DNA from: Eledone cirrhosa
Lineage: Eukaryota
Direction of reading: 5' to 3'
Length of the DNA: 64,000 nucleotides
Assembly (NCBI GenBank): GCA_964016885.1
Contig: OZ024749.1
Location: 5,208,001-5,272,000, forward strand
Part shown: positions 1 through 64,000 of the stretch, piece after piece
Layout of the letters: each line of letters begins with the position of its first letter
Position numbering within the stretch: the first letter of the stretch is position 1
Position numbers and translations under genes: made by a program
Notes under the pieces: generated by a model
Seen by the model: the letters and a program-made list of their open reading frames with translations, nothing else
Database searches by the model: none
What the model was told of the DNA's origin: nothing

Positions 1-185
1 ACTATATTTAATTTCGGCCATCTCTAATAGAATCAACTCTGAGACTACCCGAAAATTCTATGGTATTATTTGTAGTAGTCAGATAGAGAGGGTGTCTTGA
101 AGCTGGTCTTGAACAAATCTTGCAAGATCAAAGGAAAGGAGGATAAACAAAGACCGGGGATTATCTGGTTGTTTCCTCTTCATAC

Positions 186-293
186 TTGTCACCGTCAAGA
201 CCTCAGACGTACTCTGATAGTACTGCCGAACCCCTCCACAAGATCGGAACGTCAGCTGCCTGTCTGAGGAAGGAGCCCCGTGAGGAGGGGTGG
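186..293 (-). other. Candidate internal coding exon (108 nt, phase 1-1), possibly the C-terminal part of a CUB-like domain
   Basis: Minus strand reads aaatacAG|...gtgacaa|GTATGA; GC-richer than flanks; open frame TPPHGAPSSDRQLTFRSCGGVRQYYQSTSEVLTVT, whose CG..x..ST..LTV spacing loosely resembles CUB domains. Confidence 0.3.
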
Positions 294-2244
294 CTGTATT
301 TGGTTGGTATAAGTTATCTAACTACCACATTAAAACTATCATCTGACTACCATCTGACTTGCGACTGCCTTTAGCAGAATCTACACCTTTGTATACATTG
401 GGACCAGGTCTCCAGTATGATTATGTCTTCCCTCCTTACTTCTCTCCGAGGCATTAAGAAGTGACATGGGCACTGCATTATATCCTGCCTAATCGATAAA
501 CAGAATCGAATGTAATAATAATAAGAACAACAACAGCAACAATAGCCTCAGCGTCAGCTACAACGCAATTTTTTCTCCGTCATTACTACACATGTTATTA
601 GTTTAGCGGTAATCATACAATCTGACCGGACACCATTTTTATATTATTATTTTAATGATTTTCATTGGTTAACTATTAAGATTTAAATATTCTGTAACAT
701 ATCAATACTTTATCTTTACTGTGATATCGATAGTATCTCTGTTGATTAGTCAGATTCTTCATCTTGCTAATCTGATATTTCATTTCCTCAAAGGTATTTT
801 AATTATCTCATTAAGAAATGATAGCATCAGAATATTTTATTAACAATTCCAATACCTTATTTTTATTATAATTATTATTTTACTCTTCTCTATTATACCT
901 TGCTTATTTCTTTTAGATTTTATTTTATAAGAAAAAAAATGAATTTTTATAATGTTGATTTTTTTTTTTTTGATTTTTTATTTCTCTGTTTATTTCGCTT
1001 TGTTTATTTTCTTTTCAGATGATTTTATTTTTCGAAAAATCTCCTTTTCTTATAATTCTTTGATTTGTTTTTCTCTCTATTATTATTATAAAGTTTCCTC
1101 TCACTTATTGCATTATTAACTGTTATCATCATTGTATTTTTTATATTTATTTCGTTTAATATGGTTATACTTCATTAGAAACGTCGACATATTCTTCCTG
1201 CCTACGACAAAATGATTTGCAATATTTATTCCGTCTTTTTACGTGTTGAGTTCATATCCCGTCGAAGTTAACCGAGACTTTCCTTATTCTGGACTCTATA
1301 AATTCTCGTTGAAACTGAGGTGATGAAGATTGTTTGCATCCTCACCACCCTGAATAAATTCCTTAATATATGCTTTCAGGGCGGGGGTGTCTACAGGCAG
1401 AAGATAAAACCGTGTATTGCAATGGCTATATTCAACACGTCTGTGTCTCTATACTTGGGGTAAACTTTTCTATTGTCCGCTGGAACAATAAGGGCTACTG
1501 TGGAACTGAGAGCATTTTCTCACATTATTCCGGTTTGAATCACTTTAGCAGCGATGGTATCGGTTGCTGGTATCTACGAAATATGTCCACATGCACACAC
1601 ACTATCACACACTCACACATACACACACATGCACGCTCATTGCCAAAGATTTTTAGTGAACTTGCGTTCATGTAGCATGTTTATCGACAAACAATGAATC
1701 ATGTGACGAAGTTGTTGAAGTAGTTGTCTATGGACAACATGGACTGGAAGAATTAGTGGAGTGCCAGGCGTAATATCCTCCGCTCAGTTTTGCTGATCTT
1801 TGTGCTGTGTGTTCAAATCCTACCGTTCCTCCATTCGGGTCACATATATTGTGTCATCTAGTTTAACATCACCATCTGACCCAGAACCGGAACCTGTATG
1901 TAGAGCCGTAGTACAGATTCTACCTGCAATTCGTACATTCAATGTTTTGTTATATTCTATGACATACTGAACTTGTGAACTATTTTAGGAGTATAATTTT
2001 CTGTTGAATACACATCCACAAGCAGGTTAATTAGGAGAATAGGTTGTTCAGCTGATCGAACATGAGAATTATTATGGTTGAAAACAATGGCTGATCAATA
2101 CATCAATAGTTGACTAAGAATATGATCAATATCGTCACAGTTACCTCTTCGAGACAGATATATTCGGATAAATACACTTAAAGCTACAGACGTACATCTG
2201 CTGTATATATTTTATATTTGTGTCAACAACTACTACTTGTTATA

Positions 2245-2352
2245 TTTCAATCCGAGGTTGACTTTGCCTTTCATCCTTACGGGGTCGATAAAATAAAGTA
2301 CCAGTAATGCACTTGGTAATTGCTGGCCTTGTGACTAAAGTAGAAACAGTTA
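2245..2352 (+). mobile_element. 5'-truncated tRNA-derived SINE (core and tail)
   Basis: gaggttgactttgcctttcatccttacggggtcgataaaataaagtaccagtaatgcac core shared with many copies in the window. Confidence 0.85.
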
Positions 2353-2395
2353 TATATCAATATCATCGTGATATCAGTTAATGACCTAATGATTT

Positions 2396-2550
2396 GTGTA
2401 TGTATGTATGTATGTATGTATGTATGTATGTATGTATGTATGTATGTATGTATGTATGTATGTATGTATGTATGTATGTATGAACGTGTGTGTATGTATG
2501 TATATATGTTTGTATGTATGTATGTATGAATGTATGTGTATGAATGTATT
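2396..2550. repeat. (TATG)n microsatellite
   Basis: Direct reading. Confidence 0.95.
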
Positions 2551-2559
2551 TTTTTGTAG

Positions 2560-2892
2560 AGCGAGAGACTCCTAGTCTTCGGTAAGTCATCTTCCTAGGA
2601 GAAGGTCACTCTGATATAAAACATGCGACTTCGTTTGCATCCAATGGTGTAGACCAGTTCTTCCTTTTGGGCGAATGTATTAGACATTCAGAGATTGGGG
2701 TTGGCCCCGTGCAAAGTATTTCCTCTCTTAAAAAACTTCAAGCACAGGCATCGCTTGATATATGACATTTTTTGTAATGCATGGTATTGCTGGTCAAATG
2801 TCCCTAGCAGGAGTAAAAAGCCACGTCGCTGATGCTTATACTTAAGAATCAAGTGATGGCATTACTTGAAATCGAGTTGCAGCCATCATTAT
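2560..2892 (+). mobile_element. Non-autonomous RTE-related element (5'UTR-like part plus RTE 3' tail)
   Basis: Shares ggagaagg..ctctgatataa, gag.ggg.ttggc and cacaggcat blocks with 53180-53390 and 56690-56880; ends gagttgcagccatcat + (ATGT)n like the RTE ends. Confidence 0.6.
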
Positions 2893-2959
2893 GTATGTAG
2901 GTATATATGTACAAATCTATGTATGTATGTATGTATATGTGTGTGTGTGTAGATGGCTA

Positions 2960-3415
2960 ATGATGGCTGACTGGGAGATAGAAGCTCTTGAAAGAGAAAC
3001 TTGGCGTGGAATGGTGAATGATGGAGTCCAATATTTTGAGGACAGACGCATAGAGCACGAGAATATCACAAGGGATGTGCGTAAGCTATGCTCTGGTGTA
3101 TCTCTCGAAACGATCGGTGTCTCCATTGAATTGAAGTGCCGTGATTGTGGAAAGATTTGCTTCGGAAAATCTGGTCTCAGGAGCCACAGTCGCAGCCATG
3201 TTCAAAGAGAACCAGTGAATTATGATCTCCACGGTGTTGTGAAGGTTCACAGGCAACATGATGCAGGACCTCAAGCCAGGGGGATTCAAAGTTGTTGTCA
3301 GTGTGTGAAGGAGTGCAAGTCGCTAGCATGCTTGAAAAGCCATATCTGAGCGTCACACATCTGAATCTGACAAGCGATTGCAATAATCTTGGCAGAGTTT
3401 GCAGCCATCATGTAG
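2960..3415 (+). mobile_element. RTE-clade LINE 3' fragment with C2H2 zinc fingers
   Basis: WEIEALERETWRGMV...CRDCGKICFGKSGLRSHSRSH...CCQCVKECKSLACLKSHI, homologous to 54755-55588; tail gcagccatcat followed by TA/TG repeat. Confidence 0.8.
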
Positions 3416-4034
3416 ATATATATGTACACATGTATGCATGTATATATGTGCGTATAAACCCGTAATAATTGGAGTCGTTGGCGCATCAAAATATACGGCG
3501 TGTCACAGTTACCTTAAGCCTGATGGAGCCCGTCTCCTTTCCAGGTATGAAGATAATTGGTTAGTGTGAGATAGAGAGTAAGAGAGAGAGAGAGAAGGAG
3601 AATCAATCGACTCCAGTTCTCAAATGTTTATTTTTGATCTACCCTCCCAAATCATGAAAGACAACGTTAACTTAGAAACCGCAAGGAACTAAAATAAACC
3701 CCATAAACGATTCTATCCAACATTCTAACGATGTCGCCAATTTGTAGCTCTATTATAATTTAATAACAACCTGACATCAATAAATTGATATCATAATTTA
3801 ATAGCAATATCATATGACCTGATGATATTATAATTTAATATCAATGTGATTTCCATTGATGGTAGTTAATTTAATAAAATTAGGACCAGTTGGCGGACTT
3901 GAAAATTGCCGGATTATTTGTCTGAATCTTTGTATTTCATGCGACCTTTATCGATTTAAAATTCAAACCCCTGAAGTGGTCAAGATTCCCCTTCATTGTC
4001 TCGGTGTCAATATCTAAAGTACTAGGCTACTTAC

Positions 4035-4151
4035 CACCATAGGCGCTGAGCTGGCTAGCCGCAGATGTGATGCCCGCGGTTGGAGTGGCTTTTCCAGTGC
4101 GCCTCCCTTGCACGTCCGGGGAAACGCCTTCCTTATTCTGTCCGCCGGGTG
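4035..4151 (-). other. Candidate internal coding exon (117 nt)
   Basis: GC/CpG-rich island bounded by cctctcaacAG| and a perfect donor gtg|GTAAGT; open in phase 1 (PGGQNKEGVSPDVQGRRTGKATPTAGITSAASQLSAYG) and phase 0. Confidence 0.45.
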
Positions 4152-4750
4152 CTGTTGAGAGGCCACCAATATGATTGACTGACTTGTCATTTATCAGTCA
4201 GATTATATATATGTAGTTTTACTACATATATATATTAGAAGACTTGAATTAACATTGTATAAAATCAGAAGAGTAGACTAGAACTCATAGACGTATTGAG
4301 TTAAATGCTTCTTTTTAGTTGAAATACCTATCTCTATTCCAGACCAAACTAGGCAATCTTCCGAGATACAAAGGCGAAAGTAAATTCCCGGTAAGTACTA
4401 GATTTGATATGGTAGAATAGTAGAATTGTTAAAGAAAGGGACGGGATATTTTGCTGTATCTGTTCCATATTTTTTTATTTTTTTATTCAAATCCCGCCGA
4501 CTGTGATCACGAAGAGGGTGAAGGTATGATGCTGAAGGGGGTGATCATGAAGGTGGTGATAGTGGCACATCTGCAGCCGGGGGTTGGGGGGTCTCCCCTG
4601 GAAAGTAATTGACCTAAAATGTAAAACACGTTCATAATCGTTCGCAACTAAAAATTGAAATATGTTGTGTCACTTTTTACATTGTTCTAAGTACAATTAC
4701 CGCTTAGATAGTGTTATATCTATGTGATATCAATCGATGATAATCTAATA

Positions 4751-4930
4751 TAATTGTTTCTACTTTTGGCACAAGGCCAGCAATTACACAGTGCATTACT
4801 GGTACTTTATTTTATCGACCTCGTAAGGATGAAAGGCAAAGTCAACACCTCGGCGGGATTTGAACTCAGATCGTAAAGAGACGTAACTATGCTGGAAAGC
4901 ATGGCGTCCGACCCCCCACCGATACTGCAC
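4751..4930 (-). mobile_element. tRNA-derived SINE
   Basis: Reverse complement of the SINE core (ttttatcgacctcgtaaggatgaaaggcaaagtcaac, gggatttgaactcag). Confidence 0.88.
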
Positions 4931-6306
4931 ATCCATGGGATATCAATTGTTCATATTAAACTTGATGTAAACCAGATTTACCTTTTAGGTAAATGCTTTC
5001 CGTGTTCTGAGAGTGGGATTAGCTCCGTGCAAAGCTTTTCCTCACTTAATAAAAGCCGAGGCATTGCTAGATATTTGAATAACAAGCGATAACATTACCC
5101 GATATTGAGTTGCCGCCATCATATATATATATACAGACACACACACGCACAGGTATACACACATACATGTACATACACATACATACACATACACATACAC
5201 ACATACATACACACACACTTACATACATATATACATACATACATAAATATATGAAGAAGGAGGCTCTGTAGTTGCGGGATAAGCTATGCTTTCTTCTTAT
5301 TTTTAAGTATACCTTATCCCGCAACTATATAGCCCCTCTCTTCTTCATATATTTTTATCAAGTTTCGCTGTGACCTGTCTTCTCTTTCTCCCTATCTATG
5401 TTGTTGCTATCAACTGTTCCCCCTCTTTTTTTCTCTCCCTTTCTCTCTCTCACTTTCACTCTCCCTATCTCTCTGCTAACCATCTCACTGTTTCCCTCGC
5501 CTGTCTCTCTAGCAGTCTCTTTCTCACTTACTCTAGCGGGGGTCAGACGTCTTTTTTATAGTCAGCACAATCAAGAACTTAAGTTCAGTTAATTGTTGTT
5601 GACTTTAAGTTTCTCTCTTCCAGTTGCTCACACACACTTCGGTTTGTTGCTTCCCGTTTTTTCGGTATTCTTTCGCTATTCTCTTTTTTTCCCTTTTCCC
5701 TTCTGTTATCCTATATTTTCTTTCTCTCTCTCTCTACTTTTTTCCCCAATAACTTATCTTATTTATTGACGCAGTGGAGCTAGATATCTTGCTTTAATGC
5801 GTAGAAATATCCAGGACCCGCAGCAGAGAACTGATGAAGGACAACTTTCTCCCTTTCATGCTTTCTTCTTATTTTTAAGTATATATATATATATATATAT
5901 AGTAATAATAATAAAATTGAAGACTAAAATCCAAAGAGGGCTCGATAAGGAGAATATATATCAAATATATAAGAACCGTAGAGCAAATATTTATTAAAAT
6001 AACAGACTAAAGTTTAAGCAAAGAATCGCTGCTTTCACCCTTAACGGGATCTTCTGAAACTAATAAAGTCAATCTGTAAACGCAGAATTGGATATTTCAA
6101 AAAACGTTGCAACCGGAGGAAGACAGGAAGACGATACTTTGGTTCGTGGAAACGTTCGCTGGCAAAGAACGGGAAAAAACGAATTATCAGGAGTTTTAGG
6201 TATGTTTTCCTGCTTGGTACGGGTATGTTCTTTGTAGAAATATTCAGATGTTTCTGCATGATGAATATAAGTCAGTAAAATGCTCAACCGAAGGAGCCAA
6301 ATCTGG

Positions 6307-6358
<52 letters not shown>

Positions 6359-7113
6359 GTATATATAAACGGTAATCTACTTTGTAATATCGTGTTTGAA
6401 ATTGTACGTGTTCGCGCACGCACACACCGCACCCACACCCACACACCGTTTCTTACAATAACATGATTTATTACGAAATGCTAATTCCCTTCTTGAGGTC
6501 ATTTATCGAAATTTCCTCTATACTCGACATGAGGATTGGTGAAACTACCCTTTGAATATAATCAGCTGTTATCAATTCCGTGAATGAACACCTCAGTGTC
6601 TTGCTTTCTATTATATTGGCAGTTTTACTAAATCTTCTCATCCTTCTGAGTTTAACTCACGTAAAAATTATACGTTTTTGTAGCAGTCAGCAATGGCGGT
6701 GTAAACAACTGATTTGCTGAATTTAAACAGCCTTTGCAATCAAGGACACTTAATCTCCTGGACGGTCTTAACATGTCTTCTAAAGGAGATGATGTTATTG
6801 TTGTTTACTTCCTTATTAATATGGAAGAAATTTGATAAGATTGTCAAGTTAAATATTCCCAAGTCAATGTATTGTAGACTTTCGTCCTTGAGCGTTAGTG
6901 TAGGCACCACTTAGAGTGTTTTAAGATCCTGCCTAAGGGGTGCTTCTCAAGCAGAATTATTTCATAGAGTTGTGAAGTTAATATGAAGTATTGTCTGATA
7001 TGTAATAAAGTCCTATAATTCCCCAAACGCCGGTACAATGCAATAGAAATATAGGAAGAACAAATGATGTCAAAAGTTACAAAACAATGTAATATTTTCC
7101 ACAGTGTATTTAA

Positions 7114-7323
7114 CCCTTTAGCAATTAAACACGTTGTACCCGGCCAGAATTCTTTCAGCTCTTTCTGTTTAAACCAGCTGTACCAGGATACTCATAATGA
7201 TGTTAAGTTATTCAGCTGAAAATATATATCAAAATGTCATAGATTCGATATTATGTAAGATAATTATGTGAGGTAATTATGAAAATATAGTAGTAAATAT
7301 AGAGTAATGTGAATGTTAAAGGG
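7114..7323. mobile_element. piggyBac-type MITE
   Basis: TTAA|CCCTTTAGCA ... TGTTAAAGGG|TTAA: TTAA target duplication and CCC/GGG termini. Confidence 0.75.
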
Positions 7324-7649
7324 TTAAACGTGGTATTTCAAGGCTATACCTGCTTTTAAGATGTGGAGCTGAAACCTGGCAAAAACTTTACATTGATTTT
7401 TTTTCTACCGCATGGTAACAGTTTTTTTTTTATTTCCTGTCTTTTAATTCTTTATATAATATTGAATATAAAAGTAAAAGACTACACCTACATATAGAGT
7501 GCAGTCCTCTATAAACGGTAAAACACACAGTATGTCCGCTCTCTAAATGGTTTAGTTTCGGGGACTTTAAGATAACCATCATTAGGCATACTGTTAATGT
7601 TGTTGATGGCGAAAACTACGAAATTGATGCTGGTTTTCACCGCTTCTAT

Positions 7650-8074
7650 CACTACCATCACCATCATCATCATCATCATCTTGATCATCATCATCATCAT
7701 TATCGTCAGTATTTTAATATTATCCCCACCGATATCACCACCACAGCCATCTTCACCGCCATCTTCATTATCAATACCATTACGATTTTTCCCATCCAAA
7801 CCTCACCATTGTCGTTCTCATCAACATCACCATCACCACAACCCTCATCATCGCCACCATCACCACTACAACCATCATCACCACCACCATCACCACTACA
7901 ACCATCATCATTGCCATCATCACCATCAACACAAATACGAAGATCCTTACCACCATTACGACGGTCACCACCACAACCATCATCATCATCATCACCGTCA
8001 TCACTATCAGCGCCAATACCAAGATCATTACCACCATTATCACCGTCACCACCACAACCATAATCCTCACCACC

Positions 8075-8106
<32 letters not shown>

Positions 8107-8200
8107 AATCACCACCGCCACCACTAACTCCAACACCACCACCATCACCACCACCACCACCACCACCACCATCATCATAACCACCATCATCACCATCAAG
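7650..8200. repeat. Degenerate (CAT)/(CAC) trinucleotide low-complexity tract
   Basis: Direct reading. Confidence 0.9.
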
Positions 8201-9196
8201 ACACACGACTTTATAATTACACAGAAATGTGTAAAATCAGAAATAGATTTCTACAGTACACAAAATAAAAAAAAAAATAACAAATAAAAACATTTCAAAC
8301 TGCAGAAAATAAATAAATAAAAGAAAAGAGAAACGGCCAGAGTAGGACAGAGTGTAAGAGAAAGAAGAAGAACAATAATAATAATGATAATAATAATAAT
8401 GAGAAGGAGAAGAAAAGCAACCATAATGATGATGATGATGATGATAAGAAGAAGAATAGGGAAGAAGAAGAAAAGCAACGATAATGACAATGGTGATGAT
8501 GATAATAGTAGGAAGAAGAAGATTAGGAAGGTGAAGAAGATGAATACGAAGAATATTAGGAAGAAAAGCAACCATGATGATGAAGAGAAGAAGCCGAAGC
8601 AGAAGATTAGGAAGACAGTTGGTTCCAGGACCAATACCTAATTGATTGAACTGTTAAAACTTTGACAGCGAAATTATACCTTTATTTCCTCTAATTTTAC
8701 AGATTTGTCAGTTTTATGTGTATTCACGCCGATACGGCAGTAATCTCAAGAATTATAGGCCATTTTCGACGAGAACCTAAAGGAAATTGCCTTTCTATAT
8801 CCCGTTTCCATTATTATTTTATTATTTTAAAAAGAATAAGTCCGTAGACTGCGGCCATGCTTTGAGCACCGCCTTGAAGGGATTTAGTTGATGATATCCA
8901 TACCCAAACCAATCATTTCTTTATCTACATCAGACCTGTTACTCATTCTATGCTATCTGTAATCCAGTGAAATCGATATGATGTGACCACTGAAAGGAGG
9001 GGAAAGGGCTACGCCAACATTAGAGTGATACTTTCTTTGTCAAACCCGAAATGGGGAAACGCAAAATAGATCTTCATAGGATGTGAACAGAGAGAGCAGG
9101 ATGTCGAAACAACTATCCATCACTCGAACGACTATATAATCAATTATATTAATATATCACTATACTATAAAACATTTTCTGTTGGTCCACAACCTA

Positions 9197-9350
9197 AGGC
9201 GGTGAATTGGCAGAGTTGTTAGAACGTCGGATAGAATGTTTTGTGGTATTCCTTCAGTCTCTTTGATCTCTAATTTCAAATCTCACCGAGATCAAGTTTG
9301 CCTTTCATCAATTCGAGGTCGATGAAAATAAAGTACCAGTGTAGTACTGT
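9197..9350 (+). mobile_element. Diverged tRNA-derived SINE
   Basis: ggcggtgaattggcagag head; ttcaaatc B-box remnant; tttgcctttcatca..gaggtcgatgaaaataaagtaccag core. Confidence 0.8.
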
Positions 9351-9712
9351 ATTTGATTCTTCCTCTTTATCTCTTTCTCACTTCCTTTCCCTCACTATTT
9401 ATCCTTCTCTGGAAGATATCTGCTGTGACTATGGTGGTCCTATGACGCTCTTGGGAGTTCCGGTATGTTACAGGCATGATTAGAATTATATATGTTCATT
9501 AGTGTAAGTATATATGTCAAATCATGTGAAGAGTAGTTAGAACGTTGGGTAGTGACCTTGTGGTTTTCTTTACCGCTACCGCCCTCTGTACTCCGAGTTC
9601 AAAACACGTCGAGGTCACCTTTACTTTTCGAAATTCTTAAAATAGTACCAGTTCCTTAGTGTAGTCAATTCTTCTCCTTATCTGTTTCTCACTTTTTCTC
9701 TATCGCGCGCGC

Positions 9713-9804
<92 letters not shown>

Positions 9805-10685
9805 TGTTTTCTTGTTTTCTCTATCACAACCACAAACTGACACTCACATAAAACACACACACGCTGTCTTTCTTGTTATCTCTCTATGGCACGCATACAC
9901 ACACATACACGCACACAGATACACTCCACTCGTCTTTCTTCTTTTTCCTCTTCTTCTCCAGAAGAAATCGGTGAAGAGATTAAGAAACCTGAATAAGGTA
10001 CAGGTTTTACCAGGTAGAAAACGCATATGATTCGCTGTATGTCACTTTGGCCCCTATAGATTTACCCGCCCTTACCTACATATATACTTTTTATTTACAA
10101 CTACGTCCAAGCCTGATTTTGATAGTTAGATTGGTAGAATGGCAAAATAAGTAGAGAGATTAGCAGTTTAGATCTGTTTACGTATTAATGCAATGTGGTA
10201 TTATATCTTTTATTTTTCATAGTTCTTAAAAATATGCGTGCAGGATTGTTACCATAATTCCTGAAGGACTCGTATGGGCGCCATATTAACGTACGTCGTT
10301 TCTATGGCATTGTCTTTAAACCTGATGGAGCTCATTTCTTCTCCAGGTCTAAATACAGTAGATACCTTCCAGGCAAAGATAGAGTGCAATAGTGAGGAAG
10401 TGAGAAAGAGATATAAAGAAAGAATCGACCTCAGTACTTGACTAGTTTATGTTTTCGACCTCGAAAGTCAAAGTCGACCACGGCAGGATTTGAGAGGTGA
10501 GAGCCAAAACAAATACTGCAAGGGATCCTACAAGACGCTCTACCAGTTCCCTGCCTGAAAATAAAATATAACGTGTATCAAATACTCCTGTGTCAATTTT
10601 ACCTTCCGTCATGTCAGAGTCAATAAGTGTCATCTGGAGGCCATAGATCCATGGCATCAGGTCGTTAGTATAAGCCTCAACGAGA

Positions 10686-12583
10686 TGCCATTCTGGAGGT
10701 GATACCTGTGATGTTTCACCGACAGTCTGCCGCCATTCTGGAGGTGATAGCTGTGATGTTTCACCGACAGTCTGCCGCCATTCTGGAGGTGATAGCTGTG
10801 ATGTTTCACCGACAGTCTGCCGCCATTCTGGAGGTGATAGCTGTGATATTGCAGAGACAGTCTGCAACCAATCTGGGGGTGATAGCTCTGATGTTACACA
10901 GACACCATGCCACCATTCTCGAGGTAATAGCTCTGGTGTTGCCCAAACACTCTGCCACCATTCTGGGGGTGATAGCCCTGATGTTACACAGACACCCTGC
11001 ACCCATTCTCGAAGTAATAGCTCTAGTGTTGCCCAAACACTCTGCCATCATTCTGGAGGTGATAGCTCTGAGGTTTCCCAGACACCCTGCACCCATTCTC
11101 GAAGTAATAGCTCTGGTGTTGCCCAAACACTCTGCCACCATTCTGGGGGTGATAGCCCTGATGTTACACAGACACCCTGCACCCATTCTCGAAGTAATAG
11201 CTCTAGTGTTGCCCAAACACTCTGCCATCATTCTGGAGGTGATAGCTCTGAGGTTTCCCAGACACCCTGCACCCATTCTCGAAGTAATAGCTCTGGTGTT
11301 GCCCAAACACTCTGCCACCATTCTGGGGGTGATAGCCCTGATGTTACACAGACACCCTGCACCCATTCTCGAAGTAATAGCTCTAGTGTTGCCCAAACAC
11401 TCTGCCATCATTCTGGAGGTGATAGCTCTGAGGTTTCCCAGACACCCTGCACCCATTCTCGAAGTAATAGCTCTGGTGTTGCCCAAACACTCTGCCACCA
11501 TTCTGGGGGTGATAGCCCTGATGTTACACAGACACCCTGCACCCATTCTCGAAGTAATAGCTCTAGTGTTGCCCAAACACTCTGCCATCATTCTGGAGGT
11601 GATAGCTCTGAGGTTTCCCAGACACCCTGCACCCATTCTCGAAGTAATAGCTCTGGTGTTGCCCAAACACTCTGCCACCATTCTGGGGGTGATAGCCCTG
11701 ATGTTACACAGACACCCTGCACCCATTCTCGAAGTAATAGCTCTAGTGTTGCCCAAACACTCTGCCATCATTCTGGAGGTGATAGCTCTGAGGTTTCCCA
11801 GACACCCTGCACCCATTCTCGAAGTAATAGCTCTGGTGTTGCCCAAACACTCTGCCACCATTCTGGGGGTGATAGCCCTGATGTTACACAGACACCCTGC
11901 ACCCATTCTCGAAGTAATAGCTCTGATGTTGCCCAAGCACTCTGCCATCATTCTGGAGGTGATAGCTCTGAGGTTTCCCAGACACCCTGCACCCATTCTC
12001 GAAGTAATAGCTCTGGTGTTGCCCAAACACTCTGCCACCATTCTGGGGGTGATAGCCCTGATGTTACACAGACACCCTGCACCCATTCTCGAAGTAATAG
12101 CTCTAGTGTTGCCCAAACACTCTGCCACCATTCTGGGGGTGATAGCTCTGAGGTTTCCCAGACACCCTGCACCCATTCTCGAAGTAATAGCTCTAGTGTT
12201 GCCCAAACACTCTGCCACCATTCTGGGGGTGATAGCCCTGATGTTACACAGACACCCTGCACCCATTCTGGCGTGATAGTTCTGATGTTGCACATACACC
12301 CTACCGCCATTCTGGAGAGGATATCTCGAATGTTACACAGACAATCTGCCACCATTCTGGGGGTAATAGCTCTGATGTTACACAGACACCCTGCCACCAT
12401 TCTGGGGGTGATAGCTCTGATGTTGCCCAGACACTCTGCCGCCATTCTGGGGGTGATAGCTCTGATGTTGCCCAGACACTCTGCCGCCATTCTGGAGAGG
12501 ATATCTCTAATGTTACACAGACAATCTGCCACCATTATGGGGGTGATAGCTCTGATGTTGCTCAGATATTCTGCCGCCGCCAT
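10686..12583. repeat. 45-bp minisatellite (~42 units) with a 180-bp (4x45) higher-order repeat, ~7.5 copies at 10921-12270
   Basis: Unit e.g. gaagtaatagctctggtgttgcccaaacactctgccaccattctg; sequence repeats identically every 180 bp over 11101-11820; ORFs 10699-12276(+) and 10806-12299(-). Confidence 0.95.
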
Positions 12584-13380
12584 TGAGTAGTGGAACCTAT
12601 TTAGCATTTACCGTTAAATTTCTTCTGGAAATATGTTGTATGTGGATGTTGTAGTGTAACTGTGAAGTATACGGTACGATGATGTATTTCCTAATTTCTA
12701 GTTATTTCTAACAGTGAATTTACCGCCTAAATATAGTTTTAACACCCGTTGTTCTTTGGTCGAGAGTGACGAAGAGAAGTTAAGTTAGTTTGTCTCACAG
12801 AAAGTAACATCATATTCTATTTCTTCATCGTCTGCACCTTTAAACCTCACGGCCACTGTATTGATACAACTTGATAGGATTATTTCTGTTAATTTTACCT
12901 TGAGCTATTTAGCTATTTAATTTCTACTAAGATTATTAATAGTACCAGTGTTTCCAAGCTCAAGAAACTTTATTCATTCATAGTCAGGCAGGCAGATTGA
13001 CAGACATACAGCCCGACAGTCATACAGACAGAGAGACAGTAATACACGAAGTCAGACAGACAAAGAAACACGCTGACAGATAGACAGGCAAGCATACAGA
13101 TATATAGACAGATAGACAGGCATAGATATACATACAGTCACAGAACCAGATGACAGAGGTCAAGAGAAACAAAACATTTGCACCTTTAAACCTCACGGCT
13201 ACTGAATTTATAGAAATTGATAGGATTATTTATGTGAAACTTCTTGCAAGCTAATACATACCCACGAAGATCACCAACAGTACCAGTAATTCTGGTTTTC
13301 TAATGGAGGCTCAGGAAATTTGATCATGTATAGTGAGGCAGACAGGCAGAGAGATCGACAGACAGACCGAGAGACTGACA

Positions 13381-13645
13381 GACAGTCAGAAAAGCAGCAT
13401 GGCTGGCTGACAGACTGTCAGACGGATAGACTCAGAAAGTCTGGTAGACAGTCAGAAATGCAGCATGGCTGGCTGACCAACAATCAGACGGATAGACTGA
13501 GAAAGCCTGGCAGACAGTCAGAAAAGCAGCATGGCTGGCTGACAGACTGTCAGACTCATAGACTCAGAACGTCTCACAGACAGTCAGACATGCAGCATGG
13601 CTGGCTGACAGACTGTCAGACAGATAGAGACTCAGAAAGTTTGGC
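13381..13645. repeat. 66-bp tandem repeat, 4 copies
   Basis: gacagtcaga..gcagcatggctggctgac recurs at 13381, 13447, 13513, 13579. Confidence 0.9.
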
Positions 13646-14373
13646 AGACTGTCAGGCAGACTCAATACACAGACACAGATAGTAAAACAAGAAGTCAAAC
13701 AGACATCCAAATACACTGACAAACAGAGAGGCAGACATCTAGATGAGGCAGGTTAATTAATTTCTACGAAGATCACCAACTGTACCAGTATTTCTGGTCT
13801 TCTAATACAGGCTCAGGAAATTTTATTCATGCAGGATAGTCATGAAAATCCTGTCAGATTGGGGTGAAAGGAAGAATTTGTAAACATTTTTATCGTTTTA
13901 ATTAGATTCTTCATGCATGTCTTTTAGGACAGTTTTAGTATTTGTTTCCAAATATTGGAATCTGATTGAAAAGAAAAAATACATGTTCTTTTCTTTAAGT
14001 TCCTCATCCAACACGTTTTTGCTAAAATTATTTTTTGCATATTTTTCCTTTCCTTTTTGAAGTTGTTGCTTATTTTAATCTTGTTCTCGCTGGTATGAAT
14101 TCCTTAGTCATGCAACGTCTTAATTGTGAATTCAGTATTTTTTCTGTTTATGTTCTCCCCGTTTTAATATTAAACTAAATCAGGGAATGGGTTGGAAATA
14201 TCTTTAAAGAGACAACCGAATAAAATGTCGTGTAGGATGTAACTAATCAAGGCCGTTTACATTACTAGCTACTGGGATCTAATTTGCCTTTCGGTTTTCC
14301 GTGGTGTATACACACCTCACGCGCGCACACGCACGCGCGCACATGCACGCGCGCACACGCACGCGCGCACACG

Positions 14374-14454
<81 letters not shown>

Positions 14455-14759
14455 GGGAATTATTTGGAGGAACTTGCGGAAGAGTAGCTCAGAAGAAGCT
14501 AGATCCTATGACAATGAGACAAACATTCTCCCTCTCATGTGGCCTCTTTAGGCCTGACATATGGTACATTGAACAACAGTTCAAATTAAATGTTTACTAT
14601 CCAGGAGTTAAGTAGACTCCATACAAATTAAATAGATAGGGTCACAGTATTACTCCCAAGTATCAGAGCTCTGATATCAAATCCCAATGGTGACACATGT
14701 ACACTGCCTGGCAATTATGGTGATAACCATCATCATTATCAGTATGACAGTCAGAGAGC

Positions 14760-15320
14760 TTAGTATGATAATGACGATGATGATGATGATGTCCATGATG
14801 ATGATGATGTTCATGATGATGATGATGTTCATGATGATGATGATTAGGGGAACGTCGACAACGCCAGCGGAGAGTGACGCCAATGATTGCAGTGATGATG
14901 AAAATGAAGAATAAATGGCAGCAGTAGTAGTAGTAGTAGTGGTGGTAGCTCTGGTGGTGGTGATGGTATCAGTAGTGGTAGTGATGGAAGCAGTGTTCGT
15001 GGTATTGGTGGTAGTTGTAGTAGTAGTAGTGGTGGTGGTGTTGGAGGTAGCAGTGGTGGTGGTGATGGTATCAGTAGTGGTAGTGATGGAAGCAGTGTTA
15101 GTAGTAGTAGTAGTAGTAGTGGTGGTAGCTGTGGTGGTGGTGAAGGTATCAGTAGTGGTAGTGATGGAAGCAGTGTTAGTAGTAGTAGTGGCGGGGGTGG
15201 TAGCTGTGGTGGTGGTCGCAGTGGTGGTGGTCTCAGTAATGGTAGTGATGGAAACAGTATTAGTGGTGGTGGTAGTAGTAGTAGTGGTGGTATTGGCGGC
15301 AGCAGCAGCAGCAGCATACC
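14760..15320. repeat. (GAT)/(GTA)/(GTG) trinucleotide tract with an internal recurring block (Thr-rich on the minus strand)
   Basis: ggtatcagtagtggtagtgatggaagcagtgtt recurs three times, plus a degenerate fourth copy. Confidence 0.85.
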
Positions 15321-15999
15321 ATGGTGACAAGTATTTGGATGATACAGTAGTCATCGTAGAAAGAGACGAGGTGAAATGTTGATGATGACATATTAAATGT
15401 GGAATTATAAGATGTCACATAAATGTGAAGGTGCTGGAATCTAGAGAAGTGCTGAAAGGAAACAAAACCTGAGATGCATATTATTAAATTATTGTGAGTC
15501 GTGAAAAATACGGTGAAAAAAGATATTGCCAAGTTAGAGAAAACGGAAATCCTTGGATGTTTAAGCTATAAGATTATTTTATTTCAAGAAAGGATTCTTC
15601 CAATATTGACATGCAGCAACAGTATTGAGGAAGCAAATTTCGAAGGACGAAATTGGTAAAAAATTCTGTATGATAAATGTATTAAGAGCCTTGTGCAGGA
15701 TTTACTAAAGACACATAGAAAGAAAAAATATAAAAGTGAAATTGTCCGGTATTTGCTGTGTTTTGCTAAACACTTTACTAGATATAATTACGGGGAGATC
15801 TATGGCATGGCATTGTTGATCACTAAGAACAATGTTATGACATATAGAAACCAGATTTCACTACATTGATGAATGAGACAGACAAAATGTGTTACAAAGT
15901 ATGTTCAACACACACCAGACCATATATTGTCCTCCAATATATTTGTTTCACACACAGATATATTGTCCTCCAATATGTTTGTTTCACACACAGAAACAA

Positions 16000-16322
16000 A
16001 ATGGCGTAGGACAGAAGAAAGGAAAGGCACAGAAACAAAGAAAGGAATCCCCAGTCACTGAAGAGGTCACAGAGTGTGTGACGAAAGGACTATGACTATA
16101 TATAAACAACTATCTGGTTGTGAAACCAACCAACCAACCAGAAATTTAGAAATTTGTAGATTTGTAAATTTATAAATTTATAAATATATAATAAATTGAA
16201 GTGAAAGCAATTGGTGCGTATGTTTCTTATTGGCAACATGACCCTCCCAAAGTATAACAATATCGGTTTCAACACACGATTTCAGATAAAGAATCTTGCT
16301 AAACAAATTCAGAAACGAAATG
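16000..16322 (+). mobile_element. Short non-autonomous TA-associated element carrying a hammerhead (Penelope pLTR-like, family A)
   Basis: Contains the hammerhead at 16053; 3' part catgaccctcccaaagtataacaat..aacacacg.tttcagataa is shared with 35400-35490, 23770-23840 and 36070-36140(-); ends in (TA)n. Confidence 0.65.
16053..16097 (+). ncRNA. Minimal type I hammerhead ribozyme motif
   Basis: AGTCA-CTGAAGA-gGTCACAgagtgTGTGAC-GAAA-ggac-TA-TGACT: helix I AGTCA/TGACT, helix II GTCACA/TGTGAC, 1-bp helix III with a 4-nt loop. Confidence 0.7.
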
Positions 16323-16416
16323 TATATATATATATTTGTGTATATATATATATTTGTGTATATATATATATTTGTATATATATATATTTGTATATATATA
16401 TATATATATATATTTG

Positions 16417-16447
<31 letters not shown>

Positions 16448-16518
16448 ATATATATATATATTTGTATATATATATATATATTTGTATATATTTGTATATA
16501 TATATATATATTTGTATA

Positions 16519-16561
<43 letters not shown>

Positions 16562-16565
16562 ATAT

Positions 16566-16905
16566 AACAGAACACACTCACTGTTTGGTTGGTTTTCGCT
16601 TCTCGCTGTCTTTTATATCTGCGATCTAACTTACTCGGTCCTCAATGTTGCCATTGACTGACCGGCGGTAAAAAATAATACAGATACAATATATAAATTG
16701 TAACTATATATATGTGTTTGTGTCTATATTGTATCTGTATTATTTTTGACCGCCGGTCAGTCAATGGCAACATTGAGGACCGAGTATGTGCAGATCGCAG
16801 ATATAAAAGACAGCGAGAAGCGAAAACCAACCAAACAGTGAGTGCGTTCTGTTATTAATTCTGGCAATATTACGCAAATATGACCCTCCCCAAGTATAAC
16901 AATAT
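16566..16905. mobile_element. Fold-back element (arms 16566-16692 / 16726-16853, right arm extended), family A-related
   Basis: aacagaacacactcactgtttggttggttttcgcttctcgctgtc... is mirrored by ...gacagcgagaagcgaaaaccaaccaaacagtgagtgcgttctgtt. Confidence 0.85.
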
Positions 16906-16908
16906 TTG

Positions 16909-17005
<97 letters not shown>

Positions 17006-17529
17006 ATATATATATATATATATATATTTGTATATATATATATATATATTTGTATATATATATATATATATTTGTATATATATATATATTTGTATATATA
17101 TATATATATATATTTGTATATATATATATATATATATTTGTATAAATATATATATATATTTGTATATATATATATATATATATTTGTATAAATATATATA
17201 TATATTTGTATATATATATATATATTTGTATATATATATATATATATTTGTATATATATATATATATTTGTATATATATATATATTTGTATAAATATATA
17301 TATATATTTGTATATATATATATATATATATTTGTATATATATATATATATATATTTGTATATATATATATATATTTGTATATATATATATATATATATT
17401 TGTATATATATATATATATATATTTGTATATATATATATATATATTTGTATATATATATATATATATTTGTATAAATATATATATATATTTGTATAAATA
17501 TATATATATATTTGTATATATATTTGTAT

Positions 17530-17723
17530 ATAACGAAGGAAATGTGGTAAGGAACCAGGTGGACCATAACGCACCAACGTACTCAATACTTGGGGTAGTA
17601 GAGTGGGTAATAGGAACCAGTAAGACCCCGACGGCTGAGCTCAAGCCGTTTCGACGGCTAATTCTAGGGAATTAGCCGTCGAAACGGCTTGAGCTCAGCC
17701 GTCGGGGTCTTACTGGTTCCTAT
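17530..17723. mobile_element. Fold-back element family B (palindrome 17610-17723)
   Basis: ataggaaccagtaagaccccgacggctgagctcaagccgtttcgacggctaattc-tagg-gaattagccgtcgaaacggcttgagctcagccgtcggggtcttactggttcctat; both ends lie in TA satellite. Confidence 0.85.
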
Positions 17724-18186
17724 ATTTGTATATATATATATTTGTATATATATATATTTGTATATATATATATTTGTATATATATATATTTGTGTATATA
17801 TATATATTTGTGAATATATATATATTTGTGTATATATATATATTTGTGTATATATATATATTTGTATATATATATATTTGTGTATATATATATATTTGTA
17901 TATATATATATATTTGTATATATATATATATTTGTATATATATATATATTTGTATATATATATATTTGTATATATATATATTTGTATATATATATATTTG
18001 TATATATATATATATATTTGTATATATATATATATATTTGTATATATATATATTTGTATATATATATATATTTGTATATATATATATATTTGTATATATA
18101 TATATATATATATATTTGTATATATATATATTTGTATATATATATATATATATTTGTATATATATATATTTGTATATATATATATA

Positions 18187-18330
18187 TGAGCTCAAGCCGT
18201 TTCGACGGCTAATTCTGGACTAAGTCCAGAATTAGCCGTCGAAACTGCTCGAATTCAGTCGTCGGGGTCCTACTCGTTCCTATTACCCACTCTACTACCC
18301 TAAGTATTGAGTATTTTGGTGTGTTATTCG
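18187..18330. mobile_element. Fold-back element family B
   Basis: gtttcgacggctaattctggac-taa-gtccagaattagccgtcgaaac, then a long right arm ...ctctactaccctaagtattgagta. Confidence 0.85.
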
Positions 18331-18565
18331 AATATTAATAATAACATTCGATTCGTTTGCAATTATGCAAACAAGCCTCAATTTTATAGCCATGTCAGTA
18401 AAATGAACACTTCATTCTTGTTCGTATGTTGGCATGCGAACAGAACTGCAGAAACTAGTGTTTCGGGGTATCACCCTTCATCAGTACAGCTCACTGTTCA
18501 CCTGACAAACTGTCAGATCTAGTGGAAATATCTGCTATTTTGAAAAATACACAGTGACTGATAGG

Positions 18566-18812
18566 CCTGATTTGCATATTAGCAGACTGGCTAAACAGTC
18601 AGATCTGCATATTAACAGACTGGCTGATCATTCAGATCTGCATATTAACAGACTGGCTTATCATTCAGATCTGCATATTAGCAGATCTGACTGATCATTC
18701 AGATCTGCATATTAGTAGACTGGCTTATCATTCAGATCTGCATATTAACAGACTGGCTGTTCATTCAGATCTGCATATTAACAGACTGGCTGATCATTCA
18801 GAGCTGCATATT
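18566..18812. repeat. 33-bp tandem repeat, ~7 copies
   Basis: cagatctgcatattaacagactggctgatcatt unit. Confidence 0.9.
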
Positions 18813-19086
18813 CTCGTAATTCTCAAGGACAGCCTTCGTGTAAAGGTAACATACTTAAATTACATCTACACCTCATTGGTTTCCCTTATTATTTAATTGA
18901 TACCACGTGAAATAATGTCCTTCAACCACGGACACAACACACTGACAGAAATCGAACTGATGACCTTACTGATTTGATCAGATTTCACTCACTAATCCAT
19001 GTGCACACACAATATATAAGTCATTATATAAGTGTCTGTCCTTTCAAAGAAGGTATTTTAAAGCGACGAATTCTTGACCGATTAAT

Positions 19087-19136
<50 letters not shown>

Positions 19137-19142
19137 TCTCTT

Positions 19143-19178
<36 letters not shown>

Positions 19179-19288
19179 CTTGTGTTGAAGCATGTACATA
19201 CATATAGTCTAAGGCATAGACGTATACAAATATAAACCATCACATATAATACACCGACGCTTATATGATTATATGGGTGTGTGTGTGG

Positions 19289-19331
<43 letters not shown>

Positions 19332-19352
19332 CATACATACATTAATATATAC

Positions 19353-19391
<39 letters not shown>

Positions 19392-21192
19392 CATACATAC
19401 TTTGTGAGAGAATGTCTGAAATATTGATCAACACATGAGTACATCATACACACGACTCACAATAAGCAATGCAGAGGCAATGACCATCGACGCACACACA
19501 CATATACACACTGATACACACATATATACATATTAACATCAACACCCACACAGACAATATCGCGTGAAAGCGAAGTACAGAAACGATTACAGCTTTAAAA
19601 AATGATCTGCCAAGGGTAGTAATTTATCGTAAAACTATTTCCTATAAATATGTCTTTTTAGAAATATTTCTGATTGGGCTGAATTACCCTTGCTGAAAGT
19701 GTATTATGATTGATTGATACAATAATATTGTTTAAAGACTTTTCATGTCTCTTCTAATCGTATTTTAATTTGCGGTCTTGATAAATGCTTTTGTGTCTTT
19801 CATCTATTGAGCTTACTTTTTTCGGAATTGTTTTCATCTCTATATTTGTAAACATACGGGAAACACCATAATCTATATGCACAGCTATTAAAAATATATA
19901 TCTGTATAAAGAAATCGACTTTGAGGTCTCAACGTTTCGTATGTTACATACACAATCATCAGTAGATTAAAAGATGTTTTTTTTTTTGTTTTCATTATTA
20001 ATAATATATATGAAATTTATTGTATTATGATGTTATGAATAAAAGAAACCAACGCAACAAAACGAGCGATCTGTTCATGATAATTGTAATATATATATAT
20101 TTGCAATCTCTCAAGATCTCTTGGGGAATAGATGTGAATTAATTATGGTAATAAAGTGTTCTACTAGGATCTACGTAGGATCTAAATATTAAATTAAATC
20201 TAGCAATGTATATATTGTGATAGATTATTTGATATTTCCGTCATAACAAACGGACTTTCTTCTCTAAAAGCAGCACAATGCAATATGTGAAATATCCTTT
20301 GCGTGTGTGGGTGACACAGTAAACATTGTAAATTGCCATTGCTTTCCACGTTCACTTAATGTGCAGAGATTGAATTCAGGCAACACAAGTACAGAATATA
20401 TAACGTAATGAACCGGAGTACGTACTACAAATCGCCGGAAACCAGACCTGCCAAACTCTAAAACCCCAAGAGGGGAGTACCATGAGCGAAGGCGCCCCAG
20501 AAAGGGGTCAAATGAGTCAAAATGGGAGATCTTTCATAATGAAAGTCATATCCATTTTCACAGACAATACATGTCTTACCCAACCCGAAGTCGGTGGAAG
20601 ATCTCCCCGTCGGACTGGGAGAGATGACAGTTATGGGAAACTTACACAGCAAAACATTTCGTTCGATCCTCTAACAACAGTTTCTCATTCTTTTAGTTGA
20701 AAAGCAGCAAATAGGTGACGCGGATGGGGAGATAATCGATACTATTGACCCCAATACTTGACTAGTACTTTATTTAATCTAACTAGTAATCTTGAATGAC
20801 TCTTTTGATCTCGGTATGATTTGAACGTCCGACTCCCTAACAATTCCTGCTGAACTAGTACATTATCTATGCAGCCCCAACAGATGTTGAACGGTGCTGT
20901 TGATCTAAATAGAAATTTGAACTTAGAATTCAGAGAACTGGCGCAAATAACATGTGGTGTTTATTCCTATGAATTAGAAATTATAGTGATTCGCTGTTGA
21001 GCTTAGTGAGTGATGAAACTTAATTTCATATTCTCGCATGTCACAGCCTCTTGTGCAGAGCGCAGAGAGCCACAATAAATGCTGTATGATGTATGTAGCC
21101 TGATGTCATCCGTCATCCTCATATTAGCCTTTGGTGCGGGACAGCCGTTGATTATGATTTAATCTGGTTGTATTCGAGTTCAATCTAAGGTA

Positions 21193-21380
21193 AATAATTG
21201 TTTCTACTTTTGGCACAAGGCCAACAATTACAAAATGCATTACTGGTACTTAATTTTATCGACCCCGTAAGGATGAAAGGCAAAGTTAACCTCGGCGGGA
21301 TTTGAAGTCAGAATGGCAAGGGACGTAAATCTATGGGTCAAAGCATGGTGTCCGACCCTCTAGCGATACTGCCAATCCAC
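21193..21380 (-). mobile_element. tRNA-derived SINE
   Basis: Full reverse-complement copy from tail aattgtttctac to head gatactgccaatccac. Confidence 0.9.
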
Positions 21381-21948
21381 CATAACTATCAATCTAAGGA
21401 GAATAATGGTCTTAGATACACACACACACATCTACACACTCACACACAAACCCCCACATGCACACGGACACACACAAATAACAATATTATTATTAATATT
21501 AATTATTTTCTCTTCCTTCTCGTTTTCTGCAAATCCTCTAGGAACTCACACCCACCTCACACCCAGATCCCTTTCAATCATGTTTATACCTATACTTTTA
21601 TTTATATTCATATTTGCATCTTTGCTTTCATCTGCAAACCCTAAAACTAATCTTGCTCTCTTGATACAAGGAATATATATATATATATATATATATATGT
21701 GTATGTATATGCAGAGGTTATATTTAACTTGTTGGGATTCAACGAGCTTAACATTTTTTATAACTCATATAAAGCACTCAACATTTAAATAAACCGTTAT
21801 CTTTTCAACTTTTCGGACACTCATTTGCATACTTACTCATAACTTTCTATTAGCCTCAATAAAATATTATCTCCACTATCCAGGAAGCTCCAACCGTTAA
21901 TGTTGTCTTTTTCCGGGTATGTCAATATTTATTTATGAAACAAATCTG

Positions 21949-22014
21949 TATTTTATCTGATGAAAGCGCACCATAATTTGCCTTTGTTGCCCTTGAAATA
22001 TATATAATAAAATA
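21949..22014 (+). ncRNA. Minimal type I hammerhead ribozyme motif (family C)
   Basis: TATTTTAT-CTGATGA-aagcgca...tgccctt-GAAA-tatata-TA-ATAAAATA; 8-bp helix I; palindromic helix III. Confidence 0.75.
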
Positions 22015-22055
22015 AATATGGCTTTATAAATATAGTTTCCATTTATTAATATAAA

Positions 22056-22248
22056 TATAACAAAGAAGGTAAGATACCAGATGGACCACAGCACAACGGA
22101 GTACTCGATACTTGGGGTAGTAGAGAGTGTAACAGTGAAAAGAGTCAGGATCCCGTCGGCTGAGCTCCGGCCGTTTCGACAACTATATCCATTCGTAGCT
22201 AGCTGTCGAAACGGCCGGGGCTCAGCCGTGGGGATCCAGATTATTTTC

Positions 22249-22250
<2 letters not shown>
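22056..22250. mobile_element. Fold-back element family B (diverged)
   Basis: ggatcccgtcggctgagctccggccgtttcgaca...tgtcgaaacggccggggctcagccgtggggatcc; left arm homologous to 17530-17610. Confidence 0.8.
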
Positions 22251-22283
<33 letters not shown>

Positions 22284-23292
22284 CTAGAAAAAATGAAACA
22301 AAATTTCATTTCTCACTCTTAGTACGGCTGTTACTTAAATATAAGTATGTATACGTACATACATATATGTATACAGACGTACAGTAGTATGTATATATAT
22401 ACATACATGCACACACATATATACATGTACGTATGGATTTACCTAGCATTTATTATAATGCTCGGTTTGTTTGTAAACATACATCCCGAATTAAGCCGTA
22501 CAGTGTTTAGCAACCATCGTTGCCCTTTTGTTCAACACTGACAAAGGAACGATGTACTAGTTTCAAGCTTATTAGCTATCGTCAGCACTGTATACCTTCC
22601 TGCAAGATGATTGAACGTCTGAAAGTATATACTTTCCTTATGCATATTAACGGGTGAGCAGCCTAATTTGCATATCAAGTGAGTTAATCGGCCGGGCGCA
22701 CCGAAAACGATAAATGGAAAAATTGAAACGAAATTTAATTTCTCACTCTTAGTACGGCTGTTACTTAAATATAAGTATGTATACGTACATACACACATGT
22801 ATACAGAATCACCTTCACTTTGTAACTATAACCTTTCTTTTGAATGGAGCTTTACCCCCATTGTTTCATTATACATACATACATACATACATACATACAT
22901 ACATACATACATACATACATACATACATACATACATACATACATACATACATACATACATACATACATACCATCATATATATATATACATAGTATTTTAA
23001 CTAATATATATATATAACTCTACCTGAAACACCATAATCGAGGTGAGCACATATATAGAGATGTACCAATATATGTGTGTAAGCCATCTCTCCAGTCCAT
23101 TCAGCTGGCAAAATAGGAGTTGTATGAGATCACACAGGTGTCCCGCTGAATCTCACTGGGAACTAAATTCAGGAAATAGCTACGCCAATTTAATAAACAG
23201 GTTGCTCCATTACAATTGTAATACTCGTGGCCCAAACAGATAGAAGCCCAACACCACACAGACGGATATAGTTTGTTGACTACATATATATA

Positions 23293-23490
23293 TATAGGAA
23301 CAAGTATGACACCGACGGCAGAGCTCAAGCCGTTTCGACGGCTAAATTCAGTCCAGAATTAGCCGTAGAAACGCCTTGAGCTCTGCCGTTGAGGACATAC
23401 TTGTTCCTATTAATCACTCTACTACCCTAAGTATTGAGTACTTTGGTGCGTTATGGGCCATCTGGTTCCTTACCACACGTCCTTCGTTAT
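23293..23490. mobile_element. Fold-back element family B
   Basis: ataggaacaagtatg...gtttcgacggctaa..ttagccgtagaaacg...catacttgttcctat; right arm extends to ccttcgt(TA)n. Confidence 0.85.
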
Positions 23491-23509
23491 ATATATATAT
23501 ATATATATA

Positions 23510-23581
23510 TTGCCAGAAATGATAATAAAAATGGCGTAAGCATTAGAGTAGAATGGAAGAAAACATAATAGTACCACTGAT

Positions 23582-23622
<41 letters not shown>

Positions 23623-23845
23623 ATCTGTATTTTTAACCAATGGTCAATCAACGATAAACATTGATTGCTAGATAAATTAATTATGGAGATATAAAAGACA
23701 CAGAAGCCAAAACCAACCCAAACCAAAAAGTGAGTGTGTTCTCTTATTATTTCTGGCAATATTGCAACAATATCACTCTCCCCAAATAAAACAATGTTTC
23801 AACACACGTTTTCATATAAAAAATACCATGCAAAACAAAAATATA
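23510..23845 (+). mobile_element. Family A-related element with a CTGATGA remnant interrupted by (TA)n
   Basis: aaaatggcgta...ccaCTGATGA(ga-TA)n, then ttgtatctgtatt...gagtgtgttctcttatt.tttctggcaatatt homologous to 16728-16900. Confidence 0.6.
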
Positions 23846-23862
23846 TATATATCTATTTATAT

Positions 23863-24195
23863 CTAGGGCGGGTAAAATTCCCGAGATCCATGGACGAGTT
23901 CTCTCCGGCGGTCTCTGTCCCTCATTATCGCTGCCATGTCCAGCGTCTCCAACAGACCAGTGTCTGTCCTTAGGGCATCAACATACGTTAACCTTAGTCT
24001 TCCTCTTCCAGTGTGCGATGTAGGAGCACTCAGATGGTGGATGGGTGCTACACGAGAATGCTGAGGATAGCTCTAAACATTAATCAGTATACACTGAGGA
24101 TGAAAAACTCAGAGCTGTATGGGACCCTCCCAAAAGTCAGCTCAAAAGTGACACTGAGGAGACTGAGGTTAGCTGGACACGCTCACCGACATCCA
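23863..24195 (-). mobile_element. RTE-like LINE 3' fragment with 5' inversion
   Basis: Minus 24012-23863 reads TGRGRLRLTYVDALRTDTGLLETLDMAAIMRDRD..*; plus 24013-24195 reads VDGCYTRMLRIALNI..NSELYGTLPKVSSKVTLRRLRLAGHAHRHP, the immediately upstream part of the same ORF type. Confidence 0.75.
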
Positions 24196-24196
24196 A

Positions 24197-24258
<62 letters not shown>

Positions 24259-24662
24259 ACACACACATATATATTTGTTGTGAAAGAGTCATTTCTCAAT
24301 CTTGGCGCAAAACCAATTTTTTATTCACATGACCTCTACCGACCAATCAAAATTGTTTTGACCACAAGACATTTTGCAACACCAAAGTAACGCTGGAGCC
24401 ACCTTTTTAACATAAAAACAGGTAGAATTCCCAAAACTAATCAGATCAGAGCCAACAGCACGGACACTCTATCTTAAAATTATTTTTGAAAAGCATTTAG
24501 AAATGCGCAACCGGTAAAAACTTAAAAACTTAAAACCACAACTGAATACTAACTCATACAATCACTAATACTCTTTTATTCCTAATTAAACCATTTTTCA
24601 ACTGTGAACAATTTGTCAGCATTTTCTATTCCGTTTACCAATATATATATATATATATATAC

Positions 24663-24720
24663 AATATAAGATCAAAAGATGGTTAAAAGAGTTCCAAGTA
24701 TTTTATTATGCGCATTTCAA
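24663..24720 (-). mobile_element. 58-bp terminal fragment of the Naiad pLTR
   Basis: aatataagatcaaaagatggttaaaagagttccaagtattttattatgcgcatttcaa nearly matches 38180-38237; flanked by (TA)n. Confidence 0.85.
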
Positions 24721-27659
24721 TATATATATATATGTGTGTGTTTATCTGTGAATGTGTGTGTGCGTGTGTTTATATTCGTACACATAGATTGCTATATATA
24801 CGAATATATAGATGTATTGATACTTTTCTTTTTGCAATGAAAACATATTTCTTCAAGGTATTCGGATTCGAAATTATCTGTGAAAGCTATTTTATCTGCT
24901 ATTACATGAAGATTATATTACTCTCCGAAATATTATATATATATATATATGTAAAATGTGTGTGTTTTTGTGTACACATGTTTGTATGTATGTATGTATG
25001 TATATATATAAGTATATATATATATATGACAACAGATACGCTTTTTGAAAAGAAAGGTGAATAAAAAATTTGAGAAAATAATTCTGAAAATATATTGATA
25101 TATATGGAAATATATGGAATAAATATAAAAGCATTTCTGGTAACGATAAATTAGACAAAAATAGTATCATGATTATTATTAATATTACCATGCAAATTAT
25201 AATACTGATTATAATAGAACTATGTTGTAAAAGTACAAATATCGATGTATATTATTATTGTTAATATTATAACTACACAAATGATCAAGTTGATGATAAG
25301 GAGATAAGAAAATGGTGGGTAAGTGTAAAGGTAGACAATAATGGACGGAGTTCGTAGATTGGAGAAAAAATGAATGAGTTTAAGAAACCAAAGCTAGCTC
25401 ACATCTCACCATGGGTGAGATGTAAGCGAGCTTTTCTCGCTCATATCTCACCCATATCGATTGTCTGTATCTCTCGTCCATGAATTCACCAAGCTTAAGC
25501 TTATAGATATCATGTACTTGTCTCATCCTATCTTTCCGTTGCAATACCATCTTTGGTTGTTTACATATCTCGCTCGCTTCTCGCTATTTTACTTGTCCCA
25601 ATAACTTTATTTAGTTATTGCTCGCACCAACCAGAGGTATATGATTTTTAGGGCGATGAAATACCAATGAAGGTTGGAAGATCACTGATGAAGGACTAAT
25701 TTTATTCATATGTAACCCATGTGCAACCACGCACCACACCATTTTTCTTATATATATATACATATATATATATATGCAATAGACGTCCCTCGGTTTCGAC
25801 AATGAGAGGTCTAGCTGTTCGGTCAATGAAACTTCATTTTCATGAAATTAATGATTCAGCAGAAAGGTGTTCCCTTAAAGTAATTTTCAGAGATTCAACA
25901 TGACACAGTATATATTTTTTTATATTAGTGGCCGAGCATTCCAAAAAACAGTATACCGTTGAAGAAATGTTCACTGAATGTTTACGTGGCACAGGCTGTG
26001 ACAGTTGTTGTCACAATCCATCTAACAGGCTTTCATGCTGCATTGTTATCAGATCTGACCTGAGACCTCAACCGACGCCTGCATATTATAGCCCTAGGCT
26101 AGCTCTACAGTGTGTATGCTCGTTTTCACAAGTATACACCCCATTCTCCCATAACAATTTCAGTCTAGAGTTTGATAATTTGACTAACCTAGTTTTTCAA
26201 GCCTTTTCTCTGACCAGAGAAATATAATTATGAAGCCTGCATCATCCGCTATTCATCCACACTCACCCACACCAAATTATTTGACAGGTCATAACACCAT
26301 ATTACCCTCACCACTGATTTGAATATTTACATAACGCTACTAATTATATATGTAATTTAATTATGCAAATTCATATGAAACTGCGATAAATTATGGATCA
26401 TTAATGTGTGGTAGTTCTACGATAACAGTTATCAAGAGGGTATTTTGTCCTCTCAAATCAGAAAAATAGTTACTTCTATCTCTATCTAGCTATTATTCTA
26501 AAGTGTTTGTATATGTCGTGTAAAACATCGGTCACGCTGGAAAGCGGATGGTAAGAATGAGAATAAGAGAGAGAAACTTTGTATGCCTGTGACGGATTTT
26601 GGTGGGGGTTTTTAAAATTAATCTACGTTATAACAAATCTCTATGAATTGTTAGAGAAAGAGAGCGTGGGTGATTGACAGATCGTGGTCATGGTGTTTTT
26701 CTAATCCCACGGAGCAGCAGCAAGTTGTTTGTAGAAAGGGTATGATAGGCGGAGTTTGTGTCTGAATCTTTTTATTTTGTGTTTGTTTTATATTTCGGAT
26801 GACTAAATAGTTGTTTCTAATTAAAACATGGAATTTCTACATGGTTAGCTGGTAGCAAAGAAAATATTGGACCAGTAGAAACGTTTTCTAGCCACTAATA
26901 TCAGAAAAATCTGTTCGATGACATAATCGTGTCCTTTACCCTAAACTTGTCCCTAATTCCTGATTAAATCGTAAGGGCGTCGTCGTAAAACAGCGGGTCT
27001 TAATTGTATGTAAAGATCGGCATACAAAGATGGCGAGAAGCATTCCTCTTTTAGTGGGAACTGTGCTGGTTTCTTCCAGAAGGTGAATGTGTGTGAGAGA
27101 AAGAGAGGGGGACTGGAACTCAGTATAGAACTGATGTTTATTTATTAATGAAAGATAAAGTTCACCTTAGCAGGATTTGAACTCAGGTTGCAGTGAGCCG
27201 GAGAAATATTGGAAAACATTGTAGTCATCGTAATAAAGTCTCTGCCAATTGGAAGCCTCTGCTTGAAATAAGGGCTGGAACATACTTCAGATGTCATTGT
27301 AATAATTCAACCTTTTTACTCCTGAAGGTCCTTAAGCTAAATATGATGGATTATAAGGCATCCATTATATAACATCCACAACTATCACGAATCAAATATG
27401 TATAATCTGTCATTATTGGGCGGCTATCATATCTTTAAGATGAACATTAACAGAATAACTTACTCCTGCTTATATAAATAGCAAATGCGCCATAGCTAAT
27501 TTCCTGTCACCTTTGCGATAAACTGTATATACCATACGTACCCAGTTATAAGAGATATCTATTCAATCAGCTACACGTGTGTACATACACATTCATTCAT
27601 ATATGCATACACACATACACACATACATACACGCATACATGCATACACGCATGCGTATA

Positions 27660-27702
<43 letters not shown>

Positions 27703-28104
27703 CCACCACTTAATCATATTAAATGAATATTTAATTTCTACTTTTGTATCGAGTACTCAATCTCACCCGACCTATACTTATATCGACATCGAAAAGATGA
27801 AGGGCAAAGTTCACGTCGGCGTGTATTGAACTCAGAACGTTCAAAGCCGTTACGAATAAGGTAAAGTATACTATCCGAGGTTCGAACAGCTCTGACAATT
27901 CGCTATTTTCTTTGCTTATGTAGAGAGGTATGTATGTACGGTCCCTTAACTCATGGGGAATCGTAGGGACGCCCTATTGAGATACAGCGGTTGTAGGGGG
28001 TTTCTTTTAATTTGATGGAGTCTATCACCTCAACCAGATCTGAATACAGCAGATTTCTTCCACTGAAGGATAGAGACTGAGAGACTGAGAGAGAGAGGGG
28101 GGGG

Positions 28105-28260
28105 AATCGACCCCAGTATTAGGTTGGTACATTTCTATAGACCTTGAATGGATGAAAGGCAAAGTTGAACTCGGCGGGATTTGAACTGAGATATCAGAAA
28201 GCCGGTAGGAACACGGCAAAGTATGCTATCCGACGTTCTAAAAGATCTACCAATTCGCCA
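28105..28260 (-). mobile_element. tRNA-derived SINE (an older copy lies at ~27750-27900)
   Basis: ggatgaaaggcaaagttgaactcggcgggatttgaactgag. Confidence 0.8.
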
Positions 28261-28544
28261 TTTTCTTGGCTTATTGAGCGAAACAGAAAATGCATTGCCG
28301 ATGAAGTTTAGTTGCAAAGATATAATTTTAAAGAGAGTAAAAGTCATCAGAAAATGGCAATTATGTTTACTCCTCCTACGAAACTGTGCAGCAATTGTCT
28401 AGATGTGTTGTTTGTTTTTGTTGTTTTGTTACGGAAGACGAAGGGGAGGGGTGAGGTTATATTTTGTTTCATATTTGTTTATTTTCTTCTTATTTCATTA
28501 ATGGTAAAATATTTGTTTATCACTCTACTTCCCGTTTAATTCCT

Positions 28545-28572
28545 CATACACACACACACGCACACGCACACG

Positions 28573-28648
<76 letters not shown>

Positions 28649-28713
28649 CACACACACGCACACACACACACGCACACACGCACACACACACACACGTACA
28701 CACACACACACAT

Positions 28714-28756
<43 letters not shown>

Positions 28757-28846
28757 CAATTATTTATTTATATGTGCATGTTTATAGATATATATACATA
28801 CATGCATATGTATATACCTACCAATATATATATGTCTATATATATA

Positions 28847-28898
<52 letters not shown>

Positions 28899-28912
28899 TA
28901 TATATATGTCTT

Positions 28913-28943
<31 letters not shown>

Positions 28944-29400
28944 ATATGTGTTTGTGTGGCTATATATGCAAACATAACTATATGTATATATATATTATAT
29001 AAGTATATACATACGTAAACGTATATATGTAGTTATGTATCTATGCATGTATATATTGATGAAGGTACGTAGTGTTTGTGTACGTATATATGTAGATATG
29101 TATGACTGTATGTATTTAGGTAGGTCTGAATATATATATATATATATGTATGTATCTGTATGTATGTATGTATGTGTGTGTGTGTATGTGTGTGAATGTG
29201 TGTATGTATGTATATGTGCGCGTATATGTAAGTGCATATATATGAATGTATGTATATGTGTGTGTATATATGTGTGTATGTAAGTATGTATGTATGTATG
29301 TGGGTATGTATGTATGTATGCGTTTATGTGTGTATGTATGTATGTGTCTGTTTGTGTGTATGTATGTGTCTGTGTGTGTGTGTACGTATGTATGTAAATA
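28545..29400. repeat. (CA)n, (TA)n and (TATG)n microsatellite cluster
   Basis: Direct reading. Confidence 0.9.
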
Positions 29401-29949
29401 TCATTGTATGAGAATAATCATTGTCGAAAGCCCATTGTGCCAATTCCAATGATTCTTTTGAACAGTTATATGATGGAAGTAAATCAATAAGCCAAAAGAA
29501 TGATAGAAAATAAAAACCAACAATAATAAAAGCAATTCTGAAACAAAAATAAAGAGAAAATTGAGTAAAGTAAAACATTTTCGTACCTTGCAAAGAGACT
29601 GAAGAATTTCTAAAACATGATAAATGGATTGGAGGCATGACAACTTCTGTTTTGTTCAATGGTCTTCTCTGCTTCTCCTTTTGATGCTATGTGTGTGTAA
29701 ATTCTTAAGCTTCTTTAACGTCCAATGGTGTTTTTATGCTTCACCATTCGTTTTCTTTCGCCTAAATTCACAACATTACTTTAAAAACCCGGCATCCAAT
29801 GTGTCTTTGCGTTCTCAGAATTCTAAGATTTCTAATTTACACATTTATATAAATACTTGCGTATATATATACATACGTACATATATACATGTATACGTAT
29901 TATGCACATACAGACACGTGTGTGAGTGAATATATTTATACACACACAT

Positions 29950-30006
<57 letters not shown>

Positions 30007-30124
30007 TGCGTGTGTATGTATATATTATGTGTGTGCGTATACAGATATATGTACGTGAATATATATATATATATTTATAAATGAGTGTATATGTTATGTC
30101 TGTGCGTATACAGATATATGTACG

Positions 30125-30193
<69 letters not shown>

Positions 30194-30811
30194 TATAAAT
30201 GAGTGTGTATGTATATGTTATGTCTGTGCGTATACAGATGTATGTATGGGAATAAATATATATATATATATATGCAATATATATATTTATATGAACGTAT
30301 GTATGTATTCTTGTGTGTGATTATGTGTATGTTTGTTTATTCGTGTGTGTCTACATTGAGCATTTTTTTCTTACTCTATATTTAAACTTACCAACAGCAG
30401 ACATAGTCGACATTTACTTTGTAAAGTAGTTGACTTGTACTGAATTACATATATATGCTAACAAATAGAAAAGTTATATTGGGGAAACTGAGGAGATTAC
30501 GTGTGTAGAGAGATTCGTTAACATAACTACAGTTAAGAAGGAGACTGTTCATACTATTTTCTAGATATAATCATTTTACTAGATTAAAAGTTAGCTTGAA
30601 ACTAACCAACACTGACTTCTTACATATAAGATACAAATAAGAAAAAGATTATAAAGAAATGATGAGACAAAACAAAAACAAGATGACTGACGTTGCTGTG
30701 ACATAATGTGCGATAACTTGCTATGTGCAGCAGATATTGTGATAAATTATACTTCTGAGATCGGATCACACTGAATTATGCACTCATATAATATATATAG
30801 TATTATATATA

Positions 30812-31111
30812 CTTTCGGGTCTCGAATAATCGCCCCCATCTATTAATTTTTCCGTTTTTATCCAAACCTCGGGCTTATTAAATTTTGCTAACCATCTCCC
30901 ACGAATTTTTTCTTTATGATTAAAAACATTACACATGCCGAAAAACGTATCTTATTACAGGCCCCATACATTATAACATGAATAGGATGGGTTGTTGTCT
31001 CAATATCTAAACTAGACCACTAATTCTGATTTGTAATAAATTCCAACCGGAATAATTAAAAAATATTACCGATTTTTCACACCCCACAACCTATCATTTG
31101 GGACCCGAGTG
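30812..31111. mobile_element. Tc1/mariner-type MITE
   Basis: TA|CTTTCGGGTCTCGAATAAT ... ATCATTTGGGACCCGAGTG|TA: imperfect TIRs with TA duplication. Confidence 0.55.
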
Positions 31112-31217
31112 TATATGTATATATATTATTATTATTATTGCTATTATTATTATAAATATACATTTATATATTCATGTATATGTGTGCTCGCTTTTGGGCA
31201 CGTGTGTTCCTATGTGT

Positions 31218-31400
31218 GTCAGCTTGTATGTGTGCAGATAATTGTTTCTACTTTAGGCACAAGGCAGCAATTACCCATGCATTACTGGTACTTCATTTTA
31301 TCGCCCCGTAAGGATGAAAGGCAAAGTCAACCTCGGCGGGATTTGAACTCAGTAAAGGGACGTAACTATGCTGGAAAGCATGGCGTCCGAGCCTCTACCG
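31218..31400 (-). mobile_element. tRNA-derived SINE with an apparent target-site duplication
   Basis: Full copy; tatgtgtgcagataat occurs immediately on both sides (~31207 and ~31401). Confidence 0.88.
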
Positions 31401-31641
31401 ATACTGCCAACCCACCACCCTATGTGTGCAGATAATATTACTTCCTTTGTTACGATGACGTTGTGAAATAAACATCAGCAATATCTAAACTTTTACTCTT
31501 AATGCCAATCCTGTTCAGAAGAGAACTACGATTATTTGGTCATTCTAAACGTATGTTTAAAGAAATGGAAACGTATTGATAATGACAGACCAGGTTTAAA
31601 GGAAACAAACAACATAGGCCAAAAGCCTCGATAGCTTAGAG

Positions 31642-31829
31642 CTGGGTTTTCCACACTTTTTTTAAAGCGGAACCCTTTAGTTCAGAAACGTTTGGGCTAA
31701 CCCCAAAATCTAATACTGAAATAAGGTCGTAATATAAATACACTCCTTTCCTTGACCTTTTTTCACAGAACACCGGACACTCCTTTGAGGAAACCTTTGG
31801 TTCCGCGGAGCCAACTTCGGGAACCACTG
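31642..31829 (-). mobile_element. hAT (Charlie-like) MITE
   Basis: Minus strand begins CAGTGGTTCCCGAAGT..ggttccgc and ends gtggaaaacccag; flanking 8-mers gcttagag / gcgtaaaa have central TA. Confidence 0.55.
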
Positions 31830-33157
31830 GCGTAAAATACAGCAATGAAAGGAGATGACATTGTTGGGGAAGAGAGGAGATAATTGACAGAAGTGTTTGG
31901 AAGCAGTTTAGAAGTGAACAGTGAACAGCGCTCAAATTACAGGTTAGGGGTTAGATTACAAGAGATCTCATTGTTTTAGAACAGGGGAGATAATTGACAC
32001 GGGAGATAATTGACAGAAGAGTTTAGAACCAGCATTCTACTGAAGTGTCAATGTCATGGAACACGAGAGGTACCTCACTGATTATTGGAACAGATTCTGG
32101 TATCAATAGAGGATGGACCAGTTAGGTACCTCACTGCAGATAATTGTAAGTTTCTGGCTAGGATCTTTGAAAAAGGACTACATACGACTTGGTAGAAGAC
32201 ATTCTCTAAAAATGTCACACAGCGGTACCGAATCTGGGTGTACATGGTTGTGAAACTGCTTATCATTCATCCTTATATGTGTGCATAGTGTATATTGTAA
32301 TATTTAATCTCGGTTGATAAATATAATTCGTTGTATATTTTTTTATCTCAATCATACATAGAATAGATAGAAAATAATATCTCATGTTTAGATTTTACAA
32401 GACGAAATATGGATTTGCTGCAAGCTAGAATAGAAGTTTGTTGACACGACGGAGAAGATCATGAAAGAAAACATTTAAAAACTTTATCAGGTAATATACG
32501 TAAAAACATATAGTAAAAACGATTAGGGATAGGCACTGTCATGGATATGTGGGGGGAAAAGTTCAGTTTGGCAATCACGTGGTGCAGGGTTCGACACTCA
32601 ACGCTAAGGTGTGGTGGCTGCTTGTGCATGTGTATACTAATATAGGAGGGGCGGTGGAAGCATTTCTGAATTGGGGCGTGTGGTGGTGGTGGGGGGGGGG
32701 GGGCAAATTTGGTATATTTAATTGCAGGGATTAGTTTAGCTGTTATTACTAAAATATCAACCAATATATTGTAAAATTCGATATGTGATAATCATAACAT
32801 GTAGATAAATTGTAGCGCATATACAAATAGATGTGTGTTTTGGTAGTTTAAGGGAGAAAATATAATTATTGGCAAGGGACATGATCATCTAACCCCCGCC
32901 ACGAGTTCCATCGTCCGTGTATAGTCATATATTGCCGAATAACTTGTGAATAAAAGTTGGTAGACGGAAAAAATTGTACGGAGCCCAGGCATCTGTATAC
33001 ATTCACACACTTATCTAAACCATCGCATAGAAAACCTGCAACGTCATTCCTTTCTCTGATGAATTCTTCTAATTAATACACGAGGTCAGTAATGTTGCAA
33101 GGAAGAGAACATCGGTTACATGGGACTATTACTTGAGTGGTACATTATTCAACAAAA

Positions 33158-34175
33158 GGGTGGTCGATTGGCAGTATCTGTAGCGCGTAGGACACCCTGC
33201 TTCACTTCATAGAGTTACGGCCATTTACGTTCCGAGTTCAAATCACGCCAAGGGGTCGATAAAATAAAGTACCAGTAATGCACTGAGAGTCGATTTAATT
33301 GAATTCCCCTCCCCTAAATTGTTGACCTTATGTCTATAGTAGAAATTATTATTTAACAAAAGAAATGAATAGAAGATAAAATTGACCTTCGGTACATTTG
33401 AACAAAGAGTGTGAAGATTCGAAAGAAATACTGCCAAACATTTTATCAGAAACTCTAACAAAATGGCCAATACCTTACAAACAATAGCATCTAATGTTTT
33501 CTGATTTAAGCAAAAGGTGAATAATTTTGGGGGAGGGTAAAGTTGATTAAGTCGACTCCAGTCCTTTGCTGGTACTTTATTTTATCGAAACCACAAGAAT
33601 GAAAAAAGAAGGCTAACCTCGGCTTGATTTGAACTCAGAACGTAAAGGGTCGTATATCTAAGCCGCAACACATATTGTCCGAAGTCTTAATGGTTGGTTC
33701 TGACAATCCACCACTTTAATCCCAGTTAAAATAATGGTTTCTTATATAGGCACAAGGCCGGCAATTTTTTTTTTTTTTGGAGGGGGGGGGGGTCAATTAA
33801 ATCGACCCCAGTGCATCACTGGTTCTTTATTTTATCGACCCCGTAAGGATGAAAGGCAAAGTTAACCTCGGCGGGATTTGAATTGAGACCGTAAAGGACC
33901 GTAATTATATGCTGCAAAGCATGGCGACCGACACTCTTCCGGTTTTGCCAATCCACCACCCAGGCAAAATAATTGTTTCTACTTTTGGCACAAGGCCAGC
34001 AAATTACCAGTGTATTACTGGTACTTTATTTTATCGACCCCGTAAGGATGAAAGGCAAAGTTAACCTCGGCGGGATTTGAACTCAGAATGGCAAGGGCCG
34101 TAACTCTATGTGTCAAAGCATGGAGTCCGACCCTCTACCGATACTGCCAATCCACATGCCAATCCACCACCCAGG
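33158..34175. mobile_element. SINE cluster (one + copy at 33158-33350; about four - copies at 33370-34175)
   Basis: Repeated SINE cores; ccaatccaccacccaggcaaaataat is duplicated at ~33947 and ~34159. Confidence 0.88.
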
Positions 34176-34559
34176 CAAAATAATGGGTTCTGATTTAGGC
34201 CGCCCAAGGGCAGCAGGTTTTATGGACAGACCAGAGTCGACTAAATTGACCTCAATACATGAGTTTTAGTTTATAGATATGGTAAGAATGAAATCCTGTG
34301 GTGATAACGATGGCAAATGTAACCAGAACACACTGAGATGGACGTTGCATCTAAGATATTCATTTCTTATATTGACAGAAAGTCCCAGAATATTTGACGG
34401 CGAGGATACTGAGGATACTATTGATATTCCACAACTTGTCATTTATGTTATCCTTCAGGAAAGGAGGACATTTTCACTCGACACTATTTGAATTGTTAAA
34501 TGTATATAACTTCAAGGGCAAATCAAGTAATATTCCTGATGATTGAGTGGGTTATATAC

Positions 34560-35100
34560 CACACACACACACACACACATGCACATACAAACACACACGC
34601 ATACATGCTCACACACACACACATACATACATTTGCATGCACATCCCCCCCACACATCCGCCCCTACACGCTCACGCACACCCACACACACATACATGCA
34701 TACACACCCGCACGCACACATACATGCACACACACATGCACGCACACACGCACACATACACACACACGTGCACGCACACACGCATTCATGCACACATACA
34801 CACATATACATATGCACACACACACATACACACACACACATACGCACATATACACGCACACACACGCACACACGCATACACACACATACACATACACACA
34901 CATATATATATCCACATACATACACACATACAAACACACGCATGCATACACACACATACACATACACACACACATGCGCGCTCACACACATACATACATA
35001 CATACATACATGCATCACACACATGCACACACACAGATGCACACACACACACATACACACACACATGCACACACACGCACAAACACATACATACACACAC
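34560..35100. repeat. Degenerate (CA)n tract
   Basis: Direct reading. Confidence 0.95.
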
Positions 35101-35124
35101 AAATATAAATATATATATAGATAT

Positions 35125-35497
35125 ATATTGTTATACTTTGGGAGGGTCATGTTGCCAAAAAGAAGCACACTTCCCCGTCGTTTTTTGTTTCAATTTATTA
35201 TAAGTTTCCGGTTGGTTGGTTCGAAAAGGCGGAAGGTTGTTAATATATTGTCAAATATCTATTTTCGTTGAGGAGGTCACAGAATGTGTGACGAAATAAC
35301 TTTGACAATATATAAACAGCCTTCCGGTTATCAAACCAACCAGCAAGCCAACCGGAAACTTATAATAAATTGAAGTGTAAACCAACATGTGTGTTTTATT
35401 GGCAACATGACCCTCCGAAAGTATAACAATGTGTTCCAACACACGTTTTCAGATAAGTAATCTCGCAAAACAAATTAAAACACGAATTATATATATG
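35125..35497. mobile_element. Fold-back version of the family A element with its axis at the hammerhead core
   Basis: attgttatactttgggagggtcatgttgcca...atattgtcaaa..tttcgt | tgagga-ggtcacagaatgtgtgac-gaaa..tttgacaatat...tggcaacatgaccctccgaaagtataacaat. Confidence 0.8.
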
Positions 35498-35741
35498 AAA
35501 TAAACTTAATAATCATGTCTTTATGTGTTGTATGTTATTCAATAAAGGCTCGTAGATGAAAATGTTTTCGGGGTTCCAAAATTTAGACCAGCATCGACAT
35601 TTTCCAATTCATATATAGACCTAGTTAGGAATGATGTTTATACTACAAACCTACCTTTTATATCTCAACAGATCTAACCTAACACATACTTAATTATACA
35701 TTTTCTCCACATATATATAAATACGTATGTATGTCACTATA

Positions 35742-35792
<51 letters not shown>

Positions 35793-35880
35793 CTATGAAT
35801 GCGTGTGTATGTATATGTGTGTGCGTGTGATTATATATGTATGTATGTGTGTTTCCGTATATATATATATATATATATAT

Positions 35881-36068
35881 AACTGTTTCTACTTTTGGCA
35901 CAAGACCAGCAATTATGCCAGTGCATTACTGGTACATTATTTTATCGACCCCATGAGGATGAAAGGCAAAGTTAACCTCGGCGGGATTTGAACTTAGACC
36001 GTAAAGGGACATAACTATGCTGGAAAGCATGGCGTCCGACCCTCTACCGATACTGTCAATCCACTGCC
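35881..36068 (-). mobile_element. tRNA-derived SINE
   Basis: Full reverse-complement copy. Confidence 0.9.
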
Positions 36069-36069
36069 A

Positions 36070-36202
36070 ATGAATTAGTTTTGCGAGATTTTTTATATGA
36101 AATCGTGTGTCGAAACAAATATTGTTATACTTGGGGAGGGGCATACTTGTGTAATAATATTACCAGAATTAATAACAGAACACACTCACTGTTTTGTTGG
36201 TT

Positions 36203-36204
<2 letters not shown>
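36070..36204 (-). mobile_element. Family A-related 3' fragment
   Basis: cgtgtgtcgaaacaaatattgttatacttggggagg...aataacagaacacactcactgttttgttggtttg is the reverse complement of the 16830-16905-type sequence. Confidence 0.8.
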
Positions 36205-36258
<54 letters not shown>

Positions 36259-36260
36259 TT

Positions 36261-36306
<46 letters not shown>

Positions 36307-36728
36307 TTTGTATATATATATATATATATATATATATTGGTATATATATATATATATATATATTGGTATGTATATATATATATATATATTGGTATGTATA
36401 TATATATATATATTGGTATGTATATATATATATATATATTGGTATGTATATATATATATATATATTGGTATGTATATATATATATATATTGGTATGTATA
36501 TATATATATATATATATTGGTATGTATATATATATATATATATTGGTTTGTAAATATATATATATATATATTGGTTTGTAAATATATATATATATATATT
36601 GGTTTGTAAATATATATATATATATATTGGTTTGTAAATATATATATATATATTGGTATGTATATATAAATATATATATATATATATTGGTATGTATATG
36701 TATATATAAATATATATATATATATTGG

Positions 36729-36766
<38 letters not shown>

Positions 36767-37388
36767 TATATATATATATATATTGGTATGTATAGATATA
36801 TATATATATATTGGTATGTATATATATATATATATATTGGTATGTATAGATATATATATATATATTGGTTTGCATATATATATATATATATATTGGTTTG
36901 TATATATATATATATATATTGGTTTGTAAATATATATATATATATATTGGTTTGTATATATATATATATTGGTTTGTATATATATATATATATATATATT
37001 GGTTTGTATATATATATATATATTGGTTTGTATATATATATATATATATATATTGGTATGTATATATATATATATATATTGGTATGTATATATATATATA
37101 TATTGGTATGTATATATATATATATATATTGGTATGTATATATATATATATATATTGGTATGTATATATATATATATATTGGTATGTATATATATATATA
37201 TATATTGGTATGTATATATATATATATATTGGTTTGTAAATATATATATATATATATATTGGTTTGTAAATATATATATATATATATTGGTTTGTAAATA
37301 TATATATATATATTGGTATGTATATATAAATATATATATATATATATTGGTATGTATATGTATATATAAATATATATATATATATTGG

Positions 37389-37428
<40 letters not shown>

Positions 37429-37496
37429 TATATATATATATATATTGGTTTGTAAATATATATATATATTGGTTTGTAAATATATATATATATTGG

Positions 37497-37540
<44 letters not shown>

Positions 37541-37737
37541 TATATATATATATATTGGTTTGTAAATATATATATATTGGTTTGTATATATATATATATA
37601 TTGGTTTGTATATATATATATATATAGGTTTGTATATATATATATATATATATATTGGTTTGTATATATATATATATATTGGTTTGTATATATATATATT
37701 GGTTTGTGTATATATATATATATATATATTGGTTTGT

Positions 37738-37775
<38 letters not shown>
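36205..37775. repeat. (TA)n-TTGGTTTG / TTGGTATG satellite
   Basis: Direct reading. Confidence 0.95.
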
Positions 37776-38092
<317 letters not shown>

Positions 38093-38216
38093 TAGGAGGT
38101 GAGTTTTATTGTAGTACAATAAAGCAATGCAGATATCGTATAAGAAGCACTCTACAGTTTGTGGGACTGGAGTATGCATAATATAAGATCAAAAGATGGT
38201 TAAAGGAGTTCCATAT

Positions 38217-38285
38217 ATTTTATTATGCGCATTTCAAAAACAAACATCATCAAGCAATAATATTTGTGTTTTCATCAGATAAAAC
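38217..38285 (-). ncRNA. Hammerhead ribozyme, antisense copy in the inverted pLTR
   Basis: Reverse complement of 41767-41835. Confidence 0.8.
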
Positions 38286-38666
38286 AGGAGAACATGATAT
38301 GAAGGCTAAAAAAACACTTGTTGATAGTGCAGTTTTTAATCAACATATGAAAAGTGGTTTTAGATTGATGTGTGATATTGGGAAAAATATTTTATTTAGA
38401 GAGGGGGGGGGGGAGGATGAAAAGGTAAGGAGATGAGAGGGAGAGATGGGTGATAGAGAGAAAGAGATAGTTTTTATAACTGAGAGGAGATATATTTTTT
38501 ACATAGAGGGGTTGAAAACCGTTGGAAGATACTGTATAAATTAAAAATTTTGAAAATTAACGAAGGGAGGATATGTGCGAGGAAAAAATATTTTATTTAG
38601 GGAGGGGGGGGTGGAAAGGATGAAAAAAAGGGGGGAGGAGATGAGAGTGAAGGTGGAGAGGGAGAG

Positions 38667-40781
38667 ATGGGTGATAGAGAGAAAGAGATGGTTTTTATAA
38701 CTGAGAAAAAGATATATTGTTTTAAAAATGTTTTAGTCCACTCTGACAAAACCAATAACCTATATGGTATTTCCAAGGATAATTATAACAACCTTATCCT
38801 AAAGGAACTTAGGAAAAAGTATCGTAAAACCAACCATGAAAATTTAGAATGCATAAACCTTGAAGCCTATGAGATTATGTCAAAACTTGGCATTGAAAAA
38901 AAGACCGAACCATTCCTCCCAAGAACTCCGAGGATAAATCTCAAGGATCACAAAAACAATTTTCGCACTGAACTACCTGTTAGATTAATCGCCCCCTCTA
39001 AATCTGATCTGGGGGTTGTTAGTAAAGCCATCTTGGATAGGATTATCCCACAGGTTTGTTCTAATTGCTCTTCTTTAAACCTAAATTTATGGTTTGGTAC
39101 TTCTGAAGTGATTGGCTGGTTCAACAAATTGGATAATAAAAACAAACTAAAATTTATTCAATTCGATATTGCCAGCTACTATTCCTCCATTTCGCCTTCA
39201 CTTCTCAATAATGCTCTATCTTTCGCACTTAAATATTCTGACATCACCACATATGAACTTCACATTATCCTCACCGCACGTAAAACCATCCTAGATTTCA
39301 ACAACGAATATTGGACCAGAGCCGATACCTCTAACAACTTTGACATCACAATGGGAGCATCCGATTCATCCCAATTGACTGATTTAATTGGTATCTTCAT
39401 TTTGAACTCTTTGAGTCGGAAAATTCCTCAACTTCGCGGTGGAATTTATCGTGACGATGGACTCTTTACTATCCTAAATTGCAATATAGTTAAACTTAAT
39501 ATTATTAAGAACAATATACGTAATCTCTTTAACCAACATAACCTAAAAATTGAATTTGATAATAATATCAAACTAGCTAATTTCTTGGATGTATCTCTTA
39601 ATCTTGACACTGGCCTATATTACCCTTACCATAAAAACAATGAGAATCTTAATTATGTTAACTTTAAATCTAACCATCCTACCAATATCAAGAATGCTAT
39701 AGTTAATAATATTGGAAATAGAATATCTAACATATCTTCTAATAAAAACATCTTTGATGCTAACGCCAATTACTATAATAACGCACTTTCTAAAGCCGGC
39801 TATCCAGATAAAATCAAATATAATAAAGAAACAAATTCTAGGAAAACTTACAGTAGAATAATTAATCATGACCATTCCAATAATTTTAATAAAAGACCTA
39901 GATACAAAAACATAATCTGGTATAATGCTCCTTTCTCCATCTCTATTAATAATAATATTCCTAAATTATTTTTTAGTGCCTTAAATAAATGCTTCCCTCC
40001 CTCACATATCTATAGTAAAATATTTAACAAACACACCATCACATTTTCATATTCTACATCCTCCAATATTTCCAACATCATCTCTAAACACAACAACAAA
40101 ATATTAAATACTAAATCTCTTCCTTCCAATATTGAATTTCATAATAACAGTAATAGTACTCCCGACGTCATTGTAAACCCTAGGCAAACTTCTGTAAACC
40201 CAAATACAACGTCAAACACAACTTCGCTAAATGTTCATAATCCAACTCTAAATCAAGAAACTATTATTCCTATTATTCCTATCGCAAACAACTTCTCCAA
40301 TCCAATTCCTTCTATAGATAACACTAGATCACTCATTAATAATCTCTCTAATTGCAACTGCCGCATTAAAAATAAATGTCCTCTCAACAACCATTGCCTC
40401 GATAAAAACTTAATTTATGAATGTAAAATTATAACTAGCACCAATTCCTTCATCTATTTTGGCTCCACTTCCACCTCTTTTAAAGCTCGTCTCTATAATC
40501 ATCATTCATCTTTCAAATACAAACTTAAAAGAACTAACACTGCTCTCTCAGAACTCATATGGTCCTTAAAAGACAAAAACATTAAATATAACATCTTTTG
40601 GAAAAAGATTTCTTCTGCATCCTCATACTTGAACAGCTCTCTATCTAAAATCTGTAATCTTTGCCTAAATGAAAAATTTACCATTATCTCTAACCTAGAA
40701 TCTATAATAAATAGACGCTCAGATTTGTTTTCTATCTGCCTGCATAAATTCCATAGAACTTTTCACAAAGTATACAGTTAA
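38667..40781 (+). CDS. Penelope/Naiad reverse transcriptase-GIY-YIG endonuclease (704 aa; first ~19 aa come from the inverted pLTR)
   Basis: SDKTNNLY (DKT variant of the PLE DKG motif), LKDHK..F..PVRLI, FDIASYY, MGASDS, YRDD, NFLDV, CNCx5Cx5C, LIY..YFG(ST), FKARLYNH, CNLC..EK..CLH; no stops. Confidence 0.92.
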   Translation: MGDREKEMVFITEKKIYCFKNVLVHSDKTNNLYGISKDNYNNLILKELRKKYRKTNHENLECINLEAYEIMSKLGIEKKTEPFLPRTPRINLKDHKNNFRTELPVRLIAPSKSDLGVVSKAILDRIIPQVCSNCSSLNLNLWFGTSEVIGWFNKLDNKNKLKFIQFDIASYYSSISPSLLNNALSFALKYSDITTYELHIILTARKTILDFNNEYWTRADTSNNFDITMGASDSSQLTDLIGIFILNSLSRKIPQLRGGIYRDDGLFTILNCNIVKLNIIKNNIRNLFNQHNLKIEFDNNIKLANFLDVSLNLDTGLYYPYHKNNENLNYVNFKSNHPTNIKNAIVNNIGNRISNISSNKNIFDANANYYNNALSKAGYPDKIKYNKETNSRKTYSRIINHDHSNNFNKRPRYKNIIWYNAPFSISINNNIPKLFFSALNKCFPPSHIYSKIFNKHTITFSYSTSSNISNIISKHNNKILNTKSLPSNIEFHNNSNSTPDVIVNPRQTSVNPNTTSNTTSLNVHNPTLNQETIIPIIPIANNFSNPIPSIDNTRSLINNLSNCNCRIKNKCPLNNHCLDKNLIYECKIITSTNSFIYFGSTSTSFKARLYNHHSSFKYKLKRTNTALSELIWSLKDKNIKYNIFWKKISSASSYLNSSLSKICNLCLNEKFTIISNLESIINRRSDLFSICLHKFHRTFHKVYS

Positions 40782-41261
40782 TATTCAATTCTTTATCAAT
40801 TTAGAATCTTTTCTCAAAGGCACATATACATACACCTCTTTAAAATATACCCATCTACCTTACTTTAAAGGGCATTATACACTCTATAATACTCGTTTAC
40901 TCATTACCCTCATTCTATCTTCTCGTAAAATAATAACATTTGTTTTTGACATTTTGAATATTCATCCGCAATCATTATTATTTTTTCTCTCTATCATAAA
41001 TCTTTTTAATCTCAATTTCATCCTTAATTTATTATTATTTTTTTCTCCCCATCAACGAACTCATTATTAATACATATGAATTCAATATACAAACTTTAAC
41101 TTCACATTATTTTTCTCAAATCCTTCTACACACAAACCTTAACAATTTTTCTCTTCGCTAATTTTGAAATTGCCACAATACATACATTTCTTCTTTTGAC
41201 GTTAGAATATTCACCCACAATTATTATTTTTTTCTCTCTATCTTCATACATAATTTCTGTT

Positions 41262-41670
41262 CGTTAATTTTCAAATTCCTTTAATTTATACATTATCTTC
41301 CAACGGTTCCCAACCTCTCTATATTAAAACAATATATCTTTTTCTCAGTTATGAAAACTATCTCTTTCTCTCTATCACCCATCTCTCCCTCTCCACCTTC
41401 ACTCTCATCTCCTCCCCCCTTTTTTTCATCCTTTCCACCCCCCCTCCCTAAATAAAATATTTTTTCCTCGCACATATCCTCCCTTCGTTAATTTTCAAAA
41501 TTTTTAATTTATACAGTATCTTCCAACGGTTTTCAACCCCTCTATGTAAAAAATATATCTCCTCTCAGTTATAAAAACTATCTCTTTCTCTCTATCACCC
41601 ATCTCTCCCTCTCATCTCCTTCCCTTTTCATCCTTTCACCCCCCCCCCCTCTCTAAATAAAATATTTTTC
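41262..41670. repeat. ~225-bp tandem duplication in the Naiad 3' UTR
   Basis: cgttaattttcaaa..ttaatttataca.tatcttccaacggtt..ctatctctttctctctatcacccatctctccctc occurs at ~41262 and ~41486. Confidence 0.85.
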
Positions 41671-41766
41671 CCAATATCACACATCAATCTAAAACCACTT
41701 TTCATATGTTGATTAAAAACTGCACTATCAACAAGTGTTTTTTTAGCCTTCATATCATGTTCTCCT

Positions 41767-41835
41767 GTTTTATCTGATGAAAACACAAATATTATTGCTT
41801 GATGATGTTTGTTTTTGAAATGCGCATAATAAAAT
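41767..41835 (+). ncRNA. Minimal type I hammerhead ribozyme in the 3' pLTR
   Basis: GTTTTAT-CTGATGA-[aaacacaaatattatt gctt gatgatgtttgttttt]-GAAA-TGCGCAT-A^ATAAAAT; palindromic helix III; predicted cleavage after AUA at 41828. Confidence 0.85.
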
Positions 41836-41866
41836 ATATGGAACTCATTTAACCATCTTTTGATCT

Positions 41867-41899
<33 letters not shown>

Positions 41900-41930
41900 A
41901 ATGTGTATATATATATATATATATATATGA

Positions 41931-42057
<127 letters not shown>

Positions 42058-42061
42058 TGTG

Positions 42062-42093
<32 letters not shown>

Positions 42094-42198
42094 TATATGA
42101 ATGTGTATATATATATATATATATATGAATCTATATATATATATATATATATATATATGAATGTGTTATATATATATATATATATATATATGAATGTG

Positions 42199-42234
<36 letters not shown>

Positions 42235-42668
42235 ATGGATGTATATATATATATATATGTATATATGTATCTATGGATGTGTATATATAAATATATATAT
42301 ATGTATCTATGAATGTGTATATATAAATATATATATGTATATATGTATCTATGGATGTGTATATATAAATATATATATGTATATATGTATCTATGAATGT
42401 GTGTATATAAATATATATATGTATATATGTATTTATGGATGTGTATATATAAATATATATATGTATATATGTATTTATGGATGTGTATATATAAATATAT
42501 ATATGTATATATGTATCTATGAATGTGTATATATAAATATATATATGTATATATGTATCTATGAATGTGTATATATAAATATATATATATATATATGTAT
42601 CTATGAATGTGTATATATAAATATATATATATATGTATCTATGAATGTGTATATATATATATATATAT

Positions 42669-43345
42669 ATTTAAGTCGTTTGGAAGCCTCGACAATGCAA
42701 ATGGGTAAATCTCCGGGTAACAAGGTCCGGTTGTGGAGAGAGAGATGTAAGTGGGTGTACGTTGAGATGCGTGGTGTGTATAAGATGTGTGAGATGTGTA
42801 GAATGAAGGGAAGAGTATAAAGGATAAAAATAAAAATAACAACACAAGAGTCCTTATATATTTCGGATTCACATCCATCAACCGGGGTTTTATTCCGGGG
42901 TGGGGGAAAAAGTTGTCTGTCGGACAAGTCCGGAACGCGTCTTTCGCCGTTTGTTGTTTTGAATATCGATATTCAAAACAACAAACAGCGAAAGACGCGT
43001 TCCGGACTTGTCCGACAGACAACCTTTTCCAACACCCCGGAAAAAAAACCCAGTTTATGGATGTGAATCCGAAATATATAGGGACTATTAAATCTCTCCC
43101 AAGGTAACTCTCTCTTGTGTTGTTATTTTTATTTTTATCCTTTATACTCTTCCCTTCATTCTACACATCTCACACATCTTATACACACCACGCATCTCAA
43201 CGTACACCCACTTACATCTCTCTCTCCACCACCGGACCTTGTTACCCGGAGATTTACCCATTTGCATTGTCGAGGCTTCCAAACGACTTAAACATATTTA
43301 CTTATTGTTCCACAATGCTTCAAGCAAACTACAATACTCTCTTAT
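42669..43345. mobile_element. ~620-bp near-perfect zero-spacer palindrome (fold-back element, family D)
   Basis: ttaagtcgtttggaagcctcgacaatgc ... gaatatc|gatattc ... gcattgtcgaggcttccaaacgacttaa; right arm has a ~24-nt insertion and a ~50-nt extension to (TA)n. Confidence 0.9.
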
Positions 43346-43569
43346 ATATATATATGCATCTATGAATGTGTATATATAAATATATATATATATATGTGTA
43401 TCTATGAATGTATGTGTGCGTATGCATATGTGTGCGCGTGTGATTATATATATGTATGTGTGTTTCCGTGTATATATATATATATATATATATGACTACG
43501 ATTTTTCGTTTCGTTTCGCTTTTTCTACCCGCCGAAATGCGATTCTCGCTGAATTTATATATATATATG

Positions 43570-43607
<38 letters not shown>

Positions 43608-43661
43608 TATATGCGTATTTATCTATATCTGTGTGTATCTATGCATGTGTGTGAGAGTGTT

Positions 43662-43702
<41 letters not shown>

Positions 43703-44074
43703 ATGCATAGATGCACACACAATATATATATATAATATATATATATACACACATGCATAGATGAACACACAATATATATATATATACATATATATATATG
43801 CACATGCATAGATGCACACACACACACAATATATTTATATATATATATATATATATATTGTGCACATATAGCCTGTTTTTTCCTATATATTTCGCTATAT
43901 TCTTATCTGCATAGGCCTCTTGCTGTCCACTCTATATAAAATGAAAAATAGATTGCCAGGAAATAGAATAGCTCTGCTTTCTATAGGGATTGTGCAAACA
44001 ACAATTTATTAGAGCTGTAGTCATGTTAATAATGCTTCTTTGATTGGCATGGGATTTTAAATAATAATGATTTC

Positions 44075-44432
44075 TTTATTAACCACAAGGGTTTACATAA
44101 AGTAGACATTAAGGACAGTGCAGGACAATACAGTACGGTACAAATGGGCATTTCTGCGTGTAAAAAACAAAAACAGAGGATGTAACAAAAAAATAACAAT
44201 GAAAAATTCCCCAATAGGAGGGTGGGGGAGACTTCGGAGGGACATTTGTGGAGAAAGCCCAGTAAAAGGCCACAGTGACCCTGACCACCAAGGCAAGTGC
44301 CTTTTCCCAGTTTTCCACCTTTAATTTACAGATATATACTCAGAGTAGGCCCATTCACTCGGGCCATTCTTGCTTCTCTCACCCATCTTTCAACAAAATG
44401 CTGGGAAGAGAGCACTTCCCTCTCTACTTTTA
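44075..44432 (-). mobile_element. L1/Tx1-like LINE 3' end
   Basis: Minus strand reads KVEREVLSSQHFVERWVREARMARVNGPTLSIYL* (F..RW C-terminal motif), then a 3'UTR ending AATAAAgaaatcattatt. Confidence 0.5.
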
Positions 44433-44455
44433 AATAATAATGATAATAAAAATAA

Positions 44456-44840
44456 TAATTGTTTCTACTGTTGGCACAAGGCCAGCAATTATCCAGTGTA
44501 TTACTGGTGCTTTATTTTATCGACCCCGTAAGGATGAAAGGCAAAGTTAACCTCGGCGGGATTTCAACTCAGACCATTCAGGGACGTAACTCTATACGGG
44601 AAAGCATGGCGTCCGACCTTCTACCGATACTGCTAATCGATCGCCCTCTATATACTACTACTACTAATAATAATAATAATTGTTTCTACTTTTGGCACAA
44701 GGCCAGCAATTACGCAGTGTATTGCTGGTACTTCATTTTATCGACCCCTTAAGGATGAAAGACAAAGTTAACCTCGGGGGGTTTGAACTCAGAATGGCAG
44801 GGCTGTAACTCTTTGCGTCAAAGCATCGCCTCCGACCCTA
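44456..44840 (-). mobile_element. Two tandem tRNA-derived SINEs
   Basis: Two SINE cores with (TAA)n tails. Confidence 0.88.
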
Positions 44841-44859
44841 GAAATCTGTCAATACTTAA

Positions 44860-45540
44860 GGCTGTATTGAAGGAAGAGCCAGTAGATGTCCAAGAAAGAA
44901 GAAAAAACAAAAAGGAAGAACAATCTGAATAAAAAGGCCCTTCATAGCATCGGTTTGAAGAAACTAGAATTCGGACGTGGTACTGGTTAAATAAAGGAGG
45001 AGGCTAGTCCGCTCTGTAGGATCTGTGGAGAGAGAGGGTAAACTGAGGTTCGCATCGTATCCGAGTGTAAACACCTAGCCCAGACTTACTGTAAAAGATG
45101 GAGACATGATATAATAGAAAAGGTGATTCTCTGGCATTTATATGAACTGAACAAATTACCTCATTCTGAGAAATGGCATGCGCTAGAGTCGGTGATAGAA
45201 AACGACCAGGTGAAGGTTCTGTAGGATTTGAGGGTACAAACAGACAAAAAGGTAGAACACAATATGCCTGACCTGATGGGTATTGACAAGGGGAAAAGAT
45301 ATTGCATGATTATAGATGTAGCCTAGCTCTTTGACACATGGATGTAGGAGGTAATACACCGGTACCAAGATTTAAAGTGCGAACCGGTTCAAGGATTTGG
45401 AATTATCATGAGATCAAAGTCGTCCCCATCGTCAAAAGAGCACTAGCTTCTAGCTCGAAGAGTTTTCAAGGCTGGTTAAAGGACATTAGGCCAGCTCTCC
45501 TTTTTTGGAACTCCCCAAAAGGCATGCCCTTTGAAGCCAC
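44860..45540 (+). pseudogene. Degenerate R4/Dong-type non-LTR ORF C-terminus (zinc knuckle and restriction-like endonuclease)
   Basis: SPLCRICG..IVSECKHLAQTYCKRWRHDII..WHL..VIENDQVKVL*DLRVQTDKKVEHNMPDL..DK..CMIIDVA; stops present. Confidence 0.78.
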
Positions 45541-45659
45541 GGGAAGTGTGGTGGCTTGCCCCAAAACACAAGGCGCCATCTAGAATCGAATTCATAACTT
45601 TATTTTCGTAAGTACAATGCCAGGTAGAAACACATACGTTTCATTAAACGAAAGTTGAC

Positions 45660-46290
45660 ATTATTCTTTATCTATTTTGGTTTTAAGTTCTTAACAACCT
45701 CTGAAGAAGATTTTAATGGCTTAAGTGGTTAATAGTCCAAAAATAAATTTTATTCTATGTTTATGTAGGTTTTCATTAATCGTTGTTGGCACATCTACGA
45801 ACGTGTAGTTTTCTGTTTAACCTAGAATCATTTCATTTTACGTTTTTGCTGCAAACGTTTACGAAGTTAAAACTAACTAGATTAGCCCTATGAAGTGAAT
45901 GGATATTATCACAGAAAGGACAAAAGCAAATTTTATTGGATGAATTATGCTATATATGTTAGATAGAAAAATTAGATATGTTAAAAAAAACATTAGCTTT
46001 GTACGAAAGACAAATGCAAAGTTAGCATCTACGTTAATGGAAATTAATGGGGAAATGTCACTGTTTTATTTAATTTTAACTTCGTAAAAGGTTACAGCAA
46101 AACAGATCGCTAAAATATGTATAAGCTAATAAGAAAACAATACCGCTGTGGAGGTGCCATATGCGTTTAATGAAATTGTGCTTAAAGGCAAAATAAAAGA
46201 GGTTTTTACACTATTAAAAGCTCAAACCAGTGTGAATTTATAAAGAGGTGTTGAAAATTGAAATAATAAAGATAGAAAATAAAAGAAATA
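45660..46290. repeat. Old, degenerate ~630-bp inverted repeat (fold-back/MITE relic)
   Basis: ttttgctgcaaacgtttacgaagttaaaa (~45844) pairs with ttttaacttcgtaaaaggttacagcaaaa (~46074); ttcattaa..tggcac pairs with gtgcca..ttaatgaa. Confidence 0.6.
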
Positions 46291-47499
46291 CATCTTATTA
46301 TTTATATAACCAAAATATGGAATTCTTTTCTTTGTTTCATTCGTTAAACTGCGGCCGTATTGAAACGATTTACTCGTTTATAACGACACCTGTAGGTTAG
46401 CTTTGCCTTTCATCCTTACGTGGTCGATAAATAAAGCACCTGTAATGAACTGGGGTCGATTTCAATGGACTTTTTCCATCCCTTCGAATGGTGGCCCTGT
46501 GCCTAAAGTAGAAACAGTCATTATTATCAGTAGTAACAACATCATTATCATCATGAAGATTGACTGAATTTGTGTCGGCCAATACTGGCTGAGTTCAATA
46601 CTGTCGTTATCAATGATGCCTTTCATCCCTCACAGATCGATAACATATAATACCAATCATATACTGGGGGTCTACATAATCGACTTTCCCTTTGTCCAAA
46701 ACTGCCTTCTGCCAAAAATACAATTCTTAACATTATCATCATCATCTTCTTTCTTCTTATTGTCATCCTCAGCATCATCATCATCTTTTTCTTCTTCTCA
46801 TCATCACCACCACCACCACCACCATCACCCTTATCACTATCACCATGAACATCGTCATCAACGTTTTCTTCTTCGCTTCATCATCATTAACATTATTATC
46901 ACCATCACACCCATCACTATCACCATCATCTTTATCACCATCATCTTCTTTGACTTCTCATGCTCTTCATCATAATTATCATCATCAACATCGTCATCAT
47001 CATCATCATCATCATCATCACCATTATCCCCATCACTAACTCCATAAAGATCATCACCATCATCATCTTCTTTTGCTTCTTCTCATTCGTTTCGTCATCA
47101 TCTTCTTCTTTTTCTTCTTCTCATTCACTTCATCATCATCATCTTCTTATCATCACCAGCAGCTGCATCATCATCATCACCCTGATCCTATTCGGTCTCG
47201 TCCACTCCTTTATTAAAATTGCACTGAAAATAAATAGCTGAAAAATGATTATGGTTCTTTAGAAAAGTGAAGACGTAAGATTTCATATTGGAAGATTGTA
47301 GGCGACTGTACGGTAATATAAACAGAATTAGCATGCAATGGAGTTTATGAAGAACCACTTAAGAAGCATATAGAAAATATTGCTGTATCAGAACATTTTC
47401 ACACTACTTTGCTTTCTTGTTTGTTCTGGGGATTATTCATGTCACTTCATTTTTTTTTTAATGTCTACTTACATATATGTATTTCTATACACGTGTGTA

Positions 47500-47540
47500 T
47501 GTATATATATATATATTTATGTGTAAAAAATATTTATATT

Positions 47541-47573
<33 letters not shown>

Positions 47574-47645
47574 ATATTTATGTGTAAAAAATATTTATAT
47601 TTATATATATATATATTTATATATATATATATTTATATATATATT

Positions 47646-47676
<31 letters not shown>

Positions 47677-47693
47677 TTATATAATTATATATT

Positions 47694-47727
<34 letters not shown>

Positions 47728-47790
47728 GAAAGAGAGATAGATAGATAGATGTTTGTATGTAAATAAATAAATATATATATATATATACAA

Positions 47791-47845
<55 letters not shown>

Positions 47846-47869
47846 ATATAAATATATAAATAAATATAT

Positions 47870-47902
<33 letters not shown>

Positions 47903-48135
47903 AATATATATATATATAAATATATATATATACAAATAAATATATATATATATATAAATATATATATATACAAATAAACATATATATATATAATATAAAT
48001 ATATAAACATATATATATATATAAATATATATATATACAAATAAACATATATATATATAATATAAATATATAAACATATATATATATAATATAAATATAT
48101 AAATATATATATATAATATAAATATATATATATAT

Positions 48136-48167
<32 letters not shown>

Positions 48168-48465
48168 ATATATATAAATATATATACAAATAAATATATA
48201 GATATATAATATATATATATATAATATAAATATATAAATAAATATATATATATAATATAAATATATTTATATATAATATAAATATATAAATAAATATATA
48301 TATATAATATAAATATATTTATATATAATATAAATATATAAATAAATATGTATATATAATATAAATATATAAATAAATATATATATATATATAATATAAA
48401 TATATATAATATAAATATATATATAATATAAATATATAAATAGATATCTATATACATATATATGT
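47500..48465. repeat. (TA)n/TAAA/TTTA satellite with an orientation switch near 47720-47760
   Basis: TTTA-type interruptions on the left, TAAA-type on the right. Confidence 0.9.
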
Positions 48466-48591
48466 GTATTCTATTTTGTACGATTTTTTTACGCTAGTGT
48501 AATATGATGGTGAATATGTTTTGTTATCTATACATTGTTCGTTTACATTTTGCTTATTTTTTTTATTAATATGTAACAGTGTGCGTATATG

Positions 48592-48629
<38 letters not shown>

Positions 48630-49519
48630 TATATGTATGTGTGTGTGTATGTGTGGGAATGTTTGTTACTTCTCGCGTATATGTATGCAGAGTAAAACAT
48701 TTATATACGGTTAATGTGTTTATGTCTGTACGACTCTGTGAGTGGGTATTTTGTGTGAAAATATGTATGAATATATAACATTTTACACGCATATTTCCAT
48801 GTACGCAAGCCTTTATATATTTATATATATATATATATGTGTGTGTGACTTTCTGTGTGTTTATGCATGTAACTGTATCTGTCTGTGTCTATAATCTAGT
48901 ATCTTTTACCAATCACACTATTTTCTTTTCCATCTTATAGTAGAAATATGACATAGAGTGTTAACTAGTTTTTCAACCAGAAATATATTCAAACAGTATA
49001 TTCGAGAACGTTTCATAAGCAACGTCCATCCTCCTACCAAGTTAATTATTTCTTCTCCAATACTTGCCTTTGTGTTTCTTATGTCTTGTCTCTATATACC
49101 TAACTGGTATTTTTTCAGGCTTTCCATACGTTTTTCCCTTGTGGTTTCATGTATAATTTCATACGCTGAGCTCAGTGACATTTGAACTCAGAGCGCAAAA
49201 ATCAGCAACGAATACCGAAACGTATTATCAAGATATTTAAACACTGTACCAGAGTATATGAAGGAACATGGAACGTGACGAGGGCCCAGTTGATTTCTTC
49301 CACAGGAGAGAGAGAGAGCGAGAGGAAAAATCGACCTTTCATTCTTTCGAGGTCCATGAAAAAAGGACCAGTCTTGTACACGCCTCTCTCTCTGGAAGGA
49401 ACCACCTGATTTCTTAAGTTTATACTGGGCTTTCGTCTCGTTTCACGCCTTTTAATAGACTCTAGTACAGTGTTTAAATGTCTTGATATTGTGAATCCAA
49501 ATGGCATATCATTTCTTTC

Positions 49520-49950
49520 GATTGGGGTTGACATTTTTGAAATCGGACGCCATACTTTGATGCATAGAGTTACGGCCCTTTCCAATCTGAGTTCAAAACC
49601 CGCCGAGGTTAACTTTGCCTTTTATCCTTACAGGGTCGATAACGTAAAGTACCAGTCATGTACTGGGGCCGATTTAATCGACTTTTCTCTCTCCCCAAAA
49701 TTGCTGGCCTTGTGCCTACATAAGAAACCATTATTTGTCTGGTGGATTGGCAGTATCGGTAGAGCATTGTACACCATTCTTCGCGGTATATAGTTACAAC
49801 CCTTTACGATCTGAGTTCAAATTCCGCTGAGGTTTTCTTTGCCATCCATCCTTATGGGTTCAATAAAATAAAGTATTATTCACATACTGGGGTCAATTTA
49901 ATCGACTTTCTCCTCCCCACAATTTACTGACCTTGTGTCTAAATCAGAAA
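49520..49950 (+). mobile_element. Two tRNA-derived SINEs
   Basis: tggcagtatcgg A box (second copy), gagttcaaa B box, SINE core. Confidence 0.85.
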
Positions 49951-50260
49951 CATTTTTATATGTGTGTTTGGGAAAGTAGAAACTGTCCAATGGGTGTGTA
50001 AGGAAATTTGGGGTGGCTTGTGCATTGATTGTTAGCCAATCATTGTTGTTTGTTTATACTTTATTTCTAGGGAGTAGCTACCATTGGTCATTTATGTCAT
50101 CCTCTCTCGGTGGGTGACAAGCTAATATTGTTGCTAAGAGATACGAAGAGTCATAGGTATGTAAATATATATTCTTATACTCGTAACTCCTGATTGAAAC
50201 TTACAGGCACAGTAATACACACACACGCAGACACACACAGACACACACACACAGACACAG

Positions 50261-50298
<38 letters not shown>

Positions 50299-50440
50299 CT
50301 GTGTGTGTCCGTGTCAAAATATACGTGGGCGTCTGTGCTTGCGTTTATGTCTCGGAAAATTAACAGTTCGACAAAAAGACATTGATAAAGAAGAAACAAA
50401 TTTGACAATATATATATTTATTGGGGCTGGGATAAATAAA

Positions 50441-50565
50441 TAAATGGCGGTATTACCCTAGTATATTTGCAGCCTAGGGGCTGAAACCAGCATATATATA
50501 TATATATATATATATGCTGGCTTCAGTCCCTAGGCTGCTAATATACTAGGGTAATACCGCCATTT
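50441..50565. repeat. Palindrome with a (TA)n loop
   Basis: aaatggcggtattaccctagtatatttgcagcctaggggctgaaaccagc(AT)n gctggcttcagtccctaggctgctaatatactagggtaataccgccattt. Confidence 0.88.
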
Positions 50566-50674
50566 AATTCCTAAGCCGAAATACGATTCTCGCTAATTTA
50601 TATTTGTATATATATATATATATATATACACATTGATATTAAATAAATGGAAACTATATTTATAAAACCATATT

Positions 50675-50735
50675 TATTCTATTATATATATTTCAAGGGT
50701 ACCAAAACTTTGGTACGCTTTCATCAGATAAAATA
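50675..50735 (-). ncRNA. Minimal type I hammerhead ribozyme motif (family C)
   Basis: Minus: TATTTTAT-CTGATGA-aagcgtaccaaa gt tttggtaccctt-GAAA-tatata-TA-ATAGAATA; flanks homologous to 21877-22055. Confidence 0.78.
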
Positions 50736-51469
50736 CGAAGTGTGTTTTATAAATTTGGACATAACCAAGGAAAATACCTTAACGGTTCAAGTTTTCCTTG
50801 GATATATATATATACATATATAATAAGGTTAAAATAGAATATAAGAATATATTTAAATATACGGTACAAAATGAAAGGAATAATGTGAAGATGAATGTTT
50901 TGATATGGGGAAAATAAAAATATAATTGTAAGGAATATAAAAAAAGAGATTTAACATAAAATTAAAATAGTAAAACGTTACATGATGCGATAAAAAGCTT
51001 TGCACATAATAACCAATAACAACAAAAAATATATAAAGTTAATACAACTTCGATGAGTAAACAGATAAATATAAGACTCGCCGCCATATTAAATGAGAGT
51101 GTGTGAAACAGAACACATCAGAATAAAAGTTATGGAAAATAAATTATAAAGTGAATTTGAAGTAGTTTTAAATAGAGTATATATATATATATATATATAT
51201 AAGTATGTGCACGTACATACATATATGTATACAGACGTACAGTAGTATGTATATATATATATATACATACATGCACACATATATATGTGTACGTATGGAT
51301 TATATATATATATATATATATATATTCTTTATATTACTTACTTATTACTTTTTCATTTTTGTTTTCAACTTTTATATAAATTCACTTTACTGTCAACTCA
51401 TGATGACTTCTGTTCTAAATTTCCTTTTAATATATTCACATTCACATAATTTCGGGAACTAGTATAATT

Positions 51470-51508
<39 letters not shown>

Positions 51509-51978
51509 TTATGTATATATATAAAGGTGTGTGTTTGTGTGTGTGTGCATAAATTGTATGGGTGAAAGGTGTTTTTGGTTTTGCTTCAAATTTATCTTCT
51601 CTGTTTTTTGTTTTCTAAATTTTCTAATCCACACTTGAACCTTGCTCAATCCGGTTTTTGATAACTTACGATCGTTCAGATGCTAGCTAATATATTCTAC
51701 GTTCTTCGATATAAAATAAATGGAAAGGATTTCGTATCACACAATTTCGGAAGCTTCTACAATATATTTCTTTTGGTTAATTTTTGTGCTACTTTCTTTT
51801 ATTGTTGTTGTAATCTTTACACGCTTTTCTTCAGGATACTGCAGACTTTCTCGATCTCTACTTTATTTAGATCCAGTTCTAGATATCTCACACTCGTTCA
51901 TATTTTAGCTTATATGGACTATAATCTTAGTTATGAAACAGGAATAAGTTATCACTCACACACACTTTGGGAACCTAG

Positions 51979-52030
<52 letters not shown>

Positions 52031-53099
52031 CTTTATCTCCCTTCTCTTTATCCACACTGGCAACATATTACAATCTTTACTTTATATCAATCCATGTTTT
52101 CTACAACGTACATTTATTTACGCTCTAGCTTCTATATTCTATATTCTTCTACATAGGCTGTGTGTAAGGAACAATCATATGGCACCCTTATCTACGAGAA
52201 ATACGCAGTATATATAAAGGCAGCTGTACACATGTTTTCATGAAATGGGACTGCCTATGTAACAAGGCCATTTGATCACAATACATGGGGATCGCTAGGA
52301 TAAGGCTCTTCTCCACAGATATATATTTTGTGTAGTCAAGTCATTTCAAAAGTATCTTTATAGAAGGAAAACATAGAGATAATCAATACACTATAAAATA
52401 ATGGATATTAGTTCGTTTGTAGACCACGTAGTACGGCAATGGAAGGACATACATATACCCACAAATAAAGTAGATACTATAACGACAGAAAATTATCTTC
52501 CATCCTTCATTGGTCGACAATTAAACTACCAGTCTAAAACGGGTTTCAACTTCAATCCTTTGAGCATCTGTGGTTTGCATTTCAGTTTTGTTTTGTCTCA
52601 TTTCGTTCTTCGTTCAAATCTGCCTTGATCTCTTGGATGGTAGGCTTAATCCGTTCACCACTATAATAAAAGTACCCGTCCTAACTTTGCATTTGACTGA
52701 AATGAATCAAGGAAACAGATTCCCCCTTAATGCTAACGAATAAAAAATAAAATATAAGGATATAAATGTCTGGATCACATCTGACATCGGACCAGTATGA
52801 CACCTGACGAACGCGACATAGGCCTGCCGGATAAAACCTCACCTGGCACTACACCTCACCAAAAATAATAACATAAATTACAAGCAAATTACGAGTTCAA
52901 ACGGTGTTTAAATATTAGCGTTTTCTTTACATGAAAAGACATTGCCTATGTTTCTCAGTTCGCTCGGAAACGTTAAAAAATCATCTTCAGATAGATTTAG
53001 TAGCCTAAACAGCTCCTTCGCTATTAAATTGGTGTTTTGAATGTATGTGTGTGTGTATCTCGTACGTATGAGTGTCAATAAGTGAGTTTTTATTATTTT

Positions 53100-55609
53100 T
53101 TTTTTCTTTATGCGCGGGGACATAGAAATAGTCGGGCTGGATACCCGATCACGCAGTTAAACCACTGGGAATGAAGAACCCCAAGCCCTTTGTCAGGGCA
53201 TTCTTCAAGGAGAAGGCATCTCAAGAAACTGGGTTAACTCCGACATAAAACCTGCGGCTCTGTAGTTACCGATGATGTTGATCTTTTCTTCTTTTCGAGT
53301 TATAGCTACTGTCGCTCAGAGAGTGGGATTGGCTCTGTACACAGTCTTTCCTCACTTTAAAAATATTCTTCACGCACAGGCATTGCACGAGTGCATTAAT
53401 AATTATTAATAGTGTACTATTATTATTATTATTATTATTATTATTTATTTTTTTCCCCAATTCAATGATGTTCCAAAACAATATAGAAGAGATAATTGGC
53501 AATAAGCATTCTGTAACAAAAGAGATAATTGGCAATAGGGCAGGGGCCCCAGATAATCACAGCCTGGGCCCGCTCGTCATCGTGCAACTGTAATAGAGCC
53601 AAACAAGACATTGAGTCTTGGCTGCTGGAGCGTACGGACGCTGCTTGACCGGATCCCTTGGAACGTCCTGAACGAAGGACCGCTCTTGTTGCAAAGGAGC
53701 TTCGACGTTACGATCTTGACATCGTGGCTTTATCTGAGACGAGGATAGCTGGAGAGGGTCATCTTACAGAATCTTGTGGAGAATATACATTCTTCTGGAA
53801 AGGAAGAGATGAAGGAACCAGAAGAGAGGCAGGGGTAGCATTTGCTGTTAAGATTGCTCTTGTGGATAAATTAGAAGTATTCCCAGTGTCTTATGTCCAT
53901 GAGAATTCCGCTGGACAAAGGAATATATGCGACCCTGGTGAGTGTGTATGCTCCAACTATGAATTCTCTCGATGAAGAAAAAGTGTCCTTTTACCATGCC
54001 TTGAAAGGTGTTTTATGAAATATCCTTCAGGCAGACAACGTCAACGTGCTTGGTGACTGTAATGCTAGAGTGGGTAGGGATTTTAACACATGGAATGTAA
54101 TCGGAAGGCATCGGGTGGGAAAGTGTAACAGCAATGGTATGCTCCTACTGCAGATGTGTGAGGAGCTGGATCTGTGTGTTACCAGCACCATGTTTCAACA
54201 AAAGAACAAATTTAAGACTACATGGATGCATCCTGCATCTATGGAATTGGATCTTTTGGACTACGTCATTGTCAGGATGCGTGACAGAAGGGATGTGCAA
54301 TGTGTTCGTGCTCTTCATGGAGCTGAGCGCTGGACGGACCACTGCCTGGTGCGCGCAAAATTGAAACTAATCACTAAACGTAAAATCCGGGCTCCTGGTG
54401 TTACCCTGCCCAGAAGTTTGAATGCTGGTCATCTTAGGGATAAAAATGTGAAGAGGACATTGCGAGAAGAGATGGTTTAATGCGAATGATGAACATATAG
54501 AAGACTTGTTGGCTGATAAGAAGCGTGCTCTGTTAATTGCCCCTGGTAAGCAGTACAGTGAATCAAATATCTATGTGTATGGTAAACAACTTGGAGTGGT
54601 TGATCAGTTTGTCTATCTTTGAAGCACTGTCAATCGATACAGCAACCTTGATAATGAGATCCCACTCAGGATTAGGAAAGCAAGTGATGCTTTCGGAAAG
54701 CTAGAAAGGCGATTCTGGGGTCGGCGAAACATATGCAAGAAGACAAAGGTAAAGGTGTACAAGGCATGTGTGCTCTCTTCTCTTCTTTATGCCTGCGAGA
54801 CCTGGGTCACATATAGACACCACCTTAAGCAATTGGAGCGTGTCCATCAGATGTGTCCCAGTCGGATACATGGCGTTCACTGGAGGGACCACATCAGTGA
54901 TGTCGAGATTTTGGAAAGCTCTCTGTGTAAAAGTATAGAAGCCCTTGTACTTAAACAAAGACTCCATTGGAGTAGTCACCTTGCCAGGATGAAGGATTCT
55001 AGAATACCAAAACAACACTTTTATGGAGAGTTAGTTAAAGGAAAACGACCTCCACATAAACCAAAAAAGAGGTATAAGGATTCCTTGAAATCCTCTCTGA
55101 AAGACGCTAACATCTCTGCTGATACACGGGAACATATTGCTGCTGATCGTAATAAATGGAGAAAGACTGTATATGAGGTGAAAGTTGCCTTTCAGGCATC
55201 TCGAATCGCATACGAGAAAGTAAAGCGGGATGTGAGGAAGGGCATTGCTGTTGCACTTCCACACGGCGAAGGTCCTCCTATGGTGCTGACATGCAGCGTA
55301 TGTGCGAGACTCTGCCTAAGCAAAACTGGACTCGAATGTCATCTTCGCAGTCATAAAGTAAGACCAGTGGCTGACTACCAGGCTGCTGTTGGAGATGCTA
55401 CTCATCATGCTTGCCAAACATGTGGTAGAGAATGTAAATCAGCAGGAGGGCTCAAACGACATGCAAGAGTACACGCACTCCAACCACAGCCGACTATTCC
55501 CAGTGAATGTTTTGGTTGCCGACTCTGTGCAAGACATTTTAGATCATTGGCTGGGCTAAAAAGCCACATTCGATCGCAGCGCTGTTAGTTGCTATCGTGT
55601 GTGTGTGTA

Positions 55610-55677
<68 letters not shown>

Positions 55678-55687
55678 TGTGTGTGTA

Positions 55688-55726
<39 letters not shown>

Positions 55727-55845
55727 GTGTATATTATTATTGTTGTCGTTATTGTTGTTGTTGTCGTTGTTATTATTATGGTGTTTTTTTGTTTTTTTTT
55801 CTAGTGCAATGGCCATAATTTATAACGTGGGGGCAGCCCTCATAT
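53100..55845 (+). mobile_element. RTE-clade LINE with internal deletion of the RT core
   Basis: 5'UTR-like 53100-53390; APE endonuclease (RRTALVAKELRRYDLDIVALSETR, VSVYAPT, LGDCNARVG, TTWMHP, LLDYVIVR, WTDH) 53600-54480; post-RT thumb (YKACVLSSLLYACETW) and C2H2 fingers to 55588; tail gcagccctcat(AT)n; frameshifts and stops. Confidence 0.9.
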
Positions 55846-55929
55846 ATATATATATATATGTGTATATGTATATATATATGTATATGTATATAAATATGTA
55901 TGTATATATATATGTATATAAATATGTAT

Positions 55930-55961
<32 letters not shown>

Positions 55962-56053
55962 GTATATAAATATGTATGTATATGTATATAAATATGTATG
56001 TATATATATATAAATATGTATGTATATATATATAAATATGTATGTATATATAT

Positions 56054-56109
<56 letters not shown>

Positions 56110-56445
56110 GTATATGTATATGTATATAAATATGTATGTATATATATATATATATATGTATATGTATATAAATATGTATGTATATATATATATATATGTA
56201 TATGTATATAAATATGTATGTATATATATATATATATGTATATGTATATAAATATGTATGTATATGTATATAAATATGTATGTATATATATATATATATG
56301 TATGTATATATATATATATATGTATGTATATATATATATATATGTATATATATAAATATGTATGTATATATATATATATGTATGTATATATATATATATA
56401 TATATGTATGTATATATATATATATGTATATATATAAATATGTAT

Positions 56446-56479
<34 letters not shown>

Positions 56480-57166
56480 TTATGTCAGGTCACCAGTTGG
56501 TGCTACTGGTAACATGTATCCCAGTACAACCTGTCTCATGGTCGGGTCGTTGGCGACTAAACTGGCAACCCCACCAAGGTTTCTTGGTGAGGAGGGTGAC
56601 TTTGGACATCCTGCAGGACTAAAAACAAAACCTGTCAAAGGGCAAAGGAGCTCTTAAGAGTCAATGGCCATCCAAAATCACCGGGAGAGATGACCCCTTA
56701 GCCTTTGTCAAGGCAGAATTCTAGGAGAAGGAAAACTCTGATATAACACCTGCAACCCTGATGGTATCCAATGATGTTGACTTGTTCTTCTTTTTGGTAA
56801 ATATCATCTTGGTTAAGAGAGTGGGACTGGCTTTGTGCAGTGCCTTTGCTTACTATAAAAGCTTCACGGCACAGGCATTGCTTTATATCTGGAGATCTCT
56901 CTGCACTTGTCGTCACATGGTACCATGGGCCCAGCACTATGTGTCAATAATTGTCACAAGTGTAGTGTTTGTACCAGAGTTTTCAAGTCACTGGCTGGAC
57001 TAAAAAGTCACACTCGTTCAGCGCATCGGTAGGGGTTCTCCTACATGGATATAAAGTAGTGGCCGTACTCGAAAACGAGTTGGCAGCCACCATATGTATA
57101 TATATATATATGTATATGTATATAAATATGTATGAATATATAAATATGAATATATAAATATGTATG

Positions 57167-57201
<35 letters not shown>

Positions 57202-57282
57202 GTATATATATATATGTATATATATATATGTATATATATATATATGTATATATATATATGTATATATATATATGTATATATG

Positions 57283-57321
<39 letters not shown>

Positions 57322-57370
57322 GTATATATATATGTATATATATGTATATGTATATATATGTATATATATG

Positions 57371-57401
<31 letters not shown>

Positions 57402-57482
57402 GTATATATATATGTATATATATATGTATATATATATATATGTATGTATATATATGTATATATATATATATGTATATATATG

Positions 57483-57513
<31 letters not shown>

Positions 57514-57524
57514 GTATATATATG

Positions 57525-57556
<32 letters not shown>

Positions 57557-57700
57557 TGTATATATATGTATATATATATATGTATATATATATATGTATA
57601 TATATGTATATATATGTATATATATATATGTATATATATATATATGTATATATATGTATATATATATATGTATATATATATATATGTATATATATATATG

Positions 57701-57731
<31 letters not shown>

Positions 57732-57745
57732 GTATATATGTATAT

Positions 57746-57791
<46 letters not shown>

Positions 57792-57803
57792 GTATATATA
57801 TGT

Positions 57804-57849
<46 letters not shown>

Positions 57850-57861
57850 GTATATATATGT

Positions 57862-57893
<32 letters not shown>

Positions 57894-57916
57894 GTATATA
57901 TATATGTATATATATG

Positions 57917-57966
<50 letters not shown>

Positions 57967-57994
57967 TATATGTATATGTATATAAATATGTATG

Positions 57995-58043
<49 letters not shown>

Positions 58044-58384
58044 GTATATAAATATGTATGTATATATAAATATATATATATGTATATGTATATAAATATG
58101 TATGTATATGTATATAAATATGTATGCATATGTATATAAATATGTATGTATATATATATATATGTATATGTATATAAATATGTATGTATATGTATATAAA
58201 TATGTATGTATATATATATATATATATATATGTATATAAATATGTATGTATATATGTATATGTATGTATATGTATATAAATATGTATGTATGTATATGTA
58301 TATAAATATGTATGTATATATATATATATATGTATATAAATATGTATGTATATATGTATATATATATATATGTATATAAATATG

Positions 58385-58430
<46 letters not shown>
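55843..58430. repeat. (TA)n-TG / TAAATATG satellites (55843-56480, 57095-58430)
   Basis: Direct reading. Confidence 0.95.
56485..57095 (+). mobile_element. Non-autonomous RTE-related element (5'UTR-like part plus RTE 3' tail)
   Basis: Homology to 53180-53390 and 2560-2760; agtcactggctggactaaaaagtcaca matches the RTE ORF end (SLAGLKSH); ends gagttggcagccaccat(ATGT/AT)n. Confidence 0.7.
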
Positions 58431-58432
<2 letters not shown>

Positions 58433-58849
58433 TGAAAAAATGGCGTGCTTCGCTGTTGTGAATGTGAACATATGAATGAAAATAGAGCGAGAAACAGGCA
58501 TGTCCATCATCAGTAGTCTGCTGATTATCATTGATATTAATTCGCATTAAAGACTAGATACATAAAATCAGTGCGAGCGATAACTAAGTAAAGTTATCGA
58601 AACAGAGCGAATCGCAAGGGGAAAGTGATATATAATAGTGTATGTATGTATGTGTGTGTATGTGTGTGTGTATGTATGTGTGTTTGTGTATGTATGTGTG
58701 TTTGTGTATGTATTTTTGTATCTATATATAGAGATAGATAGATAGGTAGATAGATATTTACTAATAACATTTCAATAGACCCAATTCATTAATTCAGCTT
58801 TTAAGCTATTTACAGAGCTATTTCGAGAGTTAGTTGTATTATTATTATT

Positions 58850-59272
58850 AGTTGTAGTAGTAGTGGTGGAGTGGTGGTGGTAACAGTATGTGGTAATGGA
58901 GGTGGTGTTGGTAGTAGTGGTAATGGTGATAGTAGTAGTAATGCTGGAGGTGGTGATAGTGATGGTAGTAGTAATGGTGGCGCTGGTGGTGGTAGTGGTA
59001 GTATTAGTAGTATTAATGATGGTAGTGGTATTGGTGGTAGTGGAAGTAGTAATGGTAATAGTGGTAGTGGTGATAGTAGTAGTGGTAGTAGTAATGATGG
59101 TGGTGGCGGTGTTGGTGGTAGTGGTAGTATGAATGATGGTAGTGGTATTGGTGGTAGTGGAAGTAGTAATGGTGGTGGTGGTAGTAGTGGTAGTGGAAGT
59201 AGTAATGGTGGTGGTGGTATATTGGTAGTGGCGGTGGTGGTAGTGGTAGTAGTAATGGTGGTGGTGGTAATG
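58850..59272. repeat. (GGT)/(AGT) trinucleotide low-complexity tract
   Basis: Direct reading. Confidence 0.9.
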
Positions 59273-59961
59273 GGGTTGAACGCCTCAATCAAACAAACCA
59301 AAACCAATGTTATCCAAAATCACCAGAAATCGCCTGTCCTTTCTTTACAAATGTTCAATGACATCGTTATTGACATTCGCCTAAGGAGATTTTAACATGT
59401 TCTATTTATTTTCGACAAGAATTTAGTAGTGACTAATATATTGTTAGGATCTCTTGTTACTTTTTTTATATTATTTTTGGTTTTGTTTAGCAGACAATAT
59501 GAATAATTAACCATATTCTTTAAAGGACCAATTTCTGAATTTCTTCGTAGTCAAAAATTTCTCCTATTCATGCTAATACGGAAGGAAAGAATAGGACATT
59601 CGGACAATGATAAGTAACAAAAATTATCATATAAGTAAATGCGGGAATTATGTCTTAAGAAATTACTGTAGTTTAGGCAGACATGGCACTTGTGAGACTC
59701 GAAGACTCCTTTAGATTGCCCTGCTTGTATAACGAGAGTTGATTAAATACTGTATATATACATATATATATATATACATGTGTGTATGTGTTTAATATAT
59801 AGTATAACTCACACGCCTCCAAATACTTTACGTTGATATATATATATTTGTTCAGGGCTATTATTCTACGTTATCAGACCTTATACGTATTTCTTATTAT
59901 AGTTAATCAACAGATTCGAATGATTTGTTTCTAATATGATACAATATATTTCAATTATGTA

Positions 59962-60700
59962 AGGGCGGTGAATTGGCAGTATCGGTAGAGGGGCGGACAC
60001 CATGCTTTCCAGGATAGTTACGTTCCTTTGAGTTTCTACCTTACGTAGAAGCTAAAATAAATTACCAGTAATGCACTGGAGATCATATAATCGACTTTCT
60101 CTTCCCTTCAAATTAATGGCGTTGTACCTAAAGTAGAAACAATTATTATTAAACTGTCGAAATGGCAGAGTCGTTAGAACGTCGGGTTAAATGTTTCAGG
60201 ATTACAAATCCGGCCATTGCCACTTTCCGACTTAAATCCCGCCGAGGTTAACTTTGCCTTTCATCCTTACTGGGTCGATAAAATAGAGTACCAGTAATGT
60301 ACTGGGTATGCTGGCCTTGTGCCAAAAGTAGAAACAATTATTTAAAGCCCTTTATGGTCTAAGTTCAAATCACGCCGAGGTTACCTTTGCCTTTCATCCT
60401 TAAGGGGTCGATAAAATAAAGTACCAGTAATGTACTGGGTATTTGCTGACCTTGTGGCAAACGTAGAAACAATTATGTATGGTAACAATCCATGATTCTT
60501 GTCCTTTTATCGTAAGAATGAAAGGCAAAGCTACCCTCCGTGTTATCTCAACATAACTCTGCAGAGCAGATTATCCGGCGCTCTACCGATACTGACCCCG
60601 TAAGAATGAAAGGCAGAAATCAGAACGTAATGAGCCGTAACTCTATGCTGAAAATCATATTGTCGGCCGCTCTACCGATATTACCAATCTACCGCCTTAC
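59962..60700. mobile_element. SINE cluster (three + copies to 60478; degenerate - copy at 60500-60700)
   Basis: Repeated SINE heads and cores. Confidence 0.85.
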
Positions 60701-61614
60701 TTCAGCTTAACGATAATGTTAGTTATATAATTAAATCCCTCCAGATTTGTGATAATTTATAAAAATATTTTATAATCATAGCAAAGTCTTTCATTAGAAA
60801 TGTGAGAAAAAAAACAGTTTAAAAGTCGTTGAACACACAGTAGTTATTGTAGGACGCCATTTTGTTTATATTTTCTCGCTGCTGTTGTATATTATAAGTA
60901 TCATTTCCCTTATCTTCTGCTGTACATAATCCAGTTTTAATTTCCATATTCCATCACAGTGTGGTTCAACACCCGTTAATGTTGCTGTGTCTGCCATTGT
61001 TTTGGGACCATTTTCATTTTATATGTGTTTGTTTTGTTATTTCTTTGTTTTTCTACAGAACTTGTTGTTGTTTGTTTGATTGTTAATTTTTTAGCAATCT
61101 CCGTGTAAACACTTTCGCCATCTTGTTCGTGGGAGGCAGTGCTGCGGAGATGTCCCGGCCAGCCAAAGACGTAGAATTTATGCTCTCACTATTTGTCCAG
61201 TTTTTTTTTTCTTTTCATTTTTGTTTACTTTATATATATTTTTTTCTATGATTCTGCTGTTGTTTGTTTTTTTGATCTGATTTTTAGCTTCAATATTTTA
61301 CTGTTTCTTTCAAATATTTCTTTCTTCTCAAAGAGACGCCTACACTTTAGAAAAGTATGTTATCGTGTATGTGTGTAATCCAAACTGCTTTTGATGATAT
61401 CCAGTGAAGACTGTTCTATTATTTCTATATAGATACTATTTTTCAATGTATTATTAAATGTAGATAGTGGCCTATGTTTACATTTCGCTAAGTAAAGTTA
61501 GGTCTTCTTACAATTTTCGGTTTCAAATTTTTGTTGAACATTTTCTTTCCGTTTCACATATCATTATTTTCTATGTGAATGGGCCAGTTTGCATGTAGTA
61601 TTGAGGGAGGACAA

Positions 61615-62005
61615 CTAGAATAGAGAGTCGGTCAGCATACTTTGTGGCATGTAGTTATGACCCTTTACATTCAGAGTTCAAATCCCACCGAGGTTAGCTT
61701 TGCATTTCATCCTTACAGGCTGGATAAAATAAGGTACCAGTCAAGTACTGGGGTCGATTTAATCAACTTTCCACTCTCCTAAAATTGCCTAAATCAGAAA
61801 AAATTTTTATCATTATTACAGAGTGGATTGGCAGTATCGGTAGAGGGTCGGACGCCATGCTTTCCAGCATAGTTACGTGCCTTTACGATCTGAGTTCAAA
61901 TCCCACCGAGGTTGACTTTGCCTTTCATCCTTACGGGGTCGATAAAATAAAGTACCAGTAATGCACTGGGTAATTGCTGGCCTTGTGCCTAAAGTAGAAA
62001 CAATT
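61615..62005 (+). mobile_element. Two tRNA-derived SINEs; the second (61822-62005) is near consensus
   Basis: A box TGGCAGTATCGG (61829), B box GAGTTCAAATCC (61892), core gcctttcatccttacggggtcgataaaataaagtaccag resembling the Meta/Sauria-SINE central domain, (ATT)n tail. Confidence 0.9.
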
Positions 62006-62624
62006 ATTATCATTATTATAATTATCATTATTATTATTGTTGTTGTTGTTGTTGTGATGATTATTGTCATCGTTTCTTCAAAATGATCATGCGAGTTTCT
62101 CCTGCATCACCGATTTCACTTTCAAATTCCCCTTTTTTTACCGTTTATCTTTCTGTTTTTCTTCTTATTCGTCTTCTTTTTTTTCTTTTTCTTTTTCTTT
62201 TTCTTTTTCTTTTTCTTTTTCTTTTTCTTTTTCTTCTTCTTCTTACTATTGCTGTTGTTGTTATCTCAATTTGAAAGGGAGAGAGATATATGTTGATAAT
62301 ATGTCTGTAACAATGAGGACGATGATCTTTAGGATGATTGCTGTGGTAGGTCTGATAATAATAACAAACAGAGCTGATGACGGCGATGATGATGATGATG
62401 ATGGTGGTCATATGAATGACGTACGTGGTAGTGGTGATGATAAATAATATTATGATGAACACGAACATCACCACCATCCCCACCACCACCACAATCGTCG
62501 TCGTCGTCGTCATCATCATCATCATCATCATCATTATTATATCTACCTTTTAACAAACTCATTCTCAACAGCAACTGTACATTTAGCAATGTGAACTTCA
62601 TCACCATCACGAAAAAAAATAAAA

Positions 62625-62663
<39 letters not shown>

Positions 62664-63029
62664 TTGTTCGTCATGATGACGATGAGCTGGGTGATGATCA
62701 CAAAGATGCTGATACTCATCATCATCATAATCATAAACAACATCATCATCATCATCGTCGTCATCATTATCCCGATAGTTTCTCCTCATGTTGTCGTTGT
62801 TCTCGTTGTAAAAATGGTGGTCGATATTTTAAATTGATTTTGTGTTGATCGTGCATTGATGTTACCGTTATTGTTGTTCAGTTTATTTGCCATCATTTTT
62901 TAAACGAACATCAAATAATTTGATCGCCCATTTTTTTTCTCATCTAGAATTTTCTAATTTCTATATGTATATTAAACAAACCTTTGAAGTTGATGAATAG
63001 AATCATTTTATTACATAGAGAGGAAGCCA

Positions 63030-63030
63030 A

Positions 63031-63098
<68 letters not shown>

Positions 63099-63134
63099 AC
63101 ACACACACACGCACACACACATGCACACACACAT

Positions 63135-63168
<34 letters not shown>

Positions 63169-63631
63169 GCGCACACGCACGAACACACACACTTACGCAC
63201 ATCTTACACACTCGCCCACCTCACATAAAGAATTATCCTGACGTTAAAATTGAATCATAACATTTTAGATACACACACACACAGACAATCTCAGACATTT
63301 ATATATATATAAGTGTACATAATTTTACATGCATCCGCATACACATCTACACGTAGACAAGCTGACACCCACATACACATCTACTGACATACTCCTTTGC
63401 ACATATACAAACACATACACGTATTTAGAGCAAGTGGCTATATTTACATGGCTGTACACATACACATACTCAGAGAGAGATGGATAGATGTAGAGAGGGA
63501 GAGAGAGAGAGTGTATGTATATGTGTGTGAGAGAGAGAGATGGTGAGACAGAGAGGCACAGATAGAGATAGAGAGAAATAGAGAGTGAGAGAGAGACATA
63601 GATAGAGATGGAGAGAGAGATAGAGAGAGAG

Positions 63632-63665
<34 letters not shown>

Positions 63666-63860
63666 TGTGGAGACAGAAATAGAGAGTGAGAGAGAGCCAG
63701 ACAGTGACAGAGAGTCATAAAGAGAGAGAGAGAGAGACATAGAGTGAGATAGAGACATAGAGAGAGTGAGAGAGACATACAGTCCCACACACTTACATGT
63801 AAATACATACATATATACACCCACAAGTTTAGAAACACACACACACACACCAATACATAT
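63030..63860. repeat. (CA)n and (GA)n microsatellite tracts
   Basis: Direct reading. Confidence 0.9.
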
Positions 63861-64000
63861 AAAACATATACACAACCAGGTATACATATATAGTAGGGAA
63901 GGAAGTAGACTATTACTACACTACTAAAAGATATGTGTCTTTGTATAGACGGTTGTATGTGTGTTTGATGATTTATATATAGTGTGTGTGTGTGATTGAG

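Follow-up and report, generated by a model that had tools for sequence, protein, structure and literature searches.

The window analysed here, 64,000 nucleotides of the Eledone cirrhosa genome, contains four palindromes (B1 to B4, family B) that are head-to-head stubs, each with one long and one short arm and each in or next to TA repeat. Their positions, first reported in an earlier note on this DNA, were confirmed, and a BLAST of the window returned no fifth copy. A (TA)n-derived array of no assigned strand (16909..18187) contains B1 and adjoins B2; (TA)n is also the target type described for Penelope-like elements (PLEs) of the Hydra clade (PMC8557442). The long arm of B1 (17530..17665, minus strand) corresponds to positions -36 to about +100 of a parent pLTR, numbered from the predicted cleavage site of its ribozyme, includes an 80-nt tail and is 97% identical to the pLTR of the parent at locus L121. 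Three nucleotides at the apex (17666..17668, no strand) separate it from the short arm (17669..17723, plus strand), which covers parent positions -35 to +20, ends in (TA)n and is 98% identical to the parent; the symmetry axis lies at 17666.5. In B2 (18187..18327, plus strand; axis 18222) a long arm from -41 to +64 on the plus strand faces a short arm from -43 to -6 on the minus strand, both arms reaching an initiator-like AGTCC and both having shortened outer ends. B3 (22056..22250, minus strand; axis 22192.5) is an older copy, 78-81% identical to the parent, with its long arm on the minus strand. B4 (23293..23490, plus strand; axis 23352) is 88-90% identical to the parent and pairs a long arm from -41 to about +100 on the plus strand with a short arm from about -32 to +20 on the minus strand. 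The outer arm ends of the family both lie in (TA)n, one about 20 nt and the other about 100 nt past the predicted cleavage site.

Within the short arm of B1, the segment 17681..17709 (plus strand) reads GAAAC, helix III, GTC and GGGGTC, as the earlier note had it. Judged from the sequence and the fold of the parent, it comprises GAAA, a palindromic helix III, GUC and the 3' strand of helix I, which together make up the 3' half of a type I hammerhead; the cut is predicted between 17703 and 17704, and the 97-98% match of B1 to the parent bears out its derivation from a PLE pLTR. The 5' half of the core, reported missing in its CUGANGA form, is indeed missing from all four copies. Among the Rfam matches listed for the window (150 of 194) there was no hammerhead; those listed were mostly microRNA models on simple repeats. 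Two of the note's structural arguments did not survive inspection: the GAATTC of B2, taken as a helix III loop kept palindromic despite sequence change, is a change in one arm only, the other arm reading GAGCTC, and hence no covariation, and the pairing at the apex of B3, taken as a helix II that differs yet still pairs, follows from the arms being mirror copies.

In the search for a parent, about 33 of the 100 rows listed were by eye non-inverted copies. At locus L121, elsewhere in the genome, an intact ORF of 719 amino acids (L121:5080-7239) accompanies an inverted 5' copy and a partial tandem; it is a single ORF that encodes RT and a GIY-YIG endonuclease, as in EN+ Penelope-like elements, and that carries the motifs RWR, DKT, YRDD, CxCx5C, GIY-YIG, CxxC and CxH. 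Homologues scoring at E<=1e-20 numbered 2,054 among 8,000 scored; the best of them carries PF01541 and many carry PF26215, while neither the parent ORF nor the PLE ORF present in the window itself matched a Pfam family at E<=0.1. Loci L121-L125 display the PLE architecture of pLTRs in partial tandem, an inverted 5'-truncated copy and a tail at one end. DKT, the CxCX5C linker, the absence of CCHH, the CxxC and CxH motifs and insertion into (TA)n are those of the Hydra clade, with RWR replacing RWK. The distance from pLTR to pLTR is 3,118 bp, with a deletion in the 3' UTR, against a clade length that the consulted part of PMC8557442 describes as 'generally' below 3 kb. The parent is thus a Hydra-clade Penelope-like element, the clade being assigned by motifs against the published description. 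An initial reading as Neptune was dropped after the motif check: the CX2-5CxxC linker with CCHH and the DKG of the Neptune and Nematis clades are not seen here. Helitron-type, MITE and retrozyme readings were likewise rejected once the ORF-bearing parent had been found.

The non-inverted parent carries the helix I partner ACCCC upstream, as the earlier note had anticipated. Its core, by contrast, is UUGANAA, a U3-A8 variant, and not the expected CUGANGA. A search for a CTGANGA parent gave 57 matches, of which the 30 inspected were chance junctions, chimeras or other families; such a search overlooks the ribozyme of family B. In 19 natural parent copies U4, G5, A6, A8, A9 and G10.1 are invariant and U3 is present in 18, while position 7 varies freely (A in three, G in nine, C in one, T in six). 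The parent thereby has the 3-8 pair, free N7, GAAA, NUH and helices I-III of a type I hammerhead, its U3-A8 pair being of the kind reported in PMC4209133. In the parent copies 90.7% of helix cells pair, and the three-way junction is the minimum-energy structure in three of the four copies folded, with modest z-scores (-0.8 to -3.0). Covariation in the helices did not rise above shuffles, the copies being too alike. Two copies co-folded through helix III reach -62.9 kcal/mol, as against -23.2 for one.

Similar palindromes are present in the Eledone cirrhosa genome in at least 15,000 copies, far above chance. A 22-mer from the long arm has 32,149 exact matches and mirrored apices number 15,747, each with a reversed-pattern control of 0. 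Could these be copies of one non-autonomous unit, a MITE or a palindromic retroelement, mobilized whole? Their fixed outer ends (the long side ends in TA in 29 of 29 insertions) and the 96-98% mutual identity of the best copies would suit such a unit. Against it, 29 near-identical insertions have 11 distinct apices by eye, and in this small sample one apex type is found again in different subfamilies. There are no symmetric TIRs and no constant interior, and a TSD is unreadable inside (TA)n. Asymmetric ends, a variable apex and continuity with an ORF-bearing PLE thus argue that the palindromes are not DNA-transposon MITEs, a class the earlier note had also disfavoured, and we regard copying as a unit as the least credible of the explanations weighed here. 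The stubs are probably dead ends rather than units mobile as a whole.

Among 100 consecutive long arms on C1, 50 start between -45 and -33 and 11 extend into the parent 3' UTR; 55 of 78 inverted partners found by script likewise start in this zone, a set that includes five spurious TA matches and lacks about five real partners. All arm-end samples were drawn from the first 67 Mb of C1. The 3' ends of the inverted arms ran into TA in this alignment and were unreliable, so a separate measurement was used for them. Breakpoints are therefore non-random along the pLTR, as the earlier note required of its model: both arms stop at an initiator-like TYAGTC, 33-45 nt upstream of the predicted cleavage site. 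The peak at -41 is matched in height by those at -40, -37 and -35, and at 1,062 loci both arms reach -44, which indicates either a ragged 5' end or several starts. Every apex count given here can also be blurred by deletions or flips that arose at palindrome centres after insertion.

The model of the earlier note held that cDNA was copied through helix II and snapped back on the ribozyme's own helix. The exact inner-hairpin product it calls for was seen by eye in 2 of the first 50 of those 1,062 loci, and 19 of the first 50 of 709 mini-palindromes have collapsed at the palindromic helix III. The outer-helix product, however, has 0 matches against 15,747 palindromes, and the natural 5' strand and loop of helix II are missing at nearly all apices, where the pairing is that of two mirror copies of the helix's 3' strand. 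A second PLE family folds in this manner some 120 nt upstream of its ribozyme core, showing that helix II does not dictate where the axis falls. The apex is better explained by an RNA 5' end than by an RNA hairpin, which leaves the pivot reading unsupported; it is refuted as the main route, is very improbable as a general account, and may explain fewer than about 2% of copies. That note knew of no description of its route. Self-priming had already been proposed for palindromes at inverted PLE junctions (PMC3846280), in the part of that source consulted not at a ribozyme helix.

An additional base marks many of these ends. Before A(-41), a base supplied by neither partner nor parent is G in 31, C in 13 and A in 4 of 48 arms (99 of 100 rows recovered). 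The extra G occurs in 16 of 26 arms starting at A(-41) and in 4 of 24 starting elsewhere (Fisher p=0.0016), and some insertions carry it on both arms (L203, L254, L256, L259). A copied RNA cap is a source of extra G in retrotransposon insertions, and the G at A(-41) is as would be expected of cap copying; a literature search for cap-derived G in such insertions found nothing. A stall of RT in the inner hairpin of helix II, with the stalled cDNA ends joined and the ribozyme fold setting the breakpoints, would account for the hot zone (-45 to -35) coinciding with the 3' strand of the predicted inner hairpin in parent copies and for the -37 peak at the base of that hairpin. We judge it improbable in view of the specificity of the extra G for -41, the helices that RT traverses first (helix I, helix III and outer helix II) and the other PLE family that folds far from its ribozyme.

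A smaller class of arms starts at the predicted cut site. Arm ends fall exactly there in 314 cases, as against 19 at a control position; since about 26 of 100 listed rows are by eye not true 5' ends and the control pattern contains a CpG, this ratio overstates the enrichment and is corrected to roughly 230:19. Among the first 50 mini-palindromes inspected by eye, the end coincides with the cut in 31, 8 of which have a single A or T between the two arms. This class likely reflects RNA ends cut by the ribozyme.

As for how two arms come to face each other, one tail-primed cDNA might reach the 5' end of the RNA, fold on a small loop held by 1-4 bp of pairing, copy back to +20 and join the TA target, so that the apex would still mark the RNA end but one RNA would have been copied. 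The joining of two run-off cDNAs is opposed by the many apices that resemble hairpin loops of 3-6 nt closed by 1-4 bp, as snap-back leaves. In 39 of 49 pairs the two arms belong to the same subfamily haplotype, against a mean of 9.2 after shuffling, as snap-back also foresees; a single template and a single source locus would explain this agreement equally well. Where G precedes A(-41) and the partner starts further 3', the arm is the long one in 14 cases and the short one in 5, and in long inversions the tailed arm is further 5' in 6 of 8 by eye. Precedents are at hand in snap-back after full-length cDNA, described for R2 (PMC11371274), and in the self-priming proposed for PLEs (PMC3846280). 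Yet of the 41 pairs whose arms both start in the hot zone, 17 have the long arm further 5', 16 the short arm, and 8 tie, and a short arm reaching further cannot be a copy of the long cDNA. Apex spacers of 0-1 nt, extra G on both arms and family B arms joined head to head with other PLE families (L031, L033, L034, L040, L053) also speak against snap-back, as do long parent copies ending at +20 (L062, L068, L075, L121), where +20 behaves as a true RT start. Run-off followed by snap-back is accordingly a rather unlikely, if serious, contender.

We consider it reasonably probable that family B, which consists of head-to-head pLTR pieces of a Hydra-clade PLE, is made anew at each insertion by joining two run-off cDNAs. 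The fold points likely record either the start of the PLE RNA or the site at which the element's own ribozyme cut it. The initiator of transcription would lie within the 3' strand of helix II, so that the core half would be missing from the stubs; an internal promoter is known for Penelope (PMC2377424). The GIY-YIG domain would nick both strands of the TA repeat, and RT would prime at the pair of internal sites responsible for the PLE tail. Where it uses the copy of these sites in the 5' end of the RNA, the resulting cDNAs would be as short as about 60 and 140 nt. At the template end RT may copy the cap or add a base, and the two cDNA ends would be joined through an overlap of 0-4 nt or with a short insert between them. 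RNA templates that the hammerhead had cut would give the smaller class starting at the cut site; cutting of the 5' half-ribozyme by the full 3' pLTR ribozyme, as a double hammerhead, is the least supported step. In vitro, a PLE was found to start reverse transcription at two internal sites, to extend both strands and to use uncut RNA (PMC11167929).

A wider reading is put forward more tentatively. The RNA would start inside helix II and bear a coreless half-hammerhead at its 5' end, cuttable by the 3' ribozyme; RT would prime twice near that end, run off the capped or cut terminus and join the two cDNAs. More than 15,000 palindromes might then chart, across the genome, the cap site, U3-A8 cleavage in vivo and a twin-primed origin of the inverted pLTR for PLEs generally. 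The origin of the inverted repeat and the in vivo role of the hammerhead are called open in the consulted parts of PMC8557442, PMC11167929 and PMC4209133. Inverted pLTRs, self-priming and U3-A8 are already in print; a literature search for a cap footprint and a cut-site footprint in PLE insertions found neither. The family B junctions offer thousands of independent, single-base footprints pointing to RNA start and ribozyme cut and, if the reading is true, the stubs would be a fossil record of PLE self-copying. It matters for repeat annotation that MITE-like palindromes abounding in TA repeats can turn out to be stubs of a retrotransposon.

L1 twin priming joins two pieces from different parts of one RNA. 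Inverted pieces are attributed to snap-back in R2 (PMC11371274) and to a second primer in L1 (10.1101/2024.12.14.628481), and the self-priming model for inverted pLTRs (PMC3846280) shares with our data palindromes at head-to-head junctions and Inr-like pLTR motifs. Unlike all three, as far as the consulted parts of these sources describe them, both arms here cover the same template stretch and both can carry an extra G. Non-LTR retrozymes (10.64898/2026.07.22.740005, in part) are also short, non-coding derivatives of PLE pLTRs with hammerhead sequence; they form head-to-tail tandems of units with complete ribozymes, whereas the stubs are head-to-head and coreless, with no sign of moving as a unit. 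The consulted portion of an Octopus repeat paper (PMC13282606) makes no mention of palindromes, hairpins or Hydra elements.

With the Hydra-clade PLEs, as portrayed in the portion of PMC8557442 consulted, the parent shares the C-terminal GIY-YIG, DKT, CxCX5C, lack of CCHH, CxxC/CxH and (TA)n targets, together with a pLTR hammerhead, an inverted 5'-truncated copy and a tail at one end. It differs in RWR for RWK and in its U3-A8 core. The family B unit measures about 3.1-3.5 kb with a tail of 80 nt, compared with 30-40 bp for the tail of PLEs in general, and the at least 15,747 pLTR-only palindromes with a fixed apex zone do not figure in that portion of the clade description. The Poseidon PLE of Anolis, studied in vitro and belonging to another clade (PMC11167929, in part), likewise starts RT at two internal sites that define its tail, cleaves and extends both strands of AT-rich targets and has uncut RNA as main template. 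Unlike the ends seen here, no RNA reads starting or ending at the ribozyme site were found in that study, and the available text does not address the head-to-head junction. Finally, the PLE hammerheads of PMC4209133 (in part), among them the U3-A8 variant of Schistosoma Cercyon elements, resemble those of family B in their type I motif, their long helix II, a palindromic helix III that favours dimers and the U3-A8 core, and in that source they occur as motif pairs on opposite strands 100-700 bp apart. What sets family B apart from them is a helix III stem of 5-6 bp, paired copies that are coreless and genomic copies that end at the predicted cut.

The four fold-back palindromes that an earlier note had assigned to family B (17530-17723, about 18187-18330, 22056-22250 and 23293-23490) are borne out by the sequence, with symmetry axes at 17666.5, 18222, 22192.5 and 23352, and the 64-kb window holds no fifth copy. 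The window lies at C9:5208001-5272000 of an animal genome of 3.0 Gb (G000), where a 22-mer from the long arm has at least 32,149 matches and mirrored arms no more than 30 nt apart occur at no fewer than 15,747 loci. Querying the genome with the first copy yielded 2,104 first-look candidates; the 40 that were scored have an identity of at least 96%. By eye, 30 loci resembling this copy represent 29 insertions with 11 distinct apices (the inner junctions of the two arms); the long side ends in (TA)n in all, while the short arm has a fixed end point in 28 of 29 and two long arms occur in 1 of 29.

These arms are pieces of a pLTR whose non-inverted parent was expected to carry the helix I partner and a CTGANGA core upstream of helix II. 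About 33 of 100 listed rows, judged by eye, continue non-inverted upstream of the apex, and parent copies read ACCCC, TTGANAA, long helix II, GAAA, helix III, GUC and GGGGU; the helix I partner is thus present, but the core is TTGANAA. The CTGANGA core gave 57 matches, and none of the 30 examined was a family B parent with it. All 19 natural parent copies compared agree at U4, G5, A6, A8, A9 and G10.1, 18 have U3, and position 7 is any of the four bases; 90.7% of hammerhead helix cells are paired, with covariation not above shuffles. The hammerhead junction is the minimum-energy structure in three of four parent copies folded, and in a computed fold the palindromic helix III lets two copies pair with each other. 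The substitution of U3-A8 for C3-G8 has been reported before, in Schistosoma Penelope-like elements (PLEs; PMC4209133). Parent copies of one subfamily (loci L064 and L101) combine C3 with A8, a mismatched core pair for which weak cleavage would be expected. The pLTR is part of an intact element at G000:C1:11224000-11233900, which combines a partial tandem with an inverted 5' copy and carries an ORF of 719 aa, whose motifs agree with the Hydra clade as described in PMC8557442. A Pfam scan of the parent ORF named no family, and its homologues number 2,054 among 8,000 scored proteins, nearly all of the 120 listed being unnamed. Motifs alone suggest that the parent is a Hydra-clade PLE.

Positions are counted from 0, the first base 3' of GUC (the predicted ribozyme cut), negative values lying upstream. 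Arm ends were sampled on the first 100 long arms of contig C1, for which a script found 78 inverted partners (by eye, 5 of the 78 are spurious and about five real ones were missed). Half of the long arms (50/100) and 55 of the 78 scripted partners start between -45 and -33, and 11 of the 100 long arms pass through the core into the parent 3' UTR. This zone coincides with the 3' strand of helix II, so the apex has neither the natural loop nor the 5' strand, and the pairing there is the mirror copy. The earlier note had helix II as the pivot at which nascent cDNA snaps back and primes itself. That role is not upheld: the junction expected from snap-back on the outer helix II is absent genome-wide, the exact inner-hairpin product appears twice among the first 50 of 1,062 loci, and collapse at helix III accounts for 19 of the first 50 in a set of 709 mini-palindromes. 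The ribozyme pivot is therefore a minor route at most. A second PLE family (1,119 matches; loci L275-L286, L031, L040 and L053) forms the same kind of palindromes, in which both arms have a complete canonical hammerhead, sometimes head to head with family B arms; its apex, a self-complementary CATATG, lies about 120 nt upstream of the ribozyme core, which argues that the palindromes track a fixed 5' end and not a ribozyme helix.

Within the -45 to -33 zone stands TYAGTC, with its A at -41, which we take to fit the invertebrate initiator consensus. A reverse transcriptase (RT) that copies a cap, or adds C at the template end, leaves an extra G. In 48 arms starting at A(-41), the preceding base, derived from neither parent nor partner, is G in 31, C in 13 and A in 4; the extra G accompanies 16 of 26 starts at A(-41) vs 4 of 24 elsewhere (p=0.0016), and in some insertions both arms carry it. 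The 99 rows show no parent that has G at -42, and a literature search found no paper on cap-derived G in retrotransposon insertions. The 5' end is ragged, with arm-start peaks at -40, -37 and -35 equal in height to that at -41, and both arms reach -44 in 1,062 loci. At G000:C1:84703528 and 138798036 an extra G precedes A(-45) on both arms; this A lies in TCATTT, another initiator-like motif that may be an additional start site. Drosophila Penelope has an internal promoter (PMC2377424).

The second arm probably derives from a separate cDNA (twin priming). Were it made by snap-back of one cDNA after run-off, a process known for R2 (PMC11371274), many apices would be accounted for by their resemblance to small hairpin loops; a subfamily haplotype common to both arms in 39 of 49 pairs and the further reach of the tailed arm in two subsets (14:5, and 6 of 8 long inversions) also speak for it. 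In 41 hot-zone pairs, however, the short arm reaches further 5' in 16 and the long arm in 17, with 8 ties, as two cDNAs would allow. Twin priming is further favoured by apex spacers of 0-1 nt, by the extra G on both arms, by long parent copies ending at +20 and by family B arms head to head with other PLE families at five loci (a selective pattern, so not a rate). Both processes may operate.

A second class of copies begins exactly at the predicted cut, with 314 matches vs 19 at a control position 3 nt upstream; because about 26 of 100 listed cut-site rows do not represent genuine ends and a CpG sits in the control pattern, the true ratio is nearer 230:19. The cut is the end point of 31 among the first 50 of the 709 mini-palindromes; in 8 of these 31, two arms meet with just one A or T separating them. 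Such ends are indirect evidence that the U3-A8 ribozyme may cut in vivo. An in vitro study of an Anolis PLE recorded no RNA reads that ended at its ribozyme site (PMC11167929). A variant recurring among the cut-site rows (for example G000:C1:399278256 and C2:104654217) is without the C of the cleavage site and the greater part of helix II, begins directly after a TA run and may be a separate non-autonomous lineage.

Elsewhere in the window (39501-40780 and 41774), the 3' part of another PLE ORF, with the CxCx5C linker and GIY-YIG of the family B parent, precedes a pLTR whose hammerhead has a canonical CTGATGA core and a minimal, palindromic helix III; the head of this pLTR recurs inverted at 38278. 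Hammerhead-like pLTR pieces of other families lie at 16058, 21957, 35127-35430 (a fold-back keeping a core-like motif on one arm) and 50727. A further family of fold-backs in TA repeats, each with a long arm and a short one (16565-16900 and about 23620-23800), is probably the same kind of stub as family B. Tandem arrays comprise 90-nt units at 10688-12575, which could be a coding repeat, and 33-nt units at 18569-18812. At locus L051, a CTGATGA hammerhead that is intact but belongs to another family has in its helix III loop the GAGCTC palindrome seen in family B.

Inverted truncated pLTRs, tails, TA targeting, pLTR hammerheads, U3-A8 and a self-priming proposal are already in print. In the literature searched we found no report of palindromes made of pLTR alone in which an extra G at the apex marks where the transcript starts, nor of genomic PLE copies that stop at the ribozyme cut, and for both older Penelope work in subscription papers may hold part. 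The family B parent and the Hydra clade are alike in ORF motifs and share the (TA)n target, as PMC8557442 describes for that clade. In the Anolis system, two internal RT starts define the PLE tail and both target strands are extended (PMC11167929); the two outer ends of family B match those two starts.

Follow-up and report, generated by a model that had tools for sequence, protein, structure and literature searches.

A window of 64,000 nucleotides from Eledone cirrhosa (contig OZ024749.1, positions 5,208,001 to 5,272,000), made of AT-rich animal DNA with many microsatellites and dispersed repeats, contains at its positions 35125-35486 two 5′-truncated copies of a small repeat joined head to head, with a tail at one end alone and TA-rich flanks. 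The reading that we favour, with a probability of about 0.6, takes the two arms as copies of a non-coding hammerhead repeat that were laid down in a single insertion by the enzyme of a Penelope-like element (PLE), the inverted arm having been produced by a fold-back of the cDNA. The locus bears on the origin of the inverted partners of PLE insertions and on the role of their barely active hammerheads (PMC3846280, PMC11167929, PMC8557442), and as a single case it settles neither.

The inverted arm (35125-35268, minus strand) is 5′-truncated and tail-less, its inner end reaching 2 nt into helix II and its outer end lying on a (TA)n repeat. It is followed on the plus strand by an unpaired spacer of 22 nt (35269-35290), which holds the remnant of the catalytic core from U4 onwards, the extra G, the 5′ strand of helix II and its loop, and then by the direct arm (35291-35430) with the end of helix II, GAAA, a broken helix III, the body and the 3′ motif. 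The tail (35431 to about 35486) leads into a short TA repeat, and no target-site duplication is visible within the TA repeats. The initial annotation had described an inverted arm joined to a direct copy at the ribozyme core, at around 35267; the join is there, and its position can be refined to 35268|35269. An alignment of the two arms has 114 matches, 18 mismatches and 18 gap columns; counted over 137 columns they differ by 24 events, and their identity is ~86%. The 30-nt 3′ motif occurs at three sites of the window (16232 on the plus strand, 35127 on the minus strand and 35401 on the plus strand), and in none of 100 shuffles.

An intact copy of the same element lies on the plus strand at 16 kb. 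Sequence inspection and motif searches delimit a head (15998-16052) that opens with AAAATGGCG, which is followed by a minimal type I hammerhead motif (16053-16097), by the body with the conserved 3′ motif (16098-16261, from alignment and repeat analysis), where a private 8-bp tandem expansion occupies 16142-16191, and by a tail (16262-16322) that precedes a TA-rich microsatellite. In the hammerhead motif, AGTCA (16053-57) pairs with TGACT (16093-97) in a 5-bp helix I, the core CTGAAGA (16058-64) is followed by one extra G at 16065, and helix II (GTCACA/TGTGAC, 16066-82) has 6 bp and a 5-nt loop. After GAAA at 16083-86 comes a helix III of 2 bp with loop GA, and the predicted cut falls after 16092, behind the dinucleotide TA at 16091-92, so that the CUGANGA and GAAA core and the NUH cleavage site are all present. 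A relaxed type I descriptor run on both strands of the window matched this site and no other, against a background of one match in each of 4 of 40 block-wise dinucleotide shuffles (mean 0.1). The complete motif noticed in the initial annotation is thus borne out, with all the parts of a type I hammerhead and as a unique match in the window. The Rfam check suggested at the same time gave no such backing: the covariance models returned no hammerhead at the gathering score over the whole window, nor any among the 90 matches with E<=10 in 15000-25000. The miRNA-like Rfam matches, all below the gathering score, are generic hairpins and TA repeats.

Judged from its sequence, the 16053 motif belongs with the minimal type I hammerheads of PLEs. 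The short helix I, the long helix II, the extra G16065 and the pair G16066-C16082, which corresponds to G10.1-C11.1, are all marks of those ribozymes. With the metazoan motifs of PMC4209133 it shares the type I topology, the 5-bp helix I, the extra base between 9 and 10.1, the G10.1-C11.1 pair, the long helix II, the vestigial helix III and the occurrence mostly as dispersed single motifs; unlike the motifs described there, it has a loop III (GA) that is not self-complementary and a helix II of 6 bp, and the parent element with an open reading frame was not found. The 15.2-16.2 pair is G-C, and the G is kept in 95-99% of the family among the variants listed. As a dimer, the GA loop would give tandem G-A; the predicted energies are -23.3 kcal/mol for the dimer fold against -31.2 for the best co-fold, and for the monomer an alternative fold at -12.0 kcal/mol is favoured over helices I and II, which give -10.7 kcal/mol.

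The 28 nt of the intact copy at 16059-16086 differ from 35269-35296 at two points alone, core position 7, which is polymorphic in the reads, and loop II. Hammerheads tolerate change at both places. No compensatory pairs were seen in the two copies and the variants listed. The direct copy at 35 kb begins at U4, with C3 lost, and its G15.2-C16.2 pair is gone, since 35297 is a T where the family has G. The 5-bp helix III that can be drawn after GAAA at 35293 was rejected, since such stems are found at 43 of 851 sites, a background of 5%.

The two copies had been read as parent and product, a relation that the alignments do not support. The 16053 copy and the direct arm at 35 kb are 85% identical, with no gaps (182 matches and 31 mismatches), and in a three-way alignment 16 sites join the two arms, 12 the direct arm and the 16053 copy, and 10 the inverted arm and the 16053 copy, several of these grouping sites falling in poorly aligned stretches. 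Given this identity, the grouping of sites and the private 8-bp expansion, the 16053 copy is a cousin of the 35-kb locus and not its parent.

The sequencing reads indicate which of the two forms is the usual one. Four of nine listed runs were compared with 35125-35700 at 80% likeness, which gave 6,152 and 7,347 fitting contigs in two contig runs, and 50,229 and 46,622 fitting reads of 12.5 and 12.8 million in two raw-read runs, these being RAD reads and as such a biased sample. Of the reads that cover 35272, most (25,148 of 28,719 and 24,172 of 27,279) run into a loose end before 35269, the majority sequence of which is the 16053-type head; counted by eye, 28 of the 30 nt upstream of 16059 agree with it. 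The contig loose ends listed at this point (157 plus 94 in run X1, 237 in run X4) finish in the helix I strand with 60-65% agreement. Mean read depth falls from ~38,000 and 36,000 at 35285-35304 to 27 and 22 at 35245-35264, and contig depth from ~1 million in the core to 21 and 295, so that immediately before the junction no more than about 0.1% of the core depth is left. By the loose ends and the drop in depth, the intact 16053-type form is the normal one and the joined form of 35 kb is not present in high copy. These data also make it improbable that a master element of palindromic form exists and multiplies in that shape, an idea suggested by the identical geometry of all four copies of another family of the window, family B; RAD sampling and the loss of hairpins weaken the count, as hairpin DNA is often missing from sequencing libraries. 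The depth of the tail is 15-33% of that of the 3′ motif, as expected for an optional tail, depth being here no measure of copy number. Altogether, the hammerhead motif of the small family is supported as a real one and as part of a large family. With thousands of small copies in one genome, one could count directly where the pivots fall relative to the ribozyme and how often the two arms share alleles.

The architecture of the 35-kb locus is already known for PLEs, and the locus is in this respect an ordinary PLE-type insertion. In the standard layout of endonuclease-bearing PLEs, a 5′-truncated copy is preceded by an inverted 5′-truncated one, and the tail is one-ended (PMC8557442). Head-to-head PLE repeats with palindromes at their junctions have been read as self-priming on an antisense template (PMC3846280), and a PLE protein cuts AT-rich DNA on both strands, with two start sites that bound the tail (PMC11167929). 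The 35-kb locus resembles these inverted-repeat insertions in its head-to-head truncated copies, one-ended tail, microsatellite target and junction hairpin (PMC3846280; PMC8557442 Fig. 2). Unlike them, its unit is a non-coding element of roughly 330 nt, and its junction hairpin can be named as helix II of a hammerhead; the tail of the small family measures about 55-60 nt, against 30-40 in known PLEs (PMC11167929). As judged by these sequence features (an inverted truncated 5′ copy, an optional tail at one end and a (TA)n target), the small family behaves as a non-autonomous passenger of PLEs.

A young, autonomous-type element close to the Hydra group of Penelope elements is found 3 kb away (38178-41874, plus strand) and has the same inverted layout as the 35-kb locus. 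Its PLE-type open frame (38601-40781) carries DKT and CxCX5C motifs, which are marks of the Hydra clade, whose target is (TA)n (PMC8557442). Pfam did not recognise the frame, and the assignment comes from the motifs and from three homologues at 34-40% identity. An inverted, 5′-truncated copy of the 3′ end of the element occupies 38178-38725 (543 matches and 4 mismatches), with its pivot 450 nt upstream of a CTGATGA..GAAA motif at 41774, which together with a palindromic TGCGCA after it spans 41774-41830. No sequence link was found between the small families and this one autonomous element of the window (p 0.08-0.73).

The small family also has features in common with the non-LTR retrozymes of animals, which are non-coding, about 300 nt long and low in GC, carry a type I hammerhead, and for which a dependence on PLEs has been proposed (PMC7229834; bioRxiv 10.64898/2026.07.22.740005). 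Unlike retrozymes, it does not stand in tandem arrays in this window, and its hammerhead is minimal rather than canonical. No array of 150-450-nt units was detected at 15300-16330, with one descriptor match in the window, and a degenerate tail-like piece is all that lies upstream of the intact head. This region (15911-15994) holds a 36-bp duplication, tail-like and in direct orientation just 5′ of the head (p = 0.0005 against the 36-kb copy), its sequence hinting at a partial tandem. A tRNA-derived SINE was discarded as another identity for the small elements, with 0 genes found by ARAGORN in the window, a program that decayed tRNA heads can escape. The core pattern of the small family had 0 matches in metagenome and viral contigs. 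In a literature search mostly outside subscription journals, we found no published description of the small hammerhead family, no paper on octopus hammerhead families, and none that links the pivot of an inversion to helix II.

According to the fold-back proposal, the RNA template would have been uncut at insertion, since the copied sequence includes helix II and the core, both of them located 5′ of the cut site. Reverse transcription would start at the tail end and halt in the structured ribozyme core, where the cDNA end would re-prime at the foot of the hairpin that helix II forms; the fold-back copy would then be joined to the target at the tail-less end of the family, and the arms would later drift to about 86% identity. 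A snap-back model had been favoured in the initial annotation, and self-priming is a reasonable mechanism that was already proposed for PLEs in 2013. In vitro, a PLE mainly uses uncut RNA as its template (PMC11167929), and cDNA snap-back has been documented for R2 (PMC11371274), where, as in our proposal, the 3′ end of the cDNA primes synthesis along the same cDNA, ahead of the formation of the 5′ junction; R2 differs in its class of enzyme and in that its inverted piece, as described in that work, has no fixed second end.

The allelic state of the arms points in the direction of one template, as both carry a minor state of the family (C at 35359 and its mirror G at 35204), from which 89% and 92-99% of the contig depth differ. 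Moreover, the cDNA end at 35 kb is predicted to fold into the helix II hairpin, with the inverted arm beginning at the hairpin foot. Five nucleotides of the intact copy (16054-16058) can pair with 16078-16082, which predicts a pivot close to the one at 35 kb. The junction shows no exact microhomology; with a fold on helix II, 7 bases stay unpaired, and the 5-nt route predicts five junction bases, of which two remain. The site of the pivot is not unique, because the intact copy permits priming over at least 5 nt at 51 of its 254 positions, and by rough arithmetic chance alone would put a breakpoint in the 45-nt motif of an element of ~260-330 nt about one time in six.

A distinctly less probable explanation, though the most serious of the others, invokes two RNAs that were primed on the two target strands, one from the tail end and the other from the tail-less start site, with their truncated cDNAs joined head to head. 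A PLE protein indeed cuts and extends both strands from two start sites bounding the tail (PMC11167929), the inverted arm at 35 kb and the copy at 16909 have their tail-less ends at one and the same point, and the 24 events between the arms, together with the lack of exact microhomology, would suit two templates. It fits poorly with the minor allele common to both arms, with the locus-specific changes that the arms of family B have in common, and with the inner ends, which lie <=26 nt apart at the core, a rare outcome for two independent truncations. Ten of the 24 arm differences fall in one window of 25 columns, and this clustering is borderline and not significant (p about 0.05-0.07; p = 0.07 by permutation, with 30 of 581 matched simulations as clustered), for which reason we do not claim a block-wise divergence of the kind that two templates would leave.

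A later second insertion into or beside the first copy, or an artefact of assembly, is unlikely as well. PLEs do insert beside earlier copies (PMC6765202), and none of the contigs listed spans the junction; a second insertion, however, should have left a displaced head on the far side, where there is none, the fold-back of a read would yield identical arms instead of arms at 86%, and the right flank of the locus is present in run X1 with 254 of 255 letters. Finally, the pivot inside the ribozyme motif might suggest that self-cleavage sets the end where the cDNA folds back. This is the least credible of the explanations, being excluded at the 35-kb locus itself: the equivalent of the predicted cut (16092 in the intact copy, 35302 here) lies 34 nt downstream of the junction, and a cut RNA could therefore not have held the core and helix II that were kept. 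In addition, a PLE RNA with a dead ribozyme is inserted normally in vitro (PMC11167929).

Returning to the fold-back reading, whether the ribozyme core has a special part in it is a separate matter, for which the other inverted junctions of the window are informative. Eight head-to-head junctions can be counted: the 35-kb locus, 16567-16909, 23510, the autonomous element and four of family B; the palindrome at 50438, which looks tail to tail, is left out of this count. The pair at 16567-16909 is young, with arms at 97% (121 matches and 4 mismatches) around an AT-rich spacer, and its pivot lies just 3′ of the expected position of the core, of which nothing remains. The copy at 23510-23840 (plus strand) carries at its head a 19-nt inverted stub, which matches its own 3′ part at 18 of 19 positions (0 of 2000 shuffles were as good) and is joined about 50 nt upstream of CTGATGA; further on, this copy has (TA)n in place of helix II and GAAA. 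At five of the eight junctions (35 kb and the four of family B), mirrored GAAA motifs stand 26-37 nt apart around a hairpin like helix II. Among the 15 best-supported read joints, none switches strand inside the core. The top opposite-strand joints (35125 to 35432-39, 35158 to 35309-94 and 35216-22 to 35318-42) were rejected as pivots, because ordinary copies map partly to each arm, and joints recorded without a direction were left aside; at the joint 35125 to 35125, 9 and 37 reads couple two tail-less ends, tail to tail.

The idea that the 35-kb locus supports a snap-back at the core goes too far in view of these data: it is one locus, the pivots of 23510 and 38178-41874 lie away from the core, and the best joints show no such switch. 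The ribozyme fold would be at most a favoured point for stopping or folding, and not a requirement. We tentatively raise the possibility, less probable than fold-back as such, that helix II of a PLE hammerhead, acting as DNA, primes the fold-back from which the head-to-head partner arises at insertion. If true, the poorly cleaving ribozymes of PLEs would have a structural job in integration.

The copies at 16730-16909, 23510-23840 and 36071-36203 form a neighbouring family, which shares with the 16053/35-kb family the 3′ end and tail, at 82-86%, and likewise the head motif. The 16053/35-kb elements had been regarded as an independent family, which holds with respect to the 17533-type elements (family B) and fails for this neighbouring family. 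The copy at 36071-36203 is truncated, with a tail, and carries the same 3′ motif.

Family B, which is unrelated to the 16053/35-kb family, offers a better lead for fold-back than the 35-kb locus. Its palindrome at 17533-17720 (minus strand) folds at a hairpin, immediately after which come GAAA and a helix III like that of a hammerhead, and the same fold is seen at 18187-18327, 22068-22248 and 23294-23487. All four copies of the window lie in TA repeats, with one long and one short arm, and are folded at the hairpin before GAAA. At the three loci compared, 10, 3 and 10 of 48 columns carry locus-specific changes common to both arms, and 0 of 48 carry changes specific to a type of arm, so that each palindrome would come from one template or have been homogenised. 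At 17533-17720, GAAA is followed by a 6-bp stem resembling helix III and then GTC, a stem present at 16 of the 851 GAAA sites of the window. There is no intact copy of family B in the 64 kb, and its putative identity as a hammerhead family accordingly comes from the 3′ half. Two metagenome matches to the family B pattern (L001 and L002) were set aside as chance, the rest of the element being absent.

Motifs of the form CTGANGA..GAAA are frequent in the window, with 12 against 1.76 expected. Further sites at 18461-18484 (minus), 19935-19962 (minus), 21957-21998 (plus), 22561-22585 (minus) and 50691-50727 (minus) are probably, from their sequence, other decayed hammerhead families, and 21877-21979 is homologous to 50705-50804. 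The palindrome at 50438-50569 has a (TA)n centre and carries AAATGGCGG close to its two outer ends; it shows 61 matches and 4 mismatches, and a geometry unlike the others. The motif AAAATGGCG, which opens the heads of both small-element families, has five sites (15998, 23528, 28256 on the minus strand, 58437, and 60855 on the minus strand) against 0.13 expected; it resembles a YY1 site and is possibly an internal promoter motif.

Among the remaining repeats, an abundant SINE-like family of roughly 190 nt, with copies 85-93% identical, occurs at 4737-4936, 21191-21380, 31238-31421, 33967-34155, 35876-36065, 44440-44647, 61823-62008 and other places. A 90-bp tandem array at 10669-12590 has long open frames on both strands and may be a repetitive coding exon, and 53649-55588 holds a broken LINE-like element with a match to the endonuclease domain PF03372 and an end that resembles a C2H2 zinc finger.
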